Shown piece by piece: positions 1-64,000 of a stretch of DNA of 64,000 nucleotides. The position numbers were made by a program, and so were the translations under genes. Position 1 is the stretch's first letter. The number at the start of each line of letters is the position of its first letter. Origin of the DNA: a virus (Duplodnaviria; Caudoviricetes); the IMG/VR virus record IMGVR_UViG_2663763407_000006, positions 12,440-76,439 of that record, one strand, 5' to 3'. The notes under the pieces were generated by a model. That model was not told the DNA's origin. It saw only the letters and a list, made by a program, of their open reading frames with translations, and made no database searches.

Positions 1-498
1 GCCGGTGGTCAGGTTGTGGGTGCATTCCACTTCGGGTGTATCCAGCAGGATTTTGACCGAGGCGGCACAGGTGATATGGGGGGCGGTAACATTCACCGAT
101 TCACTGGCATTGATAACCGCTGTTTTGACGCCATCAGCCAGCAACTCGCCGCTCTCAGGTTCATAGTGCAACGTGGCACCGTCAGGAAAGGCGATATACA
201 GGCCATCCGCCGAGGCCGACGGCGGCGGGAAGTCATCAGAGAAAATGCCCGGCAGCACAAAGGCGGTATCCAGCTCGCCGCCGAGGGACAATATCAACAC
301 CTGCTCCCCCTCAGACGGTGCCCACCATGATCGCGATTGACCGGCGCGCAGCGTCAGCCAGTTTAACCAGCCGGTGGTATTGTCCCCCGTCGCTACCCGG
401 CACAGGGCTTGGTCGAGATCGACCTCTGCCACCGTACCAATACGGATAAGGTTACGCAGCAGGCGCAGAATTTCAGTGATTTGAGTTTGTGTGTTCAT
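1..498 (-). CDS. V: Baseplate spike gpV (runs off left edge)
   Basis: Minus ORF from ATG 498: MNTQTQITEILRLLRNLIRIG...WLNWLTLRAG..WWAPSEGEQV, typical P2 gpV N-terminus. Confidence 0.9.
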   Translation of the reverse strand, partial: MNTQTQITEILRLLRNLIRIGTVAEVDLDQALCRVATGDNTTGWLNWLTLRAGQSRSWWAPSEGEQVLILSLGGELDTAFVLPGIFSDDFPPPSASADGLYIAFPDGATLHYEPESGELLADGVKTAVINASESVNVTAPHITCAASVKILLDTPEVECTHNLTTG

Positions 499-571
499 GC
501 AGAAAGGATGCCGCCCAACAAGTCAGGCGGCAATTTGTGCGGGTTTGTTCATCGACAGGACAACAGGAACG

Positions 572-1021
572 TTATTTTGACAGGCTTTCCATCACGGCAT
601 TTTCAACAATAGCGATATCTTGCTGACTGAAACCCAGCAACGGCCGCTCGTCATACTGCACATCTTTGCTGTGCACGTTCGGGCGATCACGCAGGCCAAA
701 ATGATGCACTGCCGCCATGCGTTCCACGCGTCCGGCAAACTCGACCACCGCCGCATCGGGGCTGCTGTTAGCTTTCATATAGCGCGCGGTGCGCAACTTG
801 GCGAACATTTCTCGCTTAATCCGGCCTTTGGGTTTACGCAATGGTTGAGATTTACGCGCCGCATACGGAGTGCCGTCTGGCGCTTGCTGGCGTTTAATCC
901 GTTGCTGTTGGCTGGCGCGCAGGCGTTTGGCAATAGTGACCGCCAGTGCCTTGCGCGCTTTGGGTGTCAGACTGGCAATCAGGCCGGTCAGTGCATCGTC
1001 AAAGGGTTTCAACTCATTCAT
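572..1021 (-). CDS. S: Tail completion protein gpS
   Basis: QQAPDGTPYAARK, AAVHHFG, RPLLG motifs; position. Confidence 0.9.
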   Translation of the reverse strand: MNELKPFDDALTGLIASLTPKARKALAVTIAKRLRASQQQRIKRQQAPDGTPYAARKSQPLRKPKGRIKREMFAKLRTARYMKANSSPDAAVVEFAGRVERMAAVHHFGLRDRPNVHSKDVQYDERPLLGFSQQDIAIVENAVMESLSK

Positions 1022-1473
1022 TGGATCACTTCGCCATTAAAGTAGATGGCTGTTGGTCGTGTTGGCGCGCCCGGCCAAGTCGGCTCCAGCGCATGGTTAA
1101 CATGCAATGCACCGTCTACCTCTTTCACAATAGCCCGCTCAGTCAGTTGCAAGTCGATACGGATATCACTCAGCACATCGCTAATGACATCAACCTTATG
1201 AATAAAGCCGCTGCGGCGCTTTTCTTCTGTCGCCATGATGTCCGGTTGATGCTCGCGCAGCCATGCCAGAATCGGCACAAAGAGGTAATCAACATCACTG
1301 GGGAAATCCTCAATAAACAGCGTCAGCGTATATTGATTTTCAAAAGACAGCGACGGGGCCAGCGTTGAGACAATTCGCCCGCCATCAACAAACATTTTCA
1401 GCCGCTCCGGGTTAGTCTGGAACAGTTGCAGACTGTCGGTTAAGGCTTGGCGTAACAGTTTTGGTTTTAACAT
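1018..1473 (-). CDS. R: Tail completion protein gpR
   Basis: MLKPKLLRQAL..NPERLKMFVDGG..LAWLREHQPD. Confidence 0.9.
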   Translation of the reverse strand: MLKPKLLRQALTDSLQLFQTNPERLKMFVDGGRIVSTLAPSLSFENQYTLTLFIEDFPSDVDYLFVPILAWLREHQPDIMATEEKRRSGFIHKVDVISDVLSDIRIDLQLTERAIVKEVDGALHVNHALEPTWPGAPTRPTAIYFNGEVIQ

Positions 1474-1726
1474 GGTGTTGTTCCTGACACTGTTTAACGG
1501 CTTCCACTTGCAGCCCGCAGGCCACCAGTGCGGTTTCTAACTGGCGGATATCGGCACTTAAATCACCGTTAGCCGCCGGTGTGCTGCCCGGCAGCGGGCA
1601 ACTGCTCACCGTCGGACAGCCAACGTAAATAATCGTTGGGGTTGGCGAACGCGGGGCGCTGGTGCAGCCGGATAACATCAGCAGGCAAAGCAGTAGCGAA
1701 CCAATCACGCAGGACTTTATTTTCAT
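1412..1726 (-). CDS. lysC: Outer-membrane spanin (LysC/Rz1-like lipoprotein)
   Basis: Lipobox LSGC after hydrophobic stretch, Pro/Cys-rich, overlaps lysB; start set at ATG 1726. Confidence 0.85.
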   Translation of the reverse strand: MKIKSCVIGSLLLCLLMLSGCTSAPRSPTPTIIYVGCPTVSSCPLPGSTPAANGDLSADIRQLETALVACGLQVEAVKQCQEQHHVKTKTVTPSLNRQSATVPD

Positions 1727-1985
1727 TGAGTAACCTTTGAATTCTCTGTTCACGGGATAATGACAAGGTGCTGGCATGGCTCAGTGATTGCCGTAATGCC
1801 CGCTCATTGTCTGCCTGTTGCCGGGCCTCATCTTGCAGGCGGGTGATCACGTTGTCCCGGCTCTCAATTCCGGCGGATAAGGTGCCAATAATCCGGTTGG
1901 CACTGTCGATATCGTGGCTCAGGCGGTTGGCATACCATCCCAGCGCAACCAGTAACGCGACTATCACCATCATGACTATGCGCAT
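1569..1985 (-). CDS. lysB: Inner-membrane spanin LysB
   Basis: N-terminal TM, coiled coil, LLNEN..W...LPADVIRL motif. Confidence 0.88.
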   Translation of the reverse strand: MRIVMMVIVALLVALGWYANRLSHDIDSANRIIGTLSAGIESRDNVITRLQDEARQQADNERALRQSLSHASTLSLSREQRIQRLLNENKVLRDWFATALPADVIRLHQRPAFANPNDYLRWLSDGEQLPAAGQHTGG

Positions 1986-1986
1986 A

Positions 1987-2493
1987 TCAGACCCCGCTCA
2001 GGCAGTGTGTTTGCTCGGTGGTGCGGCGACGCTCTAACCCTTTGGTTTTCACGCCATTGACATAGACCCAGCGCGGCAACTGATTGCAGGCGCTGCGCCA
2101 GTCGCCCTTGTTGACAAAAAAGGCCAGCGTCGAGCGGCAGGCCGCACCGGTGCCGACGTTAAAGGCAAACGACACTACCGCGTCATACACCGGTTGCGGC
2201 ATAACAAGCGGCATACACACCGCTATTGCCCGCTCAACCCGCTGCACGTCAGCCACCAGATTGACCGCCACCTGTCGCTCACTGATAACACTGCCCGGCT
2301 TCACCCCGGCGGTGTGACCGATGCCATTTGTCCAGACGTTGGCGCTGCATTGGTAGGCGTTGAGCTGGCAGCCCTCATAATCGGCAATCAGTTTTAGCCC
2401 GGTGGCCGATGTTTTTAAGGTTTGGTAGTTTGGCAAGGTGGCGGCCAGTGCCAGAATGACCCCGACCAGACAGCGCTTAACGATTGAGTTCAT
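1987..2493 (-). CDS. Endolysin (GH24 lysozyme)
   Basis: YEGC...AYQC...WTNGIGHT; GLERRR; FAFNVG. Confidence 0.92.
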   Translation of the reverse strand: MNSIVKRCLVGVILALAATLPNYQTLKTSATGLKLIADYEGCQLNAYQCSANVWTNGIGHTAGVKPGSVISERQVAVNLVADVQRVERAIAVCMPLVMPQPVYDAVVSFAFNVGTGAACRSTLAFFVNKGDWRSACNQLPRWVYVNGVKTKGLERRRTTEQTHCLSGV

Positions 2494-2686
2494 CGAACAC
2501 CTCCCGCCTGATAACCACTTCTTTCAGCAAGAAATAGCTCTTGCGCCGGTAGTACCAGTTGATAAGACAGGTGGCAGCAGCGGCCACCGCCGCGACATAA
2601 AACGCGATATCTTGCGGACTCAGTGCGCCAATAAACGCCAGTACCAGCGCCAAGACATAGGCCAGCGCAGAGCTGATTTTCTCCAT
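2477..2686 (-). CDS. Holin (HP1/186 type)
   Basis: Two hydrophobic segments, INWYYRRK basic tail, directly upstream of endolysin. Confidence 0.85.
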   Translation of the reverse strand: MEKISSALAYVLALVLAFIGALSPQDIAFYVAAVAAAATCLINWYYRRKSYFLLKEVVIRREVFDELNR

Positions 2687-2688
2687 TT

Positions 2689-2892
2689 TCAATCCCATAA
2701 TTGAACGGTTTCACGTTGGGCCGCCGGGGCCATGTCGGGCAACGCCACCGGATAACCGTGGGGCAGAATGGCCCCCAGTTCCGACAGCCCCGGATTCGCG
2801 TCATAGACTTGCTCCAGCACATCCTGTGTGCGGCCATAATGCCGCCAGCACAGTGCGTCGAGCGTGTCGCCTTGCAACGCGTTGACCTGCAT
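2689..2892 (-). CDS. X: Tail protein X (LysM-like)
   Basis: QGDTLDALCWRHYG..ANPGL..VQLWD. Confidence 0.93.
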   Translation of the reverse strand: MQVNALQGDTLDALCWRHYGRTQDVLEQVYDANPGLSELGAILPHGYPVALPDMAPAAQRETVQLWD

Positions 2893-3365
2893 CAGATAAG
2901 GCCAATAATGTTGTGAGGCTTACCGGCAATATTGCGAATGCTAATCCGCGCATCACGCCACAACTCATCAACCGTACTTTCAATGGCCTCCGCGCGTTTA
3001 TCACCGCGCGCGCTGGCGTCATAGCCGCGATAACGCTCGGCCAGCAGCGCGGCCGTAATGGCACAGACCGCACTTTGGTACTCGGCCAACAGGATGCTTT
3101 CGCCGTCCAGTTGCTCGGCCTGCACCTCGGCCAGTGTTTTAAAACCATCCGCCATCTGGTCACGGCGGTACTCGAACAGCTCGGCGTTGACCTCAGCAAT
3201 AGCGCTCTTGATGGTGAAGCGCAGGCGCTCGGCGGTGACGGTTCCTTCAAGACGCAACAGCTCGCGCAGTTTTATCGGGTCAACCGCAGGCCAGAAAAAG
3301 GTATTTTCAATCACCGGTTCGGCCGTTTTGTCTGGCCGTGGCGCGGGGATAACAACAGTGGTCAT
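2892..3365 (-). CDS. L: Head completion protein gpL
   Basis: FFWP..LRLEGTVTAERL..ERYRGYDA. Confidence 0.92.
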   Translation of the reverse strand: MTTVVIPAPRPDKTAEPVIENTFFWPAVDPIKLRELLRLEGTVTAERLRFTIKSAIAEVNAELFEYRRDQMADGFKTLAEVQAEQLDGESILLAEYQSAVCAITAALLAERYRGYDASARGDKRAEAIESTVDELWRDARISIRNIAGKPHNIIGLI

Positions 3366-3464
3366 GGCAACCTCAATATCAGAATGGGTGGGCGGTGGAC
3401 GACGGCGTTAACAAGGTAAACCCTGTTGCGGCCATCGTGCCGCCCGGCTCGGGGAGCGTTCGGG

Positions 3465-4124
3465 TTAGCGGCTGGCGGCGTTCTTTAACTTCACGGCCAG
3501 TCGCTCAATGTCTTTTTTGACGCCACAACCGGTATGCAGTTGGAGTGCACGGTGAAGATGGGACAGGGCCAACTCGCCCCGACCACTGTCACGCAGCACA
3601 TAGCCGGTGATTTTGTGCAGTTTGGCGCGCACTTGGTCGGGCATGTCTTCATCTTCCATCAGCTCAATGGTTTGCAGCAGAGGCTCAATATCAATCGGCT
3701 TACCGGTGGCATAGGCGCGCGCCGCAGCGTCCGCGACTTCCTCGGCAATCAGGTAGGCGGTAGAGCGGGTAAAGCGGTCAGTTGGCACTAACTGATAACG
3801 CAGGGCATAACGGGCGATATCCAGTGCGCCGGGAATATCCCCGGCATCCAGCCGCCAAATCATAATGGTCATGACAATGGCGTCCTGCGCGCCTTTCCCC
3901 TCACTCAACACGCCAGAGATCCACGGCATGTACTCCGGCAATAACTGCCGCTTCAGCTCGGCTTTGCGCTCGTTTGAACGTACTTGTTTCAGCTTGCGCT
4001 TATCTTCATTGAGCTTGAGCAACATCAACTCGTAGCCGGTGGCGTGGCGCAGCGGGTTATCCCGCAGTTGTGAGGCAGCAATAGCCGACTGTTGGATAAA
4101 GTGGCGACGCGCAGGACTGGTCAT
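3465..4124 (-). CDS. M: Terminase small subunit gpM
   Basis: MTSPARRH..WRLDAGD..GVKKDIERL. Confidence 0.92.
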   Translation of the reverse strand: MTSPARRHFIQQSAIAASQLRDNPLRHATGYELMLLKLNEDKRKLKQVRSNERKAELKRQLLPEYMPWISGVLSEGKGAQDAIVMTIMIWRLDAGDIPGALDIARYALRYQLVPTDRFTRSTAYLIAEEVADAAARAYATGKPIDIEPLLQTIELMEDEDMPDQVRAKLHKITGYVLRDSGRGELALSHLHRALQLHTGCGVKKDIERLAVKLKNAASR

Positions 4125-4127
4125 AAC

Positions 4128-5357
4128 TTATTTACTCCCTTTGGCGGCCGGTGCTTCTTCTGTGGTTTCCGGGGGAGTTTCAGTAGCGGTTTCCACTGTG
4201 GCATCCTCCGGGTTCGACGCCACTTTCACCGCTGCCATGATCGCCGCAGCCAGGCCGTCATAGTTCGGGGCTTCCGATACCATCAATGCGGCCGCAGCCG
4301 GGGACGAGGTGCTGTCTTTTTTCGCCGGTAAGATTTCGATGTTTTCCACCAGACAGCCACAGGTGTAATCTTCCACGACATAATCCTGTTTAATGGACTC
4401 GTAGTTTTCGATGCGGTCACGCTTGGCGTTCTCATCGATATGGCGGCGGTGCGAGTCTTCCAGCCAGTAAATAGACAGGTTATCGAGGCGGGTTATCATG
4501 AATGCGTTAGCCGGGAAGAAAGGCACACGGATAGCCGGTAAATTGCCGATACGTTTCTGGCTAATAATCAAGTCAGCGGCGAGGGTTTCGCTGTTTTCCT
4601 GCTCTTTGTTGACGATGGGGAAATATTTATCCTGCATCAACTGGCGGCCAGTGATAACCACCAGTTCAGGGTCTTCCTGATGCCATTCAGCAATCATGTT
4701 ATTGGTGGCATCCATCACCAGCGCATCCAGATTGACGTAATCACCGCCATGGCCCACACGGATTTTTTCTGACACAACCGCACCATCTTCACCGATGATG
4801 TTACTCATTACGCGGGTTGGCGCATTGGTGCGGTATTTTTGTAACCAGCCCGGCGCGATATCCTGCAACAGCGGGTTGAGTGCGCGGTTAGAGGTTTTGG
4901 CGCGGTGAGTGCCATTGAAGCCTGCCATGATGCGGTCAAGTGCCTGCCGCTTGATAATGGCGTCGCGCAAACGGGTCTGGAAGTCCTGATAGCGCGCCCA
5001 CAGGTCAAGGGTGTTATAGCGAATATGGAAATCGTAGTTCACCTGCTCACAGAAATACTTCTCACTGTCTAGTGAGGCAAACTCGGCAGTTTCGCGTTCG
5101 TCGCCACCGTCAGTATCGGTGGTGCTGGCAACCGAGCCATTGACACCAAGACCGACCTTTTCGGCGGTCAACTCCGATACCGGCACAATATTGATGCGGC
5201 TCAGAAATTCTGAGGACTCTTGCACGCGGGTCATGATGGTTTGCGTAACAGAGGGTTCGACGCTGAATTTTTTATTCAGGTCGCCTGTTTCTACCCCGTT
5301 CAGCTCGGCTTGACGGGTTAGATAGGCATTAAATTTAAAACGGGTTGCTGGGCGCAT
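4128..5357 (-). CDS. N: Major capsid protein gpN (C-terminally extended)
   Basis: FSVEPSVTQ, ALDRIMAGFNG, NPLLQD, LDNLSIYW motifs. Confidence 0.95.
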   Translation of the reverse strand: MRPATRFKFNAYLTRQAELNGVETGDLNKKFSVEPSVTQTIMTRVQESSEFLSRINIVPVSELTAEKVGLGVNGSVASTTDTDGGDERETAEFASLDSEKYFCEQVNYDFHIRYNTLDLWARYQDFQTRLRDAIIKRQALDRIMAGFNGTHRAKTSNRALNPLLQDIAPGWLQKYRTNAPTRVMSNIIGEDGAVVSEKIRVGHGGDYVNLDALVMDATNNMIAEWHQEDPELVVITGRQLMQDKYFPIVNKEQENSETLAADLIISQKRIGNLPAIRVPFFPANAFMITRLDNLSIYWLEDSHRRHIDENAKRDRIENYESIKQDYVVEDYTCGCLVENIEILPAKKDSTSSPAAAALMVSEAPNYDGLAAAIMAAVKVASNPEDATVETATETPPETTEEAPAAKGSK

Positions 5358-5431
5358 AATAATCCTGATTCAGTTAAATAATATGGGTGAAATAACCAGT
5401 GGGCCGCACAGCTGGCGGCCAGTGACCCCAA

Positions 5432-6286
5432 CTAGCAGTCGGTCAATACATCGTTTTGATTGTTACCGCCGGTGGATTCCGGGCGTTTGGTCTGGCTAAA
5501 GTTTTCAGTGATAGAAAGTTTGGTTTCGAGGGACGTAACCCCTTGTTTTCCCTTTTCGATGCTCTGTTTTAGCTCCACCACTTGGTCAGCAAATTGCTTC
5601 TCAATAGAGGTAAAACGGGCCTCAATGGTTTCTCCCTGTTCCTGCACATGCACTGCCACGGCATTCACTGCCTCATGCACATCATTAAAACGGGCGTCAT
5701 CAGTTGCATGTTTGCGACTGAATACTGACTTCACCATGCTGAGTAAGGTGGCACCCGGTTCGGCCACGTCTTCAAATTCCAGTTGCACTTCAACCGCCGC
5801 AGAGAAAAAGTTATCCGGGTGAGACTTACGGGCGGCCAGTGGGTTGTGTTTGGCTTTGGCGCTGAATTCCAGCATTTCAGTGCCGAGGCTGGCGGGGTCA
5901 TCAGTCACGGCCAGCCCGACCAGATAGGCTTTGCCGGTATTGGCAAAGTTCGGGCGGATCTCCATGGAGGTGTAGATTTTCTGGCGGTCTTTATTCATCA
6001 ACACCAGCTCGTCAGTGGGGCTGATTTGGGCGAACAGTGCGCGCTTGCCGTTCAGCGCTGAATCATCTTCAATGGTTTCCGCTTTCAGACCGATCACATC
6101 GCCATAGCGGCGGAAAGTGCTGTCCGGGGAGTAGCTTTTCAGATGTTCCAGATTGATGCGGCAACCGTAGACGCGCGGATCAAATGAATCTGCCATCTGG
6201 TTGATATCGTTGGCGTCAATCACTCGTCCGTCGCAAGTGTCACCCTCAACGCCGATACGAAAATACTTAGAAACTTTCTTAGCCAT
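5432..6286 (-). CDS. O: Capsid scaffold/protease gpO
   Basis: FRIGVEGDTCDGR, INLEH, GLAVTDDPASLGTE, C-terminal LTDC. Confidence 0.95.
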   Translation of the reverse strand: MAKKVSKYFRIGVEGDTCDGRVIDANDINQMADSFDPRVYGCRINLEHLKSYSPDSTFRRYGDVIGLKAETIEDDSALNGKRALFAQISPTDELVLMNKDRQKIYTSMEIRPNFANTGKAYLVGLAVTDDPASLGTEMLEFSAKAKHNPLAARKSHPDNFFSAAVEVQLEFEDVAEPGATLLSMVKSVFSRKHATDDARFNDVHEAVNAVAVHVQEQGETIEARFTSIEKQFADQVVELKQSIEKGKQGVTSLETKLSITENFSQTKRPESTGGNNQNDVLTDC

Positions 6287-6371
6287 GAGCGGCTCCATTC
6301 AGTGTGATTATGGTTATTCGGTTCGGGGCTTAGTTTCCTGATGGATGGCGATGGCAACAACGAAAGCCAGT

Positions 6372-6389
6372 TGTGACGGGGCTGGCACA
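6372..6389. promoter_or_regulatory. Ogr/Delta-family late activator site between divergent O and P
   Basis: TGT-GACGGGGCTGGC-ACA fits TGT-N12-ACA exactly. Confidence 0.75.
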
Positions 6390-6436
6390 ACAGCGAGGAC
6401 GCGCAGAGGGTCGGGCTGGTCGCGTAGCCTAATGGC

Positions 6437-8209
6437 ATGAATACAACACCGAGCACCATCATCAGCGACCCACGGCGACAGGCGGCTTTGCTTTACTGGC
6501 AGGGCTTCTCTGTGCGCCAAATCGCAGACCAGCTAGCCCTTAAATCGCCGACTGTGCAGAGCTGGAAGAAGCGCGACGGGTGGGACGCGATTGCGCCCAT
6601 TTCCCGCGTGGAAACCAGCATGGAAGCGCGGTTGATTCAGCTCATCATGAAAGACGCCAAAGAGGGGCGGGATTTTAAAGAGATTGACCTGTTAGGCCGC
6701 CAGATTGAACGGCTGGCGCGGGTGAACCGCTATAGCCAGACCGGCAGCGAAGCGGATTTAAATCCAAATGTGGCGAACCGCAACAAAGGGGAGCGCAAAA
6801 TCCCGGATAAAAACCTGTTCAGTGAATCCGCGATTGAAAAACTGGAATCTATTTTTCACGAAAATATCTTTGATTATCAGCGTAATTGGTTTGAGGCCGG
6901 GCTAGCCCACCGTATCCGCAATATCCTGAAGTCGCGTCAGATTGGCGCTACCTTCTTCTTTGCCCGCGAAGCGCTGTTAGATGCCATCACCACCGGGCGT
7001 AACCAGATATTTTTGTCCGCCAGTAAGGCACAGGCGCACGTGTTCAAAAGCTACATTATCGACTTTGCCCGCATGGTTGACGTTGACCTGAAAGGCGACC
7101 CGATGGTGTTACCGAACGGCGCGCGCCTGTTCTTCCTCGGCACTAACGTACGTACCGCGCAGAGCTACACCGGCAATCTCTATCTTGACGAATATTTCTG
7201 GATACCCAAGTTTCAGGAACTGCGCAAAGTCGCCAGCGGCATGTCATTACATAAAAAATGGCGTACCACCTATTTCTCCACGCCGTCGAGTCTGGCGCAC
7301 AGTGCCTATCCGTTCTGGTCTGGTGAGCTGTTCAATAAAGGCCGCCGCAATAAATCCGACCATATCCAACTGGATTTAAGCCATAGCCATTTGGCGCGTG
7401 GCGCGCTCTGTGATGATGGTCAGTGGCGGCAGATAGTGACGGTTGAAGATGCACTGGCGGGCGGCTGTAATCTGTTTGACCTTAACCAGCTCTCACTGGA
7501 ATACAGCCCGGCAGAATATCAAAACCTGTTGATGTGCGAATTTGTCGACGATCAAGCGTCAGTGTTCCCGTTCGCCGAGTTACAGGCTTGCATGGTGGAC
7601 AGTTTGGAAGAGTGGGAAGATTACAACCCGTATTCGTTGCGGCCGTTTGGGCATCGCCCGGTGTGGATTGGTTACGACCCGTCCGAGGCCAACGGCGGCG
7701 ACAGTGCCGGGTGCGCGGTGATCGCACCGCCGATGGTGCCGGGCGGCAAGTTCCGCGTACTAGAGCGCCACCAGTGGAAAGGGATGGATTTTGAAGCGCA
7801 GGCCAAACATATCGAAGAGTTGACGCAGAAATATTGTGTGGAATATATCGGTATTGATGCGACTACCGTCGGCCAAGGCGTTTTCCAGTTGGTGCGCCAG
7901 TTCTTCCCTGCCGCGCGGGAAATCAAATACACCCCTGAAATCAAAACCGCAATGGTGCTGAAAGCCAAGCACACCATCAATAACGGCCGTCTGGAATATG
8001 ACACCGGCCACACCGATATCACCCAGTCATTTATGGCAATCCGCAAGACTATGACCGCCAGCGGTAAGAGTTCCACTTATGTCGCCAGCCGCAGTGAAGA
8101 AGCCAGCCACGCCGATGTGGCGTGGGCGATTATGCACGCCCTGTTAAATGAACCCCTTACCGCGACATATGGCGGTCACAGCCCTAACTTCTTGGAGTTT
8201 TACGGATGA
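6437..8209 (+). CDS. P: Terminase large/ATPase subunit gpP
   Basis: N-terminal HTH, KSRQIGAT, YLDEY, STP, IGYDP nuclease motif, HAD. Confidence 0.96.
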   Translation: MNTTPSTIISDPRRQAALLYWQGFSVRQIADQLALKSPTVQSWKKRDGWDAIAPISRVETSMEARLIQLIMKDAKEGRDFKEIDLLGRQIERLARVNRYSQTGSEADLNPNVANRNKGERKIPDKNLFSESAIEKLESIFHENIFDYQRNWFEAGLAHRIRNILKSRQIGATFFFAREALLDAITTGRNQIFLSASKAQAHVFKSYIIDFARMVDVDLKGDPMVLPNGARLFFLGTNVRTAQSYTGNLYLDEYFWIPKFQELRKVASGMSLHKKWRTTYFSTPSSLAHSAYPFWSGELFNKGRRNKSDHIQLDLSHSHLARGALCDDGQWRQIVTVEDALAGGCNLFDLNQLSLEYSPAEYQNLLMCEFVDDQASVFPFAELQACMVDSLEEWEDYNPYSLRPFGHRPVWIGYDPSEANGGDSAGCAVIAPPMVPGGKFRVLERHQWKGMDFEAQAKHIEELTQKYCVEYIGIDATTVGQGVFQLVRQFFPAAREIKYTPEIKTAMVLKAKHTINNGRLEYDTGHTDITQSFMAIRKTMTASGKSSTYVASRSEEASHADVAWAIMHALLNEPLTATYGGHSPNFLEFYG

Positions 8210-8970
8210 AATCAATGATTTTTACTGCTGGTCAAGTTGACGGCCTGCGCGAACATTTCGAAAACTCGGCCTTTGACTATCAAAAGACGTGGTATCGGGT
8301 GGGGCAGACCGGCGTAGCCCGCAATCTCACCAAATCGCGGCAGATTGGGGCCGACTGGCTGGTCGCTTTTGAAGCGTTACTGGATGCCATCACCAGCGGC
8401 CGCAATCAGCATTTTTTAACCTGCACCAGACCAAGCGCCTTGAATACTCGCGCCTATATTGCCGAGTTTTGCCGGGTAGTTGGGGTAAACGTGCCCCCAT
8501 TCTCGCCGAGTAACATGCTACTAGGTAATGGCGCACTTATCGCCTTTCACGGTGAATACAGTCACGCCGCCGCTCATGCCGGGAATGTGTACCTGGGTGA
8601 ATATGCATGGGCTAAAAACCCACGTTCAATACTGCAAATGGCTAAGGGGATGGCAATGCACAAAAATCATCGTTTAACACTCTATACCACGCCCTCCCGC
8701 TCACATACCGCGTTCAAGATTTGGAATGGATCACTGCGCCGCCCACGAAAAACAGTACCGGTTATTCACACCGATAACGGCGTTTACTGTGCTGATGGCG
8801 TATTTCGTCAATCGGTTACGGCTGATGATGCCATTCAGCAAGGTTGTACATTATGGGAAAAGGATTGGCGTAAATATTGGCTGGAAAAACACATGACAGC
8901 GGATGATTTCAGGTTCTTATATTTGTGCGATTGGTCACAAGCGGCAAACAATGCAGAGGAAGTGAAATGA
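8206..8970 (+). CDS. Truncated gpP ATPase-domain paralog with altered Walker motifs
   Basis: FDYQ..KSRQIGAD..EALLDAITSGRNQ..GNVYLGEY..TTPS aligns with adjacent gpP. Confidence 0.88.
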   Translation: MKSMIFTAGQVDGLREHFENSAFDYQKTWYRVGQTGVARNLTKSRQIGADWLVAFEALLDAITSGRNQHFLTCTRPSALNTRAYIAEFCRVVGVNVPPFSPSNMLLGNGALIAFHGEYSHAAAHAGNVYLGEYAWAKNPRSILQMAKGMAMHKNHRLTLYTTPSRSHTAFKIWNGSLRRPRKTVPVIHTDNGVYCADGVFRQSVTADDAIQQGCTLWEKDWRKYWLEKHMTADDFRFLYLCDWSQAANNAEEVK

Positions 8971-10004
8971 GTAAGCGCAAAGGCCGCAAGGCATTAAGCC
9001 GCCCGGCAACCAATCACACCGCCAGCCAACAGCAGCCGGTTGAGGCGTTCACCTTTGGCGAACCCTCCGCCGTTCTCGACAAGCGGGAAATACTGGATTA
9101 CATCGAATGCACCGGCAACGGAAAATGGTATGACCCGCCGATTAGTTTTGACGGGCTGGCGCGCAGCTTCCGGGCGGCGGTGCATCACAGCTCGCCGCTG
9201 TATGTGAAGCGCAATATTCTGGCGAGTACCTTTATTCCACATTCGATGCTCAGTCAGCAATCATTTAGCCGCTATGCACTGGATTATCTGGTGTTTGGCA
9301 ATGCGTTTTTAGAGGTTCGCCGCAATCAACTTGGCGCGCCACTGCGACTCGACCCCAGCCCGGCCAAGTACACCCGCCGGGGGCTGGAAAAAAATTGCTA
9401 TTGGTTTGTGCAGAACTGGAAAAATGAACACCTGTTTGAAGCTGGTAGCATTTTCCACCTGATAGAACCCGATATCAATCAGGAACTTTATGGCCTGCCG
9501 GAATATCTCAGCGGCTTAAATTCGGCTTGGCTCAATGAAGCGGCCACACTGTTCCGCCGCAAGTATTACCAGAATGGCGCTCACGCGGGATACATCCTGT
9601 ATATGACCGATGCGGCGCAAAGTAGCAGCGATATTGAGGCGATGCGTAAAGCGATGCGCGACACCAAAGGGTTAGGCAATTTTCGCAACCTGTTTATGTA
9701 CGCGCCCAACGGTAAAAAAGACGGCATCCAGATTTTACCGTTGAGCGAAGTCGCCACCAAAGATGACTTTTTTAATATCAAGAACGCCACCCGCGACGAC
9801 CTGCTCAGTGTGCACCGGGTGCCACCGCAGATGATGGGGATTATTCCCAACAATACTGGCGGTTTCGGTGACGTGGCGAAAGCCTCACAAGTCTTTGTCC
9901 GCAATGAGTTAACGCCGTTGCAAGAACGATTGAAAGAGGTGAATGACTGGATAGGGCAAGAGGTGATCCGGTTCAAGCCTTATGAACTGATAAGCGAGGA
10001 TTGA
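8967..10004 (+). CDS. Q: Portal protein gpQ
   Basis: EAFTFGEP, HHSSPLYVKRN, YGLPEY, YYQNGAHAG; start ATG 8967. Confidence 0.95.
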   Translation: MSKRKGRKALSRPATNHTASQQQPVEAFTFGEPSAVLDKREILDYIECTGNGKWYDPPISFDGLARSFRAAVHHSSPLYVKRNILASTFIPHSMLSQQSFSRYALDYLVFGNAFLEVRRNQLGAPLRLDPSPAKYTRRGLEKNCYWFVQNWKNEHLFEAGSIFHLIEPDINQELYGLPEYLSGLNSAWLNEAATLFRRKYYQNGAHAGYILYMTDAAQSSSDIEAMRKAMRDTKGLGNFRNLFMYAPNGKKDGIQILPLSEVATKDDFFNIKNATRDDLLSVHRVPPQMMGIIPNNTGGFGDVAKASQVFVRNELTPLQERLKEVNDWIGQEVIRFKPYELISED

Positions 10005-10005
10005 T

Positions 10006-10395
10006 ATGGGACGTAAAGCGCCAACACCACCGCCATATAACCCCGGCGATATTGTGAAGAGGCCCGCGCCACCGCCTCAGCCACCGCAAAAATGCGAAAC
10101 GAAACGAGTAATAATTATGGAAACTCAAACTAACCAGAAAATCACAGCGCAACTGGCTGTTGATATTCTTAATCAAGCGTTGTCACTTGACCCGGATTGT
10201 ATTACTGCGCTGGTATCGCATCGAATAGAGTGTAACGCGACGTTAGCCCATGACTCTGAGGTGATGTGTGGTATGTCTAAAGACAAATACATGACTGGCG
10301 CGCTTGGCGTTATCAACTCACTGGTTACAGACGGCTTTGTCGCTGCACTGTATACAGATGAAAAAAAGCTGGCAGCGTTTCAAGTTTGCAAATAG
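10006..10395 (+). CDS. Hypothetical protein, Pro-rich N-terminus
   Basis: ORF with GAGG SD directly after Q, followed by terminator. Confidence 0.6.
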   Translation: MGRKAPTPPPYNPGDIVKRPAPPPQPPQKCETKRVIIMETQTNQKITAQLAVDILNQALSLDPDCITALVSHRIECNATLAHDSEVMCGMSKDKYMTGALGVINSLVTDGFVAALYTDEKKLAAFQVCK

Positions 10396-10419
10396 TTAAT
10401 TGATATTTTTGAATATCAT

Positions 10420-10443
10420 AGCCGCCGAGCCGGGCGGCTTTTT
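10420..10443 (+). terminator. Intrinsic terminator ending P-Q operon
   Basis: AGCCGCC-gagccg-GGCGGCT followed by T run. Confidence 0.75.
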
Positions 10444-10606
10444 CATGCCCGAAAAGTAGCGATTCCAACACCTCGCGCCATACGCCACCAGACGCCCGTC
10501 ACGCCATCACACCCCATGAACACGCATTGATTCCCAACTCAACCGAACGCAGCACCACGGCCCGCCCAAGATCGATAAATAAGGGTATCAAAACCCTTTG
10601 CGCGCA

Positions 10607-10625
10607 ATGCTATCCCCGCCACGCC
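10607..10625 (-). other. cos site (19-bp P2/186-type cohesive end)
   Basis: Minus strand GGCGTGGCGGGGATAGCAT, close to P2 cos GGCGAGGCGGGGAAAGCAC. Confidence 0.9.
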
Positions 10626-10801
10626 TGCGCGCTTTGCAGGTCGCTTTTCATGCACTTGCATGATCCATTGAGATCCGCGCCGGAACTGGCGCTAACAGGG
10701 GAAATAGGGGAGGGGATCAACATGCGGAATCATGCACTATATGCATGCATGACCCAAATCACGATGGGAGGCCACACATGCATTATTTTATGGGGGATTT
10801 A

Positions 10802-10996
10802 TCAGTGCGATTTTTTACCGTCGGCGTTATAGAAAATCTCATCATAATTTTGGCTCGTGACTATCTGGCTGGTCAGGTCTGATATCAACGACATGGCGAC
10901 AAGAAACTCGCTATTACTACACTGTGCAACTTGCGAAACTTCAGCAATAAACTGAATTCTTGATAGTGTTAATTCTATTTTATCAACGGGTTTCAA
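10802..10996 (-). CDS. Tum-like SOS antirepressor (short form)
   Basis: LSRIQFIAEV...C...VAMSLISDL resembles phage 186 Tum N-terminal domain; LexA box upstream; A-cos position. Confidence 0.65.
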   Translation of the reverse strand: MKPVDKIELTLSRIQFIAEVSQVAQCSNSEFLVAMSLISDLTSQIVTSQNYDEIFYNADGKKSH

Positions 10997-11012
10997 TGCA
11001 GGCTCCTTATTA

Positions 11013-11032
11013 TACTGTATTTATATACAGTA
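11013..11032. promoter_or_regulatory. LexA (SOS) box
   Basis: TACTGTATTTATATACAGTA, CTG-N10-CAG near consensus. Confidence 0.92.
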
Positions 11033-11133
11033 TCGAGTAAAACAATATTCAGGTCAATACTGTATATGGCTGTTTAGTTAAATCAGATGCTTGTGACGCG
11101 CTATATGTTGTAAAAGTAATCCGCCGTGACGCG

Positions 11134-11493
11134 TCACAATGGTTTAACTGCACTAATTAATAAGCTGTTGATACCTTTGGTTTGCCAACACGCCGCTTCA
11201 CCCCGTAAACAACACCCATTTGGATCGCCCGGCAAGGTATCGCCACATTTGCCACAGCGTTGTTTACCCAGCTCGGCTTGTTGCTCTTTTAGTCGCTGGT
11301 TATCTTGTCGAATCAGCAGCGCGATATATTCCGGTAAATCGTAAGCTGGCCGGAACAGACGCCGGGCGGTCATGCCCTCGATTAGCATGGCGAACTCTTC
11401 TGGCTCCAGTCGGGCGCGAATTTCATTGATACCGGCGGATTTATCACGCTGGCGCTGTGCCTGTTTACGGGTAGTGGCGTCGGTTTTAGTCAT
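11134..11493 (-). CDS. Hypothetical protein with CxxC/CC/C cluster
   Basis: GAGAGG SD before ATG 11493; RCGKCG..CC..CW. Confidence 0.7.
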   Translation of the reverse strand: MTKTDATTRKQAQRQRDKSAGINEIRARLEPEEFAMLIEGMTARRLFRPAYDLPEYIALLIRQDNQRLKEQQAELGKQRCGKCGDTLPGDPNGCCLRGEAACWQTKGINSLLISAVKPL

Positions 11494-11512
11494 GGTTTTC
11501 CTCTCAGGTAGA

Positions 11513-13798
11513 TTAATCATCGAATTCCGGCCAGTCGAACAAGGCCGGATATTGAATAACTGTGTCGTTAAACGTCATTGAAGCCCCACGCGCTAACGAT
11601 TCCAGCTCCCAACGTTGGGCGCTGATATCTTTCAACAGTAAATCGTTGCGGATTTGGGGGATGCGCTGGCGTTCTTCGCGGGTTAAACGGGCGGATGGCG
11701 CAATAAGTCGGCCCTTGGTGGGGTCATAACTGCGTTGCATCTTGCTTATCGTTGGCTGTTTCTCTTTAACGCGGGCCACAATCGCCCTCACGGCGGCAGT
11801 GTCCGACCAGTCAATAACGGCGTCCGGTGGGTATTCCATCGCCGCCACAGGCGTTTTATCCTGCCCGTTGGGGTCATTTGGCGCTTGGGTGTTTCCACCT
11901 AACCCACAGTTATTGACAGAACTCCGAGGCGCGCCAGAGGCGCTTTTCAAAGTCAAAAGCTCAACGTCAACGGCACCAGCAACGATGCGCCATTGGGTTG
12001 TGCGGGTTTCATGAATATGGTCAGCGCCCAAGTGAGGCGCATAGATACCGACGACTTTCTGCACTTCTTCATCGTAGGCGTTGAGTTCATCGGCGACGCG
12101 CTTGGCTAACCGGACGGTCTGATTGCCGCAATTGGTGCCACCTTGCGCCATGATGTAGGCAGCAAAATCACCCTCATCAGCCGCATGGCGCACAGCTTCC
12201 ACGGTTTCGTCGAAAGTCTCGGCCAGACTAATAGAACGGATACGGCGACACTCGCGATAGACTCCCATGGAGGGAAGCCCAATCGGGCGAAACTGAGGGA
12301 TGCGCCACGTTGCCGCCCACGCCGTCACCGCCGCAGCGGAATCGGTTAGCAGCTCACCGGTTTCATGGTCACGTTCACCCTCAAGTGCATAGCCGTCGAT
12401 ATTCTTGGCAATGTATTTAGCGATGTAGCCAGCGGCTCCGCCTTTGTTCATGTGCTTACACTCAAAGCGATATTTAGCGGCACCGCGCTCGTCACCATCT
12501 TCTTTCAACGCATAGCGGCGCATGATGTCGATTACCTGCTGGCGCTGGCGGCGTTGGCAAAACAGCATCATGTGCCAGTGCGGCGTACCGTCATGGTGTG
12601 GCTCAACTACGCGCATTCCGTAGACACTTAATTCGTTGTCTTTAAAGGCGGTGCGCATCTTGCTCCAAATCTTGCAGAGATAGCGCTGGCCGTCTTTGGG
12701 TGAATAGGCTTCATCATTCCACTTATGATTAAGCTGTACTTTCTCGTTGTCACCTTTCCCAACAACGCGAGTCGGGTGATATTTGGACGGGGTGGTGATG
12801 GTCAGGAACATACCGACGTGCTTTTGCCCGGCAGCATATTTTTCCGTGAAAGCGATGGTGTTCATTAGCTCCATGCGGCGAATTTCTGGATTAGAAATAC
12901 TCGCCATCACCTTATCAATCAGGTCGATGCGCTCACCGGTTTCAATATTTTCTAACTGGCAGCTTTTGAGATATTCCAAATTAGACTGGCGACGGGCGAA
13001 CACTTCGCGGATAGCCTGCTTACTGGCATAAGAAGATGCTGAAATATCCCGGCTAACATTACCGACAGCAATCAATAACGCTTCCCGCCAGCGGGTTCGC
13101 TGTGCTTTGAGTTTGCGCTCCCACCATTCAGGATTAACCAGACGTGATAGGCTGGCGATAGCAGAGGTGATATCTAACCGGCCTTTCAGGTATTTGCGCC
13201 AGTGCATCGGCGTGATATTAAAAGCGCGCGCCATTCTGGCAAGACCACCGAATATGCGTACCTGTGTATCAGCCTGCAATAAAACGGCCCTGTCACCCTG
13301 ATTAGCCTTAATGCATTCATCACAATGATGGTTGTACGCCACCATTAGCTCATCACCGATTTTGCGGGCAAAGCGGCGCAGCTCTTTATCATGCATACCC
13401 GCTAAGCTGGCATAGGTTGGGGCATCAGTGGAAAAGCTCATTGATGCACTGAGGCGCATAACATTTTTGCTATTGACCACCTGAATACGCGGCCAGATAC
13501 GCTGGTCAAAGACAAACACCAGCCATTTATTAGCATCGTTTAGCCCTTTATTGGCTAACAGGTATTGATAGCGAGAAATGAACTGGCTACGCAGGAAATG
13601 CGGCAGATTATGGATATTGGCTAAAACGGCTTGCCCCTGAATCAGTTGTTCACGGGTAAGCGGTCTTTGAATGCCGGGCAAGGTTTGGCGCGGTTTGCTG
13701 CCGGGATAGGCATAAGTAGGAACAGCAGCGCCGCTGCCCGGATAAGGCAACGGCGGAGTTGGGGTTATTCGTCCGCGTAGGTTATCAATGCTGGTCAT
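11513..13798 (-). CDS. A: Rolling-circle replication initiator gpA
   Basis: EPHHDGTPHWH (HUH) and YIAKYIAKNIDG tyrosine motif. Confidence 0.96.
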   Translation of the reverse strand: MTSIDNLRGRITPTPPLPYPGSGAAVPTYAYPGSKPRQTLPGIQRPLTREQLIQGQAVLANIHNLPHFLRSQFISRYQYLLANKGLNDANKWLVFVFDQRIWPRIQVVNSKNVMRLSASMSFSTDAPTYASLAGMHDKELRRFARKIGDELMVAYNHHCDECIKANQGDRAVLLQADTQVRIFGGLARMARAFNITPMHWRKYLKGRLDITSAIASLSRLVNPEWWERKLKAQRTRWREALLIAVGNVSRDISASSYASKQAIREVFARRQSNLEYLKSCQLENIETGERIDLIDKVMASISNPEIRRMELMNTIAFTEKYAAGQKHVGMFLTITTPSKYHPTRVVGKGDNEKVQLNHKWNDEAYSPKDGQRYLCKIWSKMRTAFKDNELSVYGMRVVEPHHDGTPHWHMMLFCQRRQRQQVIDIMRRYALKEDGDERGAAKYRFECKHMNKGGAAGYIAKYIAKNIDGYALEGERDHETGELLTDSAAAVTAWAATWRIPQFRPIGLPSMGVYRECRRIRSISLAETFDETVEAVRHAADEGDFAAYIMAQGGTNCGNQTVRLAKRVADELNAYDEEVQKVVGIYAPHLGADHIHETRTTQWRIVAGAVDVELLTLKSASGAPRSSVNNCGLGGNTQAPNDPNGQDKTPVAAMEYPPDAVIDWSDTAAVRAIVARVKEKQPTISKMQRSYDPTKGRLIAPSARLTREERQRIPQIRNDLLLKDISAQRWELESLARGASMTFNDTVIQYPALFDWPEFDD
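11904..11933 (-). other. Replication origin (nick site) inside gene A
   Basis: Minus strand CGCGCCTCGGAGTTCTGTCAATAACTGTGG, nearly identical to P2 ori. Confidence 0.85.
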
Positions 13799-14057
13799 AA
13801 GACTGCGTTAATATGTGCTCAGCGATTTGGTTAAGCAGCTCCGCCGCCTCTACGCCGTTCAATTCTCGGTTTAGAATTTGATTAGCTATCTCATCCAGCC
13901 GAAATGAAACCAGTGCGGCCTGATTCTTTCTTTCATCCTTGCGAGCTTCATTTAGCATTAGCTCAATTGATTCAACTGATATCATTGTGATTGAACGGTC
14001 ACTACCCGGCTTGGCGGGGTCTACGCCTACCCATATATTTTGAGCTGTATTCTGCAT
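13785..14057 (-). CDS. P2-like early protein (DUF2732-like)
   Basis: LNEARKDERK..LNGVEAAELL. Confidence 0.8.
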   Translation of the reverse strand: MQNTAQNIWVGVDPAKPGSDRSITMISVESIELMLNEARKDERKNQAALVSFRLDEIANQILNRELNGVEAAELLNQIAEHILTQSYDQH

Positions 14058-14122
14058 AGATAATTCCTGCTTTTAGGCAATACGAAACCCGGCGAGTGAA
14101 ACGCCATATATTGCGACCTTGG

Positions 14123-14434
14123 TTAATTAATAATATTCAGTGTGCAGTCATCATTACTGACAAACGACGGCAGCGAACGAGTAAACTCAATTAAGTAGTT
14201 CAGCGTTTCAACAACAGATTCTCTTTCTGCAGGACTTAATTCTGAAAACTGCATATTCACATGGCGACTTTTTAACCCGGCATGAAAACAAATTGTTTTA
14301 CGCAAATGTGTCGGTGACTTATCAAAAGCCTCCTGAGTAACATTCTTTCTATTACGGAAATGCGTTTCTTTTAATTCAGCAATACGAGCAATACCCGTCA
14401 TTCTTAATTTTTCAGCTTCCGTTAATTGCAGCAT
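14123..14434 (-). CDS. Replication protein B-like (DUF5347)
   Basis: GIARIAELK..ICFHAGL..F.ELS..ER; position. Confidence 0.7.
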   Translation of the reverse strand: MLQLTEAEKLRMTGIARIAELKETHFRNRKNVTQEAFDKSPTHLRKTICFHAGLKSRHVNMQFSELSPAERESVVETLNYLIEFTRSLPSFVSNDDCTLNIIN

Positions 14435-14445
14435 ATAACCCCCAA

Positions 14446-14631
14446 TTAACGCCCGAACAGACGGCGTAATATTGGCGTCTTCTTTTCAGAGGACAATTCT
14501 TGTAAAAGCGCCTTTTGATTACTTCCCGGCTTCCAGCGCTGGCCGTTCTTCAACTCCAGCACACCGTGACCAAAATGGCGTAGGTTTACCGGGCTTTGCT
14601 GTTTTAACAATGGGGCAATAGAAATAATCAT
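14446..14631 (-). CDS. Fil-like protein (DUF2724)
   Basis: SIAPLLKQQSP...FGHG..ELKNGQRW.P. Confidence 0.75.
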   Translation of the reverse strand: MIISIAPLLKQQSPVNLRHFGHGVLELKNGQRWKPGSNQKALLQELSSEKKTPILRRLFGR

Positions 14632-14640
14632 AAAGACACC

Positions 14641-15150
14641 TCAACTCAAACCAGCGACAGCACTCAAGCCGCTAATAACATCAACAGTTGAAGCAAGCGC
14701 AGGGGTTGATTGAATGCGCGCCTGCACTGTCAGGCCAATTAGTGACAGGTGGCGAATCGCAGTATTGACGCTATCCAGCAGAGCAGATTTGCTGAATGCT
14801 GTTTTGTGATTGCCTTGTACCGCAGCGGCAGCAATAGAACCCACGGCGGCAGTAGCATGTAGCGCATAAGTCGGGATATTGCCGGGGCAGGCTTCATTGA
14901 CTGGCACAGATGGCATGCAATTGATTTGTGACAGCAGGCCGTCTAATAACGTTGGGTCTTCGGTCAGGTCGGTGATGCGTAACAGCTCGTCTACGGTCAA
15001 ACGGTGCGGCTGGTCAGGATTCAATTTGTTACGCAGAACTTGCGCCGCTATTCCTGCGTTTGCTGCCAGCTCGACTAAGTTGTGTTTTAACGCAAACTGG
15101 CGGCAGGCGTTATCAAAGTGCGGATGTTTGGACACTGAAAAATCAAACAT
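14641..15150 (-). CDS. cII: 186-type CII activator
   Basis: MFDF..SKHPHFD.AC..LRNKLNPDQPHRLT. Confidence 0.92.
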   Translation of the reverse strand: MFDFSVSKHPHFDNACRQFALKHNLVELAANAGIAAQVLRNKLNPDQPHRLTVDELLRITDLTEDPTLLDGLLSQINCMPSVPVNEACPGNIPTYALHATAAVGSIAAAAVQGNHKTAFSKSALLDSVNTAIRHLSLIGLTVQARIQSTPALASTVDVISGLSAVAGLS

Positions 15151-15204
15151 GGCTTACTTCCTCACATATGCCGACAATTAGTTGGCAAATTTGAATATCG
15201 AACA

Positions 15205-15402
15205 TTACTGGTTTGCCGCTTCTTTAGTGAGAGCGATCATATTTACGAGAACCTTTTCCATTTTGCGAACTTTCTGGCGGATAGGTAGACGACCATCTTT
15301 CACCATGCCACGGCAGGTTTCATAAGGGATTCCACTCAATTTTGAGAACTCAGTAAGTGACAAATAGGGCGACGTAACTGTTATTGCAAGGTTCTGATTC
15401 AT
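15205..15402 (-). CDS. apl: Apl/Cox-like regulator and excision factor
   Basis: PYLSLTEF..LSG...GRLPI..VLVNM.AL; divergent from cI. Confidence 0.88.
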   Translation of the reverse strand: MNQNLAITVTSPYLSLTEFSKLSGIPYETCRGMVKDGRLPIRQKVRKMEKVLVNMIALTKEAANQ

Positions 15403-15472
15403 AGGGCATCCTGTTTGATGGTGGTTAATATAGGTATTGGTGGGTATTTGCCATCAATTCACGAATTAAACT

Positions 15473-16084
15473 ATGCATATGCGAGTATGTAAAGGGGTTT
15501 TTACGAGCGTGGATGATAAAAAACTAAGCGGCGGGATTGCAGCAGTAGAAAGAATGATGCAAGCCTATGGTTTTAAAGTACAAAGAGAATTAGCGGCTTA
15601 TCTAGGTGCAGGAACGGGAACAATCAGCACTTGGATCAAACGTGATTACTTTCCGGGCAAAGAGATTGTGCTCTGTGCTTTAGAAACAGGTGTTTCATTA
15701 CATTGGCTTGCAACTGGTGAGGGTGAACCTCAGGAACCGGTTAAACCTGCCGCACATGAAACCGCACAATCTATTGCTCATAAAAGCCTTGAAGATGGCT
15801 TGCTGATAGATGCATCCCCCATATTGCTAGATTCAGAGTTACTGCCCGTTCAGATTATTGAACCTGAATTAATTTCGTTCCCTAATGAAAAACGTTATTT
15901 TCTGGTCGAACGTCAATTTAGAAATGTTGCTGACGGTCTTTGGTTGATTGAAAAAGCAGGTGTAACCTCGATTAGCAATATTGCTCGTTTACCGGGTGAT
16001 GTATGGCGTATCAATGATGTCAATTGGCCGGTTAGTGAAGTCAATATTCTTGCAAAGGTAGTCGGTGAAATTAAAGGGTATTAG
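15473..16084 (+). CDS. cI: 186-type CI repressor (start may be GTG 15509)
   Basis: ERMMQAYGF..TISTWIKRDYFP..CALETGVSLHWLATGEG. Confidence 0.9.
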   Translation: MHMRVCKGVFTSVDDKKLSGGIAAVERMMQAYGFKVQRELAAYLGAGTGTISTWIKRDYFPGKEIVLCALETGVSLHWLATGEGEPQEPVKPAAHETAQSIAHKSLEDGLLIDASPILLDSELLPVQIIEPELISFPNEKRYFLVERQFRNVADGLWLIEKAGVTSISNIARLPGDVWRINDVNWPVSEVNILAKVVGEIKGY

Positions 16085-16147
16085 TGGGAATGAAGTTGAA
16101 GAATAATATTGTTATTTTATGCGATAAACTAAAATAGGTAATTAACT

Positions 16148-17200
16148 GTGGATATAATAAAAATTCAAGATCAAATAGATAAAAATAGAAAGACAGTCTC
16201 ATTTGATAGCTATGATATAACTATCAAACAAGTTTATGATATGTTAGCCGAAGGTATTATAGATATATCACCAGAATATCAAAGGCATTTTATTTGGGAT
16301 GAAACGAGACAATCACAACTTATTGAGTCAATTTTTCTCGGCATACCTGTTCCAAGCTTATACATGGCAACAAACAGGGATTCATCTTGGGACGTTGTTG
16401 ATGGGGTTCAACGCCTATCGACTATTATCAACTTCATTGGAAGCGAAGATGAACCTGCTTTAGAGGGACATTATAATCAATTGACATTAGAAGGATTGGA
16501 AAAGTTAGATTCAATGAATGGACTTACTTTTGATGAAATGCCAAAGCAACTGCAGATTATGTTTCTAACTAGGTCTATAAAACTGACAGTATTAAATGAT
16601 CGTAGTGATTTTTCTGTCAGATATGATCTCTTTGAAAGGTTAAATACTGGAGGGGTTATACTACACCCGCAAGAAATCAGAAACTGTGTATATACGGGGG
16701 AATTTAATGATTTCATAAAGAAATGTGCAGAAAATGTTAACTTTAAGGCGGTAGTTAAGTTGACTGACAATGCTAAAAAGACAGGGAATCTCGAAGAGTT
16801 AGTTCTTAAGTTTTTTGCATATTATGAAAACTCGATTGGATTCACTCATAGTGTTAAAGGTTTTTTAAATGACTATATGGAGAATAAAACCACATCGTTT
16901 AAAAATAAAAAAAATCTTGAAAGTATCTTTACTGAAACCTTTGAGTTTTTGAATAATAGTCTCCCTAATGGAATCGTTCGAGGTAATAGAGTAAACATCA
17001 CGCCAATAGTTCTTTATGAGGCTATTTCTGTCGGGACTGCAATGGCATTAAAAGTTAAGAATAAAAATGATTTGAGTAAAGACAGATTGATTAAATTACT
17101 TAATAGTCCTGAATTGAAAAAACATACAACGGGAGCAACTAACTCTCGTAAGGCACTTACAACTAGAAATGAAATAGTTAAGGGTGAGCTAATAAAATGA
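16148..17200 (+). CDS. DUF262 (GmrS/ParB-like) protein, putative defence
   Basis: PEYQR..W..LIESI, VVDGVQR, FERLNTGG, EIRN; AT-rich. Confidence 0.9.
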   Translation: MDIIKIQDQIDKNRKTVSFDSYDITIKQVYDMLAEGIIDISPEYQRHFIWDETRQSQLIESIFLGIPVPSLYMATNRDSSWDVVDGVQRLSTIINFIGSEDEPALEGHYNQLTLEGLEKLDSMNGLTFDEMPKQLQIMFLTRSIKLTVLNDRSDFSVRYDLFERLNTGGVILHPQEIRNCVYTGEFNDFIKKCAENVNFKAVVKLTDNAKKTGNLEELVLKFFAYYENSIGFTHSVKGFLNDYMENKTTSFKNKKNLESIFTETFEFLNNSLPNGIVRGNRVNITPIVLYEAISVGTAMALKVKNKNDLSKDRLIKLLNSPELKKHTTGATNSRKALTTRNEIVKGELIK

Positions 17201-17901
17201 TTTTTACACCGCTGAGAGATTCTGCTCGAGTTAGATTTAATGACGTTATGATTTATATCAACTATGTTGAATCTCTTGAGCCTACTGTAAATGGAGCCCA
17301 TAATAATATAATACAAGAAACTCCCCCACAAGTAAAAATGTTTAGAGGGCTTTTTTACGTGCATATTTATTCTTATGTTGAAAAAACAGTGAATGACTTA
17401 CTTATCAGAACAATTGCATCTATAAAAGAAAAAAACATATGTAATAAGCATTTTATTACTCAATTTAACTCCATATCACTCCACTCAAAAATGCAGTCAT
17501 TTAAACAATCAAAAAACACGCTTTACTTAAGCAAAGCGTGCGATGTCTTTAGTGGAGTTGAGGGGGAGTCAGTATGTACAGTAGCAGAAACTGTATTTTC
17601 TGAGTTTTTACAAAATATATGGTATAAAACTATTGCTGAAGTTTTAGCTGCATTCGGTATTACAAATTTCACAAGAACACCAATAGAAATAGCGACGATT
17701 GATGAAGTGGTTAATAAAAGAAATGCAGTTGCACATGGTAGGCTTTCAGCTGTAGAAGTAGGAGAAGCACACAACTGTTCTGTCCTCAGGGATAAAATGA
17801 ATATTATCGATAATCTGGTAAACGAACTAATTGACACATTTGAGTTGTATGTAATAAACCTACAATGTGTAAAAACTGAGTTTAGGGTTTTATATATATA
17901 A
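17197..17901 (+). CDS. HEPN RNase (RiboL-PSP/MAE_28990-like)
   Basis: IYSYVE and RNAVAH (RxxxxH) motifs; ATGA-coupled to DUF262 gene. Confidence 0.85.
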   Translation: MIFTPLRDSARVRFNDVMIYINYVESLEPTVNGAHNNIIQETPPQVKMFRGLFYVHIYSYVEKTVNDLLIRTIASIKEKNICNKHFITQFNSISLHSKMQSFKQSKNTLYLSKACDVFSGVEGESVCTVAETVFSEFLQNIWYKTIAEVLAAFGITNFTRTPIEIATIDEVVNKRNAVAHGRLSAVEVGEAHNCSVLRDKMNIIDNLVNELIDTFELYVINLQCVKTEFRVLYI

Positions 17902-17928
17902 TATAAATCATTTTGTAAGGCATTTTAA

Positions 17929-18960
17929 ATGGCAGTACGGAAGTTACCCAACGGGAAGTGGGTCTGTGATTTTTACTCAGATGGCCGTGATAGTAAGCGG
18001 GTTAGGAAAACCTTTGTTACTCGCGGTGAGGCGTTGCGCTTTGAACGTGAACAATTAGCGCAACGTGGTGATCTGGATATTGACTACACACCGGCAGAGA
18101 CTGCCGCACAGAGGTTAAAAACATTGGTCGGTCAGTGGTATGAACTCCACGGGCGCTCTTTGAGTGACGGCAAAGCAAGATTAGATAAACTCAATATCCT
18201 GTGTGATAACTTGGGCGATCCTGCTGTTGCTGATTTTGACCGGGAAGTGTTCGCCAAGTACCGCAAGCAGCGTTTAGCCGGTGAGTTTAGTCGTAAGCCA
18301 AAACACGGAATCGTTAAACCGCCAAAAGAGGCAACGGTCAACCGTGAACATGCCTACCTACGAGCTGTCTTTAATGAGTTGAAAAGGCTAGGACATTGGA
18401 ATCATGCTAATCCGTTGGATGGTGTTAGGTTATTTCGTGAAAGCGAAAACGAATTAACTTTTCTTTATGAAGACGATATTAAACGTCTGCTGCATGAGTG
18501 TGACAGTTCCAGCAACAAAGATCTCGGTATCATCGTTCGTATCTGTCTGGCTACCGGCGCGCGCTGGAGTGAAGCGGAGCAACTAAGACAAGCTCAGGTG
18601 ATGCCAAATAAAATTACTTATATCAACACCAAGAGTAAAAAGAACCGAACAGTCCCTATTTCTGCGGAACTGCATAAACTGATTCCAAAAATGAAAGGGC
18701 GCTTATTCGTCAATGCCTATGATGCATTCGGCCAAGCCATTGACAGGGCTAAATTGGAGTTACCTACCGGCCAGTTAACCCACGTTCTACGCCATACTTT
18801 CGCCAGTCATTTTATGATGAACGGGGGTAATATATTAGTGCTACAACAAATCCTCGGGCACTCCACTATCCAGATGACCATGCGCTATAGCCACTTTGCA
18901 CCGGATCATTTAGAAGCTGCAGTGAGTTTGAATCCATATGATCGCATTTCGAGAAATTAA
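17929..18960 (+). CDS. int: Tyrosine integrase (P2/186 family)
   Basis: TGARWSE, HVLRHTF, ILGH, TMRY. Confidence 0.96.
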   Translation: MAVRKLPNGKWVCDFYSDGRDSKRVRKTFVTRGEALRFEREQLAQRGDLDIDYTPAETAAQRLKTLVGQWYELHGRSLSDGKARLDKLNILCDNLGDPAVADFDREVFAKYRKQRLAGEFSRKPKHGIVKPPKEATVNREHAYLRAVFNELKRLGHWNHANPLDGVRLFRESENELTFLYEDDIKRLLHECDSSSNKDLGIIVRICLATGARWSEAEQLRQAQVMPNKITYINTKSKKNRTVPISAELHKLIPKMKGRLFVNAYDAFGQAIDRAKLELPTGQLTHVLRHTFASHFMMNGGNILVLQQILGHSTIQMTMRYSHFAPDHLEAAVSLNPYDRISRN

Positions 18961-18982
18961 TAACATGAGAATATAACGATGA

Positions 18983-19297
18983 ATGAAATGGTTGGAAATT
19001 TTTGTAATAACTGCGTCGAATGAACGAATTATGACGTTGTTGGAATATCTAGTTCTCGGGGTAATGCTGGCTGTGTTCTGTAGCAAGGTACGAGAAATCT
19101 GCCGGTTGCCAGAATATGCAGCCAGAATGAAGCCTGTTATTCCTGATTATGAATGGATCACATACGGGGAGCGGGTCAGTAATGAGGCATTACCATTAGC
19201 AGTTGGTTTGACCAATGGGGAGCAGATCAAAGTGACTCTGAGATATTTATCAATCCAATGGCGATTTAGCATTCGGGCGATAACACTGAAAAGTTAG
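18983..19297 (+). CDS. Possible hypothetical protein
   Basis: 104-aa ORF filling the gap after int; no motif recognised. Confidence 0.3.
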   Translation: MKWLEIFVITASNERIMTLLEYLVLGVMLAVFCSKVREICRLPEYAARMKPVIPDYEWITYGERVSNEALPLAVGLTNGEQIKVTLRYLSIQWRFSIRAITLKS

Positions 19298-19387
19298 ACG
19301 CTGACAGAAACTTTTTAATTCATAAATACGCTCTCAGTCATTAAAGCTTGTGTAAAATAGTTAAAAAATAAGCAACGGAATCTAGTA

Positions 19388-20527
19388 ATGGCTAATAATA
19401 AAAGAGACGATTTCAGCGCCAAAACGATTAGAACTCTACAGGAGAGAGCCGGATGTCGATGCTCTATGCCTGGCTGTGGAGCAGTGACAATTGGCCCCAG
19501 TGAGGAGTCCTCAGAAAAATCTATTAATCTCGGCGTAGCAGCCCACATCTGTGCGGCAGCCCCTAAGGGGAAACGCTACGACCCAAATATGACTACTGAA
19601 GAACGGAGGCATATAGAAAACGGCATTTGGTTATGTGTATTGCATAGCGTTTTAATCGATCGAGATGTCATCAGTTACCCAGTAGAAGTGTTGCACGCCA
19701 TGAAAATAGCTCATGAGGAAGCGATTAAGCTCGAAAATAGGTCAGGGCAAGGATTTCTTCAACTTTCTGATTTTATTGCAATAGGTCCAGATATTGTAGG
19801 GCTTGGTGAACTACTGGGAAGTACCGGTAACAGTTGGTCCATTAGAATTGATCACTTCGTTACTGGCGATATATTAAAGCTCATTAGTTTCATTGAGAGT
19901 TATGAAGAGCAGGAATTTTTGGATCGATACCTCATTATTAATGCACTCGGTGATGGTCGCCAGCTTGCCGCCGCACCTTCATGGCGTAAAGATGGAAAAT
20001 CCATTGAGCTAAAATGCATAGTAAAGAACCGATTTCCACGTAAAAATGTAAACAATTTAGGCTCTACGCTTGCTACGAACGCCTCGAATGACATCTACTT
20101 CATTAATGGGAACTTAGCAGTCGTGAGTGGGATTAAAGCCTTACCTCAAAAAATTAGAACGACTCTTTCCTTGATTCAGGGGGAGTCTCCATTTTTCCCT
20201 AAGGCTGGAACTCGTCTCAAAGAGTATTTTGACGAATTTGAGGATTCACCATGGCTTTTACGCTGGATTAAACTTGAAGTCATAAGACAATCATGCATAC
20301 CCCTCTACGATAAAATTAATAATACAGAGTCGACTCCACTTGAGTGCGTTACTAAAGTTATCGACGTTGTGCCAATATCTAATACTAAAAAAGGTAACTG
20401 GTGTGAGATTAAGTTTAAGCTGGAAGTTGAAGGGATAGGGATTTGGGAAGAAATCCTTTCAATTTGCGTACCGAAGGGGGATATACCTCCTAAACCTAAA
20501 GGTTGGGAGCTATTGGCGATTAAGTAA
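19388..20527 (+). CDS. HNH-type Zn nuclease fused to gp25/GpW-like C-terminal domain
   Basis: RCSMPGC..AAHI..NGIWLCVLH..LID; C-terminal GNLAVVSG..LPQKIRTTLSLIQGESPFFPKAGTRL. Confidence 0.75.
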   Translation: MANNKRDDFSAKTIRTLQERAGCRCSMPGCGAVTIGPSEESSEKSINLGVAAHICAAAPKGKRYDPNMTTEERRHIENGIWLCVLHSVLIDRDVISYPVEVLHAMKIAHEEAIKLENRSGQGFLQLSDFIAIGPDIVGLGELLGSTGNSWSIRIDHFVTGDILKLISFIESYEEQEFLDRYLIINALGDGRQLAAAPSWRKDGKSIELKCIVKNRFPRKNVNNLGSTLATNASNDIYFINGNLAVVSGIKALPQKIRTTLSLIQGESPFFPKAGTRLKEYFDEFEDSPWLLRWIKLEVIRQSCIPLYDKINNTESTPLECVTKVIDVVPISNTKKGNWCEIKFKLEVEGIGIWEEILSICVPKGDIPPKPKGWELLAIK

Positions 20528-20623
20528 TGCAACTTAATCTCTCTACTCGGATTAATGTGACTACCACCCCCACAACAACCCAAACTAACCCGCCATCGTG
20601 TTTGGTAACTTACTGATTTTACG

Positions 20624-20636
20624 TAAGTGATTGATT
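20624..20636 (-). promoter_or_regulatory. IHF site in att arm
   Basis: Minus strand AATCAATCACTTA = WATCAANNNNTTR; near-copy at 20606-20618. Confidence 0.65.
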
Positions 20637-20656
20637 TCCATAATGCCGTGAGAGTT

Positions 20657-20710
20657 TTTAAAATCCCTCGGCTTATGGCTGTGCGGGTTCAAGTCCCGCC
20701 CCGGGCACCA
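20657..20710 (+). pseudogene. leuZ: 3' half of tRNA-Leu(UAA); attachment-site duplication
   Basis: TTTAAAATCCC, long variable arm, GGTTCAAGTCC, CCA end; D-arm and 5' acceptor strand absent. Confidence 0.92.
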
Positions 20711-20754
20711 TGGAAACAAATCTAAGTAAAACAAAGTAGTATGAGTATGTCGTT

Positions 20755-20777
20755 AACCGCCGAGAGGCGGTTTTTTT
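20755..20777 (+). terminator. Intrinsic terminator after tRNA fragment
   Basis: AACCGCC-GAGA-GGCGGTT plus T run. Confidence 0.85.
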
Positions 20778-20792
20778 GTGCCTGAAATCTCA

Positions 20793-20826
20793 TTCCTAAG
20801 ATGTTCCTAACATCATTTCCTAACAT
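20793..20826. repeat. Three TTCCTAA(G/C)AT direct repeats, probable integrase arm sites
   Basis: Copies at 20793, 20804, 20817 between att core and int stop. Confidence 0.65.
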
Positions 20827-20850
20827 GATTTCGGTTATCTGAATAAAAAT

Positions 20851-21867
20851 TCACTTTTTCTGACCGCCTACCACTGGCACAATTTCTGTTTTCCTATCAT
20901 ATCTTGCTGTTTGGGCTGTATTCTTGTGCCCTGAAATGGCTTGCTTCTCTGCGAGGGTTCCCTCTAAGTCTGATATTCCCTTGGCTTTTAAATCATGAAA
21001 CGTGAAATCAAAGTCCAATTCGGAAAATGTTTTTGCGGCCAATAATTTTGCGTTGCGCCACCGACTATTGAAACCATCTCTTGTGTAGCCATGCCCAGAC
21101 CGCTGATGTAGTACATAAATACTGCTCACACCTGGAGCGATTTCTATTCCATCTGCAATTTTGATGGCCTGCTGTAATCTTTCCGTCCATGCCTTGATCT
21201 GTTTCTTTCCTGTTTTCCCTTGCTGTATAAATACCCCGGCATCTATTAGCTGTGACTTTTTTAAGGCGAGGATGTCTGCTTGCCGAGCGCAACAAAGATA
21301 GGCGAGTTCCATTGCCGCTTTTACAATCGGCGGAGCTACGTTGTAGAGAGCGCTATATTCAGCGTCAGTAATGTATCGTTCCCTGCTAACCTCTTTAAAT
21401 TGCTTAACACCCTTGCATGGGTTGCCTTTTACCATTCCCCTCTCATAACCCCAACGATAAACCCGCGATAGGAAAGTTTTCTCACGGTTTGCCTGTGTTC
21501 TACTGGCAACCCCGCGTCTATCCATATATTTCCTGATATGTTCAGGTTTTATGTTGTCTGGTTCCATTTTCCCGAAAACTGGTAATACTCTAAGTGAATA
21601 TTTGCGGTAGTCTTTCTGCGTCTCAACAGCTAACTCATTAAAATCAACAGAGCGGAAAAACTGTTCAATGAGTTTATTCAAGTTGGCTTTTTCTAATGGC
21701 TCATTATTTATTTTTTCGTAGCATGACCATACTTGAGAAATAGGTGCATCCAATGGGCATAGCGATATTGAGCCACCGCGGGCGGGGTGGAATTCATATT
21801 TCGATTTTCCACGATACACCCGAGGTGGTAATGCCGTGTCTGCGGCGTTCTTGCGTTTACCGGCCAC
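20851..21867 (-). CDS. int: Tyrosine integrase
   Basis: CCARQADIL, FHDLKAK, SGHK, TARY. Confidence 0.93.
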   Translation of the reverse strand: MAGKRKNAADTALPPRVYRGKSKYEFHPARGGSISLCPLDAPISQVWSCYEKINNEPLEKANLNKLIEQFFRSVDFNELAVETQKDYRKYSLRVLPVFGKMEPDNIKPEHIRKYMDRRGVASRTQANREKTFLSRVYRWGYERGMVKGNPCKGVKQFKEVSRERYITDAEYSALYNVAPPIVKAAMELAYLCCARQADILALKKSQLIDAGVFIQQGKTGKKQIKAWTERLQQAIKIADGIEIAPGVSSIYVLHQRSGHGYTRDGFNSRWRNAKLLAAKTFSELDFDFTFHDLKAKGISDLEGTLAEKQAISGHKNTAQTARYDRKTEIVPVVGGQKK

Positions 21868-22093
21868 TGTTCATGGCCTCGAAATTGGGTTCTTCTTTTT
21901 CTGGCTCTAGCGGCTTACCGCGTAAACTGATTGGATTCAAAAAATGGCCCCAAGTGGTTTTCGGGTGTCCGTCTGGGCGTCGGATAAAAAAGATCCCCGA
22001 GCGGCGTAAAGAGTCACATTGTTTGGTTTTGTAGTGATGACCGGTCAACTCAATCATCTCCTCTTTGGTGATTATGTCGTGGTCGTTTTTCAT
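21857..22093 (-). CDS. Excisionase-like (DUF4224)
   Basis: ITKEEMIELTG..QC..L...GIFF..RPDG.P; overlaps int start. Confidence 0.85.
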   Translation of the reverse strand: MKNDHDIITKEEMIELTGHHYKTKQCDSLRRSGIFFIRRPDGHPKTTWGHFLNPISLRGKPLEPEKEEPNFEAMNSGR

Positions 22094-22256
22094 GGTCTTG
22101 CCCCTGTATCATTTGGGTTATTGCTCTGTCGGTAGCAGAACAGGCCCGCTGTATATCGTGGTCGGTGAGTTGTTGTTTCCGTACACTGGCTGATAATTTG
22201 CCGATCTTAATATCTAAGTCGGTTAATAGGCGTTTGCCCGGTTGCCATGGCTGCAT
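22050..22256 (-). CDS. Hypothetical protein
   Basis: 68-aa ORF in left operon with AGGG SD. Confidence 0.65.
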   Translation of the reverse strand: MQPWQPGKRLLTDLDIKIGKLSASVRKQQLTDHDIQRACSATDRAITQMIQGQDHEKRPRHNHQRGDD

Positions 22257-22305
22257 GGTGGTTTCCCTGGTGTTGGATTTCCACCATGCTAGCGGGGCAG
22301 GTTGA

Positions 22306-22488
22306 TTATTTCTGATTATGCAAAATCAATTTTTCGGGTGCTTTCTGCGGTGGGGTGCTGCTAATTCGAACATCTACCGGAAAATCGTAGTGAACATCAC
22401 AACGGCGATCAGTGTGGATGGTGCCTGTTCGTCCATCGGGGAGTGTGATATAGGACTTTTCACCGCGTTTGTGAGTACGCTTTAGCAT
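22306..22488 (-). CDS. Small protein with CsrA-like pattern
   Basis: MLKRTHKRGEKSYI vs CsrA MLILTRRVGETLMI; DFPVDVRI vs NAPKEVSV. Confidence 0.55.
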   Translation of the reverse strand: MLKRTHKRGEKSYITLPDGRTGTIHTDRRCDVHYDFPVDVRISSTPPQKAPEKLILHNQK

Positions 22489-22533
22489 GGGTGTTGCCTC
22501 AGTAATGCCCCGTTGGTTTGGGGCGGGATGAAA

Positions 22534-23034
22534 TTAGCGAACCTGCAGGCTACGGCTACCGATCTCGATATGCGCACCTTTAACATCAACACCATTCTCT
22601 ATGGCTTCCTTAATGGCTTTTTTATCGGGCGCTACGGTGGTTTGCACTGTCACCAATTCACTGGACAATAAGTCTTCATTGTCGATCACCACACTGGCCA
22701 CACCTTTGCGTGCGGTGAATGTGTTATACGGCGTTTTAAGTGTGTTCATATCTGCGGCCAATAAGCAGTTAAGGACGTACTGTTTGATCGATTTGGCCCG
22801 ATTCTCGAATGACCTTTTCCGCTCAGCCAGACGTTTAGCTTCCTCATCACAGGTCTTTGCTTGCCCCTCAAGATTGCGAACAAAGACGTAGGTTGCATCC
22901 AGCTTATCCCCCAGGGCACCCTCTAACCCCTCAAGCGTATCGGCGATCATTTCTGGCGTGAGTTCCTCTGAGGACTCAACCAACTGTTGCAGTTTGAAAA
23001 GGTCTGCGGCTAATGCGATTGCTGTATTGCTCAT
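22534..23034 (-). CDS. Siphovirus Gp157 family protein
   Basis: DTLEGLEG..E.KRL.ERK..PDKKAIKEAI..G..V.GA. Confidence 0.9.
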   Translation of the reverse strand: MSNTAIALAADLFKLQQLVESSEELTPEMIADTLEGLEGALGDKLDATYVFVRNLEGQAKTCDEEAKRLAERKRSFENRAKSIKQYVLNCLLAADMNTLKTPYNTFTARKGVASVVIDNEDLLSSELVTVQTTVAPDKKAIKEAIENGVDVKGAHIEIGSRSLQVR

Positions 23035-25229
23035 AATGTCGGCTCCTGTGCGGTAAGTTCAGCAACCCGTTTTTCAGTTAAGCGGTGTAACGCCAGCAGG
23101 CGGGTTTTGAGGTAATTGGCGTGTTCGTGATCGGCTTTGGCTTCTGCATCTTTGCGGTGTACATCAACTTCACGCGCAATGGTGCTGTAAACCTTGTTCA
23201 CTTCGTTGGTGGTGACGGCGCTCGTAATGGTATTGCCTACTTTGGTTAACTTCTCATCCAGCTCTTTGCGCAGACGAACTGAGTCACCGGCTTTCTCACT
23301 TGCGTTCTTGATAGCAAACTCAGCGGCGTTATCAGTGCGGTATCCGAGATCATCAAAAAGACCGAGGAATACATCAGCAGAGAAACCAAGTTGTGACAGT
23401 GCCTTTTTAGTCGCATCCGTTAGTGATTTTTTGGTGACTTCACTATCACAGGTGAGACCGTTTTTGGTGTTGTAGATATATGGGGTGCAACCATATGCAG
23501 GGATTTCGCCACGCTCACCACGCAGGGTGTAGATTAAGCGTATTTTAATGACATGATTGATCTCAGTTAGATAGCCGCCAGATCCGTTGGGTATGACTTC
23601 TTTTATATAATTTCCATCAGCACCTTTGACTGACCGCATGATCGGTGCACCGTTATCAAAGCGTTCTTCTAAAATCTCCACCCGCCAGTTGATACCTTGT
23701 GGCCCAAGCAATTTTGTTGCTTGCATAACCATATAGGTGCCGTTAATCGACGTGCCACCACCGTTATTTGAGAATGCTTTAGTAAAGCGTTCATCGGTTC
23801 TTTGCACCGAGCGCCACAGATTCATGTTGTCCTGCACATCTTGTGGCTGTGAAGATATATCCTCTTCAATGATGACGGCTCGCTGCTGAAATTCATCAGC
23901 AGTAACATCTACAGTAGGAATAGCGCTTTGCTGCGCCTCTTCAATAACCTCTGTCGGCTTCTCCTCAACTGAGGCATAAACGCTGTAACCCAACTGATCC
24001 AACGTCTCTTTAGCCTGTTGAGCTGCGTTATCAGTGATAGGTTCCAGTTCAGGGTTTTCCTGTTCTGTTTCAACAATTGGCGGTTTTGTTTCAGTTTCTG
24101 GCTCAGAATTGGCAACCAGCGCCAGTTTTGTTTCATTGTTTGCCGCTGGTTGCGGTTCACCACCGGCTAGACCATCAATAGAGAACTTGCCATCACCCAG
24201 ATTGGTTACTGCGGGTTGTGGGTTTTTAACGGCTAAACACTGAGTGATAAATTCCTTTCGTGCTGAGGCATCGGTCAGGAAGATAGGTTGCTTTTTACCC
24301 GCGCGGATCACTTCAAAGATGCTTTCACGTGGAATAGATAACACATTGTTGCGAACGCGAAAATCGGTTGACCATTTACGCCAGGCATCATCATTGTTAT
24401 CCATCAGCTCTTTTGCTTGCTTCATCTCTGCCGACATGACATCCCAGCAGTTAAAATCAGCAGGCAATAAGGCGAGAGCGACTTCGAGATCGAGCGTTTT
24501 ATATGTGTGCTCAAAGCTGCGTTTGATTGGCGCATCAGGAGCCGGCGTGTCAATACGGGCAACTTTTTTAGTACCGGTTAACTCGTCACGATTGCTGGGT
24601 TCATTAACCCATTTTTCAGCAAAGCTACGTACTTCCCTGAATCCAGGTATTTTGGGGAATTTCTTATTTATCGCATCAATAAGATTTTTAATTGACTGCG
24701 GATACATCGCGCCAATTGCAGGAATACATGTGAGCGCCATGTATATCGAACTTATTTCCGGCTCAGCGTCGTCATCATTAATTAAGTCATACACAAGTGA
24801 TAGCTCATGTGAATCAATGTCACGCGCACCGTACAACATTACGCTACCAACTTTAGCTCCAATACCCAGTTTGTTGAAATCAACCGGAGTAGTAGTAGTA
24901 ATGTCCTCACTTACCTCGCCGTTGTCTTCATTACCATCCTCAGGCAACGGTACAGCATTAGGCGTCCATACTTTGCCATCAAAGGTATTATCCTGTGCGA
25001 ACTGCTCATCGAACTCACCAACAACCGGGCGCGGTTGCCCGACAGTATCCTCACAGATTTTCGGATCAGCAAAGTTATCACCGGCAGCGGGGTAGGCTTC
25101 CCATAATTTCCCGATGGCCAGTGCGGATGCCATTTTCTTATTTATGGCTTCCAGAGCTATAACAAGCGGTATAGCCCCATTTTTGAGAGCCGCTTTTTTC
25201 GGCTCGAATAAACAAATAAATACAGTCAT
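23031..25229 (-). CDS. RecE-like N-terminus fused to Rad52/Sak-like annealase
   Basis: HTYKTLDLEVALALLP (RecE-like); TSING.Y..ATKLLGPQG..W and KKSLTDATKKALSQLGFSADVFLG (Rad52-like). Confidence 0.75.
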   Translation of the reverse strand: MTVFICLFEPKKAALKNGAIPLVIALEAINKKMASALAIGKLWEAYPAAGDNFADPKICEDTVGQPRPVVGEFDEQFAQDNTFDGKVWTPNAVPLPEDGNEDNGEVSEDITTTTPVDFNKLGIGAKVGSVMLYGARDIDSHELSLVYDLINDDDAEPEISSIYMALTCIPAIGAMYPQSIKNLIDAINKKFPKIPGFREVRSFAEKWVNEPSNRDELTGTKKVARIDTPAPDAPIKRSFEHTYKTLDLEVALALLPADFNCWDVMSAEMKQAKELMDNNDDAWRKWSTDFRVRNNVLSIPRESIFEVIRAGKKQPIFLTDASARKEFITQCLAVKNPQPAVTNLGDGKFSIDGLAGGEPQPAANNETKLALVANSEPETETKPPIVETEQENPELEPITDNAAQQAKETLDQLGYSVYASVEEKPTEVIEEAQQSAIPTVDVTADEFQQRAVIIEEDISSQPQDVQDNMNLWRSVQRTDERFTKAFSNNGGGTSINGTYMVMQATKLLGPQGINWRVEILEERFDNGAPIMRSVKGADGNYIKEVIPNGSGGYLTEINHVIKIRLIYTLRGERGEIPAYGCTPYIYNTKNGLTCDSEVTKKSLTDATKKALSQLGFSADVFLGLFDDLGYRTDNAAEFAIKNASEKAGDSVRLRKELDEKLTKVGNTITSAVTTNEVNKVYSTIAREVDVHRKDAEAKADHEHANYLKTRLLALHRLTEKRVAELTAQEPTL

Positions 25230-25284
25230 GTTGGTCTTGCCTCTTTGGTTTTTAAACGGATCTTGGTCTTTGATGTATGACTAA

Positions 25285-25620
25285 TTAAAAAGGAATTTCG
25301 GTATCATCAGATACGTTCGATGGAGTGCTGTGCTCGATGCATAGCAACGCCTGAATCTGATCATCAATTAGTGACTGCTTACGATATGACTCAGCCGCAA
25401 TCTGTTCCTTTTTGCTATGGAGTGAATCGACATGCTTGCTGATGATTTCAAAAGGGTCGGGTTCGTCAAAAGGAATCGTAATTTCTCGGGTTTCGAGTAA
25501 AACATGCGCTGGCTCAACCTGTGACATGTCACAGGTGTACACGGTAAAGCGATCATCTTTTGATGTTGAATATGGATTGGTATGGATGTAGAGCTTGGTG
25601 GTTATCTGTAGTGCTGTCAT
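25285..25620 (-). CDS. Hypothetical protein
   Basis: AGGAG SD before ATG 25620; ends with SSB-like acidic tail DDTEIPF. Confidence 0.75.
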   Translation of the reverse strand: MTALQITTKLYIHTNPYSTSKDDRFTVYTCDMSQVEPAHVLLETREITIPFDEPDPFEIISKHVDSLHSKKEQIAAESYRKQSLIDDQIQALLCIEHSTPSNVSDDTEIPF

Positions 25621-25629
25621 AGCAACTCC

Positions 25630-25638
25630 TGATATACT
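25630..25638 (+). promoter_or_regulatory. Extended -10 promoter antisense to left operon
   Basis: TG-A-TATACT; purines 7-8 nt downstream; no good -35. Confidence 0.6.
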
Positions 25639-25644
25639 TATTTT

Positions 25645-25762
25645 AAGATTGATGGCGTAAGCCGTTGGTCTTGCCTCTGTTAACGGGTTGGTCCCCGTTA
25701 GCTTCCCGGTTAACTTTGGTCGGTGACCCGGGGTAAAGAAGCCCACTTCGGTGGGTTTTTTT
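25645..25762 (+). ncRNA. Predicted antisense sRNA targeting early-gene RBSs
   Basis: Promoter, GUAA-capped GU-rich stem, two UUGGUC-loop hairpins, cUUCGg terminator with U7; seed complementary to repeated RBS motif. Confidence 0.7.
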
Positions 25763-25930
25763 ACGTCTGTAATTTGGTGCCCATTACGCCGGGCCAGCGG
25801 GTCAGATCTTCGGTCTTGCCTCACCACACTTTCCCGTCGTGGCTACGTTATTGGTTTGGGCTGCTGCACTGTGGTAATCATGCCGAGCCTTGGCGCGGGG
25901 TTCTCCTCCAATGCAACAACCCAAATTCTG

Positions 25931-26086
25931 TTATTGCCGTACTTTGACTACTTGATAATCACGGCCAGTATTACGTGCGTAATCATCAGCTTCTTTGCGA
26001 GTTGGGTAAGTATTTCCGTTAGCCCACATTCCACAGTAGCGATATTGGATCTGGAATTTACTCGCTTGCTTTTTAGTTGCTTTCAT
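25931..26086 (-). CDS. Small basic hypothetical protein, first gene of left operon
   Basis: GAGGG SD before ATG 26086; 51 aa. Confidence 0.6.
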   Translation of the reverse strand: MKATKKQASKFQIQYRYCGMWANGNTYPTRKEADDYARNTGRDYQVVKVRQ

Positions 26087-26236
26087 AACTTCCCTCTTTT
26101 GCCGTCTTCCCGGCTGCCAGAACGTACTAAACCTAAACTTGCGAATCATCCGGTGTTTCGTATGCCACCGGCAGCTACTTCGTGGGCGTCCTGCCTGTTC
26201 GCATCGGCTACTGTGCCGTGTTGATGAAAACAATTA

Positions 26237-26274
26237 AACACTTTGGTTGTATTTATGTCAACAACTTTGGTTGT
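26237..26274. promoter_or_regulatory. OL operators (two 14-bp ACAA-N6-TTGT-type sites) at pL
   Basis: AACACTTTGGTTGT 26237 and ACAACTTTGGTTGT 26261, matching OR sites; minus-strand TTGACA between them. Confidence 0.8.
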
Positions 26275-26443
26275 ATTTTATGGCGAATTGGTTTTATTTG
26301 TGTTTTCTTAGCTTTAGTTTGGTTATGCTTTTTTGAATTTTTTAGAGGTTAATCAAGTAATGAAGGCTAAATTTAGGTAGGCGTTTATGACGTAGGGATT
26401 CATGTATGCGCCCCTCCAATGAGAAGGGGCAGGAAATGGATTA

Positions 26444-27601
26444 CTATTTTTTCTTGTTTCTGAAATTATCATCGTCCATACAGTAATTGTATGAATCCAA
26501 GATTAGCCCGGATAATCGTAAAATATTTTCAGGGCGATCTATTATAATTTGATTGCCTGGAGCTAGCTCAAGTCCCGCTCGCTCAACTTCTGCAATAGCT
26601 TTTTCATCTAATTCAATTGGTAAGATTATCGATGGTCGCTGTTTACTATCAAAATAGCGTACAACCCAACGGTTTGATTTTCCTTGGCAAAGAATATTGT
26701 AATAACTGGCTGTGTCTTTTGCTGAAATATCAGCCTGTTCACCAAGTAATAGTTGAATATTACTAAAAAATAACCTTTCGTTATGCGTAGTAACTATATT
26801 TGAATTTTCAGGATCCACGACTGACGCAGTTTCATCTATTTTTTTCAGCTCTGGTGCTAGTGCGACTTCAACATCTTTGTCTTTGTTGGAAGCCATTGAT
26901 AGCCCAGAAACTACCATTGCACTAACAGCTCGTTCTACTGCCATTTTTACTAGTGGTGTAATTGTGTCGAGAAACTTTTGGTTCAACTGTCGTTGTACGC
27001 TAGAGCGACTTGCAACATAGCGGACAAAATCAGCATCAACATTCCTTAAACTATCACTGATAACATCAGTAAATGCTGATAAGTATATGCTTTCTTCAGC
27101 TAAGGTTCGAAGTGCTTCTGGTTGGAACTGGTCGTGACGGAATTGATATAGCTGATGAGCATCAGAGTCCGATGCTTCATCTACATCAATCTGTAGGAAT
27201 GGAGAGGCATCCATAATATTTCTTTGCTTAAGGTCGGTAAAGAAACGCCATTGGGTGCCATTAGTTATAGCTGCAATAGTGACCTCAGGTGTCGCGTTAA
27301 AGTATCTAGAAAGCTGAGGGCAATGGTTATCAAGTTTCTGATTATAGCCCTTGGCCTCAATAAACATGACAGGAACACCATGGCAAAATAGGGCATAGTC
27401 GACTCGTTCACCTACTTTAACACCAGGGAAATCAGCGCCATATTCTGCTTTAACTTTCGTTGGGTCATAAGAGTTAAAGCCAAGAATATCTAACATTGGC
27501 AATATTAATGCTTGTTTAGTCGTTTCTTCGGTAGAACAATGATGGCTTACTTTTTTTACGTGATCAGAGTGCGCTCTTAATTTCTCAGCGAATATCTTCA
27601 T
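26444..27601 (-). CDS. HsdR N-terminal-like PD-(D/E)xK nuclease domain protein
   Basis: EETTKQALILP..LG, VDYAL..MFIEAK, QLSRYF, TNGTQWRFFTD. Confidence 0.85.
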   Translation of the reverse strand: MKIFAEKLRAHSDHVKKVSHHCSTEETTKQALILPMLDILGFNSYDPTKVKAEYGADFPGVKVGERVDYALFCHGVPVMFIEAKGYNQKLDNHCPQLSRYFNATPEVTIAAITNGTQWRFFTDLKQRNIMDASPFLQIDVDEASDSDAHQLYQFRHDQFQPEALRTLAEESIYLSAFTDVISDSLRNVDADFVRYVASRSSVQRQLNQKFLDTITPLVKMAVERAVSAMVVSGLSMASNKDKDVEVALAPELKKIDETASVVDPENSNIVTTHNERLFFSNIQLLLGEQADISAKDTASYYNILCQGKSNRWVVRYFDSKQRPSIILPIELDEKAIAEVERAGLELAPGNQIIIDRPENILRLSGLILDSYNYCMDDDNFRNKKK

Positions 27602-27668
27602 ATTTTCCTTTAACTCTTAGGTTGAGTGACACTCCTACCCTCATTGGACTACTTAGAAGTTAGAGCTA

Positions 27669-28382
27669 TCAATAATCCAGAACTGACCACCAAAACACGC
27701 GGCCAATAATTTCTACGGTTTCTCCGTCAGCATCTTCATCTGGGTGCTCGACTTTATTAAAGCTGCGGATACTTAGCTTATTTCCTGGCATACGATATAA
27801 AAGCTTAAGGCGTTTTAATCCGTCTTGATTGATTGCATATATTTTACCATCGATAATTTTTTTATTTGCACAATCAACAGCTACTGTCGTACCGTTTGGT
27901 AGAATCGGCTCCATGCTATTTCCATGGGCTGGAAAGCAAATAACATTCTCTTTCTGAGCACCAACTCGTCGCAAGGTCGATTTCGAAAAGCGAAGTTTAA
28001 AACCATTGTAGTCTTGATCACAAAAGCTACCATCACCGGCAGCAAGTTCAATATCACGTAAGAATGGTACTTCGACCTCGTCTTCGTGAATTGGGCACTG
28101 ACTATCCCAAGGTATAATATTCCCCCATTCATTCTCAGAAGGAATATTTGATTCCTGATTTATTGTTTTAGTCGATTCCTTCATCGGCAAAATCCCTTCT
28201 CCAAGCCATTCCGGGCGTACCTGGAGTGCGCGGGAAATTTCCAGTAGCTTAGTGGTGCTCTGGCTTTTACCGGACGTTATTTTTTGAATAGCAGCTTGTG
28301 AAACTCCAGCCTTCTCAGCTAGCGCAGCCTGAGTTAGCCCAGATTCCTTCATGGCTACTTTCAATCTTTGTGCAAGTGTCAT
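27669..28382 (-). CDS. cI: CI repressor (HTH + S24 autoprotease)
   Basis: HTH, AAG cleavage site, GNSMEP, LKLL, IIGRV. Confidence 0.95.
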   Translation of the reverse strand: MTLAQRLKVAMKESGLTQAALAEKAGVSQAAIQKITSGKSQSTTKLLEISRALQVRPEWLGEGILPMKESTKTINQESNIPSENEWGNIIPWDSQCPIHEDEVEVPFLRDIELAAGDGSFCDQDYNGFKLRFSKSTLRRVGAQKENVICFPAHGNSMEPILPNGTTVAVDCANKKIIDGKIYAINQDGLKRLKLLYRMPGNKLSIRSFNKVEHPDEDADGETVEIIGRVFWWSVLDY

Positions 28383-28399
28383 TCCCATCCTCGCAAAAT

Positions 28400-28490
28400 A
28401 CAACCTTAGTTATACTCGGTCAAATCACTATTGTTGTTGCTTAAAAACAACCTTGGTTGTATATTTGCAGTTAAATACAACAAAGGTGAT
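28400..28490. promoter_or_regulatory. OR operators (434-like ACAA-N6-TTGT)
   Basis: ACAACCTTAGTTAT 28400, ACAACCTTGGTTGT 28447, ACAACAAAGGTGAT 28477. Confidence 0.8.
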
Positions 28491-28494
28491 TGAA

Positions 28495-28761
28495 ATGGAT
28501 AATGTAATTAAGACGGCAATTAAAATTGTTGGCACTCAAAAGAGACTAGCAGAGGCGTGCGGCGTTACTCAGGCGGCCGTTCAAAAATGGTTATGCGGCA
28601 AAGCAAAGGTAGCCCCGAGAAATGTTAAATTTCTCGTTGAAGCTACCAATGGTGAGGTACAAGCGCATCAAGTTCGCCCTGATTTACCAGACTTATTTCC
28701 GCATCCTCATCCGCATCCAGAGCCTGAAGCTAGCCTAACCCAATCCCACTCACAAATCTGA
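28495..28761 (+). CDS. cro: Cro/YdaS-like regulator
   Basis: GTQKRLAEACGVTQAAVQKWL..RPDLPDLF; divergent from cI. Confidence 0.9.
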   Translation: MDNVIKTAIKIVGTQKRLAEACGVTQAAVQKWLCGKAKVAPRNVKFLVEATNGEVQAHQVRPDLPDLFPHPHPHPEPEASLTQSHSQI

Positions 28762-28798
28762 TTATCAATAATCAATTTCCTGCGACAGGAGACGCAAC

Positions 28799-29263
28799 GT
28801 GGAACAAGAAATCAAAGCCCTTAAAGCCGAAGTTCAGGCGTGGGCGGCAGAGCGGGGGCAGGAGCATGTAGCTATCGAGATCAGCAGAATGTTTTTCTTG
28901 CTCAATATCAACACCGGTTCAGTTCGTCTCACTCCCATTGAAAACGGGCAGGGCGGCGCTGATTGGAAGTCTATTAATAACAACCGGCAGCAGTTATTTC
29001 GCTGGCTGCGCGGGGATTCAAAAGCATCAATGCGCAAGGTCTTGGAATTATCACCGGTACTTAAAGCGGCACTCCCGGCAGAACGGCGGGCCAGGGTGAA
29101 TGGCGAGACCGTGAATTATTTGGTTTCGATTGCTAGCCGAGAGTTTGCCGCAGCAATTAGCGCGGTTCTATTAGATGGCTGTGACATGTCACAAAGAATA
29201 TCGGGCGCTGTTGCGGCACTTCACGCAATCAGACCACAACACCAACGGCTGACCACCGTATAA
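28799..29263 (+). CDS. CII-like/YdaT family protein
   Basis: AWAAERGQEHVAIEI..NRQQLFRWL..ALPAERRAR. Confidence 0.8.
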   Translation: MEQEIKALKAEVQAWAAERGQEHVAIEISRMFFLLNINTGSVRLTPIENGQGGADWKSINNNRQQLFRWLRGDSKASMRKVLELSPVLKAALPAERRARVNGETVNYLVSIASREFAAAISAVLLDGCDMSQRISGAVAALHAIRPQHQRLTTV

Positions 29264-29279
29264 AACAGAGGCAAGACCA

Positions 29280-29504
29280 ATGCTTACATCTATCGACAAA
29301 ATCACCTGGCGCAATGGATTCCGGCTTAACGGCCAACCGGCAAGTATGGCTGACATCGCCCCTATTTTTGCCGGGCGTCAGGTAGCCGCCTATAGCGTGT
29401 GGGAGCAGTACGAGCAGAAGAAAGCTGACCTGCGCGGGATGAACCTATCGCCTGACGATTATCAGTCTGCCTGTCGGCAAATAGCCGCAGCGCTGGGGAT
29501 CTGA
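29280..29504 (+). CDS. Hypothetical protein
   Basis: GAGG SD; between cII-like gene and initiator. Confidence 0.75.
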   Translation: MLTSIDKITWRNGFRLNGQPASMADIAPIFAGRQVAAYSVWEQYEQKKADLRGMNLSPDDYQSACRQIAAALGI

Positions 29505-29506
29505 CT

Positions 29507-30481
29507 ATGAGCATGAATCTAATGGCTAAGGCCATGAGTATCAAAGTCGGGAACCCGTTACGTAAATTGGTACTGATAAAATTAGCCGACAATGCCAACG
29601 ATCAGGGCGAGTGCTGGCCATCGGTTCCCTATATTGCTGAACAGTGTGAAATATCCGAACGCTCGGTACAGAATCATATCCAACAACTGGTAAAAAATGG
29701 GCTGGTTAGGATTGAAGAGCGTAAATCTGAAAATGGCTTAAATCGCTCAAATGTTTATCACCTGCGCTTAAATTCCGCTGGTGCAAATGCTGCACCCTAT
29801 GGTGAATCTCCTGCACCCTCTGGTGCAAACGGTGCACCGGTTAGTGGTGCAAATGCTGCACCCAGAACCAGTCACTCTTTTGAATCAGTCATAGATCCCA
29901 ATACACCCCTTACCCCTCAAGGGGGAACTGAAAATATTCTCGCTGACGCTGAAAGGGCGTTGGCGTATTACAACCAACTCACTCACACCCGATGTGAAGA
30001 CCCAGGGCCATTTGAAATCTTGCTGACAACAACCAAATCGCGCAAAGCCTATGCGCTGGTTGATTTGCAGTTGGTGACCCATTGGGTGGTCAGCACATGG
30101 AAACCACGTAACGGCAAGTATGCCAAGCCTGCGAATATCTGCCGCGTGAATCGGTTCGATGGTTATCTGGCCGATGCCCGCGCATGGTCTGAGTCTGCAG
30201 GGCGGATTGATTGCGATGCAGTCATTGCTGCATACAACCGTGTGTTCAGCGATGTTTTGCCACTGGCTGAAATCGATCAAGACCGTAAGCACGCTATCCG
30301 CGAATTACTCCAATACCTCAAAACCAAAGATCTTGAAGCGTTTCAGGGCTATTTCGAGGCGTTCCGCGAACAGGCTCCGGTGTTTTATTTCGGTGGTGAT
30401 GATGGTTCCCACTGGCGCGCCAATTTTGATTATTTGATGAAACCGGACGTGTTGAGAAAAACCCGCGATGGTGCGCTATGA
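29507..30481 (+). CDS. Replication initiator (wHTH)
   Basis: KLVLIKLADNAND.GECWPS..IAEQCEIS; internal iterons. Confidence 0.9.
   Translation: MSMNLMAKAMSIKVGNPLRKLVLIKLADNANDQGECWPSVPYIAEQCEISERSVQNHIQQLVKNGLVRIEERKSENGLNRSNVYHLRLNSAGANAAPYGESPAPSGANGAPVSGANAAPRTSHSFESVIDPNTPLTPQGGTENILADAERALAYYNQLTHTRCEDPGPFEILLTTTKSRKAYALVDLQLVTHWVVSTWKPRNGKYAKPANICRVNRFDGYLADARAWSESAGRIDCDAVIAAYNRVFSDVLPLAEIDQDRKHAIRELLQYLKTKDLEAFQGYFEAFREQAPVFYFGGDDGSHWRANFDYLMKPDVLRKTRDGAL
29780..29862. repeat. Origin iterons, four GGTGCA-N5-TGCACC-type palindromes
   Basis: Copies at 29780, 29801 (variant), 29822, 29846. Confidence 0.85.
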
Positions 30482-31851
30482 AACCTCAAGAGTTAGAAGC
30501 GGCAATTCTATCCGGCCTGCTGTATGGCGGCTCAACCCCTGATGCGTTGGAGGTTATTGCCACACTGCCGGAAGAGGCATTTAGCATCAGGATTTATCGT
30601 TCTGCCTATGCGGAAATTAAAAAGCAGGCACTGACCAAAGGGATGATCGATGTTCTGTTTGTCAGTGAGGCGCTGGGCGGTAGTAGTCTGGCTACGCTAT
30701 CTGAAATTGTCCGTATGCCGGGCAACGTGGCGAACCTGAAAGGCTATGCCGCCCATGCCCGTAAGATTTGGTATAGCCGCACCATGACCGCATTATTTCA
30801 GACCGCGGCTGACGGCATCCGAGGGGCGAACAATCAGGAACAGCGCGATCAGGTGATACAGGGAGCGGTAACACAGCTAATTGATATGACGGCAGATAGC
30901 GGCGGCATTATCCCGGTGCATCTAAATGACTTATTGCCCGGCTATATGGACATGCTGGATAAGCGCATGAATGGTGAAATTGAGTCAATGAACCTGCAAA
31001 GCGGCATTGTCGAGCTGGATGCCATCACCGGTGGCTTTAACCCGCAGGACTTGGTGGTTATCGCCGGGCGTCCGGGGATGGGTAAGACCGAGTTTGCGTT
31101 GAGAATTGTTGAGGGGGCCACACAGAACGGCGGCGGGGCGCTGATATTCAGTATGGAAATGGCTTCCCTACAGATGGTAGAGCGTTCCGTTGCCGGGGTC
31201 GGTAATTTGCCGGTGTCAAAATTGCGTGACCCTAAAACCTTATGTGACGAGGACTGGGCGCGCATTAACTCTGCACTACAGGCATTGAATGGCCGTGATA
31301 TTTGGATTGTTGATGCCAGCGAACTAACCATCGATCAGATACGGGCTATCGCCGAAACACACAAGCGCCGGTACCCGCAATTAAGAATGGTGATGGTTGA
31401 TTATCTTGGCCTGATTACCAAACCCAAGGCGGAGCGTAATGACCTATCAGTCGGCATCATTTCACGCGGCTTAAAAACACTGGCCGGTCGGATAAACACC
31501 CCGATTTTTGCCCTTAGCCAGTTATCCCGAAAAGTGGATGAACGGCCACCGGGTAGCCGTAGGCCAATCAGTTCCGATCTCAGAGACTCCGGTTCAATCG
31601 AGCAGGATGCTGACAGCATCATTATGTTGTATCGAGAGGCGGTTTATAACGCCGATAGTCCGGCGGCCAGATTTGCCGAGGCCATTGTAACCAAAAACCG
31701 ATTTGGTGAGCCCGGCACCGTTTATCAGGAATTTAAAAACGGCCACTTTCTGCCGGTGGATCAACTAGTGGCAAAGGAAGCCAGCCGAATAGCAAAAGAG
31801 GCATCAAGGCCACCGACCAAAGAAAAACACTATTCAACACCTAAATTTTAA
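30478..31851 (+). CDS. DnaB-like replicative helicase
   Basis: GRPGMGKT, FSMEM, VDYLGL, LSQLSR, DLRDSGSIEQDAD. Confidence 0.96.
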   Translation: MKPQELEAAILSGLLYGGSTPDALEVIATLPEEAFSIRIYRSAYAEIKKQALTKGMIDVLFVSEALGGSSLATLSEIVRMPGNVANLKGYAAHARKIWYSRTMTALFQTAADGIRGANNQEQRDQVIQGAVTQLIDMTADSGGIIPVHLNDLLPGYMDMLDKRMNGEIESMNLQSGIVELDAITGGFNPQDLVVIAGRPGMGKTEFALRIVEGATQNGGGALIFSMEMASLQMVERSVAGVGNLPVSKLRDPKTLCDEDWARINSALQALNGRDIWIVDASELTIDQIRAIAETHKRRYPQLRMVMVDYLGLITKPKAERNDLSVGIISRGLKTLAGRINTPIFALSQLSRKVDERPPGSRRPISSDLRDSGSIEQDADSIIMLYREAVYNADSPAARFAEAIVTKNRFGEPGTVYQEFKNGHFLPVDQLVAKEASRIAKEASRPPTKEKHYSTPKF

Positions 31852-31894
31852 CCGCGCCTGACCAGCGTGTGAACTAACCCAAAGAGGCAAGACC

Positions 31895-32317
31895 ATGCAT
31901 ACAATCAATGAATACATCAATGAAAAACGTCCGGTTATTGACGATGGCTGCGACCACGGCCCGGCAATAATAGATCGTATCAATCAAGCAGCTCGCGCTC
32001 GTCTGCGTGTCCCATATGTTCCCGCACCAAAGCTGGATAAGGTGGCTGAACCTGTCATTGAACATGGCGCCATGGTGAAAATCGGTAACCGTATTAGCTA
32101 TGGTCGCCGCGTTATGACCGGCATTTATGAATTACAGCGCCTTGGCCGTTCCCCGCAACGTATTTCAGTCATGCTAAAAATGCCGCTGGATAGAGTTGAG
32201 CACATTCTTAAAGCAGATACCCCGGTAAGACTGGAACTACTCAACAAAGTAAAGGCCGGGCCACTCCCCAGCGAACCCAACATCATGAAACGCCTGGCGG
32301 CTGAGTCGAGGGCGTAA
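31895..32317 (+). CDS. Hypothetical protein (possible HTH)
   Basis: GAGG SD; GRSPQRISVMLKMP..V.HIL. Confidence 0.7.
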   Translation: MHTINEYINEKRPVIDDGCDHGPAIIDRINQAARARLRVPYVPAPKLDKVAEPVIEHGAMVKIGNRISYGRRVMTGIYELQRLGRSPQRISVMLKMPLDRVEHILKADTPVRLELLNKVKAGPLPSEPNIMKRLAAESRA

Positions 32318-32319
32318 CC

Positions 32320-32571
32320 ATGGCCGGGCAATCGGATTATCTCCCACCCGGACTCCCGTACAACATTTGCCTCTGGCCTCAGGAATACCAAGAAAAGCTA
32401 AATCTTGATTTGAGGGCCAGCGGCTTAATCAAAAATCTGTACGAGCGTAGAACCCACCGCGCCCACGTACTGGAAGCGATTGAACGGGTACCGGTGCATT
32501 ATCGGGAGTTTTTTAAACAGCGCTTAAATTACTGGCGTGACCGTAGAGACCACAGAGGTGAGACCAAATGA
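32320..32571 (+). CDS. Hypothetical protein
   Basis: GAGGG SD; ATGA-coupled to next ORF. Confidence 0.7.
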   Translation: MAGQSDYLPPGLPYNICLWPQEYQEKLNLDLRASGLIKNLYERRTHRAHVLEAIERVPVHYREFFKQRLNYWRDRRDHRGETK

Positions 32572-32687
32572 ATATATCAACCGATGGCATGATCGCTGCA
32601 ATTCGTTCAGCAGCCGAGAGAGTGGAACCGCGTGAAAGTGAGGTGCTAAATGGTAGTTTCAACCAATTAAAAAGGGCTGATATGTAG
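32568..32687 (+). pseudogene. 39-codon ORF, possibly truncated by DarTG insertion
   Basis: Good SD and coupling, but ends where sequence turns AT-rich. Confidence 0.45.
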
Positions 32688-32888
32688 TGAAATACGACGA
32701 ATACTGTTGAGTTGGCCGTGGGTTAACTGAGATTGATGGTTTAACGCTGTCGGGCATATCGTTAGGAGCTAAAGACCTAAATTGGCCGGTAAGAAAGTAT
32801 TAATATTTCTAATGTTAGTATTGATTTTGTTTCTAAGTGTGTAAGTATGTGTTTTGAGATTTACACACAAAAATAGTATGGAGTTATT

Positions 32889-34220
32889 ATGCCAATCCCA
32901 GCACAGCTAATAGGTTGTTTCTTTTATCATTTTACCTCAATAGAAAATTTTAGGTCAATTTTAGAACATGGCTTTCTTAGCCCAAAAGAGAAAGAAAGAA
33001 AAGGTATAAATCATTTAGATGTAGCAAATAATGAAATACAAGAACGTAGACGAGCTATGATTGTGTCATGTAACAGTCCAACGACTGTCCATGACTATGT
33101 TCCTTTTTATTTTGCTAAGCGTACATCAATGCTTGCATCAATTATAAATGATAGAAAAATAGACCAGAAAAATATTATTTATTTTGCATTACCAATTGAA
33201 TTGTCAGAACATACTGGAATAGCATTTACAGACTCTTCTGCGAATAAAATTGAACCTCCAAATTTCTTTAACTCCTCAAATGATTTAGAAAAATTATCTT
33301 GGGATATTATAAATAAGGATAAATGGAAAGTCGATTGTGAAGAACAACGAAATATAAGAATGGCGGAATTTTTATATCCAACTAGCTTGGCATTCTCTCA
33401 TGTTGCAAAAATGATAGTTTGGGATAATGAAATAAAAAACAAACTTGAGGATATTGCCGCATCTCTCGATACCCACCTCCCATACATATCTACTTATGAT
33501 CATAAGCAGCACTATTTTGTAGCTAACTGGAAAAATGAAAATGAGCCACCTGTATCTATAGTAACAGGGCCAGATTCACTATTTAAACTAGTAAATGAAA
33601 TAATATATAAAATTAATGATATGACGAATCATTTGTCTCCTAAAAAATCCATATGTAAACTTGTAAGTGAGATTAGATCTGATTTTTGTTGTTTAAAGGA
33701 ACTTGCAGATATTGATGGCATGCAGACAAGTAATAACATTCATCATGAGGATGTAGGGGCGCATAGTAGGAGTGTTGCAAAAAATATAGTCAATTCGGAG
33801 TTATATGCTAAATTAAGTAATGATAATAAAGCGTTACTAGAACTAGCTGCGTACTTGCATGATATAGGAAAGGGGCCAAAGTCTAGGTGGGTAAATGAAG
33901 TTCAAGATGTTGATAACGAACACTGTTGCAAATCTTTGCCTATGCTCGAGCGAATTATCGTTGAAGAGCTAGGTTCGATTCCCGTAGATACGCTTCGTAA
34001 ACTGATTACATTTGTTGTATATGATGACATAATCGGAGAAATTGTCGCCAAAGGAAGGAAGGAATCTGAGTTTTTCCGAGTAGTGAAAGATAAAGAGGAT
34101 GTTGACATGATAATTGAACTAGGAAAAGCCGATATGGCGGCAATTAATCCGGCTTGGATCGATATGCATTCTCAAGCAATCGAGAATGTACGTCAACGCG
34201 CCTATATTGCTATAGAGTAA
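32889..34220 (+). CDS. darT: DarT (DUF4433) ADP-ribosyltransferase fused to HD domain
   Basis: YHFT..N..SIL..G.LS, HDYVPFYF, FTD..A, RMAEFL; H..AAYLHDIGK..H..D. Confidence 0.88.
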   Translation: MPIPAQLIGCFFYHFTSIENFRSILEHGFLSPKEKERKGINHLDVANNEIQERRRAMIVSCNSPTTVHDYVPFYFAKRTSMLASIINDRKIDQKNIIYFALPIELSEHTGIAFTDSSANKIEPPNFFNSSNDLEKLSWDIINKDKWKVDCEEQRNIRMAEFLYPTSLAFSHVAKMIVWDNEIKNKLEDIAASLDTHLPYISTYDHKQHYFVANWKNENEPPVSIVTGPDSLFKLVNEIIYKINDMTNHLSPKKSICKLVSEIRSDFCCLKELADIDGMQTSNNIHHEDVGAHSRSVAKNIVNSELYAKLSNDNKALLELAAYLHDIGKGPKSRWVNEVQDVDNEHCCKSLPMLERIIVEELGSIPVDTLRKLITFVVYDDIIGEIVAKGRKESEFFRVVKDKEDVDMIIELGKADMAAINPAWIDMHSQAIENVRQRAYIAIE

Positions 34221-34230
34221 GGTTTTAATA

Positions 34231-35340
34231 ATGTTAACTTTTGTAGACGGTGACTTTTTTGATTATGATGCTGACATTCGTATAAACACTGTTAACTGTG
34301 TCGGTGTTATGGGTGCTGGCGTAGCTTTAGCTTTTAAGCATAGATATCCGATGATGTATGATGAATATGTGGATCAATGTAATAAAGGCCTAATCAAACC
34401 AGGAGTCCCTACAGTTTGGTCTCAGGAAGATTTGACATTAAAAAAAATAGAAATAATTAATTTCCCTACGAAATCACATTGGAAGAAAAAGTCTGAATAT
34501 ACCTATATATCTGATGGGTTGGAATGGCTTTCAAACTATCTATTAGATAAAAAAGATAAGGTTGTCACATTACCTGCATTGGGATGTGGGCATGGAGGGC
34601 TTGAGTGGGAAAAGGTAAAAGAGATGATAATTAATTATCTTGACGGTTCTCCGTCGAATATATTAGTTTTTGAACCGAAAAGCTCAAAGCAAGCTGGTTC
34701 ATTAAGTTTGGAGGGAAGAGTAAAAAATAAGAATGCTTCAAAAATAAAAGTATTAAAAAAATTATCGAATGAATATCCGATGAAGCTTGCTGGATATACA
34801 GGGAAAGATTTATTTGTTTTTAACTATAAAAAACTTCCACAAGATTTTGATATAACACTTGTTATTAGTTCCAAACCAGATGAAGTGGAAATGAATATTA
34901 TAAATAAAATTATTTATTTTTGCGCTAAAAATAACCTAAGTGTTTTGTTTGGGCCTACATTAATTGAAAAAAAAATAGCACTGAACCTTTCACGTAAAGG
35001 TAATGTAATAGGGGTTTTTCTTCCTACTAATATTTTCAATTCAGCTGATGAATTATCTGTGAAAGATTCTAATATAGTGCTGCTTTCTATTGGCGATCCA
35101 TTAGTCTCTTTCGATAAAAAAGAATACTTACCATCAGTAATTAGTCGTATATATTTATCTAAATACACAATATTTACTACACCTAGGCTAGAGTGGTTAA
35201 AGAAAAGGGAAAATGACTTTTTGTCCTCTGACAGTAAGTTGTTATATATCGACTATGAGAACTTGAAAGATGAAGATAGAAAATCGGTCGAGATACTTGG
35301 AGGCGTTCCTTTAAGTGTTGATGATATGACAATTTTTTAG
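34231..35340 (+). CDS. darG: DarG-like macrodomain protein with extra C-terminal domain
   Basis: NTVNCVGVMGAGVALAFK, IINFPTK.HW, PALGCGHGGL.W. Confidence 0.9.
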   Translation: MLTFVDGDFFDYDADIRINTVNCVGVMGAGVALAFKHRYPMMYDEYVDQCNKGLIKPGVPTVWSQEDLTLKKIEIINFPTKSHWKKKSEYTYISDGLEWLSNYLLDKKDKVVTLPALGCGHGGLEWEKVKEMIINYLDGSPSNILVFEPKSSKQAGSLSLEGRVKNKNASKIKVLKKLSNEYPMKLAGYTGKDLFVFNYKKLPQDFDITLVISSKPDEVEMNIINKIIYFCAKNNLSVLFGPTLIEKKIALNLSRKGNVIGVFLPTNIFNSADELSVKDSNIVLLSIGDPLVSFDKKEYLPSVISRIYLSKYTIFTTPRLEWLKKRENDFLSSDSKLLYIDYENLKDEDRKSVEILGGVPLSVDDMTIF

Positions 35341-35491
35341 AGAATTTTATTAGCTATAAATATATACTCACTATTCTATTATTTTTGAAATAGATAGCTA
35401 GAAAGTCTCTTCTCTGTAATACTAAATGTATCGGACTGAACACCCGATAACCTAAATATCGTGCTGCTGTGCCATACATCCGGGGGCGGAA

Positions 35492-36085
35492 ATGGCACAG
35501 TATAGTTTTACCAAATCAACAGGTGGGATCTTAGTACCGGCCACGCCGGATGCTGAGGATTTCGTTAAAAACACCAAGCTGGGGACTATTGTCACCGGCG
35601 AATTCAAACGTGTGCGTAATGCGCCGTTTCACCGTAAATTCTTCTCGTTACTCAACCTTGGTTTTGAATATTGGGAGCCAAAGGGCGGGGCGATATCACC
35701 ATTTGAACTTAAATTTCTGCGTGGCTATGTAAGCCAACTTATTTCCTATGTGGGAAATGAGGGGGTTCTTCATGAGATAGCTGACGATTATCTGGCGCTG
35801 GTGGCCGGTAAACGTGCTGCAAACTTATCTACTGCAAAATCATTCCATGCTTTTCGCCGTTGGGTGACCGTTGAGTCTGGACATTATGATCTGTTCGAAT
35901 TACCGGACGGCTCAACGCTGCGTGAACCTCGCTCTATTTCATTCGCGAAAATGGACGCGCTGGAATTCAACGATTTATACAAATCAGTGCTGAATGTGCT
36001 GTGGACTTTCATTCTCAGTAAATCATTCAGTCATCCATCCGAGGCGGAGAACGCTGCCAGTCAATTAATGAGCTACGCGGCTTAG
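35492..36085 (+). CDS. DUF1367 family protein
   Basis: RN..FHRKFF.LL.LGFEYWEP.GG..SISFA.MD. Confidence 0.88.
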   Translation: MAQYSFTKSTGGILVPATPDAEDFVKNTKLGTIVTGEFKRVRNAPFHRKFFSLLNLGFEYWEPKGGAISPFELKFLRGYVSQLISYVGNEGVLHEIADDYLALVAGKRAANLSTAKSFHAFRRWVTVESGHYDLFELPDGSTLREPRSISFAKMDALEFNDLYKSVLNVLWTFILSKSFSHPSEAENAASQLMSYAA

Positions 36086-36093
36086 GGGGTGTC

Positions 36094-36378
36094 ATGGCTA
36101 ATTTACGCAAAGAGGCTAGGGGCCGTGAGTGCCAAATCCGTATTCCGGGTGTATGCAATGGCAACCCTGAAACAGTGGTACTCACGCATTATCGGTTGGC
36201 AGGAACCTGCGGTACCGGAATTAAACCCTCAGATGAGCAGGCCGCGTGGGGCTGTAGTGCATGCCATGACGAATGCGACCGCCGCACCCGGTTAATTGAT
36301 GGTGACACTGCACGCCTATATCACGCCGAGGGCGTTATGCGCACGCAGGACACATTGAGAAAGGAGGGGAAGCTATGA
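36094..36378 (+). CDS. DUF1364 (YbcO-like) Zn nuclease-like protein
   Basis: LRKEARGRECQIRIPGVC..CSACHD. Confidence 0.9.
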   Translation: MANLRKEARGRECQIRIPGVCNGNPETVVLTHYRLAGTCGTGIKPSDEQAAWGCSACHDECDRRTRLIDGDTARLYHAEGVMRTQDTLRKEGKL

Positions 36379-36875
36379 ATACTGGCGCATTACGTTTAAA
36401 CCAAGAGCAAGAGGCATGGCTACAAACCTTACTATCGCAGTGGGGGGCGTGGGTATATACCGGCAGGCTTGAAAAACGGCAGAGCAGTATTATCGCTGAG
36501 TATATGGCAACCGTAGAACCGAGAGATTATCCCAATCGCCCAATTTGCAATGATGATGATGGTATGTTGATCCATAGTGTGGTTGATATTATTTATCACA
36601 TCGATAGAAAGGCTTTCGGATTACTACTGAGCCGATATGTGCAAGGTTCCTCTGTTCGCGCGATATCAAAGTATTATCATGGAGTAGCGAATCCCAGAGC
36701 GATGGTGAGCCGCGCAGGGTTACCAGCGTTTAGGAAACCATCAGAAAAAACCTGTCGCCGAGAGGTTGAAGAAATATTAAACGCCACTGAGTGTTTATTA
36801 TACCAACCGCTACAAGATGCGTTCATTTGTCGTGAAAATGAACGAAAAAGCAAGAAATATAGCAAAACGTGTTGA
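36375..36875 (+). CDS. Q: Late antiterminator Q
   Basis: WGAWV..CNDDDGMLI; upstream of promoter, terminator and lysis genes. Confidence 0.85.
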   Translation: MNTGALRLNQEQEAWLQTLLSQWGAWVYTGRLEKRQSSIIAEYMATVEPRDYPNRPICNDDDGMLIHSVVDIIYHIDRKAFGLLLSRYVQGSSVRAISKYYHGVANPRAMVSRAGLPAFRKPSEKTCRREVEEILNATECLLYQPLQDAFICRENERKSKKYSKTC

Positions 36876-36900
36876 CTTCGCGGGGTCAATGGGTCAGTAT
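36872..36900 (+). promoter_or_regulatory. Late promoter pR'-like
   Basis: TTGACT-17bp-CAGTAT with internal TTGAC/GTCAA inverted repeat. Confidence 0.6.
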
Positions 36901-36938
36901 TTTACTGTACGTTGCTATATGTACGCGTAAATCTGATT

Positions 36939-36962
36939 AACCCGCCATTCGTGCGGGTTTTT
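36939..36962 (+). terminator. tR'-like terminator
   Basis: AACCCGC-cattcgt-GCGGGTT plus Ts. Confidence 0.75.
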
Positions 36963-36979
36963 GCGTTTTTGCCCTCAAC

Positions 36980-37127
36980 AAAAAAACCGCCTGACCTTTT
37001 GAGTCAAGCGGCTATCATTTATCACTCGTTAGAAATGGGCGACCCCGATATGTATCAGCATATCAGGGCCATTACACCCATGTTTCCGGTCATGAGTATA
37101 ACCAAGGCCCACCCTGCTAACGTCAGC
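36980..37127 (-). ncRNA. Predicted structured antisense RNA to mom leader
   Basis: Minus-strand terminator, stems with G-U pairs only on minus strand, TAGGAT -10 at 37134-37139. Confidence 0.5.
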
Positions 37128-37161
37128 GGTGGTATCCTAACGGAATACTGTATATATAACC

Positions 37162-37884
37162 ATGAAAAAGTTAAGTTACAAAAATGCATCCCGCGCCGTG
37201 GGTAAGCCTGAACCGGTGATTTATGATGGTGTAACGGTGGGGTTCGGATGTTCAGATCTGCATGTCGCCACAATTCCTGTCTGGTTGGCCCGTCTGGTTA
37301 TCATCAACTTTCATTACAGCAAACGCATAGTAAACAACTCATATTTGCACCTGGGTATTTTCTCCGGTCGCGATCTGGTTGGTGTTATGCAATGGGGCTA
37401 TGCAATGAATCCCAGCAGTGGTGGGCGAGTCGTTGAGGGAACCGGCAACCGGCAATACATGGAACTAAACCGCCTGTGGGTGCATGACGACATGCTGACA
37501 AATACCGAATCGCGGGCGATCAGTTACGCACTCAAAACCATCAAATTGCTTCATCCCGGTGTTGAGTGGGTGCAGACGTTCGCTGATGAGCGGTGCGGGC
37601 GTTTCGGTGTGGTGTACCAGGCTAGCAATTTTGATTATGTGGGTAGCCATCAAAGCACGTTTTATGAATTAGATGGCGAGTGGTACCACAAGATTGCTTT
37701 AACCACTAAGGCCAGCAAAGCGGGTGCGCGTGGTTTACATTTGCAGGCCAATATTCACCGGGCGACAGCACATAAATTTACGCAGTTCCGCTATATCAAG
37801 TTTCTGAATAAACGAGCTAGAAAGCGGCTCAATACAAAGCTGTTTAAACCCCTCCCATATCCAAAGCCGGGAGGGAACAAGTAG
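37162..37884 (+). CDS. mom: Mom-like adenine-modification protein
   Basis: [50 protein letters not shown], closely like Mu Mom. Confidence 0.93.
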
Positions 37885-37951
37885 AGCTGCCGGATGGTAG
37901 CTTTTTTTATTTCTACTACGCGCCCAACCCGCTGACCGGGAGGGGGAGATC

Positions 37952-38167
37952 ATGAAAATGAGCAATATCGCTTCTAATGCTTCCTACCTGGCGTCGGGTG
38001 GTAGTTTTATTTTTTGGGCTAAAGAACTGATTGCTGGCTTCACCCCTGATGAGTGGACGGTGATTGGCGTGCTTGGTTCGTTATTCTTTATGGCCCTGAC
38101 ATTCATGCTTAACGCTGGCGTCAAGATTTGGGATCGCCGCCACGGCTATAAACCGGATGGTGAGTGA
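37952..38167 (+). CDS. Holin with dual-start motif
   Basis: Met-Lys-Met start, hydrophobic segments, TPDEWTVIGVLG. Confidence 0.85.
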   Translation: MKMSNIASNASYLASGGSFIFWAKELIAGFTPDEWTVIGVLGSLFFMALTFMLNAGVKIWDRRHGYKPDGE

Positions 38168-38697
38168 TGGCCTCGACAAAAAGCAAATTAAGCGCGGCTG
38201 TCCTGGCTCTGGTTATGGTTGCAGCACCGGCCACCATAATTCTTGATCAGCTTTTGGATGAGAAAGAGGGTAACCGGCTGGTTGCTTATCCAGATGGAAA
38301 GGGGATTTGGACTGTTTGCCGTGGTGCGACTCAAGTCGATGGCAAGCCGGTAGTGAAAGGGATGAAGCTGTCAGCGGATAAGTGTGCTGCGGTGAATCAA
38401 TTGGAGGCTGATAAGGCTATAAACTGGGTAAAGAAAAATGTCCGGGTACCGCTGACTGAACCACAGATGGCCGGTATCGCGTCGTTTTGCCCCTATAACA
38501 TCGGCCCAAGTAAATGTTTCACCTCCACCTTCTATAAAAAACTCAACGCTGGCGACCGTAAAGGTGCATGCGCTGAAATCAAACGCTGGGTATATGACGG
38601 CGGTAAGGATTGCAATATTCGCTCAAATAACTGTTACGGGCAGATAGAACGCCGAGCGCAGGAAAGCGAGCTGACTTGCTGGGGGCTGGATGAATAA
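38164..38697 (+). CDS. SAR endolysin (GH24)
   Basis: Ala-rich N-terminal anchor, E-x8-D-x5-T triad (KEG..YPD..IWT). Confidence 0.92.
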   Translation: MMASTKSKLSAAVLALVMVAAPATIILDQLLDEKEGNRLVAYPDGKGIWTVCRGATQVDGKPVVKGMKLSADKCAAVNQLEADKAINWVKKNVRVPLTEPQMAGIASFCPYNIGPSKCFTSTFYKKLNAGDRKGACAEIKRWVYDGGKDCNIRSNNCYGQIERRAQESELTCWGLDE

Positions 38698-39022
38698 GGC
38701 CATCGGATTAGTCATTGCAGTGCTGGTGGTTATTGTGTCGGCTCTGTTCTTTAACAGTTACCGCCTCTCAAATCAGGTCGAAAAAACGGAAGCGGAGCTG
38801 GTGGCCGAGCAAGCCACAAACACGGTACTGGGTAACATCATTGATGCTTACGGTGCTAACGATGCCGCCAACCGAGCTGCCACCACCCGACAACTCGAAA
38901 ACGAGAGGAAGCTACGCAATGCCAGTGAATTACAGGTTGCACGGTTTAAAGCAGCAGCGGCGAGTGATGATTGTGCTATCAAGCCTATGTCTGGCGATGT
39001 CATTAACATCATGCGCGAATAA
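38690..39022 (+). CDS. i-spanin (Rz-like)
   Basis: N-terminal TM, coiled coil, DDCA. Confidence 0.8.
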   Translation: MNKAIGLVIAVLVVIVSALFFNSYRLSNQVEKTEAELVAEQATNTVLGNIIDAYGANDAANRAATTRQLENERKLRNASELQVARFKAAAASDDCAIKPMSGDVINIMRE

Positions 39023-39227
39023 GCCAACTAAATCGCTTGTTACCGAACCCGCACTATTATTGCCGCCAGAGTCAGCGCTTACCCCCTGTGAAGTTCCAGA
39101 GTTTACCGGTATTACCTGGGGGGATGGCGGATTGTACGCGATGGAATTAAAGCGGGAACTACGAATCTGCAAAGGTCGGCTTGATGAGGTTATTGACTGG
39201 CGCCAGAACGTTGGGAGGAAAACATGA
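38919..39227 (+). CDS. o-spanin (Rz1-like lipoprotein)
   Basis: GAGAGG SD before ATG 38919, lipobox LTSC, PPESALTPC. Confidence 0.8.
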   Translation: MPVNYRLHGLKQQRRVMIVLSSLCLAMSLTSCANKPTKSLVTEPALLLPPESALTPCEVPEFTGITWGDGGLYAMELKRELRICKGRLDEVIDWRQNVGRKT

Positions 39228-39292
39228 TTGCAAATTGGGAAGCACTGCCACAACGGCTCTCAGTAGATACCCAATAACAGACAATCTATGCA

Positions 39293-39613
39293 ATGATAAG
39301 GAACGATTTAAGCTCAAGGTTGCAAGGCATGGCAAAGTTCATAAGGGACTACAAAGGGGCGTTTAGACGCAATGGGTATATCGGACTCGGGATAAGAGAA
39401 TGGATATTCTTCACGCTGAAAAGTGCGCTGCTTTTTTTGGTACTTATTCTTGCTTTCACCGCTCTACAGTACGCCGCTATTTTCGGGACTCCTTTGTTTG
39501 ACTATTTAACGGCTCCCGGTATTCGCATTTCCAGTATCTGCGGGATCCTCGCATCACTGATAGTGAGCTTCGGACCAAGTGTGTTGTACAGCATTAGATA
39601 CTGCGTCAGGTAA
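39293..39613 (+). CDS. Hypothetical membrane protein
   Basis: Two hydrophobic segments; terminator near 39623-39643. Confidence 0.55.
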   Translation: MIRNDLSSRLQGMAKFIRDYKGAFRRNGYIGLGIREWIFFTLKSALLFLVLILAFTALQYAAIFGTPLFDYLTAPGIRISSICGILASLIVSFGPSVLYSIRYCVR

Positions 39614-39725
39614 TCATCACAAGCCGCCTCCGAGCGGTTTTTTATTGGATGCTATTTATAAAACTCTGCCAAGCTTCACCATAATGGCGCTTCACAAAGA
39701 TTTATAACGACAAAAGGAATAGCGA

Positions 39726-40328
39726 ATGACCAAACCAGATTGGGAGGCCATCGAATCGGCGTACCGAGCTGGCTTGATGTCTATCCGAGAAATAGCATCA
39801 CAACACGGCATCACTCACGGCGCTATTAACAAGCGAGCAAAGCGTGACGGCTGGGAGCGTGACCTCAAGGCGAAGATAAAAGCCAAGGCAGATGCGCTGG
39901 TATCCAAACGCGAGGTATCCAGCAAGGTATCCACTGAAACGGCTACCAACGAGCGGATACTGATTGAGGCTAACGCAGAAGTCATTGCCAACGTTCGCAT
40001 GGAGCATCGTGGCGATATTCGTCGTGCTAGGGCAATCACCAACGCTCTATTTGATGAGCTTGGAGCTGAGTGTGCTGATGTCGCTACTCTGGAAAAGCTC
40101 GGTGAGTTAATGTTCAACCCAGACGATAAGGGACAGGATCGCCTGAATGAGATTTATCATAAGGTCATCAGCATGCCGGATCGGGTTAAGTCGGTTAAGG
40201 CGCTTAGCGATGCATTGAAGAACCTCATCGGACTTGAGCGTCAGGCATACGACATCGACGGGCCGGAAGGCGACAACTCTGTTAAGAAACTTTCTGACCT
40301 GATGGATTCATTGTCTCAGGGGGCATAA
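39726..40328 (+). CDS. Terminase small subunit
   Basis: PDWEAIESAYRAG..S.REIA HTH; LERQAY. Confidence 0.88.
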   Translation: MTKPDWEAIESAYRAGLMSIREIASQHGITHGAINKRAKRDGWERDLKAKIKAKADALVSKREVSSKVSTETATNERILIEANAEVIANVRMEHRGDIRRARAITNALFDELGAECADVATLEKLGELMFNPDDKGQDRLNEIYHKVISMPDRVKSVKALSDALKNLIGLERQAYDIDGPEGDNSVKKLSDLMDSLSQGA

Positions 40329-41815
40329 TGAGACCTGAGCACCTCAAGCTGCTGGCAGATAAAGACTGGCGGCTGAATAATCTTTACTGGATCACCGACA
40401 AAGAAGGTAAGCCGATACGCTTCAGGATGACGCCTGAGCAGCGCGAATACTTCGAAGGTATCCATACTCGTAATATCATTCTTAAAGCTCGTCAGCTTGG
40501 CTTCACGACTGAGGTTTGCATTATTCAGTTAGATGCCGCGCTGTTTGAATCAGCTAAATGTGCGCTGATAGCCCACACACTGAATGACGCCAGGCGGCTG
40601 TTTCGCGAAAAGGTAAAATACGCCTACGACAAGTTGCCCGATGAAATCAAAGCAGCCAATCCGGCAAGTAATGATTCCGCTGGCGAGTTGGTGTTTAACA
40701 AAGGCGGCTCACTTTACGTCAGTACCTCATTTCGTGGCGGTACACTGCGTTACCTGCACGTTTCAGAGTTCGGCAAGATATGCGCCAAGTATCCTGACAA
40801 AGCGCGTGAGATTGTCACTGGCGCGTTTGAAGCGGTATCAACTGACTGCTTTACCACTATCGAAAGTACTGCTGAAGGCCGTGCTGGTTACTTTTTCGAT
40901 TACTGCCAAACAGCAGAAAAAGCACAGCTTCAGGGAAAAAAACTTTCTAACCTCGATTGGAAGTTCTTCTTCTTCACCTGGTGGAGAAACCCGCAGTACG
41001 CAATTGACCCGGTTGAGGCTTTACCGCAGCGCCTAGTTGATTACTTTGCTGAGATGGAAGCCAAACACGGAGTTCATCTTAACGAGCGCCAGAAAGCATG
41101 GTACTACGCCAAAGAGAAGACGCTTGGCGACGATATGAAGCGGGAATATCCAACCATCCCCGCCGAAGCATTCCAACAATCAGTCGAAGGTGCTTACTAC
41201 GCCAAACAGTTCCGCTGGCTCTATACCAATAAGCGGATCTGCAAATTACCTGATAACTCACACCTACCGGTTCATACGTTCTGGGATATCGGCGTGGGTG
41301 ACTCAACGGCCATCTGGTTCGTGCGTGAAGTTGGCGAAGAGTTCCACATCATCGACTACTACGAAAACTCCGGTGAAGGTCTACGGCACTATATGAAGGT
41401 GCTGAAAGACCGCGGCTATTCGTATGGCGACCACTGGGGTCCGCACGATATCGAAAACCGTGAATTCGGCTCTGATGCCAAGTCTCGCAAAGAACTGGCG
41501 CGGGAAGGCTATGAAATCGATGGGCAAATTTATTCCATGACATTCAAAGTGGTGCCGAAAACTGGCGTTGATACCGGTATCGAGTCAGTGCGTGAAATTC
41601 TGCCTAAGTGTGTCTTTGATGATGAGAAATGTGCTGAAGGCATAACTCACCTCGAAGGCTACCGGAAAGAATGGGACGACAAACGTGGTTGCTGGAAAGA
41701 CAAACCACTTCACGATCACACCTCTCACGGCTCTGATGGGTTCCGTTACTTTGCTGTAGCGAAGAACAATAAGCGCCAAGAAGCATTCAGCATAAACATG
41801 AGAACCGCATTCTAA
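40328..41815 (+). CDS. Terminase large subunit
   Basis: KARQLGFTT, LHVSE, ESTAEG, WDIGVGD, SHGSDGFRY. Confidence 0.94.
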   Translation: MRPEHLKLLADKDWRLNNLYWITDKEGKPIRFRMTPEQREYFEGIHTRNIILKARQLGFTTEVCIIQLDAALFESAKCALIAHTLNDARRLFREKVKYAYDKLPDEIKAANPASNDSAGELVFNKGGSLYVSTSFRGGTLRYLHVSEFGKICAKYPDKAREIVTGAFEAVSTDCFTTIESTAEGRAGYFFDYCQTAEKAQLQGKKLSNLDWKFFFFTWWRNPQYAIDPVEALPQRLVDYFAEMEAKHGVHLNERQKAWYYAKEKTLGDDMKREYPTIPAEAFQQSVEGAYYAKQFRWLYTNKRICKLPDNSHLPVHTFWDIGVGDSTAIWFVREVGEEFHIIDYYENSGEGLRHYMKVLKDRGYSYGDHWGPHDIENREFGSDAKSRKELAREGYEIDGQIYSMTFKVVPKTGVDTGIESVREILPKCVFDDEKCAEGITHLEGYRKEWDDKRGCWKDKPLHDHTSHGSDGFRYFAVAKNNKRQEAFSINMRTAF

Positions 41816-43203
41816 TGGCTAATAACGACATTACATTTATCCGGCCTGAACATGGGGCCGCAAGCCCGTTATGGGAAACGGTTCGCGATGTTTGTCGTGG
41901 GCCAGATGCGGTTAAGCGTAGACGGCATAAATATCTGCCAAAGCTTGACCCGACAAACAATAGTGAAGAGAACAACCGGCGCAATGATGACTATCTTCGC
42001 CGCGCTGTCTTTTATGCGATCACCGGTCATACCAAAAATGGGTTGATCGGGATGGCATTTCGTCGCGACCCCACTGTGACTATCGTCGATAAAATGGAAT
42101 ACCTGAAAACCAACGCCAATGGCGCAGGTATCAGCATTTATCAACAGGCGCAGTCAGTTCTTGAATCTGTATTAGAAGTTGCCAGAGAGGGGTTATACGT
42201 CGATTACAGCGCTGATATGAAAGGGGCCATCATTCTTAATTATCGCGCTGAGGACATTATCAACTGGCGAACTGAGCGGATAAATGGGCGCGATAAACTG
42301 GTTTTGGTCGTGCTGCGTGAGTGTGTTGAAGAACCAGATGGCTACGGCTTCAAGGATCGCATTCAATACCGTGAGCTGGCGATGGACGGTGGTCGGTTCG
42401 TATGTCGCGTCTGGCGTAATGTCGGACCGAAAAAGAGCGGTGTTTATGACGTTGATAGCGAATATTACCCAGTGATTCAGTTTGGCGGTTCATGGGATGA
42501 AATACCGTTCACCTTTGTTGGCGCGCAAAACAATGACCCGTCAATTGATGAATCACCTTTATTGGCACTGACTGAAATCAATCTCGGCCATTACCGAAAC
42601 TCAGCCGATTACGAGGATAGCCTGTTCTTTTGTGGGCAGGTGCAGCCGTGGATCAGTGGATTAACCGAAGAGTGGCGCGACTGGCTGCAAAAGGCAGGGG
42701 TTGCTCTTGGTTCACGTTCGCCAATATTGTTGCCAAAGGACGGGGCTTCTGGGTTTAACCAAGCGCAGCCAAATATGATAGCCAAAGAGGGGATGGACTC
42801 CAAACGCGACTACATGATCTCTCTTGGCGCTCGATTGGTTGAGCAAAATAGCGCGGTAAAAACAGCAACGCAGGCAACGGGCGACCAGGCGGCGTCTACC
42901 TCTGTTCTTGGCATCTGTTGTGCCAACGTTTCAGAGGCCTATACGCAAGCACTGCTTTGGTGTGCGAAATACATGGGGAATAAGGGAGCAGAGGTTGCGT
43001 ATTCCATCAGCCAGGAATTTATTCAGCGCGTTGCCGACTCAGGGATGTTGGCTGCGATTGTTGCAGCTTGGCAGAGTGGCGCAATTCGTGATGCAGATAT
43101 GATCCGGGCAATGCAAAAGCTGGATATTATCGACCCAGAATCAAATCCCAATGATGTTCTGGACGAATTGAAAAATCAGAGTCCCAGCCTGACAGGTGGC
43201 TAA
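41815..43203 (+). CDS. Portal protein (DUF4055-like)
   Basis: YL.RAVFY, IINWR, IPFTFVG, HYRNSADYE; position. Confidence 0.88.
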   Translation: MANNDITFIRPEHGAASPLWETVRDVCRGPDAVKRRRHKYLPKLDPTNNSEENNRRNDDYLRRAVFYAITGHTKNGLIGMAFRRDPTVTIVDKMEYLKTNANGAGISIYQQAQSVLESVLEVAREGLYVDYSADMKGAIILNYRAEDIINWRTERINGRDKLVLVVLRECVEEPDGYGFKDRIQYRELAMDGGRFVCRVWRNVGPKKSGVYDVDSEYYPVIQFGGSWDEIPFTFVGAQNNDPSIDESPLLALTEINLGHYRNSADYEDSLFFCGQVQPWISGLTEEWRDWLQKAGVALGSRSPILLPKDGASGFNQAQPNMIAKEGMDSKRDYMISLGARLVEQNSAVKTATQATGDQAASTSVLGICCANVSEAYTQALLWCAKYMGNKGAEVAYSISQEFIQRVADSGMLAAIVAAWQSGAIRDADMIRAMQKLDIIDPESNPNDVLDELKNQSPSLTGG

Positions 43204-44316
43204 ATGGCAACGATTAACGAAAGGCTACGTGATGAAGCAATAGCACATAGCCTGTTTCAATCGCGTTATGGTGCTGGCGTTGCCCGTAAAATGGTTAAAG
43301 TGCTCAACGAGAGCGATGCTGAGCTATCTGCTCGTCTAATTGTGGCGCTTGATGAAGTCAATCCGAATAGTGTCACAGTGAAGCGCTTAGAGAGCTTGCT
43401 AGCGAGTGTGCGCGAAGTGAACAAGCAAGCTGTTGATGCGATGTATGTCTCTCTGTCAGACGAGCTGCTGGACTTTGCAAAGCATGAGGCAGGTTATCAG
43501 CTTGGTTTGTTTGACTCCTTATTGCCGGGGCCAGTTTTAAATCGGTTCCCGCTAGCATCAATCACTCAAGAGCAGGTTTACGCCGCTGCAATGGCTCAAC
43601 CGTTCCAGGGGCGATTGCTGCGAGACTGGGCTGAGAATATCGAAGCCGATCGGATGACACGCATTATCAATACGGTGAAAAACGGCTATCTGGCTGGCGA
43701 TACGGTTGAACAGATGGCGCGGAAGGTACGCGGCACCAGAGCAAAAAACTATCAAGATGGCGCAATCGAGGCGGGCCGAAAGAATGTCACTGCGGTGGTG
43801 AAAACGGCCGTCACTCATATGGCTGCCGTGGCGAGGGATAAATTTGCTGATAACAACAGCAATATCATTGATACCAAGCAATGGCTCAGTACCTTGGACA
43901 ATAAAACTTCTCACGATTGCATCATCCGTGACCGCCTCAAATACACGTTGGAAGGTAAACCCATTGGTCACAAGGTTCCATATCTTCAGGGGCCAGGCCG
44001 CATTCATTTCTGTTGTCGCTCAATGGAAACCTTAATCACCAAATCATGGCGAGAAATGGGGATTGATATTGATGAAATGGACGAAGGTACTCGCGCCAGC
44101 ATGGATGGGCAGGTACCGGCAGGAACGACATACGGCGAGTGGCTACAGCGGCAATCTTACCGCCGACAGGTTCAGGTGCTGGGCGAGACTCGCGCTAGAC
44201 TGATGAAAGATGGCGGTATGCGAACTGATGAATTTTTCACTGATAAAGGGGAGTGGCTGACGTTACAGCAGCTTCGCGATATTGACGGTCGGGCATTCTC
44301 TGATGTAGGCCTGTAG
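43204..44316 (+). CDS. Head morphogenesis protein (SPP1 gp7/Mu gpF-like)
   Basis: WLSTLDNKTS..C..RD, HFCCRS. Confidence 0.9.
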   Translation: MATINERLRDEAIAHSLFQSRYGAGVARKMVKVLNESDAELSARLIVALDEVNPNSVTVKRLESLLASVREVNKQAVDAMYVSLSDELLDFAKHEAGYQLGLFDSLLPGPVLNRFPLASITQEQVYAAAMAQPFQGRLLRDWAENIEADRMTRIINTVKNGYLAGDTVEQMARKVRGTRAKNYQDGAIEAGRKNVTAVVKTAVTHMAAVARDKFADNNSNIIDTKQWLSTLDNKTSHDCIIRDRLKYTLEGKPIGHKVPYLQGPGRIHFCCRSMETLITKSWREMGIDIDEMDEGTRASMDGQVPAGTTYGEWLQRQSYRRQVQVLGETRARLMKDGGMRTDEFFTDKGEWLTLQQLRDIDGRAFSDVGL

Positions 44317-44373
44317 GAAACTACGCTTTAACAATTACCGCCAACGGTAAAAAACTGAGTTATCCAAAATCTG

Positions 44374-44399
44374 AGCCTCGCCATCGTGCGGGGCTTTTT
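44374..44399 (+). terminator. Intrinsic terminator
   Basis: AGCCTCGC-catcgt-GCGGGGCT plus Ts. Confidence 0.7.
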
Positions 44400-44437
44400 A
44401 ATGGGCTAGGCCCAGCAATAAATCCCAAGGGGACAGC

Positions 44438-45211
44438 ATGCTATTCCGAAATATCGCACGTAAATATTATGCCGAGGCAGGTGAAGGTGGCGAAGGTGGT
44501 GGCGGACCAGCCGCAACTATCACACCAGAGATTCAGGCATTGATTGATGCCAGGGTTAATGAATCTGTCACAGGACTCAAAACCAAAAATAGCGAATTAC
44601 TCGGCAAGCTCAAAGAGCAAGGCGAGAGCCTAAAACGCTATGACGGTATCGACCCGGACGCGGTGAAAACCATCCTGCAACGATTTTCTGACGACGAAGA
44701 AGCCAAGCTGATCGCCGCTGGAAAGATTGATGAGGTACTGGATAAACGCACTGAGCGATTACGGGCTGATGTTGATAAAAAACTCAAAGTTGCCAATGAC
44801 CGCGCTGAGAAAGCCGAAAGTTTCAGCAAAAAATTCAGTGACCGGGTGCTTGGTGATGCCATTCGCTCCGCCGCATTGAAAACTGGCGCATTGCCGGGTG
44901 CTGCTGACGACATCATCCTGCGCGCAAAAGGCGTATTTACTCTCAACGATGAAGGTGAGGCCGTCGCCGTTGATAAAGATGGTTCAGCCCTACTGGGAAA
45001 GGATGGAAAAACACCACTCACCCCGCACGAATGGGCTGAATCACTGAAAGATGTTGCTCCGCATCTCTGGCCGCAGGCTGAAGGCACCAACGCTGGCGGT
45101 CATAAGCAGAATGGCGGCGCACTCAAACGATCAGCAATGACCGCAGCCCAAAAGGCGGAATTTATTCGTGCTAACGGGCAGCAGGCATTCTTAAAACTTC
45201 CGAAAGAATAA
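44438..45211 (+). CDS. Capsid scaffold protein
   Basis: Coiled-coil, charged; directly upstream of capsid gene. Confidence 0.8.
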   Translation: MLFRNIARKYYAEAGEGGEGGGGPAATITPEIQALIDARVNESVTGLKTKNSELLGKLKEQGESLKRYDGIDPDAVKTILQRFSDDEEAKLIAAGKIDEVLDKRTERLRADVDKKLKVANDRAEKAESFSKKFSDRVLGDAIRSAALKTGALPGAADDIILRAKGVFTLNDEGEAVAVDKDGSALLGKDGKTPLTPHEWAESLKDVAPHLWPQAEGTNAGGHKQNGGALKRSAMTAAQKAEFIRANGQQAFLKLPKE

Positions 45212-45224
45212 GGATTTATAATTT

Positions 45225-46430
45225 ATGACCACAACCGTTAACTCTGACCTGATCATCTATAACGATCTGGCTCAGACATCCTATCTTGAGCGCCGACAGG
45301 ACAACCTTGACGTGTTCAACGCCTCTTCAAATGGTGCGATTGTGCTGGATAACGCCTTGATTGAAGGGGATTTCCGTAAACGTGCTTTCTATCAGCTTGG
45401 TGGCAGCATCGAGCACCGTGATGTTGATTCAACCGGGAAAGTCACAGGTAAGAAAATTGGTGCCGGTGAATCAGTTGGCGTTAAGGCTCCGTGGAAATAC
45501 GGCCCTTACCAGACGACTGAAGAGGCATTTAAACGTCGTGGCCGTGACGTGTCTGAATTCTCCGAAATTGTGGGCGTAGATGTCGCCGACGCTTCACTGG
45601 AGGGGTTCATCAAGTACGGCATTCAGGCGTTGAGCGCTTCCATCGGTGCTAACCCTGACATGGTTGTAACTGCCAACATTGAAGTTGATGGCAAGAAAAC
45701 CCTGACCAAAGGTATGCGCAAGTACGGTGATCGCTTTGGCCGTATTGCGCTGTTTGTTATGCACTCATCTACCTACTTTGACATCATTGATCAGGCGATT
45801 GCAGCCAAGATTTATGAGGAGGCTGGTGTTGTAGTGTATGGCGGTCAGCCTGGCACATTAGGTAAGCCGGTTCTGGTTACCGATACTGCGCCAATTGATG
45901 CCATCTTTGGGTTGTTGCCGAACGCGGTGGTTATTACCGAGTCGCAGGCTCCTGGCTTCCGGTCATACCCAATCAACGATGAGGAAAACCTCGGCGTTGG
46001 TTATCGCGCAGAAGGGACAATTAACATCGACTTGCTGGGCTATAGCTGGGATGAAACCAACGGCGGCAAGAATCCGAGCTTGACCGAAATTGGCGCGACC
46101 AATAGCTGGAAAAAACATGCAACCAGCAACAAAGTTACCGCAGGCGTGATGATTAAGTTGATTGCTGAAGATGTGGCGGCAACAGGTGTCACTCTGAATA
46201 AATCGACGACTTCATTGGTTGTTGGTGCAGATGAAACGCTTGTTGCTACTGTCGCTCCATCTGATGCTGCGAATAAAGCTGTTATCTGGACTTCATCCGC
46301 TGCTGCAAAAGCCACAGTTGATGCAAATGGTAAGGTGACTGCTGTTGCCGCAGGAAGCGCAACTATTACCGCTAAGTGCGTGGACGGCAACTTCACTGCG
46401 ACTTGCGTAGTGACTGTTACGGCTGCTTAA
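45225..46430 (+). CDS. Major capsid protein with C-terminal Ig-like (Big_2) domain
   Basis: TLGKPVLVTD, GYSWD; VTLNK..L.VG..L.ATV.PSDA.NK.V.W.SS. Confidence 0.9.
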   Translation: MTTTVNSDLIIYNDLAQTSYLERRQDNLDVFNASSNGAIVLDNALIEGDFRKRAFYQLGGSIEHRDVDSTGKVTGKKIGAGESVGVKAPWKYGPYQTTEEAFKRRGRDVSEFSEIVGVDVADASLEGFIKYGIQALSASIGANPDMVVTANIEVDGKKTLTKGMRKYGDRFGRIALFVMHSSTYFDIIDQAIAAKIYEEAGVVVYGGQPGTLGKPVLVTDTAPIDAIFGLLPNAVVITESQAPGFRSYPINDEENLGVGYRAEGTINIDLLGYSWDETNGGKNPSLTEIGATNSWKKHATSNKVTAGVMIKLIAEDVAATGVTLNKSTTSLVVGADETLVATVAPSDAANKAVIWTSSAAAKATVDANGKVTAVAAGSATITAKCVDGNFTATCVVTVTAA

Positions 46431-46477
46431 GTTGGATAACTATAGGGGCTTAGGCCCCTTTTCTATTGGAGGATAGG

Positions 46478-46960
46478 ATGTTAGTAACCGATCCAACCTC
46501 ACCAGATTTTAACAGCTACGCATCATTCGAAGATTTAGTCGCGTTCGCTTTGGCGCGCGCAGTTAACTTACCTTCTGAAACAGAGTCATTACTGATTAAG
46601 GCGATGGACTACCTGAACGGGCTTAATTGGTATGGAAGCAGAACCAAACTAACTCAGCCACTACCCTGGCCGAGATCAGGTATCACTTTCGATGGATTTA
46701 GTTACCCCTCGGCCAGTATTCCTCCACAATTGATTGCGGCCCAGTGCATGCTGGCCGTGGAAGCTATTGAGGGTGAGTTACTGGGTTCAAATAGAGAGGC
46801 GGCAATAAAGTCTGAGACTGTATCAGGGGCGGTATCTGTGACTTATGCTGTATCTGATGCTGAGTCATTTACTCCCAATTATCCGGCAGTGATGGCAATT
46901 CTACGTGGGTTCGTTGCGGGTAGCGGTTTTGCTATTAATGCCACCGCGAGGCGTCAATAA
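46478..46960 (+). CDS. Head-tail connector
   Basis: NSYAS, LIKAMDYL, QPLPWPR; position. Confidence 0.8.
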   Translation: MLVTDPTSPDFNSYASFEDLVAFALARAVNLPSETESLLIKAMDYLNGLNWYGSRTKLTQPLPWPRSGITFDGFSYPSASIPPQLIAAQCMLAVEAIEGELLGSNREAAIKSETVSGAVSVTYAVSDAESFTPNYPAVMAILRGFVAGSGFAINATARRQ

Positions 46961-47310
46961 TGGCTATCAATTACCCACGAATGCGAGCGACAGCAACACG
47001 ATTGATTACCGAAAATGGAGCGACCTACCAACTATCTCGCGGTGGTGGCGTCGAGTTCGTTGGAGGTGTTGAAGTTGAAATCCCTCTGGAAACATCCTCC
47101 ATTGTTGGTGTTATTTCCAGTTACTCTCCCGGCGAGATTGATGGCACCTTAATCCAGAATGGTGATGTGAAAATGTCGGCTACGGCTGATGTGGAAATTC
47201 GCATCGGCGATCTGATTATGATTGATGGCAAAAAACATCGAGTCATTAAACCTAATCCAGTAAAACCCGCTGCACTGCTGATCTGCTACAAACCACAACT
47301 GAGGGCGTGA
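46960..47310 (+). CDS. Head closure protein
   Basis: EIDGTLIQ.GD; position. Confidence 0.75.
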   Translation: MAINYPRMRATATRLITENGATYQLSRGGGVEFVGGVEVEIPLETSSIVGVISSYSPGEIDGTLIQNGDVKMSATADVEIRIGDLIMIDGKKHRVIKPNPVKPAALLICYKPQLRA

Positions 47311-47311
47311 T

Positions 47312-47896
47312 ATGGCTGACAATTCCAGCTTCATGGCTTCAATTAATGCGTTTATTGAAAAGGGTAAGCGTAATCAGGAATTGGTGGTTCAAAAAGCAGG
47401 TATCAAAATTCTTAATCGGTTAGTCACGATGTCGCCGGTTGGAAATCCTGAGTTATGGGCTAACAACCACACCGCGAAGTCATATAACGATGCTGTTTTC
47501 GAACATAACGAAGAGCTGAAGAAAGATTCAGGCAACCTAACTAAAACAGGGCGACTGAAGAAACGGGCCAGGGTGACCGATAGCATGGACATTAAAGCGC
47601 CTGCTGGTTACACCGGCGGCCGCTTCCGTGGTAACTGGCAAGTTGGCTTAGATGCTCAGCCGGATGGCGAAACAGGGCGCATTGATAAAAGTGGCAATAT
47701 GACACTGGCTGTGGGCAATTATATGCTTGAGCAGTTCAAGGTTGGCACCAAGGCCATCTACTTCACTAACAATGTTCCCTACGCTTACCGGCTTGAGTTT
47801 GGTCATTCATCACAAGCCCCAAACGGGATGATCCGCATAACCGCCGAGGACGCTGTTAAATACTTCACTGAAGCAGCTAATGAGGTGAATAAGTGA
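47312..47896 (+). CDS. Neck protein (HK97 gp10-like)
   Basis: SPVG, GRFRGNW, NNVPYA.RLEFGHS.QAP.G. Confidence 0.85.
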   Translation: MADNSSFMASINAFIEKGKRNQELVVQKAGIKILNRLVTMSPVGNPELWANNHTAKSYNDAVFEHNEELKKDSGNLTKTGRLKKRARVTDSMDIKAPAGYTGGRFRGNWQVGLDAQPDGETGRIDKSGNMTLAVGNYMLEQFKVGTKAIYFTNNVPYAYRLEFGHSSQAPNGMIRITAEDAVKYFTEAANEVNK

Positions 47897-48300
47897 GTAC
47901 TCAACGCATTGCCGCATTGCTGGAAAAACGTCTTGGCGAATGGGCGGCAATTAAAGGCATTCCGTTGGCTGCGGAGAACGTTAGCTTTGATGATACTGGC
48001 GATATGTATTTGCAATCGCATGTCATGCCAGCCACAACAGACGCTATCGATTTAGCGCAGGTATCCCGCGTATTCAAAGGCGTGTATCAGATTAATATCA
48101 ATGCCAAAGCAGGCAGTGGTAAATCCAAATCTCATACTATTGCTACTGAATTGATAGATCTGTTCAACCTCAACACCGAGCTGACAGACGGAGTGGTAAT
48201 CTGCTATATCAACAGCGTTCCCAGCCAATTCCCCGGCATAACTGACGACACCACATACACCACGCCGATCAGCATGAGTTATCGCGCTGACGTTATCTAA
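47893..48300 (+). CDS. Tail terminator-like protein (DUF4128)
   Basis: GVYQINI...G.G, P.S..YRA. Confidence 0.8.
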   Translation: MSTQRIAALLEKRLGEWAAIKGIPLAAENVSFDDTGDMYLQSHVMPATTDAIDLAQVSRVFKGVYQININAKAGSGKSKSHTIATELIDLFNLNTELTDGVVICYINSVPSQFPGITDDTTYTTPISMSYRADVI

Positions 48301-48366
48301 ACCGCAATCAATCCCACATCTACCGGCCTATGCCGGTTTTTTTATATCCAAAATCGGAGAATTACC

Positions 48367-49287
48367 ATGGGCTTTGCTCTACCAAATGGCGCAGGTATTT
48401 ACCTGGCTAAAACATATGAAACCGAAGTCGCGGTCACGGCAGTTTCCAATGCTGTTGATGCAGTTCTGACGGTAGTCACTGGGCATGACATTGCCGAGGG
48501 CGATATTGTGCAGCTAACCTCAGGCTGGGCCGCGTTGAATGATTTGGTTGCAAAAGTAACAGCATCCACCGCGACTACTTTAACGCTCGGCTCTATTAAC
48601 ACCTCGAACACCGATCGTTTCGCAGTGGGTGGTGGTGTGGGTACGGTTAAGAAGGTCGAAAGTTGGATTGAAATCCCGCAGATCACCGAGGTATCGAACA
48701 GCGGTGGTGATCAGCAGATGATTCAAATTCAGTTTCTTAGCGATACTCGTCAGCGCAATCTCAATACGTTTAAGGCGGCTCAATCTCAAACCCTGACGTT
48801 GGCGCATGACTCCAGCCTGCCTGTTTATCCGGTGCTACGTGCTGCGGATGAGTCAGAGCAAACACTGGCAACCTACATGTATGTGCCTAAAGCCAAAGAG
48901 AACCGTTACTCGTCGGTGAAAGTGTCCTTTAACGATATTCCAACTACGGCGATCAACGCCATTGAGACGGTAGCTGTGGTGCTTAACCTGCAATCGCAAG
49001 CGACGACTTTCTACAAGTCTAGTGCACCAGTGGCTGTTACCGGCGTTACGTTGAGCAAAACCACGACGACTCTTGCTGTTGCTGCTACTGAAACCTTAAC
49101 GGCCACTGTAGAACCAGCAAATGCAACAAACAAGTCTGGTACCTGGTCATCATCAGCACCAACCAAAGCTACCGTTGACCCGGTAACAGGTGTTGTGACT
49201 GGCGTTGCTGCTGGCAGTGCCAACATCATTTACACCACCGCAGATGGCGCGAAAACCGCTACTTGTGCCGTCACCGTAACCGCATAA
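48367..49287 (+). CDS. Major tail tube protein with Ig-like (Big_2) domain
   Basis: LPNG, IPQI.....GG.QQ; C-terminal Big_2 pattern. Confidence 0.9.
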   Translation: MGFALPNGAGIYLAKTYETEVAVTAVSNAVDAVLTVVTGHDIAEGDIVQLTSGWAALNDLVAKVTASTATTLTLGSINTSNTDRFAVGGGVGTVKKVESWIEIPQITEVSNSGGDQQMIQIQFLSDTRQRNLNTFKAAQSQTLTLAHDSSLPVYPVLRAADESEQTLATYMYVPKAKENRYSSVKVSFNDIPTTAINAIETVAVVLNLQSQATTFYKSSAPVAVTGVTLSKTTTTLAVAATETLTATVEPANATNKSGTWSSSAPTKATVDPVTGVVTGVAAGSANIIYTTADGAKTATCAVTVTA

Positions 49288-49299
49288 GGAACATGACTC

Positions 49300-49611
49300 A
49301 TGGCAGTAAAATTTACCCTGGTACCGTCGCCAACATTTAAAGCAGATGTGAAAATCCCTCGGGCCGGTCTGGATGACGGCGAGTTAACCTTTACGTTTAA
49401 GCATTTGCCACTGAATGAAGTATCAGATATCGAGAAAGCAGAAGGGCAGACGGGGTTAGATTTCGCAGAAAAGATAATCGAAGGGTGGGCGCTTCCCGAA
49501 GCATTTAACCGCGAAAATCTGGAAGTGCTTGCTAATAACTACCCGAAAGCCATCGAGAATGTAATCAGTGCGTTTTATCGCGAACTGCTTGGTAACCGCG
49601 AAAAAAACTAA
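49300..49611 (+). CDS. Tail assembly chaperone (gpG-like)
   Basis: PTFKADV.IP, FTFKH, ends REKN at slippery site. Confidence 0.88.
   Translation: MAVKFTLVPSPTFKADVKIPRAGLDDGELTFTFKHLPLNEVSDIEKAEGQTGLDFAEKIIEGWALPEAFNRENLEVLANNYPKAIENVISAFYRELLGNREKN
49602..49608 (+). other. -1 programmed frameshift site (G-T fusion)
   Basis: A-AAA-AAC in frame just before the stop; downstream ORF is in the -1 frame. Confidence 0.85.
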
Positions 49612-49658
49612 CCTCGGTTGCCACCGCTCTCTACACCCCCGAACCCACCCGTGAAGAA

Positions 49659-49919
49659 TTGGCAGGCAACGGCCTGACACCTGATGATTTCGACGATGTA
49701 ATTATCGAGATATGGCCGGATGTTTGGCCTGCTTTCAATGTGATTAGAGCAATGTCCACGCAGTGGCGTACCGGCATGTCTGGGCCTACTGGGTTGGACT
49801 ACGGCTGCCTGTCACAAGTCATGGATTGGGTGGGTGTAGAGAGCAAAGCAACCGTGTTTGATGACATAAGGCACATGGAGAGCGTTGCGCTGTCCGTTAT
49901 TCACAAGCGGAGCAAGTAA
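49659..49919 (+). CDS. Tail chaperone gpT part (DUF1799)
   Basis: TQWR.G..G.TGLDY..IR.ME. Confidence 0.88.
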   Translation: MAGNGLTPDDFDDVIIEIWPDVWPAFNVIRAMSTQWRTGMSGPTGLDYGCLSQVMDWVGVESKATVFDDIRHMESVALSVIHKRSK

Positions 49920-52900
49920 ATGGCAGATATCGCAACAATCTCACTACGCGCGGATACGTCCAGCCTGGAACAAGGTGACAAGGCGTTAGACCACTTCGGG
50001 CAAACAGCGGAGAAGGCTACCAAACAAGCAGATGGCTTGAATGATGCCTTCAAAGCTGGCGCACAAAGTCAAAAGCAAAATAACGAGAGTCTGAAACAGC
50101 AACAGCAAGCACTTCAGGATTTATTGGCGAAAATTAATCCCGTCAATAATGCACTGAATAAGCTTGATGATATGCAGTTGCAGTTATCAAAGTTCCGCTC
50201 TCAGGGGATTGTTGATGACAGAACCTACCGTGAGTCTGCGGTTGCGATTGGACGTGCTCGACAGGAGTTAACCGCAGCGGCTGAAGCCAGTACAAAGGCA
50301 GGAAGGGCGGCAGCAGAGCAAGCCGCAGCAGACCGCGCAGCCACAACGGCAAAAGAAAACTTCATCACTCGATTGCGTGAGCAAACTGAACTTCAGGGGA
50401 AAACAGCATCACAGGTTCAGGAGTATAAAGCCGCTCAATTAGGTATGACTCAACAAGCAGCACCATTCATAGCGAAGCTGAAAGAACAAGAAGATGCCTG
50501 GAAGAAAGGTACTGTCTCTGCTGGTCAATATCGTATGGCTATGCGCCAATTACCCATGCAATTCACGGATATCGCCACCTCAATCGCCGGTGGTATGCCG
50601 TTGTACATGATCGCCATTCAGCAAGGCGGCCAGATTAAAGATAGTTTTGGCGGTATTGGTAATGCGCTTAAAGCTATGGCATCCCTGATCACTCCAACCA
50701 CTATTCTGTTAGGTGGGGCAACGGCTGCTGTTGCAGCTATGGGGTATGCATACTTTCAAGCGGAGAAGCAAAATAGTGCCTTCAATAAGGCGATTATTAC
50801 TACTGGGGGATATTCAGGTGTAACCGCCAGCCAACTGAAGGACATGGCTTATAACATCAGTCAGTCTGGCAGTGTTTATAGTGATACAGCGGAGGCTTTA
50901 ACGAAGCTTACGGCGGCCGGTGTCAAGACATCGGTAAACCTCCAAGACGCAGGGAAGTCGATTGTAGAATTCAGCCGATACTCCGGGCAATCAATTGACG
51001 ATTTGGTAGGGCAGTTTGCTCGTTTATCTGATGACCCAGTTGGTGGTTCAGTCGCACTGACTGAGAAGCTTCATTATCTGACTGCAGCGCAATATCAGCA
51101 TATTGCCGCTCTTGCTGAGGAAGGGAACACAGCGCAAGCAGTGACGGCTGCTACTGAAGCTCTTAGCGGGGCAATGGCGCAAAGGGCTGCAGAGATAAAG
51201 AACTCTATGGGTACTTTGCCATCATTTTTTGATGAGATAGGTAAAAGCGCATCAAAAATGTGGGATGGGATCTGGGGACTTGGTCGCGACCCATCCGAGG
51301 CCGAGGCAAGAGCTAAGCTTGTTGCCAAAATAGGCTTTGCTGAAAATGACCCACGCCGCGCCAATGGTGGCTCACCTACAGTATCCAATGAAACGTTATC
51401 TCAGTGGAAAGCAGAGCTGGCATCACTGGATGCAGTTGAGAAAAAGCAGTCCAACATATCCCAAATAAACCAAGAAGCGATAAAGGCGCAGCAAGAGGTT
51501 AATAAGCTTATACAGCAGGGGCTGACCTCGGCAGAAAAAAGGGAAAAAGGGGAAAAGGAATTAAATCGCTGGATAGAAGCGAATAAGAAAGCTCATGCAG
51601 AAGACGCAACAGTAGCGTTATTCACTGAAGCTGAAATTGCCAAAGCTCGCGCTGGGATTGAAAAGCAGAACAAAGATCCCAAAACACCAAAAACCAAAGC
51701 CTACCAAGATGATGCAGCCACCAAAGCATTACTGGATAGTCAGGCGCGTGTTGCCGCTTTGCGTGAACAGGCAACCGTCACATTAACCATGACGGATCAG
51801 GAAAAGCAGCTAGCTAAATTCACCCAGCAAATTGCTGACCTGAAAAGCAAAACCATCCTCACTGCTGACCAAAAATCACTTCTGGCCCGCTCTGGTGAAA
51901 TTACTGCCAGTATGCAGCTTGAGGCCCAGCTTTCACGTGAAAACGCTGAAAGGAAGAAAGCAACAGCAGCTCTCAAGCAGATGGATGATTACACCACGAC
52001 GATTGCCAATCGAAATGCTCAGGCTCAGGCTAAGTTTGGCAAGACCAGCAAGCAAGCGTCTCGTGTTGACCAAGAGTTTCAGCTTGATAATACATTCGAC
52101 AAGCAGAAGGAGGGCGTTACTGGCGCGGCGCTAGAAAAACTCACCGAGTCATATAACAAGGCAAAATTCGAGCTAAAAGCTGGCTTCGACCAAGAGGATT
52201 TGAACGAAGGTGACTGGTTAGCGGGTATGACTCAGGGGCTAGAACAGTATGGTGAAACCGCCAATAACGTTTTCTCTGCTACCGCTCAACTGGCCCAAAC
52301 CACAATGGGTAGCATGACATCCATGGCGACCCAGATGATGACAACCGGCTCAGCTAACGTTAAGCAGTTTGCTACCAACTTCCTGACCAGCATTGTCGAT
52401 ATCATCAACCGGTTGCTGATTGCCCAAGCTATTCAGGCGGCAATGGGGTGGATGAGTGGTGGTGCCTCGGCGGGCGCAGGGGCTGTAAGTGGAACTGCCA
52501 GCAGTGCCAGTGCGGGCGCTATGGGGATGTCTACCAGCTTCAGAGCTTATGACGTCGGCGGCTACACTGGTGACGGTGGAAAATTCGAACCGAAAGGCGT
52601 GGTTCATGGCGGTGAGTTTGTCTTTACCAAAGAAGCCACCAACCGAATTGGTATCGATAACCTCTACAAGATGATGCGCGGTTATGCTGATGGAGGATTG
52701 GTTAGTAATGCGGTAACTGCCACCGCGCCAATGCTCGGCATGCAGGGCGGCGGTAATAACATTACTGTTGGTATTGGTGATGTAGTCATCATGAGTGATA
52801 GCCAAAAAGAAAATAATGCTTCAAATTCACAAGATATTGGTGCCGGTATACAGAAGCAACTAAAGCCAGCAATAGTGGCTACTATTAGTGAGCAACTGAG

Positions 52901-52946
52901 AATACCTGGCACTCCATTATGGATGGCTATGAATGGTAATAGATAA
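49920..52946 (+). CDS. H: Tape measure protein
   Basis: 1008 aa Ala-rich, QQGGQIKD, GGYTGDGGK.EP.G.VH.GE. Confidence 0.95.
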   Translation: MADIATISLRADTSSLEQGDKALDHFGQTAEKATKQADGLNDAFKAGAQSQKQNNESLKQQQQALQDLLAKINPVNNALNKLDDMQLQLSKFRSQGIVDDRTYRESAVAIGRARQELTAAAEASTKAGRAAAEQAAADRAATTAKENFITRLREQTELQGKTASQVQEYKAAQLGMTQQAAPFIAKLKEQEDAWKKGTVSAGQYRMAMRQLPMQFTDIATSIAGGMPLYMIAIQQGGQIKDSFGGIGNALKAMASLITPTTILLGGATAAVAAMGYAYFQAEKQNSAFNKAIITTGGYSGVTASQLKDMAYNISQSGSVYSDTAEALTKLTAAGVKTSVNLQDAGKSIVEFSRYSGQSIDDLVGQFARLSDDPVGGSVALTEKLHYLTAAQYQHIAALAEEGNTAQAVTAATEALSGAMAQRAAEIKNSMGTLPSFFDEIGKSASKMWDGIWGLGRDPSEAEARAKLVAKIGFAENDPRRANGGSPTVSNETLSQWKAELASLDAVEKKQSNISQINQEAIKAQQEVNKLIQQGLTSAEKREKGEKELNRWIEANKKAHAEDATVALFTEAEIAKARAGIEKQNKDPKTPKTKAYQDDAATKALLDSQARVAALREQATVTLTMTDQEKQLAKFTQQIADLKSKTILTADQKSLLARSGEITASMQLEAQLSRENAERKKATAALKQMDDYTTTIANRNAQAQAKFGKTSKQASRVDQEFQLDNTFDKQKEGVTGAALEKLTESYNKAKFELKAGFDQEDLNEGDWLAGMTQGLEQYGETANNVFSATAQLAQTTMGSMTSMATQMMTTGSANVKQFATNFLTSIVDIINRLLIAQAIQAAMGWMSGGASAGAGAVSGTASSASAGAMGMSTSFRAYDVGGYTGDGGKFEPKGVVHGGEFVFTKEATNRIGIDNLYKMMRGYADGGLVSNAVTATAPMLGMQGGGNNITVGIGDVVIMSDSQKENNASNSQDIGAGIQKQLKPAIVATISEQLRIPGTPLWMAMNGNR

Positions 52947-52961
52947 CGAATTGAGGGAATT

Positions 52962-53195
52962 ATGAATTTAAAAGCAACAAATTTCAGAATGTATTCAGCA
53001 ACACCTGAACAGAGTGCGTCTGTAGTTGTCAGTGTTGACGTTTTCCATGATAACGATGATGACTCCATCATGGGGAGGCACATAAACCTTCCATTTAATC
53101 CGAAAGATACATTTGAGTCAGTCGGCGACAAAGCGATTGCTATTGTTAAAGCCGAGCTATTGTCCCTTGCGAAAGATATAACTAAATTTGAGTAA
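52962..53195 (+). CDS. Hypothetical protein (insert between H and M)
   Basis: GAGGG SD, AT-rich, followed by terminator. Confidence 0.65.
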   Translation: MNLKATNFRMYSATPEQSASVVVSVDVFHDNDDDSIMGRHINLPFNPKDTFESVGDKAIAIVKAELLSLAKDITKFE

Positions 53196-53252
53196 TAGAG
53201 TTGTGTTGCTCTTATGTAGCCGCCAATGTGCGGCTTTTTTATTGGGGTATAT

Positions 53253-53594
53253 ATGGCGATTGAAACATTCCTTTGGCGAACGCAGGGTGTTCCTGAAGGT
53301 AGCTTTAACCAGCGAGTGAGAACCGCTCAGTTCGGCGATGGCTACAAGCAAGTCGCTGGTGACGGTATCAACCCAGAAACGCAATCATGGCCGCTGACTT
53401 TTCAGGGTTTGGAAAAAGACATGATGCCCATCCTAGCGTTTGTTCGCAGGCATACCACCAAGTCCTGCCAGTGGACTGCACCTTATGGCGTTATTGGCCT
53501 GTGGCGCGTCACTGCTGACTCCATCAAGGCCGTACCGGTTGGCGGTAATGTTATGTCTGTCTCTTTCACTTTCGAGCAATCTTTCAAGCCTTAA
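53253..53594 (+). CDS. M: Minor tail protein gpM
   Basis: AQFGDGYKQ..DGIN, FTFEQ. Confidence 0.92.
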   Translation: MAIETFLWRTQGVPEGSFNQRVRTAQFGDGYKQVAGDGINPETQSWPLTFQGLEKDMMPILAFVRRHTTKSCQWTAPYGVIGLWRVTADSIKAVPVGGNVMSVSFTFEQSFKP

Positions 53595-53610
53595 TATCGA
53601 GTAACCCAAT

Positions 53611-54363
53611 ATGGCAATTAATACTGACTTGCAACGACTGGAGCCGGGTAACCGCGTTCGCCTGTATGAAGTTGATGGTTCTAAGTTTGATGGGCCATTG
53701 TTGCGTTTCCATGCCGATACATTACCCCATACCACAGAAGAGATTGCGGCGGCAGGTGGTGATGAAACCAAACTACCAGCTAAATCTATCTGGTGGCAGG
53801 GGGAAGAGTATTCAGCATGGCCGGTACAGGTTGAAGGCATTGAGATGTCCAGTGATGGGCAGAGTGCACAGCCAAAGTTATCGGTAGCGAATCTTGATGG
53901 GAGCATCACCGCGCTGTGCCTTGCATTTGACGACATGGTGCAGGCCAAGGTTATCGTTCACGACACATTCAAACATTATCTAGATACGGTGAATTTCCCT
54001 GATGGCAATTCTGAGGCTGACCCGGAACAGGAGAAAGTACAGGTTTACTATATTGATAGTAAATCGACAGAAACCAATGAAACTGTTGAATTCTCTCTTT
54101 CCAGCCCTGCGGATTTGCAGGGACTGCTTATCCCCACCCGGCAAATTCACTCACTCTGCACCTGGTGTATGCGTGGTGACTATCGCTCAGGCAATGGCTG
54201 CGATTATGCCGGAACGTTGTATTTCGACGAGAAAGGCAATCCGACAGACGACCCGAGCAAAGATAAGTGCTCAGGTCTGTTGGTCGATTGCAAAAAGCGA
54301 TTTGGTTCCGATAACCCGCTGCCATTTGGTGGTTTCCCTGGTTCAGCTCTAATCAAGAGGTAG
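53611..54363 (+). CDS. L: Minor tail protein gpL
   Basis: WQGEEY, C.W...YR..GC.Y.G, DKC..C.KRFG..FGGFP. Confidence 0.94.
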   Translation: MAINTDLQRLEPGNRVRLYEVDGSKFDGPLLRFHADTLPHTTEEIAAAGGDETKLPAKSIWWQGEEYSAWPVQVEGIEMSSDGQSAQPKLSVANLDGSITALCLAFDDMVQAKVIVHDTFKHYLDTVNFPDGNSEADPEQEKVQVYYIDSKSTETNETVEFSLSSPADLQGLLIPTRQIHSLCTWCMRGDYRSGNGCDYAGTLYFDEKGNPTDDPSKDKCSGLLVDCKKRFGSDNPLPFGGFPGSALIKR

Positions 54364-54365
54364 TC

Positions 54366-55070
54366 ATGAGAGACAAAACGATTAAAGCGATATTGGCCCA
54401 CGCCGAAGCGGAATACCCGAAAGAGAGCTGCGGGGTTGTGGCGCAGAAGTCGCGAGTCGAGAAGTATTTTCCTTGTATTAATCTGGCTACAAACCCAATC
54501 GAACAGTTTCATCTCGACCCTGAGGGGTATATAGCGGCAGAAGATTGGGGGACCATCACAGCAATTGTACACAGTCACCCAGATGCCACTACTCAGCCAT
54601 CCGAATTGGACATGGACCAATGCGATAATAACGAACTACCCTGGCACATTGTGAGCTGGCCCGAGGGGGATTTACGAACTATCCAGCCGCGCGGGGACCT
54701 TCCGCTAATTGGTCGTCAGTTCGTCCTAGGCCATACAGATTGCTGGGGCTTGATAATGTCCTACTTCAAGCAAACGCATGGCATTGAGTTGAAAGACTAT
54801 CGAGTTGACCGGCATTGGTGGGAGTCAGGAACAGAAAACTTCTATATGGATAACTGGTATGAATGTGGTTTTCGTGAATTCAGTGGCCCAGCGCTGCCGG
54901 GTGACGTAGTTATCATGCAAGTATCAGCACCAGTAGCAAATCATGCGGGGGTTTTGCTGGACGATGGGATGCTGCTGCATCATCTTTATGGGCAACTCAG
55001 CCAACGGGTGCCTTACGGTGGCTATTGGCAGGAAAGGACGGTTAAAATGGTTAGGTATCAGGGGCTATAA
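54366..55070 (+). CDS. K: Tail assembly protein gpK (JAB + NlpC/P60)
   Basis: P.ESCG, HSHP..PS..D, G.TDCW, NHAG. Confidence 0.94.
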   Translation: MRDKTIKAILAHAEAEYPKESCGVVAQKSRVEKYFPCINLATNPIEQFHLDPEGYIAAEDWGTITAIVHSHPDATTQPSELDMDQCDNNELPWHIVSWPEGDLRTIQPRGDLPLIGRQFVLGHTDCWGLIMSYFKQTHGIELKDYRVDRHWWESGTENFYMDNWYECGFREFSGPALPGDVVIMQVSAPVANHAGVLLDDGMLLHHLYGQLSQRVPYGGYWQERTVKMVRYQGL

Positions 55071-55102
55071 TTTAAGAGCATCTTATCGGTGCTCTTGATG
55101 AT

Positions 55103-55171
55103 GGTTTTGCTTTCTGGCGCGTCCGTGCTCCGGCGGGTTTTTGCATTCTAGCTCCCACCATTTTGCGTTGC
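55103..55171 (+). repeat. Composite intergenic repeat unit of K-I array
   Basis: 55103-55144 matches 56769-56810 (36/42); 55146-55171 matches 57336-57361 (25/26); partial copy 56278-56314. Confidence 0.85.
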
Positions 55172-55537
55172 TCGATATTAGGTAGCGCGTCCGTGCGCCG
55201 GTGGGTACGCCTTAGTTTGTGTTAAAGTTAACAGAAGCCGTTGTGGGGCCAAAAAACAGCACAAAATAAAATGCAAAATTGATAGCCATTTAAACGAGCT
55301 GTACGGCGTTTGTGAGAGGCCATAAAAGCGAATGTGTATACCCGCACACTCAATTTGGCACCTTTTCACGGTTCGATATCGAGCTATAAACAGCATAAGA
55401 AAGCAACATAAAGTTGATTAGATATAGCTTGAGCTATACACTCTGTATCAATAACCGTGGTTATAGCCCGGGATAACTACTGATATGTTGGTGTTCAGTG
55501 GTTCGGTATAATTAAGCCTAGGTAGGAGGATACCCAA

Positions 55538-55741
55538 ATGAAAAAAGCTACTAAGCGTATCTTGCGCTCAATGGGTTCAATTCTTGATATTTGTCCTGCT
55601 GATGACTACAAAGAATTCCGTAACATACCGTCAGACAATGAGTTGCTTAATGGTGACTGGATATCAGTTGGTGACTACATCAAGGATTCGATGAGAAACT
55701 ATGACTCGAAGAAAGAACTCCAGACCACCAGTCAAAACTAA
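55538..55741 (+). CDS. Small hypothetical protein
   Basis: TATAAT 55507 and AGGAGG SD; overlaps next gene. Confidence 0.75.
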   Translation: MKKATKRILRSMGSILDICPADDYKEFRNIPSDNELLNGDWISVGDYIKDSMRNYDSKKELQTTSQN

Positions 55742-56255
55742 GCAGTCTCCACCTCAATTGATTAACCAGCCCAACCCATCCCGTAAAGTGCAAGATGGGA
55801 AGACTGAGCTTCTAGTTAATGAAGTAATGAATAACCCTGAGGTAATTCAGCGCCTAGCTAATCGACCGGAAGCTTTGGGCTTAATGATGCAGGTTTCAAC
55901 GCATAGGTCAGGGCCTCTTCCTGAGGCAGAGGAGCTTGCTAGGTATGAGAGCATAACTCCTGGATTAGCTAAAGAAATTGTCGATATGGCAAAAAGCGCG
56001 CAACAATTCAGGCAAGATCAGGGCCGCCGTTCCTTATCTGGTGCCATCTGGAAAGATAGGGCCGGACAACTTTCTGCCATGGTATGCGTTTTTATATTCG
56101 CATACATAGCGTTAAAGATGGTCTCCGCCGGGGCTTATGGACACGCCGTTTTATTGCTTGGCGCAGAGCTTGTCGCCCTTGCAGGAATATTTGTTGTTGG
56201 ACGGTCAGATAAAAAACAAGAAAGAGCAGAACAAGAGAAAAAGAAAAAGAAATAA
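55701..56255 (+). CDS. DUF2335-like membrane protein
   Basis: SGPLP..ELA.YE...PG.A..I..MA, two TMs. Confidence 0.8.
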   Translation: MTRRKNSRPPVKTKQSPPQLINQPNPSRKVQDGKTELLVNEVMNNPEVIQRLANRPEALGLMMQVSTHRSGPLPEAEELARYESITPGLAKEIVDMAKSAQQFRQDQGRRSLSGAIWKDRAGQLSAMVCVFIFAYIALKMVSAGAYGHAVLLLGAELVALAGIFVVGRSDKKQERAEQEKKKKK

Positions 56256-56417
56256 TCTTGGAAATAGAATAGAACCCGCTCCGGCGGGTTTTTTGCTTTC
56301 TAAAGTGTCCGTACACTTTTTTTTACATCGTAATATTTGCACTGAATATTTTTATTATGAAGTTGAGATAATTAGAAGGTAGTTTTGTGTTTCACATGTT
56401 TTACACAAGGAATTAAC

Positions 56418-56735
56418 ATGAAATTACTTATAAGCATCTTACTTATATCAAGTCCGGCATTTTCTGTTTCTTCTTCGATAAATGAAAATATGTCAGTGCC
56501 TGCCATAGCTCTGGTATCAGAAGCTGCGTGTATTCGCAGTTACTCGGAGAAAGAACATACCGCATGTATAAAACTGGTAGATTCCTCGATAGCTAAAGCT
56601 TACTGGGCTGGGAAAATGAATCAGTTTTGCAAGTCACCATTTAACAAAAGTGCCGGGAAGGATAGGCAGTGCAAGGTAGTTAAGATGCTTGCTGGCGCAT
56701 TGAATGAGATGAGTAGTAGGTATCTTGAAGAGTAA
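56418..56735 (+). CDS. Secreted Cys-containing protein
   Basis: Signal peptide MKLLISILLISSPAFS, four Cys. Confidence 0.7.
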   Translation: MKLLISILLISSPAFSVSSSINENMSVPAIALVSEAACIRSYSEKEHTACIKLVDSSIAKAYWAGKMNQFCKSPFNKSAGKDRQCKVVKMLAGALNEMSSRYLEE

Positions 56736-56861
56736 ATAATAGTACCTACACAAGCAAAATCCTAAATGGGTTTTGCTTTCTTTCACATCCGTGCGCAGGC
56801 GGGTTTTTGCGTTTGTTATATCCTCTGATACCATGATTTTTTATTATTGATGGATAGGGAT

Positions 56862-57326
56862 ATGCGCTACTTTTGGATTGCTTTATCTGTACTTATTGCT
56901 GGGTGTAATGGTGTAAATGACAAAAAGCTTAAGGAGGATGTTTCTTCCGCAGTTGTAGAGAAAATCGCTGTGTTCAACGGCAGAGAACCTTGCGCTGAAC
57001 TTATGCAAAAGAAAGATCAGGCATTTGGCGCACAAGCAAACAAGGTCGTGATGAAGATTTGCGGGGGAATATTTGACTGGGAGAAGCCGGTTACACTATC
57101 AGACTTGAAAGTCTACCCTGGTGAAACTGTAAGTGTATGCGGCATTGCATCAGGAACAAGTCGAACTGGAAGTAAGGTTGGCACTCGATTTGTTTATCAC
57201 CCGACCAAGGTTTCTAAGGTTAACCTGAAGCCAATATATCCATTAATAGCAAACGAAAAGATGCTGTCAGCGTTTTATGGGCTTAACGAAATCTACATCG
57301 ATGCCGAGAGCAAGTATTGCAAGTAG
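56862..57326 (+). CDS. Lipoprotein
   Basis: Lipobox LIAGC. Confidence 0.8.
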   Translation: MRYFWIALSVLIAGCNGVNDKKLKEDVSSAVVEKIAVFNGREPCAELMQKKDQAFGAQANKVVMKICGGIFDWEKPVTLSDLKVYPGETVSVCGIASGTSRTGSKVGTRFVYHPTKVSKVNLKPIYPLIANEKMLSAFYGLNEIYIDAESKYCK

Positions 57327-57398
57327 GAAGCTTACTTCTAGCTCCTACCATTTTGCGTTGCCTTGCACCATCCCCCTGCTATCATGTAACGAACTGTT

Positions 57399-57722
57399 AT
57401 GGATGGGGATAATGGAGTGATAATAGTAAAGTCTGATTTAGCTCAGTTCCTTACAGAAAAAGGCGTTCCATCTGAATGCACCCAATGTGGACATGACTAT
57501 AACAATACATTTGTTTCACCGCTGGCAAAGGTTGCTGATGCTGAAATCTTCATTTTTGAAAATCGGTCTCTCTTAGACAGCGACGGCACAACAGCCATAT
57601 TAAAATACTATCCTGTTTATTGTGATAATTGCGGCTATGTTCGGATGTTTAATGCAGATCACATTAGTCGATGGATATTAGATAGAGACCAACAGAAACC
57701 AAATGGTGGCAAAGATGAATAA
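57399..57722 (+). CDS. Zn-ribbon protein
   Basis: CTQCG and CDNCG. Confidence 0.7.
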   Translation: MDGDNGVIIVKSDLAQFLTEKGVPSECTQCGHDYNNTFVSPLAKVADAEIFIFENRSLLDSDGTTAILKYYPVYCDNCGYVRMFNADHISRWILDRDQQKPNGGKDE

Positions 57723-58032
57723 TGTCACGTCTATTGGCACCCCCATCTCAGGCAGGGGTGGCTGGGGTGGGACTGACTCCGGTCAGAATGATGGCGGAGG
57801 AGGGGGAGATATGCATATCCGTGTTGCCAAACTTGAATCAGATGTAGAGCATATAAAAAAATCATTAGATGAGGTTAAGTCTGATGTCCGCGAGATTAAG
57901 CGTGATATTAGGTCTGAGTTTAATGAAGTAAAACGCGACTCAAAAACTGATTTCAGGTTACTCTTTGGTGCGGTAATTGCCGTGGCTCTTGGTTTGTCCG
58001 GGCTAATGGCTAAAGGTTTTCACTGGCTTTGA
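57703..58032 (+). CDS. Coiled-coil protein with C-terminal TM
   Basis: GGGG linker, RVAKLE heptads, hydrophobic tail. Confidence 0.7.
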   Translation: MVAKMNNVTSIGTPISGRGGWGGTDSGQNDGGGGGDMHIRVAKLESDVEHIKKSLDEVKSDVREIKRDIRSEFNEVKRDSKTDFRLLFGAVIAVALGLSGLMAKGFHWL

Positions 58033-58045
58033 TGGGGATAGGGAT

Positions 58046-58327
58046 ATGTTCAAAGGGGTTATTGCATGTTTATTGCTAATGGCTTTTGTTTCTTGTGGTG
58101 TTTTTGCTAGCTCAGATAAAACTGTAATAAAAGATGTGGCCACATCAGTATGTCAGGGGCGAAGTGCTGGGGTTGAATTGTGTGAGCGCATTGTAAATAC
58201 AGCTATTATTAAAGCCTATGAAGCTGGGTATATAAAGGCTGGTTGCGCTGTTGGTGTTGAGGAAGAAGGTTGCGAGCAAAATAAGAAAATTGAAGAAGAG
58301 ATAGAAAGCATCCCGACAAATAAATAA
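58046..58327 (+). CDS. Secreted Cys-containing protein, paralog of 56418 ORF
   Basis: Signal peptide, shared C..C..V...I.KAY.AG..C pattern. Confidence 0.7.
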   Translation: MFKGVIACLLLMAFVSCGVFASSDKTVIKDVATSVCQGRSAGVELCERIVNTAIIKAYEAGYIKAGCAVGVEEEGCEQNKKIEEEIESIPTNK

Positions 58328-58338
58328 TAAGGTTAAGA

Positions 58339-58761
58339 ATGAAACATATAATCATAGCGTTGGCGGTTTTTGTTTTGGCTGGGTGTGCAACAGAAGTTGT
58401 CCCGCCAAGTAAAGCGATTAGCGCCCCTAGTGATCGGGTGTTTAAATATCAACAAGTTTTTCCTGACCAAGCAACCCTTGTTGTTGTTAGGGACAGTGGT
58501 TATATAGGCGGCGGTTGCTATGCAACTGTGTTTATTAATGGCGACCGCGTGGCGAAATTGGATCCAAAAGAAAAAGCATCATTCAATCTTCCTGCCGGAA
58601 CCTGGACAGTTGGAGCTACATGGGAAGGTGCAGCTTTGTGTTCTGCCGCAGTAGAAAGGCAAGAAAGAGATGTAAGCTTGGTAGCAGGGAAAAGCAAAAC
58701 ACTCCGTATATTTACCGATAGCAACGGAACGATGGATGTTAAACCAACCACTATCGAATAA
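58339..58761 (+). CDS. Lipoprotein
   Basis: Lipobox LAGC; VVRDSG..GGGC...VFING. Confidence 0.8.
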   Translation: MKHIIIALAVFVLAGCATEVVPPSKAISAPSDRVFKYQQVFPDQATLVVVRDSGYIGGGCYATVFINGDRVAKLDPKEKASFNLPAGTWTVGATWEGAALCSAAVERQERDVSLVAGKSKTLRIFTDSNGTMDVKPTTIE

Positions 58762-58817
58762 GTAATCTCATCAAACGAAACCAAGCCGCCTGCGGGCGGT
58801 TTTTTATTGGAGCAAAT

Positions 58818-59420
58818 ATGCCAGACATGACAAAAGAAGTGATGACAACCATTAAGTTAAGTGGATCCCTTGCCAATAGATTTGGTAGAACGCATCGACG
58901 TTTAATTAGCTCGACTAAAGAGGCATTTAAAGCCCTCTGTGTAACCATCCCTGGATTCGAGCAATATATGATGACAGCAAAGCAAAGAGGTTTAACTTTC
59001 GTAATATTTAAAGGAAGAAGGAATATAGGCAAAGACGAGCTGGATCTGGCAAATGCGGGAAAAGAAATCAGGATTATCCCTGTAATAATTGGCAGCAAAA
59101 AAGGCGGGTTATTCCAGACAATACTAGGGGCGGTATTGATTGTTGTAGGCGCTGTTTTGACCTTTACGCCGTTTGCTGGTGTGGCCCCATACTTTTATAT
59201 GTCAGGAGCATCAATGATGCTCGGCGGTGTAGTCCAAATGCTTTCCCCCCAAGTAGGCGGCCTTGCATCCAGGCAATCACCGGACAACAAGCCAAGCTAT
59301 GCATTCGGTGGCCCAGTTAACTCTACGGCTCAGGGTAACCCGGTGGGCGTACTCTACGGCAAACGTAGAATTGGCGGGGCGGTTATATCTGCGGGTATTT
59401 ATGCTGAAGACCAAATGTAA
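58818..59420 (+). CDS. I: Tail assembly protein gpI
   Basis: L.G.L..RFG, IRIIPVI.GSK, QG.PV..LYG...IGG..ISA. Confidence 0.94.
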   Translation: MPDMTKEVMTTIKLSGSLANRFGRTHRRLISSTKEAFKALCVTIPGFEQYMMTAKQRGLTFVIFKGRRNIGKDELDLANAGKEIRIIPVIIGSKKGGLFQTILGAVLIVVGAVLTFTPFAGVAPYFYMSGASMMLGGVVQMLSPQVGGLASRQSPDNKPSYAFGGPVNSTAQGNPVGVLYGKRRIGGAVISAGIYAEDQM

Positions 59421-59461
59421 GAGCAGTTATTTTAATTAACGCCGAAAGGCAGGAGTAAGTT

Positions 59462-59668
59462 ATGACGCAAGAACAACGAATTGAAGCGCTAGAGCAGCAG
59501 GTGTCAGACATGCAACGGCAGATCACTAGCATCCAAGAGGCAATAATTCATTATCAAGATTCAAATCAGGCCAATTTTAACGATATAAATGCGGCCATAT
59601 CTCAGGCCGCGATAAGCACAAGCATTTACAGTATGAACCTAGGGATTAATTTCGATTCCCAAGTTTAA
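59462..59668 (+). CDS. Small coiled-coil hypothetical protein
   Basis: AGGAG SD; MTQEQRIEALEQQV. Confidence 0.6.
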   Translation: MTQEQRIEALEQQVSDMQRQITSIQEAIIHYQDSNQANFNDINAAISQAAISTSIYSMNLGINFDSQV

Positions 59669-59915
59669 GATTAGACACCCATTGCTGTACTGACTCAGAT
59701 TTAATATCGGAAAGTTCATTTATTAGCTGTTCCCTTTCCTGTTCGCCTAATTTATAAGCGATAGCCAACATAATTAGCTTTATATCATTTAACTCATTAG
59801 CTATCTCAGATGTTTTGCCTGTTTTTGAGCTTAATTTAATTATCAAATCTCTAAATCCTAGCATTTTTATTTCCTTATCCCAGAGTAAATCAGCCATTCC
59901 TCCGATAGATAACAC
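59646..59915 (-). CDS. Hypothetical protein, antisense moron (start probably downstream ATG)
   Basis: GGAGG and TAAGGA SDs before two in-frame ATGs. Confidence 0.6.
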   Translation of the reverse strand: MLSIGGMADLLWDKEIKMLGFRDLIIKLSSKTGKTSEIANELNDIKLIMLAIAYKLGEQEREQLINELSDIKSESVQQWVSNLKLGNRN

Positions 59916-60038
59916 TCAAGCCGCGCATGGCTAGGGTGGGCTGACCTTACACAATAGAAGATCAGCCGGTAATCGCCATTGAGTTGATCAATAAATACGC
60001 CAATGCCCACGAAGTGTGGGTTTTTTTATGGGTGAAAT

Positions 60039-63000
60039 ATGGTACGTAAACAGATTAAAGGCCGTAAAGGTGGGAGTAGCAACGCCACTACACCTGTGGA
60101 ATCTCCTGATAGCATTCAATCAACAGCGAAGGCAAAGATACTACTCGCGCTTGGTGAAGGGGAGTTTGCAGGCGGTTTAGACGGGACTAACATATATCTT
60201 GATGGCACCCCAATTAAAAACCCCGACGGTAGCAGTAATTTCACTGGCGTGACATGGGAGTATCGTGCTGGCACCCAGGCTCAGGACTATATTCAGGGCA
60301 TGCCGAATGTTGAGAATGAGATAACAGTTAATACAGAACTGAAATCAGATACGCCATGGGTTCGCTCTGTCACCAATACGCAATTGTCTGCTGTTCGGGT
60401 TCGCTTTGGCTGGCCCTCATTACAGCGCCAGGCTGATAACGGTGATGTTGGCGGTTACCGTATTGAATATGCGATTGATGTTTCTACCGATGGCGGAGCA
60501 TATTCGACACTGCTCAATACTGCGATAGATGGTAAAACGACAACGCTTTACGAGCGCTCGCATCGAATCAATTTACCCAAAGCCACAACTGGCTGGCAGA
60601 TTCGCTCGCGGCGCATCACGGCGAACGCTAACTCTGGCCGTATTGCAGATAGAATGAACACAGAGGCTATTTCTGAAGTCATTGATGCCAAGTTGCGCTA
60701 TCCGAATATTGCACTTCTTTATATCGAATTTGACGCGACTCAATTCCAGAATATACCCGCAATTTCTTGCGAGCCAAAGGGTAGAGTAATCCGCGTTCCG
60801 ACGAATTACGACCCGGACACTCGGAGTTACTCCGGCATTTGGGATGGTTCATTTAAGTGGGCATACACCAATAACCCTGCCTGGGTATTTTACGACATTG
60901 TATTAGCTGAACGATTTGGGCTTGGATTACGCATAGATTCAACGCAGGTTGATAAGTGGGAGCTATACAGAATCGGGCAATATTGTGACCAACTGGTCCC
61001 CGATGGGCGCGGTGGTAGCGGCACAGAGCCACGCTTTATCTGTGACGTGTATATTCAATCCCAGGCTGAAGCATTCACCGTGTTGCGTGATTTGGCTGCT
61101 ATCTTTCGAGGAATGACCTATTGGGGAAACAATCAGCTTTGTGCCTTGGCTGATATGCCACGTGATGTTGATTATATTTTCACGCGAGCCAACGTTATTG
61201 ATGGTCGTTTCACCTATGGAGGTGGATCTGAGAAGAAACGTTACACAACAGCCATGGTCAGCTGGAGCGACCCCTCAAACAATTTTCAGGATGCAATAGA
61301 GGCGGTGTCAGATAATGATTTGGTTCGTCGCTACGGCATCAACCAGATAGATATGACGGCGATCGGCTGCATCAGGCAGACGGAAGCCAACCGGCGAGGT
61401 CGCTGGGCATTATTGACCAACAGCAAGGACCGGATAGTAAACTTCAATGTGGGGCTGGATGGTGCAATTCCTTTACCCGGTCACATTATTGGCATTGCAG
61501 ATGAAATGCTATCTGGTAGAAAAACGGGCGGTCGTATTAGTGCCGTTTCTGGTCGAAACATTACCTTGGATCGCATTGCTGATGTGAATGCTGGGGACAG
61601 GTTGCTTGTTAACTTACCGAGCGGGGTATCTCAAGCTCGCACTGTTCAATCAGTTAATGAAGAAGTAGTTACCGTCAGCGTGGCATACAGCGAAACGCCA
61701 GTTGCTGAGAGCATTTGGTCTGTCGATGCAGATGATTTAGCCATTCAGCAATACCGGGTTACCGGTATCTCTGACAACGATGACAACACGTACAGTATCT
61801 CGGGTGTTCAGCACGACCCTGATAAATATGAGCGAATAGATACGGGTGCTCGCATTGATGAGCGGCCCATCAGCGTAATCCCACCAGGTGTTCAGCCGCC
61901 ACCAACGAATGTGGTAATCGATAGCTTCTCCGCGCTCTCACAAGGGCTCGCGGTAACTACCTTACGTGTTACATGGGAGCCAGCAGCCAGTGCAATAGCA
62001 TATGAGGCAGAGTGGCGACGCGATAACGGGAATTGGATATCAGCACCACGGACATCGGCACAAGGCTTTCAAGTCGAGGGGATATACGCCGGGCAATATC
62101 AGGCTCGCGTTCGCGCTATTAACCCCTCAGATATATCCAGTATCTGGGCTAATGCACAAGAAACTACATTAAACGGTAAAGAGGGCAACCCTCCAATGCC
62201 AGTGGGTTTTGCGGCCACCGGTATTCTATTCGGTATCACCCTGAACTGGGGTTATCCAGAAGGGGCTGAGGATGCGTTAAAAACCGAGATTGAATATAGC
62301 CTGTCTGCTGATGGCACTGATCCCTTATTGTTGAGTGATGTACCGCATCCGCAACGGAACTACACCATGCAGGGATTAAGGGCGGGCCAAGTGTTCTGGT
62401 TCCGTGCGCGCATCGTGGATAAATCCGGTAATCAGTCGCCCTGGATTGATTGGGTTCGTGGCATGTCCAGCACCGATACAAGCGCTATTCTCGAAGCGAT
62501 TGGCGATGATTTCATCAGTAACACTGTGGCGGGACAGCAGTTATTTAATAATGATTTCATGAATGCTGAGGCGATTCTGGAGAACGCTGTCGCGAATGAT
62601 GCAGGTATCGTGCAGCAATGGGCGCAATACGGAAAGAATAAAGCCAGTGTTGTCCACTTAACGACCACTGTCGCTGATGCTGAACGGGCATTCGCTGAGT
62701 TTGAAACATTGGTAACCGCGACTTTTGAAGATCAAACGGCTGCTATTGACCAGAAAATGACTGCCGTTGTTGATGCCGATGGCGCTAGTGCAACATACAG
62801 CTTGAGAGCAGGACTAAATTATAACGGTCAATTTGTCAGTGCTGGCATGGTAATCGGTGCTGAGTTTATTGATGGCGTAGCTAAATCATCAATTGGCTTT
62901 ACTGCCGATCAATTTATATTGCTCTCTGGCCCAACTGGTAATGTATTTTCGCCTTTTGCAGTGGTAAATGGTCAAGTGTTTATGAATGATGCATTTATTG

Positions 63001-63242
63001 CAAAGGCGTCAATTGGGCGAGGCAAAATAACAGATACCCTTGAATCAGATAATTATGTTCAAGGGCTGTCTGGTCTAAAGCTTGATTTTAAAAATGGCAA
63101 CGCTGAGTTTAATAGTGTAAATCTCAGGGGGAATATAACTATGGATAATACGATTAATGGGATTCGTACTATATTAGATTATCGCGGACAAAGAACATAT
63201 CACGCTAACGGTCAACCAGCCATAATATGTGGGTATTTCTAA
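60039..63242 (+). CDS. J: Central tail fibre/host specificity protein gpJ
   Basis: GRKGG, LGEGE, YTNNPAW, EPRF, FN3-like and coiled-coil regions. Confidence 0.96.
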   Translation: MVRKQIKGRKGGSSNATTPVESPDSIQSTAKAKILLALGEGEFAGGLDGTNIYLDGTPIKNPDGSSNFTGVTWEYRAGTQAQDYIQGMPNVENEITVNTELKSDTPWVRSVTNTQLSAVRVRFGWPSLQRQADNGDVGGYRIEYAIDVSTDGGAYSTLLNTAIDGKTTTLYERSHRINLPKATTGWQIRSRRITANANSGRIADRMNTEAISEVIDAKLRYPNIALLYIEFDATQFQNIPAISCEPKGRVIRVPTNYDPDTRSYSGIWDGSFKWAYTNNPAWVFYDIVLAERFGLGLRIDSTQVDKWELYRIGQYCDQLVPDGRGGSGTEPRFICDVYIQSQAEAFTVLRDLAAIFRGMTYWGNNQLCALADMPRDVDYIFTRANVIDGRFTYGGGSEKKRYTTAMVSWSDPSNNFQDAIEAVSDNDLVRRYGINQIDMTAIGCIRQTEANRRGRWALLTNSKDRIVNFNVGLDGAIPLPGHIIGIADEMLSGRKTGGRISAVSGRNITLDRIADVNAGDRLLVNLPSGVSQARTVQSVNEEVVTVSVAYSETPVAESIWSVDADDLAIQQYRVTGISDNDDNTYSISGVQHDPDKYERIDTGARIDERPISVIPPGVQPPPTNVVIDSFSALSQGLAVTTLRVTWEPAASAIAYEAEWRRDNGNWISAPRTSAQGFQVEGIYAGQYQARVRAINPSDISSIWANAQETTLNGKEGNPPMPVGFAATGILFGITLNWGYPEGAEDALKTEIEYSLSADGTDPLLLSDVPHPQRNYTMQGLRAGQVFWFRARIVDKSGNQSPWIDWVRGMSSTDTSAILEAIGDDFISNTVAGQQLFNNDFMNAEAILENAVANDAGIVQQWAQYGKNKASVVHLTTTVADAERAFAEFETLVTATFEDQTAAIDQKMTAVVDADGASATYSLRAGLNYNGQFVSAGMVIGAEFIDGVAKSSIGFTADQFILLSGPTGNVFSPFAVVNGQVFMNDAFIAKASIGRGKITDTLESDNYVQGLSGLKLDFKNGNAEFNSVNLRGNITMDNTINGIRTILDYRGQRTYHANGQPAIICGYF

Positions 63243-64000
63243 TGGCTGAGCCTATTTTATATGTATCCCCCAGCGATGGGGGAAAGGGTGTCTATATGAC
63301 ATCTGGGACACGATTACTTAGATTTCTAGGGAACTACGACACATTAGGAACAGGCAACCCGCCATCCGTTGTTCTGAATGGTTATACGGGAGGGCAGTTA
63401 TATTTAGTGCCTACTTCGTTTGGGGGAGTTTCCACCCCTGTTGGGTCGGCGAGCGCGTATGCGTGGTATGTCACCGGGTATTCAATGAATGGTAATCGCA
63501 TCACCTTTACCACTTCAAATAATAATATGGGGTGGGCGACATTTTCAGCTTTTGAAATTCCAAACTCACCAGCATTTGGTACATATGGGTTATTTTTACA
63601 AAATTCAGCTAATTTCATGGCTATATCTGATGCTTCGGTATTGGGTTTTTGCACATGGAGGGGGCAGGTAACTATATCGTCAGATTGGCAAGTACCAGCT
63701 GGTATACCAAACCGTGAAAATGCCATCGTCTTTGCTAATTGGACCGATCCTAATGTGTCGTTATTGTATGACGCCCCAAGTAAGAATATCCACTGCTTTG
63801 CTATAAACTCTACAGGTTCAACAGGCAATGGATCTGTTGTTGCGAATGTTTGCGTTTTTACAACGGGATTTTTCCCAGCGCCGCCAGACTCCGGAACGGC
63901 AGGGTTAGCTATATTCAACACTTCAGGGCAATGCACGTTTTCATCTCGATACCCCCCTTTAATATTGGCTAATACAACTCAATTGAGTTCTACGCCCAAT
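63242..64000 (+). CDS. Tail-tip-associated protein after J (runs off right edge)
   Basis: ATG overlaps J stop (TAATG); MAEPILYVSPSDGG..., beta-rich. Confidence 0.65.
   Translation, partial: MAEPILYVSPSDGGKGVYMTSGTRLLRFLGNYDTLGTGNPPSVVLNGYTGGQLYLVPTSFGGVSTPVGSASAYAWYVTGYSMNGNRITFTTSNNNMGWATFSAFEIPNSPAFGTYGLFLQNSANFMAISDASVLGFCTWRGQVTISSDWQVPAGIPNRENAIVFANWTDPNVSLLYDAPSKNIHCFAINSTGSTGNGSVVANVCVFTTGFFPAPPDSGTAGLAIFNTSGQCTFSSRYPPLILANTTQLSSTPN

Follow-up and report, generated by a model that had tools for sequence, protein, structure and literature searches.

An open reading frame at the end of a P2-like prophage encodes a 379-residue protein in which an HNH nuclease head of the Cap5 type is joined to a module containing a gp25-like sheath-initiator fold. 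We propose, with a probability of about 0.5, that this protein constitutes a single-gene anti-phage defence in which the module acts as the sensor, the HNH domain acts as the effector, and the trigger is part of a contractile tail. That the protein combines a defence sensor with a defence effector is predicted with high confidence; that an infecting contractile-tailed phage sets it off through one of its baseplate or sheath proteins is put forward more tentatively, as a serious possibility. What is new here is a module, composed of a middle domain and a gp25-like domain, that is shared by many different effectors. The positions of the gene, its domains and its neighbours in the 64,000-nucleotide stretch of viral DNA that was analysed (the window) are given in Table 1.

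Table 1 Features in and around the gene, with positions in the window.
Feature	Position	Strand	Basis or remark
P2-type tyrosine integrase (int)	17929..18960	+	Int_N 9e-30, Phage_integrase 1.5e-23; upstream of the gene
104-aa ORF between int and the gene	18983..19297	+	may not be a gene
Whole gene, 379 aa (HNH / middle domain / gp25-like)	19388..20527, stop included	+	ORF listing
Cap5-type HNH nuclease domain, residues 1-119	19388..19744	+	PADLOC, PDB profile, Foldseek, alignment
Beta-rich middle domain, residues 122-222	19751..20053	+	AlphaFold secondary structure
gp25/GpW/XkdS-type sheath-initiator fold, residues 226-362	20063..20473	+	PHROG, PF10934, PDB profile, Foldseek
Proline-rich C-terminal tail, residues 363-379 plus stop	20474..20527	+	alignment, models
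tRNA-Leu-like 3' part ending in CCA, att copy closing the prophage (likeness to tRNA-Leu presumed)	20657..20710	+	sequence

The open reading frame, which begins with ATG, lies on the plus strand and has exactly the limits that the initial annotation gave it. Family homologues align to the protein from residue ~5 to residue ~365, and phrog_34329, a family of unknown function, matches it over its full length (3.7e-102). We rejected the shorter, 312-residue coding sequence annotated in the phage genome OM140653 because it loses the conserved catalytic His and because the homologues align from residue ~5. The motifs quoted in the initial annotation are all present in the protein, and most of them occupy positions that are conserved in an alignment of 50 family members; in particular, the HNH part contains C25-x4-C30, A51-H53-I54, N78, C83-x2-H86 and D91/D93, and the gp25-like part contains an LPQ...LS...GE...G.R stretch at residues 252-276. 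Conservation of the C-terminal tail is restricted to the closest homologues, and the models give it a pLDDT of 74-86. Both of the domains originally called are there, the nuclease and the gp25-like domain, and the domain that lies between them had been overlooked.

The likeness of the head to the HNH effector of Cap5 was borne out by PADLOC, PDB-profile and Foldseek matches that lie far above chance. Specifically, the PADLOC profiles for the CBASS 'Effector Endonuclease' (2.7e-19) and SAVED_HNH (1e-16) match residues 3-117 only, the family profile matches the Cap5 chains 8ysq, 7rwk and 7rwm at 1e-15 to 7e-11, and a Foldseek search with the AlphaFold model returns Cap5 8fmf_A at 1.1e-6. A long helix (residues 99-119) closes the domain. 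H53, N78, C83, H86 and D91 are invariant in the 50-sequence alignment, and C25 and C30 are kept in at least 90% of the sequences; the head retains its catalytic and zinc residues intact. The top PADLOC match is PDC-M68A (4.1e-26), which covers profile positions 4-109 of 253 only, that is, the HNH head; other prophage proteins with the same head match PDC-M68A likewise over the head only, and the protein does not match PDC-M68 over its full length. (An assignment to Shedu was rejected, as the match to the SduA profile is restricted to the N-terminal HNH part.) No PADLOC model covers the module. Phages commonly carry HNH genes, and the protein could in principle be a homing endonuclease or an HNH protein associated with packaging; this is extremely improbable, however, given that the head is of the immune-effector type found in Cap5, that the protein has no DNA-binding module, that the terminase genes are far away, and that elsewhere the same C-terminal module bears heads that are not nucleases.

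The initial annotation had also claimed a gp25-like fold for the C-terminal part of the protein, and profile and Foldseek matches support this fold for residues ~226-362 above chance. With the query alone, the baseplate families matched in PHROG are phrog_975 'baseplate protein' (4e-5) and phrog_120 'baseplate wedge subunit' (1.2e-4), and in Pfam the query by itself gives nothing at E<=0.1. Pfam PF10934 (Sheath_initiator) is matched at E<=1 by 31 homologues out of 50; the lowest E-value is 1.7e-5, and the scores, wherever shown, lie under the Pfam cut-off of 32.9 bits. A profile built from 93 sequences finds sheath initiators in the PDB (9euf_L at 1.8e-6, 8env_H at 1.9e-4, 9b45_G at 2.1e-4 and 7yfz_X at 3.8e-4), including the initiators of phi812, E217, Pam3 and a pyocin together with Afp9 and Pvc9. 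When a model of residues 120-379 was compared with BFVD by Foldseek, 23 matches were obtained at E<=1e-3, nearly all of them GpW, gp25 or DUF2634 baseplate proteins, with TM scores of up to 0.72. The corresponding search of the PDB gave nothing at E<=1e-3; gp25 of phage T4 (5iv5_BD) aligns with this model at a probability of 0.99 and a TM score of 0.61, and 2ia7 at a TM score of 0.66. Within the sensor, conservation is highest over the retained gp25 signature LPQ..LS...GE.......G.R.

Between the head and the gp25-like fold lies the middle domain, which has a near-invariant G-D-G-R loop at residues 188-191 and for which no relative was detected in Pfam, in Foldseek searches of the PDB and BFVD, or in the ESM Atlas. 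It accompanies the gp25-like domain in every case in the domain census of homologues, and the model of residues 120-379 (pLDDT 94.6, pTM 0.91) presents the two domains as one rigid unit. Together, the two domains make up a single conserved module of 240 residues, in which the middle domain, with its conserved loop, could be the true ligand-binding part.

Matches to the module at E<=1e-3 were found in 325 representative clusters. A domain census of the best 150 of these 325 identified 57 proteins in which the module is combined with HNH, 64 in which it occurs without HNH, and 29 that are partial. Another Pfam domain is present in 27 of the 37 non-HNH proteins scanned that have an extension of at least 80 residues. 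These heads comprise TIR (11), adenylate/guanylate cyclase (5), metallophosphatase (2), kinase (2), EAD5 (2), and one each of GGDEF, caspase, trypsin with SLOG, PNP and HTH, so that in other bacteria the module is fused to at least ten other types of effector or signalling domain. Most such enzymes are activated by proximity or oligomerisation, or are makers of signals. When a FastTree phylogeny was built from 102 sequences of the module, the labels for the effectors proved to be interleaved on it, with at least 15 changes needed to account for them; well-supported branches alone force at least eight changes for HNH and at least five for TIR. The mean pairwise identity is 0.45 and 0.49 for the two sensor domains and 0.54 for the effector, making the sensor the somewhat more variable part. 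The module takes alternative heads and has no obligatory partner gene. Exchangeable heads without a conserved neighbour are the signature of a single-protein immune sensor. (Note that a search of the literature found no description of a gp25- or sheath-initiator-like sensor fused to immune effectors; the supplementary tables of two papers on P2 hotspots lay outside its scope.)

The location of the gene is consistent with a role in defence. The gene is the last of the prophage and, as the initial annotation had it, lies between int and the att copy and is AT-rich (42.2% GC compared with 52.5% in the prophage core, positions 1-15000, and 47.2% in the window as a whole). The fragment that we take to be tRNA-Leu-like occurs as a single copy in the 76-kb record, ARAGORN reports no whole tRNA, and the genome record of the near-identical phage vB_YenM_31.17 ends at about window position 20660. 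The gene is also carried by the free phage genome OM140653. A search for sigma-70-like promoters found no plus-strand site in 19298-19387, and counts were not above those in shuffled sequence. The small open reading frame between int and the gene has no match in Pfam, PADLOC or PHROG; since it also is unannotated in the near-identical phage and is not conserved elsewhere, we rejected it as an antitoxin or partner.

A homologue with 47% identity occupies the Z/fun slot of P2-like prophages of E. coli, where it is adjoined by a Lit-family exclusion gene. Both this slot between tail genes and the interval between int and att are described as P2 defence hotspots in a 2026 NAR paper (PMC13586616), and definitions of the P2 hotspots are also given in PMC9122126. 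The gene and its homologue therefore each occupy a position known for defence cargo. Their distribution is patchy: the gene was found in one of 401 genomes of one order and the E. coli allele, which is of the P2-EC46 ORF2 type, in six of 5426 E. coli genomes, and a megablast search of E. coli genomes with the gene from the window gave no match. Around family members at 33 cellular loci, no neighbour family is common to more than three, and those that are shared come from within one genus; the neighbours include transposases, integrases, Wadjet, Dsr1, AbiD, a type IIG restriction-modification system and DRT5. The suggestion made at the outset, that the gene serves defence, is thus favoured by the hotspot slots, by the lack of a partner gene across the 33 loci and by the range of heads on the module; protection from phage is what these would lead one to expect.

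The gp25 fold, together with the position of the E. coli gene between tail genes, might instead be taken to mean that the protein is a structural or delivered one, a part of a baseplate that brings a nuclease toxin with it, whether in the P2-like virion, in a tailocin or in a contractile injection system. Several observations make this very unlikely. The gene in the window lies outside the tail cluster, in a prophage that has its own W, and the E. coli copy is on the opposite strand, in a known accessory slot. Moreover, no tail or injection-system family is present among the 25 commonest families of the 117 neighbouring open reading frames at the 33 cellular loci, and heads such as cyclase, kinase, HTH or EAD5 do not belong to the class of delivered toxins.

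We infer protection, activation by clustering and a trigger from the tail, and we envisage the following sequence of events. In the uninfected lysogen the protein would be inactive. Once a foreign contractile-tailed phage expressed its late genes, the gp25-like module would be bound by the usual docking partner of a sheath initiator, the likeliest being the baseplate wedge (gp6/gp7- or J/I-type proteins), with sheath subunits as the alternative. The multimeric assembly would gather several copies of the protein, and the clustered HNH domains would become active, much as the Cap5 dimer becomes a tetramer (in the titles of the PDB entries, Cap5 is a dimer when apo and a tetramer when activated). 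The active HNH domains would then degrade DNA and the infection would be aborted. In more general and rather more speculative terms, the module may be a domesticated piece of the baseplate that serves as a pattern-recognition receptor for contractile tails, co-assembling with the wedge or sheath of the invader in such a way that the viral multimer clusters and activates whichever proximity-activated head the module bears, be it HNH, TIR, caspase, cyclase, kinase or another.

A related idea is that the gp25-like domain itself does the work by replacing the initiator of the invader and blocking polymerisation of the sheath, the enzyme being secondary. The protein does keep a complete gp25 fold, with TM scores of up to 0.72 to true initiators, and it is encoded on prophages, which compete with other phages. 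Nevertheless, we consider this improbable: the invariant catalytic residues of HNH and the repeated exchange of heads show that selection acts on the head, which would be superfluous in a pure assembly poison, and such a poison would also affect the tail of the phage that carries it.

Recognition of a tail component by the module, suggested already in the initial annotation as baiting of sheath or baseplate proteins of an infecting myovirus, raises the matter of self. On induction, a carrier prophage makes W, J, I and sheath proteins for its own tail, so that a sensor of tails must either discriminate self or tolerate firing. In the resident prophage a W gene is present in the group with V, J and I; its product has 116 residues (PF04965), and it sits between V and J, to the left of the window. 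A search of the record with PF10934 gave no match at E<=1, and a single-sequence search with the module found only the module itself. When the family was aligned with the resident GpW by hhalign, residues 245-286 fell on GpW positions 16-57, with the right motif, in a weak match (E 0.032, probability 1.6%). The resemblance of the family to initiators of the PF10934 type, set against a resident W of the PF04965 type, may be a weak hint as to how self could be discriminated.

No means of disregarding the P2 tail of the resident prophage would be required if the same single-protein defence recognised something other than a tail, such as another phage protein, a guarded host protein, or a small molecule bound at the G-D-G-R loop. 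Effector exchange, hotspot location and the missing partner gene imply a sensor without naming its ligand, and the middle domain, which is conserved, always present and of a fold without known relative, could offer a site for one. In addition, names of the 'IraD/Gp25-like' kind are present among both the profile matches and the BFVD matches. In IraD, an anti-adaptor of E. coli, a gp25 fold binds a partner that is not part of a tail; the fold therefore does not dictate the ligand, and the trigger may lie outside the tail. We nonetheless regard a non-tail ligand as somewhat unlikely, as the sensor is best conserved precisely in the signature that it shares with true sheath initiators, for which a retained ancestral contact is the easier explanation, though fold stability could suffice.

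If the trigger is indeed a part of the tail, the protein would belong to an immune family of wide occurrence whose sensor copies a structural part of the virus itself and detects an interface that is among the most conserved in contractile injection machines generally, and it would show plainly that a host or prophage can take a structural protein of a virus and use it as bait in immunity. It would also raise the question of self versus non-self, namely how a contractile-tailed prophage carries such a sensor unharmed. With matches in 325 representative clusters, the module gives access to hundreds of proteins that are so far uncharacterised; their heads extend from nucleases to cyclases that make second messengers, so that new signalling defence systems are predicted among them.

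Comparison with known systems brings out both the familiar and the unusual parts of the protein. The HNH head agrees with that of Cap5 of CBASS (HNH-SAVED) both in sequence and in fold, and it keeps the catalytic His as well as the Cys/His zinc site; activation through higher-order assembly is, to judge from the PDB titles, probably common to both proteins. However, Cap5 has a SAVED domain, which the present protein lacks (all SAVED_HNH matches end at about profile position 110), and a CBASS operon includes a CD-NTase, whereas the 76-kb record has no SMODS match and the gene is flanked by int and att; the sensor of Cap5 is a receptor for nucleotides and that of the present protein is a protein-like module. 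With the sheath initiators gp25, GpW, TssE and XkdS (PF04965, PF10934) the module shares its fold and N-terminal signature (TM 0.6-0.72), but these are small, stand-alone proteins that dock on the baseplate wedge, set off polymerisation of the sheath and are encoded in the row of baseplate genes, whereas here the domain stands behind a nuclease and an extra domain, outside that row. IraD provides a precedent for cellular reuse of the gp25 fold as a protein-binding domain, although it is a small stand-alone regulator without an effector domain and the present protein is fused to HNH. Capsid, portal, terminase, tail tube and tail chaperone proteins all have known sensors. Among these sensors, DSR2 is described as sensing the tail tube and the prokaryotic Schlafen pSlfn5 as sensing a tail assembly chaperone (PMC13056530); a survey of STAND proteins lists the tail sheath and the baseplate hub among targets still without a known sensor (PMC13581612), a gap that a gp25-derived sensor, if that is what the module is, would fill in part. 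In pSlfn5, DSR2 and the Avs/STAND proteins, as is proposed for the protein described here, one polypeptide combines an exchangeable effector with a sensor for a late phage protein; their sensors are NTPase, Ig-like or solenoid domains, whereas here it is a structural protein of the phage that the sensor copies.

The reading frame lies where the initial annotation had placed it and contains every motif quoted there; the gene is also AT-rich as described, with a GC content of 42.2% (the prophage core has 52.5%, the window 47.2%). In an alignment of 50 homologues (A1; 41–84% identity to the query), every row has H53, N78, C83, H86 and D91, and at least 90% of rows keep C25 and C30; thus, as judged from the conservation of these catalytic and zinc residues, the nuclease site looks intact. 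A Pfam scan of the query gave no match at E ≤ 0.1. The 16 PADLOC matches to the query all fell within residues 3–117, and the top profiles, namely PDC-M68A (4.1e-26), the CBASS 'Effector Endonuclease' (2.7e-19) and SAVED_HNH (1e-16), were matched over their first ~110 positions only. The family profile matched Cap5 chains in the PDB (8ysq, 7rwk and 7rwm), although the best solved relative of the head, ranking above these entries, is 9om4_A ('HNH endonuclease', 435 residues; 3.2e-17). An AlphaFold model of the whole protein (pLDDT 86.5, pTM 0.79) superposes on Cap5 8fmf_A (E = 1.1e-6, 108 columns), in agreement with PADLOC and the PDB profile on the Cap5-like HNH domain first proposed. The suggested PADLOC comparison recognized the head, CBASS effector profiles being among those matched; no PADLOC model covers the remainder (residues ~120–379, referred to here as the module). 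Note that the query has the same HNH effector head as Cap5 but no SAVED domain, and that no CD-NTase was found in the 76-kb record; the protein shares the Cap5 effector head and is not a CBASS component.

The proposed likeness of the C-terminus to gp25 held up in profile and structure searches alike, and residues ~226–362 are confirmed as a gp25 fold. The query alone matched phrog_975 ('baseplate protein', 4e-5, residues 239–300) and phrog_120 ('baseplate wedge subunit', 1.2e-4); at full length it matched phrog_34329 (3.7e-102), listed by PHROGs as of unknown function. PF10934 (Sheath_initiator) was found in 31 of the 50 homologues scanned individually at E ≤ 1 (best 1.7e-5; the scores listed lie below the curated cut-off) and, precomputed, in 33 of 120 homologues among the matches listed. 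(One homologue's source name is 'phage baseplate assembly protein W'.) A profile of 93 sequences (A3) gave 20 PDB matches at E ≤ 1: six HNH/Cap5 chains, 12 sheath initiators or gp25-like baseplate proteins (two of them classed by name only) and two unrelated chains. The initiators included phi812 ORF61 (1.8e-6), E217 gp34 (1.9e-4), 'gp35 sheath initiator' (2.1e-4) and Pam3 gp21 (3.8e-4), with weaker matches to pyocin PA0617, Afp9, Pvc9 and others. The model of residues 120–379 is very confident (pLDDT 94.6, pTM 0.91) and had 23 BFVD matches at E ≤ 1e-3, almost all of them GpW/gp25/DUF2634 baseplate proteins (TM up to 0.72). Against the PDB it gave no match at E ≤ 1e-3; T4 gp25 was matched with a probability of 0.99 (TM 0.61), 2ia7 with 0.97 (TM 0.66) and Pam3 gp21 with 0.90 (TM 0.61). 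In this model residues 122–222 form a separate beta-rich domain packed on the gp25-like domain. This middle domain has a near-invariant G-D-G-R loop, and no relatives of it were found by Pfam, by PDB and BFVD structure matching or by another fold search. The fold likeness is already present in public annotation, without a functional reading: NCBI pipeline names for the E. coli homologue (H6–H11) are 'DUF2634 domain-containing protein' in five records and 'GPW/gp25 family protein' in one.

The key new result is that the module is very probably a sensor with swappable effectors. Residues 120–379 had 325 matches at E ≤ 1e-3 among 1.84 billion representatives, 205 of them at ≤1e-10. When the best 150 of the 325 were classified with profiles cut from A1, 57 had the HNH, middle and gp25-like domains, 64 had the latter two without HNH, 24 had the gp25-like domain only (mostly short, probably fragments) and five had other partial architectures; in this census the middle and gp25-like domains always co-occur. 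Extensions of at least 80 residues were present in 40 non-HNH proteins, 37 of which were scanned with Pfam (P0202, P0222 and P0225 were left out). Another Pfam domain was found in 27 of the 37, and 10 were without a recognized domain. The heads comprised TIR (11; one also with SEFIR, one with AbiJ_NTD5), adenylate/guanylate cyclase (five; the weakly scoring one of P0128, below the cut-off, is C-terminal to the module), metallophosphatase (two), protein kinase (two, one below the cut-off), EAD5 (two) and, once each, GGDEF, caspase, trypsin with SLOG, PNP_UDP_1 and, in P0126, an XRE-type HTH. (The proteins with EAD5 adaptor heads, P0239 and P0262, have a further C-terminal extension of ~190 residues.) Of these heads, TIR and PNP are classed by PADLOC as defence-type. 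In a FastTree of 102 module sequences, drawn after 49 rows without both domains or with <200 module residues had been dropped, the head labels need at least 15 changes, and well-supported branches alone force at least eight for HNH and five for TIR; note that this is a quick method, with 35 of 99 forks unsupported and long branches flagged. Within the HNH subfamily, mean pairwise identity is 0.54 for the head versus 0.45 for the middle and 0.49 for the gp25-like domain.

Like its partner domains, the HNH head seems to have been shuffled as a module. The full-length protein was found at 12 of 60 loci in provirus collections, and the head only at the other 48 (L048–L096, viral contigs), where it is Cap5-type with 37–57% identity over residues ~1–115. 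These head-only proteins are 248–270 aa long, their C-terminal parts are short and unrelated, and their PDC-M68A match is confined to the head.

Features of the prophage and of related loci (window positions unless a locus outside the window is named)
Feature	Coordinates	Strand	Remark
CI	15473-16084
GmrSD_N protein	16148-17901		range includes the overlapping HEPN_RiboL-PSP gene; between CI and int
int	17929-18960		before the HNH/middle/gp25-like gene
HNH/middle/gp25-like gene	19388..20527	+	ATG start, 379 aa
tRNA 3' fragment	~20657-20710
Terminator-like hairpin	20755-20772		after tRNA fragment
Second tyrosine integrase	20851-21867	-	after hairpin
Z/fun gene of same prophage	L098 6808-8772	+	654 aa
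Lit-family gene, E. coli	L002 2118-3119	-
Lit-family gene, E. coli	L102 7631-8632	-
Head-only protein	L049 5971-6783
Head-only protein	L060 5998-6744

The window spans bases 12440-76439 of the 76-kb provirus record. The left ~33 kb of the record is a P2-like prophage, and its D, U, T, E, FII, FI, H, I, J and W genes are encoded to the left of the window. A 3' portion of a tRNA gene, which we take to be tRNA-Leu-like, begins ~130 bases past the stop of the gene; ARAGORN found no whole tRNA at this fragment. A protein with 99.5% identity occurs in Yersinia phage vB_YenM_31.17, whose deposited genome ends exactly at the tRNA fragment; thus the gene is the last of the phage, lies between int and att as the initial annotation had it, and is packaged with the phage. 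The second integrase beyond the fragment means that another integrated element begins directly beside the prophage. The GmrSD_N protein (PADLOC NsnA 1.9e-71, PD-T4-2_A 5.8e-51) is encoded by a gene that overlaps a HEPN_RiboL-PSP gene in a region with a GC content of only 32–33%, and this pair is a second defence cargo. The same slot in the near-identical vB_YenM_31.17 holds an 'ATPase' and a hypothetical gene, so the slot swaps cargo. In the Z/fun slot (between sheath gene FI and tail fibre gene H), a protein with Acyl_transf_3 (3.4e-28) and SGNH (2e-21) domains resembles the O-antigen acetylase-type proteins involved in lysogenic conversion.

Across species-representative genomes, 50 pattern matches led to 33 loci, which belong to Proteobacteria, Acidobacteriota and Myxococcota; among 401 genomes sampled from one carrier's order, only that carrier had the module. 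When 310 neighbouring ORFs at these loci (up to 5 kb away) were clustered, no family was common to more than three loci, and those shared were each within a single genus. Transposases, integrases and resolvase were the commonest Pfam families in 117 flanking ORFs, among the matches listed, and PADLOC listed Wadjet JetC/JetD (two), Dsr1 (two), AbiD (two), DRT5 and a restriction enzyme of type IIG; neither tail nor injection-system families occurred among the commonest 25 of 81 and the commonest 25 of 136 families. Phage P2-EC46 has a homologue with 47% identity as ORF2 of its 'Z-region'; of 5426 complete E. coli genomes, 6 carry this allele. In strain 4621 the allele was found on the opposite strand, in the interval from the sheath gene to the tail-fibre assembly gene. 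The neighbour of the E. coli homologue encodes a Lit-family exclusion protein (PADLOC Lit 5.5e-11; also its PGAP name), and two defence genes share this Z/fun slot. The hotspot idea was established by Rousset et al. 2022 (PMC9122126), and a 2026 NAR paper (PMC13586616) counts the int-att region (3% of P2 systems) and a slot inside the tail genes (16%) among the defence hotspots of P2-like phages.

On the grounds of architecture, hotspot context and effector exchange, an anti-phage sensor-effector is the best reading of the protein (probability roughly 0.85). For the most part, the fused heads are enzymes that proximity switches on or that produce signals, and according to PDB titles Cap5 is a dimer in the apo form and a tetramer when activated; we therefore infer activation by clustering. 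Clustering of module proteins would activate the fused heads, and the clustering agent could be, in line with the initial annotation, the partners of a sheath initiator, i.e. wedge or sheath proteins made by a contractile-tailed phage on infection. Such a trigger is attractive, because the sensor is best conserved in the signature that it has in common with true initiators and because a baseplate offers a multimeric template. We nevertheless place it at somewhat below even odds, since the actual receptor may be the middle domain and since the gp25 fold is reused in IraD for a non-tail partner. Self-tolerance is a real difficulty for tail sensing, as induction of a carrier prophage brings expression of the prophage's own W, J, I and sheath proteins. 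The resident W belongs to PF04965 (2.5e-15), whereas the module family resembles PF10934-type initiators and has negligible profile similarity to W; this sequence difference is the sole hint toward self-tolerance.

We found no description of a gp25-type sensor fused to immune effectors in the main text of open-licence papers and preprints. The sensor itself is new, with no PADLOC model or PHROG function and with NCBI annotation that ends at the DUF2634 name, and the protein is of a known kind: a prophage-borne single-protein sensor with an exchangeable effector.

Follow-up and report, generated by a model that had tools for sequence, protein, structure and literature searches.

A start-associated motif of prophage early genes and a predicted IsrB-like RNA complementary to it

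Several early genes of this phage begin behind the same short sequence, which raises the question of what reads it. We have analyzed a window of 64 kb (the whole stretch of DNA, 64,000 nucleotides), in which the motif AGAGGCAAGACCA is found seven times with at most two mismatches, against 1.24 expected; none of 100 shuffled sequences reaches seven. All matches are in transcript sense, four on the minus strand (22093, 25232, 25666 and 25811) and three on the plus strand (29267, 31883 and 32554), and they are confined to 22093-32566: the rest of the window and the 76.4-kb contig contain none. The copies are the following:

22093..22105, minus strand: motif AGGGGCAAGACCAtg at the excisionase start (xis gene 21857-22093, overlapping int)
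22490..22500, minus strand: degenerate motif GAGGCAACACC at the start of a 60-aa phrog_2482 gene (22306-22488)
25232..25244, minus strand: motif at the start of the gene for a 732-aa RecE-like exonuclease (23031-25229)
25666..25678, minus strand: non-start copy in the predicted sRNA gene, antisense of the sRNA seed and lying on the leftward strand
25811..25823, minus strand: the other non-start copy, TGAGGCAAGACCG, located immediately past the sRNA terminator on the leftward transcript
29264..29288, plus strand: motif with flanks, the strongest target, at the start of a 74-aa phrog_2465 gene (29280-29504)
31883..31895, plus strand: motif at the start of a 140-aa gene (31895-32317), with a GACCA box at 31860-64
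32554..32566, plus strand: motif variant AGAGGTGAGACCA before the ATG at 32568, with a GACCA box at 32548-52

A preliminary description had reported such matches near early-gene starts; they are real, given the counts above, and every figure reported there is reproduced. Complementarity to the seed of the small RNA (sRNA) described below is 17/17 at 29264-80, 15/15 at 25230-44 and 13/13 at 31883-95; at 22093-107 it is 14/15, with one A>G change which gives a G.U pair, two changes at 32552-67 both keep wobble pairing, there is one wobble at 25810-22, and 22490-500 has one true mismatch.

An ATG is found 0-3 nt after five copies (22093, 25232, 29267, 31883 and 32554). These and the degenerate sixth copy precede xis, the exonuclease gene, the gene which opens the replication operon and three other, small genes, so that excision, recombination and replication are indeed among the targets, as had been proposed. 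PHROG profiles align from residue 1 in xis (phrog_1266 excisionase, residues 1-75), the exonuclease, phrog_2482 and phrog_2465, which indicates that the starts preceded by the motif are real in these genes. The exonuclease gene stop overlaps the gam start (ATGA), and the phrog_2465 gene heads O-like and DnaB-like replication genes. The ORF at 32568 has 39 aa here and 168 aa in relatives. At the position of 31883, the same motif precedes a different gene in relatives (G002 15643, G004 32552).

The other two copies, 25666-25678 and 25811-25823, are away from gene starts. The second had been counted among the start sites, which does not hold, and the first was missing from the earlier list. The copy at 25666-25678 is followed by ACG, 45 nt upstream of the ATG at 25620 and in frame with it. 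In relatives, this copy is followed by the ATG of an ORF of less than 35 codons in 22 contexts (the examples inspected by eye have 4-10 codons), by no ATG in eight and by a long frame in three. The placement of the copy at 25811-25823 is seen again in relatives, with a class-specific variant in G054 and L230; three others (L359, L361 and L395) have two motif-like non-start copies and shorter GGGAAAGACC repeats at the equivalent place. This copy may be a decoy or sponge site.

Positions 1 and 13 of the motif are free to vary, and its conserved core is the 11-mer GAGGCAAGACC. The motif is an asymmetric 13-mer, restricted to non-structural genes, with a Shine-Dalgarno core a few nucleotides before the start codon. 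Judged from its sequence and position, it is best read as a start-associated sequence, in which a Shine-Dalgarno GAGG is followed by the fixed spacer CAAGACC(A) up to the ATG. It would label the leading cistrons of the delayed-early modules of a lambdoid prophage: those for excision, recombination and replication, and some small genes.

The 60-aa phrog_2482 product had been labelled CsrA-like, a label for which we find no support. Pfam gives no match at an E of 0.01 or better, a PDB profile search matches Bap repeats and not CsrA, and Foldseek gives no match at an E of 0.001 or better; VIA-align reaches a best Z of 3.6. The monomer model has five predicted beta strands. CsrA is an intertwined dimer, so such match lists could miss it. 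In relatives, the orthologous start has TGAGGCAAGACCAatg, preceded by a hairpin with a GACCAA loop.

The non-start copy at 25666-25678 leads to a candidate reader. On the opposite strand we find the following predicted elements:

25630..25638, plus strand: extended -10 element TGaTATACT, which overlaps, on the opposite strand, the ribosome-binding site of the gene running leftward from 25620
25645..25766, plus strand: predicted IsrB-like sRNA of about 120 nt, from Rfam match, fold and covariation, its 5' end placed from the -10 element only
25645-25672, plus strand: SL1, followed by a single-stranded GCCUCU linker
25665..25678, plus strand: anti-motif seed TTGGTCTTGCCTCT of 14 nt, its 5' half being the 3' arm of SL1 and its 3' half single-stranded
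25679-25702, plus strand: SL2, with loop UUGGUC
25705-25732, plus strand: SL3, with loop UUUGGUCGG
25735-25762, plus strand: terminator, followed by a U tract

The Rfam family isrB (RF01386) matches 25675-25761 (plus strand) over model positions 1-87 with 35.0 bits, exactly at its gathering score of 35, and a gathering-mode run did not list the match. Relatives straddle the cut-off (40.9 bits in G023, 31.1 in G054). Other Rfam families give only weak matches (rsmX, CRISPR-DR33 and tmRNA), below their cut-offs. The fold has a z of -5.5, and all variants fold into the same four hairpins; RNAalifold with 24 sequences finds 38 pairs, 10 of them with compensatory changes. All 23 distinct sRNA sequences which were folded have a -10 hexamer (TATACT, TAAAAT or TATAAT), located 21-26 nt before TTGGTC. 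There is no -35, which is why a generic promoter scan did not list the sRNA promoter. The gene thus has a conserved -10 (a predicted promoter), an intrinsic terminator and a structure conserved among relatives. Matches to this element in public records are unannotated, and they are labelled 'hypothetical protein'.

The 14-nt seed is invariant in 24/24 aligned sRNA genes with differing flanks. Its 3' half, GCCUCU, is an anti-Shine-Dalgarno sequence which is single-stranded in the predicted fold. The 5' arm of SL1 presents only pair-preserving changes, which include G.U pairs possible only in RNA of the plus strand. Two hairpin loops read UUGGUC, a match to the GACCA boxes. GACCA is the commonest 5-mer upstream of targets (22/64 families, against 0/64 for its complement), and 18/25 boxes are located at -25 to -16; a third of the targets have one about 20 nt upstream. 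The phrog_2465 site has two, at 29232-36 and 29251-55.

In order to compare seed and targets, relatives were fetched with the RecE-like protein and not with the motif, which gave 80 loci; 79 relatives were compared and 72 loci could be classified. The 11-nt core falls into at least four sequence classes. Own-class copies number 64, 227, 44 (35+9) and 5, and no cross-class copy is found: the copies of every phage are confined to the class with which its own sRNA can pair. At the exonuclease start and in the sRNA-gene copy alike, the sequence is GAGGAAAGACC in 38 loci, GAGGCAAGACC in 14 and GAGGCAAAACC in one; in the remaining loci of the 80 the two sites differ at one position. In class C3, the exonuclease site has a true mismatch to the seed (A against A) in nine loci. 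In G054 (a 4.8-Mb genome), 5/5 copies are the variant GAGGAAAGACCA, none is canonical and the sRNA seed is UUGGUCUUUCCUC. In L230 the sRNA has a C>U change, with an A opposite in the second copy and at one gene start and G.U pairing at the others. Even where the sRNA-gene copy starts no gene (the window, L253 and G054), its class sequence is maintained. Matches to a class-C2 sRNA are present in a few E. coli genomes.

An ATG is found at an offset of -2 to +4 after 87 of the 91 exact copies outside the sRNA gene (76 related loci): the motif is not equally frequent away from starts. Nor do relatives keep the targets without the complementary RNA, since a copy of the sRNA is present in 79/79 loci, 12/12 records and 5/5 genomes. 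In five whole bacterial genomes, 24/24 exact copies lie within a single prophage segment of 5-23 kb each. Prophages with a Salmonella-type IsrB without the anti-motif have the motif at background level in 4/4 records, and a start-associated complement of the 5' region of this IsrB type was not found in the three records examined.

The preliminary description had favoured RNA-RNA recognition because most changes keep wobble pairing. RNA-RNA recognition does appear to be the best-supported reading, and what decides is the class covariation, with no cross-class copy in the 72 loci. The wobble argument is weak alone: at core positions 2-12, 11/18 substitutions at family level keep wobble pairing, against roughly 35% from transition bias, a moderate excess within classes. 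We should note that the motif set includes the sRNA-gene copy itself. The covariation therefore proves that there is a common reader, but does not identify this reader as the sRNA.

Computed binding energies single out the stronger sites. Net binding, after the cost of opening SL1, was ranked over 218 ORF starts, and four motif sites of the window take ranks 1, 2, 4 and 5. The phrog_2465 site ranks first (-26.7 kcal/mol), with 17/17 contiguous bases, extended pairing to the sRNA and a duplex energy of -41.3 kcal/mol, a clear outlier. The exonuclease site, with 15 contiguous complementary bases, ranks second (-18.0 kcal/mol), the xis site (-15.1 kcal/mol) is exceeded at only 3/218 starts, and the 31883 site (-15.0 kcal/mol) ranks fifth. 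The weaker sites (-8 to -10 kcal/mol: -9.9 at 32554, where both changes keep wobble pairing, and -8.2 at phrog_2482) are near the background of -3.9 +/- 3.1, and one ORF start without the motif, at 4498, scores -17.6 kcal/mol. Half of the seed lies in a stable hairpin, which costs binding energy.

Taken together, these sequence comparisons suggest that the sRNA probably holds the motif-bearing early genes silent. We consider it likely that it occludes the ribosome-binding sites of these genes and so keeps the early modules off. A promoter of its own would drive it, in antisense orientation inside the leftward early operon; that it is expressed at all we infer from its homology to IsrB, which is detected in Salmonella lysogens. 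Pairing with the targets would cover the Shine-Dalgarno sequence through the start codon and block 30S binding, and the effect on the targets would presumably be repression. The targets lead translationally coupled strings (xis-int, recE-gam, phrog_2465-O-DnaB), so that repression would extend to whole modules. Relief would come at induction from the leftward transcript, which is fully complementary to the sRNA and bears additional non-start copies; it could work through transcriptional interference as well as titration.

A wider reading is possible but doubtful: the motif/anti-motif pairs may give a large family of lambdoid prophages of Enterobacterales a second level of immunity specificity, based on RNA. 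One resident sRNA, as a master key, would silence the leading cistron of each delayed-early module (excision, recombination, replication and, in some phages, the Q antiterminator) in its own prophage as well as in incoming phages of its class. Compensatory change would have produced four or more orthogonal classes, and at induction the non-start copies of the leftward leader and the full antisense would sponge the sRNA, giving a threshold switch. It is rather unlikely, to our mind, that the sRNA acts mainly against incoming phages of its class, by the same pairing, as an RNA-level superinfection exclusion which crosses repressor immunity types. The pattern of substitutions is that expected of specificity groups, true mismatches to the sRNAs of other classes (C/A, A/T) between classes and mostly wobble changes within them, and a precedent is STnc6030 of BTP1, a prophage antisense RNA which excludes its own phage type (PMC7067206). 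Nevertheless, one mismatch in a duplex of 11-17 bp may not give full orthogonality, and the non-start copies on the phage's own leftward transcript suggest self-regulation.

We regard as improbable that another factor is the reader, either an RNA-binding protein (of phage or host) or the ribosome, for which the motif would be a special initiation signal. The sRNA would then be only a cis-antisense RNA of the leftward gene, the start region of which contains one copy by chance, and its complementarity to the other copies would be a by-product. The sRNA gene always overlaps a leftward-strand copy, often with an ATG behind it, and Salmonella IsrB has been reported to overlap the 5' end of a flanking gene, as a cis-antisense RNA (PMC2330248). 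The composite of GACCA hairpin and motif could be a protein site, and these phages conserve the small phrog_2482 protein, which is itself motif-bearing and has five predicted beta strands. This protein, however, has no match to CsrA or to other RNA-binding proteins, and host 16S rRNA lacks a complement to the part of the motif outside the Shine-Dalgarno sequence (the longest match, 6 nt, is equalled in 1800/2000 shuffles). The class consensus is kept in sRNA-gene copies without a start codon, so the constraint there is not translational; SL1 covaries with an invariant seed through G.U pairs valid only on the sRNA strand, and no other class-specific reader was seen. It is very improbable that the motif is a non-regulatory recombination linker, a boundary at which the phage's own recombinase swaps modules, kept uniform within a genome by gene conversion: the different genes after one motif at one map position, the 27 protein clusters which bear the motif, the single class of each genome and the RecE-like exonuclease of these phages would fit, but the same 11-13 nt with unrelated flanks in prophages of seven host genera (Yersinia, Rouxiella, Proteus, Providencia, Morganella, Xenorhabdus and Photorhabdus) point to purifying selection rather than homogenisation within a genome, the strict 0-3 nt to the ATG and the embedded Shine-Dalgarno sequence fit translation, the structured sRNA, UUGGUC loops, GACCA boxes and non-start copies are left unexplained, and a linker role would not exclude a regulatory one.

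If the sRNA does occlude these ribosome-binding sites, the IsrB family of prophage sRNAs, known since 2008, gains a testable function and a defined regulon. Start-associated sequences are not peculiar to mycobacteriophages, and their mechanism could be of this concrete kind, with one phage RNA reading an 'address' common to many ribosome-binding sites. An overlooked complementary RNA might also explain those of cluster K mycobacteriophages, whose function has been open since 2011. The natural specificity classes are ready-made compensatory mutants, and they suggest RNA-level immunity groups which could shape prophage coexistence and exclusion in Yersinia, Proteus, Providencia, Morganella, Xenorhabdus and Photorhabdus.

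Several known systems resemble parts of this arrangement. In the c4 and CI immunity RNAs of P1/P7 and P4, short segments pair with repeated sites of early transcripts, among them a ribosome-binding site, and keep lytic or anti-repressor functions off. Each of these RNAs is a processing product of the very transcript on which it acts, and the targets are in one operon. The sRNA here, in contrast, is on the opposite strand with its own predicted promoter, and its sites head many genes, in the two divergent early operons alike. Further short phage RNAs which pair with early mRNA and control its translation or stability are lambda OOP and P22 sas (mentioned in PMC7067206); each has a single overlapping target and is not known to have a trans regulon. 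STnc6030 (Owen et al. 2020, PMC7067206), like the RNA proposed here, is a prophage RNA which interferes with phages sharing its target sequence, and the escape of its own prophage at induction is an open question there too. It is described as antisense to a single late-gene region, without a start motif in several genes or specificity classes.

The start-associated sequence (SAS) of cluster K mycobacteriophages is a 13-nt asymmetric motif with a Shine-Dalgarno core; the starts which it precedes, by a few nucleotides, are mostly ATG (Pope et al. 2011, PMC3203893). As reported there, it shares with the motif studied here a single orientation, restriction to the non-structural half of the genome, an association with different gene families, conservation in relatives and the absence of exact copies from the host chromosome (in five whole genomes in our case). 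Some copies have an extra upstream element: the ESAS in cluster K, judged by the authors to be DNA-protein sites, and GACCA boxes or hairpins here. The K1 phages have one reverse-oriented copy which is not at a gene start. On the other hand, the cluster K consensus GGGATAGGAGCCC is not matched by AGAGGCAAGACCA within two deviations, hosts and phages are unrelated, and there are 11-19 copies per genome in cluster K against about 5-9 here (PMC3203893). The accounts cited give no complementary RNA for the cluster K sequence, whose function was still called unverified in 2025 (PMC12699233). The parallel drawn in the preliminary description therefore stands as an analogy and not as membership: Our motif is an analogue of the cluster K sequence.

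The closest relatives of the sRNA are IsrB-1 and IsrB-2 of Gifsy-2 and Gifsy-1, which were seen in northern blots and by primer extension (Padalon-Brauch et al. 2008, PMC2330248); IsrB-1 also appeared to be expressed from Gifsy-2 in strain 4/74 (PMC7067206). Their map place and orientation are the same: they lie between the recE/sbcA side and the leftward gene which follows, on the antisense strand (leftward, rightward, leftward; PMC2330248). In the literature searched we found no published target or function for IsrB. In both cases the leftward gene begins directly next to the -10 element, and the 3' domain is homologous (SL3 loop CUUUGGUCGG and terminator, 35 bits). With 88 and 94 nt, the published IsrB RNAs (PMC2330248) are shorter than the sRNA here, whose predicted length is about 120 nt, and the 5' domain of Salmonella IsrB lacks the anti-motif, whereas the 5' domain here consists of SL1 and the anti-motif. 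Judged by its predicted domains, the sRNA of this phage is a distinct subfamily which shares the IsrB 3' domain.

A search of the window with AGAGGCAAGACCA, allowing up to two mismatches, gives 7 matches against 1.24 expected, a number reached by none of 100 shuffles. All seven copies lie within 22093-32566: four on the minus strand, in the leftward early region, and three on the plus strand, in the rightward one. The preliminary description had proposed an exact count, and this agrees with its localization of the motif, no copy being found in the rest of the 76.4-kb contig. PHROG searches give the gene map of a lambdoid prophage.

Features of the early region (PHROG gene order, motif matches and sRNA gene)
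Leftward genes, in order: int, xis, two small genes, a Mu Gam-like gene, a 732-aa RecE-like exonuclease gene, phrog_2479
Leftward, after phrog_2479: a 310-bp gap, a 51-aa ORF, an endonuclease gene, CI
Rightward genes, first part: Cro-like, CII-like, phrog_2465, O-like, DnaB-like
Rightward genes, remainder: a 140-aa gene, a theta-like gene, a 39-aa ORF
22306-22488, minus strand: phrog_2482 gene
23031-25229, minus strand: RecE-like exonuclease gene
25630-25638, plus strand: extended -10 element
25645-25766, plus strand: predicted IsrB-like sRNA
25665-25678, plus strand: seed of the sRNA, complementary to the motif
25666-25678, minus strand: motif copy antisense to the seed (sRNA-gene copy)
25811-25823, leftward transcript: second non-start motif copy, just upstream of the sRNA-gene copy

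In five cases the ATG of a gene lies 0-3 nt after the copy: xis, the exonuclease, phrog_2465, the 140-aa gene and the 39-aa ORF. A degenerate copy precedes the start of phrog_2482. The motif is a Shine-Dalgarno GAGG with a fixed spacer of 7-8 nt, and this spacer is the unusual part. All complementarity counts in the preliminary description are reproduced on recount. Its list lacks one copy, at 25666-25678, which is not at a start.

That copy is the reverse complement of the seed, in a region where Rfam finds isrB on the plus strand with 35.0 bits, exactly the gathering score. The sRNA stretch has a fold z of -5.5 and a terminator. Of 27 distinct homologues found in viral contigs, 24 were aligned. 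An initial search of viral sequences with a 14-mer of SL3, one of the three hairpins ahead of the terminator, gave mostly chance matches (14 of 116 loci were real). In the aligned genes a 14-nt block, TTGGTCTTGCCTCT, is unchanged while its flanks vary, and the spacing of the -10 element is conserved at 21-26 nt. RNAalifold predicts 38 pairs, with compensatory changes in 10, and the same four hairpins are found in the fold of every variant. The first half of the invariant block is the 3' arm of SL1. Its 5' arm shows only pairing-preserving changes, and many of the pairs are G.U, possible only in an RNA from the plus strand. GCCUCU, the anti-SD half of the seed, is single-stranded in the predicted fold, and UUGGUC forms the loop of both SL2 and SL3.

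Public records annotate this locus as 'hypothetical protein'. A mechanical frame of 180 codons (25285-25827, minus strand), starting at GTG 25827, covers the strand opposite the entire sRNA gene and continues in frame into the 25620 gene. We favour the short form of 111 aa, because the PHROG profile aligns from its residue 1. No RNA data set is listed for 25300-26300. Of two raw RNA runs with the same species label, one gives 4 reads (all at 26141-26200) and the other none, which is uninformative on sRNA expression.

Other observations concern the neighbouring DNA. A non-coding stretch of 62-64 nt in the leader of the leftward operon (26139-26202) shares 85-95% identity with unannotated intergenic DNA of ST64B, SfII, 118970_sal3, YeP1-3, phiNP and other phages, and has no Rfam match. 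Exactly positions 26140-26202 are missing from the contigs of a relative (possibly DNA), as a clean indel of 63 nt; another run has four RNA reads over this stretch, in a different context. One possibility is a mobile leader RNA element, which might have to do with antitermination. The DNA from the CI-side endonuclease gene to the leftward leader contains, at 26230-26290, two direct copies of a sequence of about 15 nt, ACTTTGGTTGTATTT, which by its sequence looks like an operator.

The motif accompanies the sRNA in other genomes. Six of six proviruses with the anti-motif sRNA have 5-9 motif copies each (up to two mismatches; 0-3 for a control pattern), while all four with a Salmonella-type IsrB, one of them a 5-kb fragment, are at motif background only. 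We have surveyed 76 related loci, with 217 unique contexts. Outside the sRNA gene, an ATG follows 87 of 91 exact copies (offset -2 to +4), and in 82 of these 87 cases it opens a frame of at least 35 codons. The sequences upstream are mutually unrelated, and the genes form 27 clusters, which include the exonuclease, two excisionase families, phrog_2482, phrog_2465, a regulator and a Ref/HNH-like protein. In one Providencia prophage the Q-like antiterminator carries the motif. Five whole bacterial genomes contain 24 exact copies, all of them in a single segment of 5-23 kb per genome. The motif is a true start-associated sequence.

The sRNA signature is present in 11 of 12 motif-rich records, the twelfth having a seed variant. 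It is also found in about 28 species genomes (of 51 matches, the real ones being judged by eye from the sequences) of Providencia, Proteus, Morganella, Xenorhabdus, Photorhabdus, Yersinia and Rouxiella, and on one contig labelled Martelella.

Some related loci deserve separate mention. BUCT708 and BUCT709, labelled in GenBank as Stenotrophomonas phages, show 71% identity to an sRNA region of class C2 (one of the sequence classes described below), Pectobacterium phage ZF40 has an 83% match to the 3' domain of the sRNA, and locus L421 has the seed variant AAGGCAAGACC. Three loci (L359, L361 and L395) have two motif-like non-start copies and shorter GGGAAAGACC repeats on the leftward strand, 420-1210 nt upstream of the exonuclease start and on the upstream side of the sRNA terminator, with GACCAGC boxes scattered among them. 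These copies may be decoys.

Seed and targets change together. A search for isrB in 151 genomes found G054, a genome of 4.8 Mb whose seed is UUGGUCUUUCCUC. It has five exact copies of GAGGAAAGACCA, clustered in 6 kb around the sRNA. Gene starts in both operons account for three of them, the fourth is in the sRNA gene, and the fifth lies just past that gene. The canonical 12-mer is absent from the 4.8 Mb of this genome. In order to avoid a sample chosen by the motif, 80 loci were gathered through an alignment of the RecE-like protein, and the 11-mer before the exonuclease start was compared in each locus with the 11-mer in the sRNA gene.

Conserved 11-mer at the exonuclease start and in the sRNA gene
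GAGGAAAGACC at the start, same in the sRNA gene: 38 loci
GAGGCAAGACC at the start, same in the sRNA gene: 14 loci
GAGGCAAAACC at the start, same in the sRNA gene: 1 locus
GAGGAATGACC at the start, GAGGTATGACC in the sRNA gene: 9 loci

Among the other 18 loci, nine differ at positions 1, 10 or 11 only; L405 and eight undetected ones are failures of the regular expression used in this first pass. A looser expression classifies all but 7 of the 79 unique loci.

Motif copies in the classified loci
C1: 16 loci, 64 own-class copies, 0 other-class
C2: 46 loci, 227 own-class copies, 0 other-class
C3: 9 loci, 35 own-class and 9 exonuclease-variant copies, 0 other-class
C4: 1 locus, 5 own-class copies, 0 other-class

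The covariation of seed and targets which the preliminary description proposed to look for is present in the classified loci. On inspection, each of the seven unclassified loci proves to have a copy in the sRNA gene that varies at position 1 or in the SD, and therefore no relative among the 79 keeps the targets without the sRNA copy, a combination which the preliminary description named as contrary to its idea. Differences between classes are true mismatches (C/A, A/T, G/A). In locus L230, the sRNA carries a U in place of the usual C. At the matching position the second copy and one gene start read A, and the remaining gene starts pair with the sRNA through G.U. The preliminary description took G.U-compatible changes as a sign of RNA-RNA recognition. 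The direction is right, but the argument is weak alone, because a wobble pair is kept in 11 of 18 within-class core substitutions, a moderate bias.

The alignment of relatives also shows that the C-terminal third of the exonuclease is its most conserved part, with invariant columns clustered after residue 470.

The duplex energy of a 30-nt seed region, taken by itself, singles out the 29264 site (-41.3) and no other: the 13-nt sites, at -27 to -30, are mixed with GC-rich chance matches. A cofold with the whole sRNA was used in its place, with a net energy that includes the cost of opening SL1. Over 218 ORF starts the background is -3.9 +/- 3.1 kcal/mol. The phrog_2465 start ranks first (-26.7 kcal/mol), the exonuclease second (-18.0), xis fourth (-15.1) and the 31895 start fifth (-15.0). 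Two weaker motif sites have -9.9 and -8.2 kcal/mol, and one unrelated ORF start reaches -17.6 kcal/mol.

In the 45 nt preceding motif-bearing starts, the most frequent 5-mer is GACCA, the complement of the sRNA loops. Of 64 gene families, 22 have GACCA there and 0 have its complement; 18 of the 25 boxes are at -25 to -16. In the window such boxes precede four targets. There is no window-wide enrichment (54 and 58 per strand): GACCA is enriched only upstream of motif-bearing starts. Hairpins in these upstream regions are weak in single-sequence folds, so the argument rests on the box statistics.

From the observed sequence, structure, position and covariation we propose the following mechanism. 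By analogy with IsrB, the sRNA would be made in the lysogen from its own promoter. It would pair from the SD to the start codon, blocking initiation, and would damp whole modules, because its targets come first in strings of translationally coupled genes: xis and int overlap, the stop codon of the exonuclease gene overlaps the start of gam (ATGA), and phrog_2465, O and DnaB are adjacent or overlapping. The full length of the sRNA has its complement in the leftward transcript, which upon induction might remove the sRNA through convergent transcription and titration.

The same pairing could serve a different role, superinfection exclusion, to which we give a minor but real chance. It is less probable that something else reads the motif, the sRNA being only a cis-antisense RNA. 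The covariation is compatible with such a reader, since the sRNA-gene copy itself belongs to the motif set. Nevertheless, this copy keeps the class sequence even without a start codon, and SL1 covaries on the sRNA strand. Two possible readers can be considered. One is 16S rRNA, with a possible complement of the motif in that of E. coli, but there is no 16S pairing beyond the SD: in the 16S rRNA of two hosts carrying the system the longest complement is 6 nt, equalled by 1800 and 1832 of 2000 shuffles. The other is the conserved small protein of phrog_2482 (56-63 aa in the window and relatives, five predicted beta strands, pLDDT 75), whose gene always has the motif at its own start. It has no match to an RNA-binding fold. 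The label CsrA-like, previously applied to this 60-aa protein, is not supported, though it may still be right: Pfam, a PDB profile search, Foldseek and VIA-align find no CsrA match, nor is there any Pfam or fold match. Finally, the motif could be a recombination linker, which fits the mosaic junctions, but this is very improbable, as it leaves the sRNA, the GACCA boxes and the conservation across genera unexplained.

The proposed pairing of the sRNA with early-gene starts may be compared with known systems. The closest analogue is the start-associated sequence (SAS) of cluster K mycobacteriophages, whose function is described as still open. The parallel was already drawn in the preliminary description; it holds for the descriptive features, not for the SAS consensus. 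By its 3' domain and location our sRNA belongs to the isrB family, but its 5' domain differs. Salmonella IsrB-1/2 have the same location and orientation in Gifsy-2 and Gifsy-1 (PMC2330248) and have been detected experimentally (PMC2330248; PMC7067206). The literature searched gives no IsrB target, and supplementary mapping, ProQ and RIL-seq tables might hold partners. In three Gifsy-like records, the complement of the Salmonella-type IsrB 5' region appears only as scattered 9-mers, none at starts.

We have also detected a further IsrB-like type in seven loci (L330, L331, L333, L335, L336, L338, L339), with matches in 6 genomes. Its 5' region begins with GATAGCGCCCATTGGG (GGTAG... in L333), and its 3-kb loci contain no start motif. 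L332 has a more divergent IsrB-like 5' region, with no motif nearby. The window also contains isrJ (RF01393; 44331-44397, plus strand; 54.7 bits, above the gathering score), another sRNA family shared with Gifsy-1.

Prophage RNAs which pair with early transcripts are already known, such as P1 c4 and P4 CI. STnc6030, OOP and sas are further examples, named in PMC7067206. Among the 10 papers listed, of 228 with the motif string, none has it in a phage context; they belong to eukaryotic or cell biology, most of them dealing with GPX4 or ferroptosis. What would be new with respect to these systems is a regulon of several operons addressed by one invariant start motif, with specificity classes which vary together with it.

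What the first reader, a model, noticed from the sequence alone, without database searches (positions are those of the whole stretch)
22268..31869. GACCA-loop hairpins upstream of target RBSs, matching the sRNA UUGGUC loops
Seen: ACGG-CTGACCA-CCGT (29245-59) and CGCGC-CTGACCA-GCGTG (31853-69) share an identical loop on unrelated stems, 8-14 nt before the GAGG of the RBS motif. Minus-strand analogues are ATC-AAAGACCAA-GAT (25260-74), GCCCC-AAACCAAC-GGGGC (22507-24) and TGGTG-GAAATCCAA-CACCA (22268-86). Inference: bipartite recognition, with loop-loop kissing followed by SD occlusion. Alternatively these are binding sites for an RNA-binding protein, in a CsrA-like hairpin-plus-SD arrangement.
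Basis: partly seen in the sequence, partly recalled or inferred. Interest (0 to 1): 0.7.

Follow-up and report, generated by a model that had tools for sequence, protein, structure and literature searches.

The report
GACCA-loop hairpins in prophage early leaders
Small RNA hairpins that display the letters GACCA sit just upstream of a shared ribosome-binding site on several early genes of a ZF40-like prophage, and they probably give the phage's own small RNA a second grip on those messages, though binding has not been tested.

Summary
The window holds a ZF40-like lambdoid prophage. The two + strand hairpins (29245-59, 31853-69) are exactly as described, 8 and 14 nt before GAGGCAAGACCA. The three minus-strand "analogues" mostly fail. 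One has a 3-bp stem. One has lost GACCA here. One belongs to a different, stronger helix.

A GACCA in a 4-bp hairpin loop is not rare in this window: 21 of 112, against 18.4 with shuffled flanks. The case therefore rests on position and comparison. In related phages, 8 of 48 non-redundant motif-bearing leaders carry such a hairpin, against 1 of 163 control starts. The stems covary and the loop stays C-Y-GACCA or GACCAA.

The partner is an IsrB-family sRNA (about 25646-25768). It has two covariation-supported UUGGUC hexaloops and a 5' stretch complementary to the shared RBS. In a Serratia clade the RBS variant and the sRNA change together (12 of 12 against 171 of 174).

Best reading (0.5): loop-loop contact followed by RBS occlusion. 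No binding or expression data exist. A protein reader or a translational enhancer is not excluded.

The scan had already noted the sRNA-RBS regulon on other DNA (e1-5357453). The hairpin as a second site is what this report adds.

The parts
25646..25768 (+). IsrB-family small RNA. The 5' end is inferred from a conserved extended -10 (TGaTATACT, 25633-38). The Rfam match covers 25675-25761. The terminator ends in U7.
   Evidence: RF01386 scores 35.0 bits, equal to the gathering score. The + strand folds at z -4.2 against -1.5 for the - strand. The -10 is conserved in an alignment of 30 sequences.
25664..25681 (+). Anti-RBS stretch of the sRNA, complementary to (A)ACAGAGGCAAGACCAA(C).
   Evidence: Exact complements of 17, 15 and 13 nt at 29264-80, 25230-44(-) and 31883-95. 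A 24/25-nt complement to 29264-87.
25681..25700 (+). sRNA hairpin 1: 7-bp stem with hexaloop UUGGUC (25688-93). On the - strand the same bases form the cis-target hairpin with loop GACCAA, 3 nt before its RBS copy (25666-77).
   Evidence: 12 distinct homologues: 98.8% of cells paired, 7 of 7 pairs with changes on both sides, loop kept in 11 of 12.
25704..25733 (+). sRNA hairpin 2: outer helix plus a 3-bp inner helix that closes hexaloop UUGGUC (25716-21). CUUUGGUCGG is invariant, and is also present in Salmonella IsrB.
   Evidence: RNAalifold on 22 sequences; the inner pair is GC:15 / AU:6 / GU:1. Gifsy-2 IsrB.
29245..29259 (+). Hairpin ACGG-CUGACCA-CCGU in the last codons of the cII-like (YdaT) gene, 8 nt before the RBS of the 29280 gene. 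This is the weaker of the two.
   Evidence: -3.5 kcal/mol alone and not in the 76-nt MFE fold. 19 of 21 close relatives have C at 29245, which leaves 3 bp. The same hairpin sits in intergenic DNA before other genes in L202 and ZF40 gp05.
29231..29235 (+). Distal unstructured GACCA box of the same leader.
   Evidence: Kept in 20 of 21 relatives.
29268..29282 (+). Shared RBS GAGGCAAGACCA plus the ATG of the 29280 gene (phrog_2465).
31853..31869 (+). Hairpin CGCGC-CUGACCA-GCGUG in the spacer after the DnaB-like helicase gene, 14 nt before the RBS of the 31895 gene. This is the best-supported instance.
   Evidence: In the MFE fold, -5.7 kcal/mol. The GCGC/GCGC core and the loop are invariant in relatives, and the fourth pair is seen as G.U, G-C and A-U. 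Present in Serratia and ZF40.
31884..31897 (+). Shared RBS GAGGCAAGACCA overlapping the ATG of the 31895 gene.
25229..25268 (-). Leader of the RecE-like exonuclease gene: an unstructured AAAGACCAAGA box (25263-68) 19 nt before the RBS (25232-43); ATG at 25229.
   Evidence: No stable stem. The box is absent where another upstream module is present, in 4 of 21 loci.
22093..22168 (-). xis leader: RBS variant GGGGCAAGACCA (22093-104; the A-to-G change would still pair as G.U) and UCACCGACCA (22159-68), which is complementary to sRNA loop 2.
22489..22524 (-). Decayed copy of the cassette: hairpin GCCCC-AAACCAAC-GGGGC plus RBS GAGGCAACACCC before the 22488 gene.
32548..32570 (+). GACCA box 2 nt before RBS variant GAGGUGAGACCA (both changes would keep pairing by wobble) and an ATG at 32568.

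Best explanation
The hairpins at 31853-69 and, more weakly, 29245-59 are real RNA elements on the mRNA strand. Each forms the first half of a two-part leader cassette. The cassette is a short stem presenting C-Y-GACCA (or GACCAA), followed 2-20 nt later by the extended RBS GAGGCAAGACCA. The cassette copies the design of the cis target of the prophage's IsrB-family sRNA. In the proposed mechanism, the sRNA's UUGGUC hexaloops, which carry a YUNR U-turn signature, make a fast loop-loop contact with the GACCA loop. Hairpin 2 is the likely partner, because its UGGUCGG is the full complement of the CYGACCA heptaloop. The sRNA's 5' stretch then zips 13-17 bp across the SD, spacer and AUG and blocks the ribosome. 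The result would be joint repression of excision, recombination and replication-region genes of both early operons in the lysogen. Shown here: the sequences, the structures by covariation, the enrichment, and the concerted RBS/sRNA variant. Inferred: expression and 5' end of the sRNA in this host, binding, the order of the steps, and the regulatory outcome.
For: (1) An sRNA of a family detected experimentally in Salmonella: RF01386 at 35.0 bits; IsrB seen as 88/94-nt RNAs (passages of PMC2330248); listed among ProQ-associated prophage sRNAs (passage of PMC5391140). (2) Both UUGGUC hexaloops are closed by covarying helices. UUGG fits YUNR as described in the passage read from PMC4485353. (3) Exact 13-17-nt complements at three gene starts. 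(4) Across 76 related loci, 17 of 48 trans leader clusters have GACCA within 45 nt and 8 of 48 have it in a loop closed by at least 4 bp. Control starts give 10 of 163 and 1 of 163 (Fisher 1.4e-6 and 3.3e-5). (5) For 34 unfiltered CNGACCA contexts, 68% of cells are paired against 53% in shuffles (0 of 500 reach it). One pair occurs as AU 8, GC 7, GU 6, CG 2 and UA 1. The wobble pairs work only on the mRNA strand. (6) Concerted change: where the sRNA reads UUGGUCUUUCCUC, 12 of 12 distinct trans leaders have GAGGAAAGACC. Where it reads ...UUGCCUC, 171 of 174 have C, and the other 3 have U, which would still pair with G. All 5 copies in one Serratia prophage carry the variant, and 3 of its 4 trans leaders have GCGC-CUGACCA-GCGC. 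(7) The same layout is present in the cultured phage ZF40. (8) Gifsy-2, whose IsrB lacks the anti-RBS part, has no such hairpins or targets in its first 15 kb.
Against: There are no RNA data for this prophage. The sRNA's 5' end is only inferred; if it matched Salmonella's, only about 4-10 nt of the anti-RBS stretch would be in the RNA. The loop complementarity follows automatically from the sRNA being antisense to one such leader. The hairpins are thermodynamically weak, the 29245 one is not in the MFE fold, and it is reduced to 3 bp in 19 of 21 relatives. 31 of 48 motif-bearing trans leader clusters have no upstream GACCA, so the hairpin is not required for the RBS motif. ZF40's hairpin 1 lacks UUGGUC although its leaders have the hairpins, and the Photorhabdus loci have sRNA loops but no leader hairpins. 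The concerted RBS variant is one clade, so possibly one event or gene conversion. The wobble tally is inconclusive: of 20 variant 12-mers, 8 carry only pairing-preserving changes, 10 only breaking changes, and 2 are mixed. A loop contact of 5-7 bp next to a 13-17-bp duplex may add little.
Confidence: 0.5

Rival explanations
1. The GACCA loops and the GACCA in the RBS spacer are two sites for an RNA-binding protein, phage-encoded or host, that bridges a hairpin loop and the RBS as CsrA does. The sRNA's loops would then be a by-product of antisense transcription, or a decoy for that protein.
For: Two like sites 10-30 nt apart, one in a loop and one at the RBS. The complementarity of the sRNA loops is automatic for a cis-antisense RNA. 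Several small early proteins have no known function.
Against: The loops lack GGA, so this is not CsrA itself. GACCA is presented in different shapes: heptaloop, hexaloop, unstructured box, and directly next to the SD. That fits base pairing better than shape-specific protein binding. The concerted C/A change of the RBS together with the sRNA has no reason under a protein reader. No candidate protein was identified.
Confidence: 0.2
2. The C/A-rich GACCA(A) boxes are translational enhancer or standby elements displayed in a loop to recruit the 30S subunit or S1. The sRNA, if it acts in trans at all, works through the RBS duplex alone or by masking the enhancer.
For: The listed abstract of PMC3879156 says GcvB pairs just upstream of the yifK SD, and its title names translation-enhancing ACA motifs silenced by an sRNA. 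The boxes occur both structured and unstructured. The hairpin is optional.
Against: A generic C/A-rich enhancer does not explain an invariant GACCA, the conserved C-Y before it, or stems that covary to keep it in a loop. Only the title and abstract of that paper were seen.
Confidence: 0.12
3. The hairpin has no function of its own. It travels with the shared RBS as part of a junction cassette that is copied between gene boundaries by recombination.
For: The identical 15-nt ACGGCTGACCACCGT precedes different genes in the window (the 29280 gene) and in ZF40 (gp05). Three leaders of one Serratia prophage share GCGCCTGACCAGCGC.
Against: Stems diverge by compensatory changes while the loop stays fixed, across Yersinia, Serratia, Providencia and Pectobacterium phages. 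Flanking intergenic sequence varies around an invariant core.
Confidence: 0.13
4. The hairpins are boxB-like nut sites for an N-type antiterminator. They resemble the P22 boxB stem and GACAA loop as I recall it; no call supplied that sequence.
For: The G+C stem with a GAC-containing loop looks similar.
Against: There are three or more sites per phage, each directly before an RBS, rather than one after PL and one after PR. No boxA-like word lies near them: 2 matches in the window against 2.1 expected, neither adjacent (the boxA consensus is recalled). No N-like protein was found.
Confidence: 0.02

Closest known systems
IsrB sRNA of Salmonella prophages Gifsy-1/-2 (Rfam RF01386)
   Same: Same place and strand logic: antisense to the leftward early operon next to the RecE-type exonuclease gene. 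Same hairpin 2 with loop CUUUGGUCGG and the same terminator. The Salmonella RNA is detected as 88/94-nt species.
   Different: The score only just reaches the gathering score (35.0, against 99.3 for Gifsy-2). The 5' half differs: here there is an anti-RBS stretch and a UUGGUC hexaloop, while Gifsy-2 has a UAUA loop and no anti-RBS. Gifsy-2 shows no shared RBS or leader hairpins in its first 15 kb. My searches found no published target for IsrB.
Staphylococcus aureus RNAIII with coa mRNA (and, from recall, rot)
   Same: One regulatory RNA binds several mRNAs through an RBS-masking duplex plus a separate loop-loop contact. The targets carry a shared signature (abstract of PMC2837412).
   Different: Here the loop-loop site is upstream of the RBS, not in the coding region. 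The regulator is a phage cis-antisense RNA. Nothing has been tested experimentally.
P1/P7 c4 antisense RNA acting on icd/ant
   Same: A phage immunity-region RNA that blocks expression of downstream lytic functions by pairing with the mRNA (passages of PMC8198154). The two-box recognition with one box over the RBS is recalled, not read.
   Different: The window has no match to the C4 family. c4 has one target transcript. Here up to six or seven genes in two operons carry the address.
Kissing-loop antisense control (CopA/CopT, RNAI/RNAII, hok/sok) with YUNR U-turn loops
   Same: Complementary hairpin loops, a YUNR motif in a recognition loop (UUGG in the sRNA, CUGA in the CUGACCA loops), and a 5' tail that completes the pairing (passages of PMC4485353).
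   Different: Those systems act on one fully complementary cis target. Here only the loop and the RBS stretch are complementary in the trans leaders, and the stems are unrelated.
CsrA sites (GGA in a hairpin loop plus GGA in the SD)
   Same: The geometry of a loop site plus an RBS site.
   Different: The loops have no GGA. The common word is GACCA.

Membership tests
IsrB (Rfam RF01386) | Covariance-model score at or above the gathering score of 35 bits | tested here: met
   35.0 bits at 25675-25761(+), exactly at the cut-off. Gifsy-2 scores 99.3. It appeared only in the scans, not in the whole-window gathering scan.
IsrB (Rfam RF01386) | Position: antisense within the leftward early operon, beside the RecE-type exonuclease gene | tested here: met
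   The window has one gene (phrog_2479) between the sRNA and the exonuclease gene. In Gifsy-2 the sRNA sits directly upstream of the exonuclease gene.
IsrB (Rfam RF01386) | Hairpin with loop CUUUGGUCGG followed by an intrinsic terminator | tested here: met
IsrB (Rfam RF01386) | Expressed as a roughly 90-nt RNA bound by ProQ or Hfq | not testable with these tools
   No RNA run holds this prophage.
Kissing-loop antisense recognition | Complementary loops of about 5-7 nt on both partners | tested here: met
   UUGGUC against GACCA(A), and UGGUCGG against CYGACCA. For the cis pair this is automatic.
Kissing-loop antisense recognition | YUNR motif in a recognition loop | tested here: met
   UUGG opens both sRNA hexaloops and CUGA opens the CUGACCA loops. 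Definition taken.
Kissing-loop antisense recognition | A loop-loop complex forms and speeds binding | not testable with these tools
   Needs kinetics or structure probing.
C4 antisense RNA (P1/P7) | Match to the Rfam family | tested here: not met
   No C4 match at gathering threshold in the window, nor at E<=10 in 25400-26400.
CsrA binding sites | GGA in the loop and in the SD | tested here: not met
   The loops are CUGACCA, CCGACCA and GACCAA, with no GGA.
nut site (boxA + boxB) | boxA nearby; one site after each early promoter | tested here: not met
   (boxA consensus recalled). The hairpins lie before RBSs of several genes.

The most novel reading that the evidence does not exclude
A phage-private post-transcriptional regulon with a portable two-part address label. 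In this reading, one IsrB-family sRNA reads a GACCA loop plus an extended RBS that has been copied, as a mobile cassette, onto up to six or seven early genes in both divergent early operons of ZF40-like prophages of Yersinia, Serratia, Providencia and Pectobacterium. The perfectly complementary cis copy in the PL transcript would act as an induction-triggered sponge that frees all trans targets at once. That would also give the long-orphan Salmonella IsrB family a function.
Probability: 0.3. Interest if true: 0.75.

Novelty: new variant of a known kind. Interest (0 to 1): 0.55.

Why it matters
IsrB has been known since 2008 and my searches found no published target for it. A relative with an obvious multi-gene target set and a second recognition element would give a testable function, namely silencing of excision, recombination and replication genes in lysogens. 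It would also offer a natural example of how a cis-antisense RNA acquires a trans regulon by spreading copies of its target's leader. The cassette (variable stem, fixed loop, fixed RBS) is compact enough for direct mutational tests in the cultured phage ZF40.

Tried and rejected
RNA evidence: no RNA holder is listed for 25200-26300. Three RNA runs of the same species label gave 0-4 reads, all on the unrelated conserved element at 26125-26198, so they are no test of the sRNA.

RNAduplex ranking of 288 ORF starts against the sRNA put 29280 and 31895 first. The energies were implausibly low throughout (median -30 kcal/mol), so I dropped it and used exact complements instead.

Searches that found little. 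No relative of the sRNA in 5,426 E. coli genomes. The megablast of 22000-32500 against phages found only a 60-nt element. The 14-mer and 16-base pattern scans returned mostly chance hits. From, only 8 of 120 loci passed my sRNA filter.

The 12-nt complement of sRNA loop 2 at 31811-22 occurs only in the window among the loaded loci. Relatives read CGGCCAAAG there. I treat it as a one-off.

The wobble test of RBS variants was inconclusive.

The hairpin-1 loop classifier picked a different 5' hairpin, so its loop counts are void. Only its leader totals are used. Its rule for skipping cis copies also skipped the window's own 31895 leader.

The consensus fold of A1 missed hairpin 1 because MAFFT misplaced a gap. 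I re-tested hairpin 1 on an ungapped, loop-anchored alignment.

The nut/boxA idea was rejected. Gifsy-2 served as a negative control. The fold of the conserved element after the putative PL was unremarkable (z -0.4).

Clusters are not fully independent. Several trans clusters are variants of one leader type, and I count about 5-6 independent hairpin types.

Supplementary files of papers were not opened. Table S1 of PMC2330248 may bear on IsrB coordinates.


Full report
WHAT THE WINDOW IS. The region 20.8-36 kb is the early region of a lambdoid prophage. In order it holds int, xis, two small genes, a Mu-Gam-like gene, a 732-aa RecE-type exonuclease, a phrog_2479 gene, a CI repressor, YdaS/Cro-like and YdaT/CII-like regulators, a 74-aa gene (phrog_2465), an O-like initiator, a DnaB-like helicase, a 140-aa gene and a theta-like gene. 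The window is part of an IMG/VR provirus record. The gene order is that of Pectobacterium phage ZF40. Near-identical copies of the sRNA locus lie in a Yersinia genome, and more distant ones in Serratia, Providencia, Xenorhabdus and Photorhabdus.

THE OBSERVATION. Both + strand hairpins are exactly as written. ACGG-CTGACCA-CCGT lies at 29245-59 and CGCGC-CTGACCA-GCGTG at 31853-69. They end 8 and 14 nt before GAGGCAAGACCA, which abuts the start codons at 29280 and 31895.

That 12-mer is over-represented in the window: 17 matches with up to 2 mismatches, against 4.6 expected. The exact copies lie at four sites: three gene starts, and the copy antisense to the sRNA.

The minus-strand "analogues" are weaker:
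- 25260-74 has a 3-bp stem that is neither predicted nor conserved.
- 22507-24 is a genuine 5-bp hairpin, but here its loop is AAACCAAC and its RBS is degenerate. Its homologues in relatives carry GACCAA and a perfect RBS.
- 22268-86 is part of a different, far stronger helix that sequesters the 22256 start codon (-27.5 kcal/mol, z -4.3).

IS IT MORE THAN CHANCE? Not from the window alone. 21 of 112 GACCA words sit in a loop closed by at least 4 bp, against 18.4 +/- 3.8 when the flanks are shuffled. CTGACCA occurs 17 times. The hairpins fold at only -3.5 and -5.7 kcal/mol with unremarkable z-scores, and the 29245 hairpin is not in the fold of its 76-nt context.

The signal lies in position and comparison. 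I collected 76 related loci with at least two motif-bearing starts and clustered the leaders. Among 48 trans clusters, 17 have GACCA within 45 nt upstream and 8 have it in a loop closed by at least 4 bp. Among 163 control SD-ATG start clusters from the same loci, the counts are 10 and 1 (Fisher 1.4e-6 and 3.3e-5). The clusters are not fully independent. I count about five or six independent hairpin types: ACGG/CCGU, NGCGC/GCGYN, CACGC/GCGUG, GCAGC/GCUGC, GCCCCG/CGGGGC and GGCGC/GCGCC. Among 148 sRNA-bearing loci, 121 hold at least two trans motif leaders, and 92 of those have at least one such hairpin (counts not deduplicated).

STRUCTURE. I aligned all 34 distinct C-N-GACCA contexts found within 45 nt of a motif RBS, anchored on the loop and unfiltered, so about seven non-hairpin contexts are included. 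68% of cells pair, against 53% in shuffles (0 of 500 reach it). Sliding the partner gives at most 51%. One stem position occurs as AU 8, GC 7, GU 6, CG 2 and UA 1. The conserved core is 4 bp; the fifth pair is formed in only 10 of 34. G.U pairs fall on the mRNA strand. That argues for a sense-strand RNA hairpin rather than a DNA site or an antisense structure.

The 31853-type hairpin keeps GCGC-CUGACCA-GCGC while the surrounding spacer varies. The 29245 hairpin is weaker, because 19 of 21 close relatives have C at 29245, which leaves 3 bp. The identical 15-mer also sits in intergenic DNA before other genes in L202 and in ZF40 gp05. It is therefore not a by-product of the CII-like reading frame.

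THE PARTNER. On the + strand at about 25646-25768 lies an sRNA that matches Rfam isrB at 35.0 bits, exactly the gathering score. It folds far better on the + strand than on the - strand (z -4.2 against -1.5) and ends in a terminator with U7.

Salmonella IsrB is an experimentally detected 88/94-nt RNA (passages of PMC2330248). [quoted passage not shown] My searches found no target described for it.

Evidence from homologues of the sRNA:
- In 12 distinct homologues, hairpin 1 pairs in 98.8% of cells, with changes on both sides at 7 of 7 pairs and the loop UUGGUC kept in 11 of 12.
- In 22 homologues, hairpin 2 has a covarying inner helix (GC 15, AU 6) that also closes a UUGGUC hexaloop.
- A -10 box (TATACT, TAAAAT or TATAAT) is conserved at 25633-38. 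This puts the inferred start near 25645, upstream of the stretch 25664-81.
- That stretch is the exact complement of 17, 15 and 13 nt across the RBS and start of the 29280, exonuclease and 31895 genes.

HOW THE LOOPS FIT. GACCAA hexaloops complement UUGGUC. The heptaloops are always C-Y-GACCA in the hairpin types. That is the complement of the invariant UGGUCGG of sRNA hairpin 2: perfect for CCGACCA, and with one G.U for CUGACCA. ZF40's hairpin 1 lacks UUGGUC, yet its leaders carry the hairpins. I therefore think hairpin 2, the part shared with Salmonella IsrB, is the more likely partner. UUGG fits the YUNR U-turn motif described for recognition loops.

The order of elements matches the cis pair. 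On the sRNA, the tail comes before the hairpin. On the mRNA, the hairpin comes before the RBS.

An important caveat applies. The sRNA is antisense to a leader of the same design, with a GACCAA-loop hairpin 3 nt before an RBS copy at 25666-77. Its loops would therefore be complementary to GACCA loops even if those loops were read by a protein.

CO-VARIATION BETWEEN sRNA AND TRANS SITES. I fetched sRNA loci by a pattern in hairpin 2 and the terminator, which is independent of the RBS. This gave two sRNA types.
- In loci whose sRNA reads ...UUGCCUC, 171 of 174 distinct trans leaders read GAGGCAAGACC. The other 3 read GAGGU..., which would still pair as G.U.
- In loci whose sRNA reads ...UUUCCUC, 12 of 12 read GAGGAAAGACC.
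- In one Serratia genome, all five copies on the prophage contig carry the A variant, and three of the four trans leaders have GCGC-CUGACCA-GCGC.

This is what pairing predicts, but it is a single clade, so it may be one event or gene conversion. A wider tally of RBS variants is inconclusive: 8 of 20 carry only pairing-preserving changes, 10 only breaking changes, and 2 are mixed. The three most widespread variants (30, 13 and 8 loci) are all pairing-preserving.

AGAINST THE MODEL.
- 31 of 48 motif-bearing trans clusters have no upstream GACCA.
- The Photorhabdus loci have the sRNA loops but no leader hairpins.
- The hairpins are weak.
- A 13-17-bp RBS duplex may not need help from a loop contact.
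- There are no expression or binding data.

VERDICT. The two + strand hairpins are real, conserved parts of a leader cassette. The reading that they give an IsrB-family sRNA a second contact before RBS occlusion is the best supported (about 0.5) but untested. A protein reader (0.2), a displayed enhancer (0.12) and passive spread of a junction cassette (0.13) remain possible. The closest working analogues are RNAIII-coa, kissing-loop antisense systems and P1 c4 (the window does not match the C4 family). The sRNA-RBS regulon had already been noted by this scan on another genome (e1-5357453) and on this one (e1-6203468 and e1-6203469). What this report adds is the comparative test of the hairpins, their covariation, the loop-2 fit, the concerted variant and the ZF40 example.

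Noticed in passing
window 26139-26202 (- strand transcript): A 60-nt element just downstream of a putative PL (-35 at 26261-56, -10 at 26238-33; not called by the promoter scan). It is 85-95% identical to unannotated DNA in ST64B, SfII, YeP1-3, phiNP and other lambdoid phages. A few RNA-seq reads from an unrelated run map only there. Its fold is unremarkable (z -0.4). It may be a nut- or put-like leader element.
   Followed up: partly
window 22250-22298 (- strand): A stable helix (CAUGGUGG paired with CCACCAUG; -27.5 kcal/mol, z -4.3, 0 of 200 shuffles as good) buries the SD and AUG of the 22256 gene. It may serve for translational coupling or control.
   Followed up: partly
window 25811-25822 (- strand): A further copy of the RBS motif (GAGGCAAGACCG) with no start codon after it. 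It lies on the PL transcript upstream of the bidirectional terminator and is conserved in relatives. It could be a decoy site for the sRNA or a relic.
   Followed up: no
window 25618-25677 (- strand): The cis RBS copy is followed by ACG here but by ATG in some relatives (for example L022 and L089), in frame with the 25620 gene. In Providencia-type phages it opens a 4-codon mini-ORF (MINH*) ahead of a conserved AGGAG-ATG start.
   Followed up: partly
window 26240-26276 (- strand): Two direct copies of ATACAACCAAAGT flank the putative PL -35 box. They may be operator-like repeats.
   Followed up: no
window 44331-44397 (+): Match to Rfam isrJ (54.7 bits, gathering score 37), another Salmonella island sRNA family, in the late region.
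   Followed up: no
L475 (ZF40) 2190-2260 compared with window 29245-29282: The identical ACGG-CTGACCA-CCGT hairpin plus RBS precedes gp05 in ZF40 but the gp13 homologue in the window. ZF40 gp13 has the RBS without the hairpin. The cassette therefore moves between gene boundaries.
   Followed up: partly
window 31811-31822 (+): A 12-nt exact complement of sRNA loop 2 inside the helicase gene. It is unique to the window among the loaded loci, since relatives differ by one base. It is probably a one-off.
   Followed up: yes
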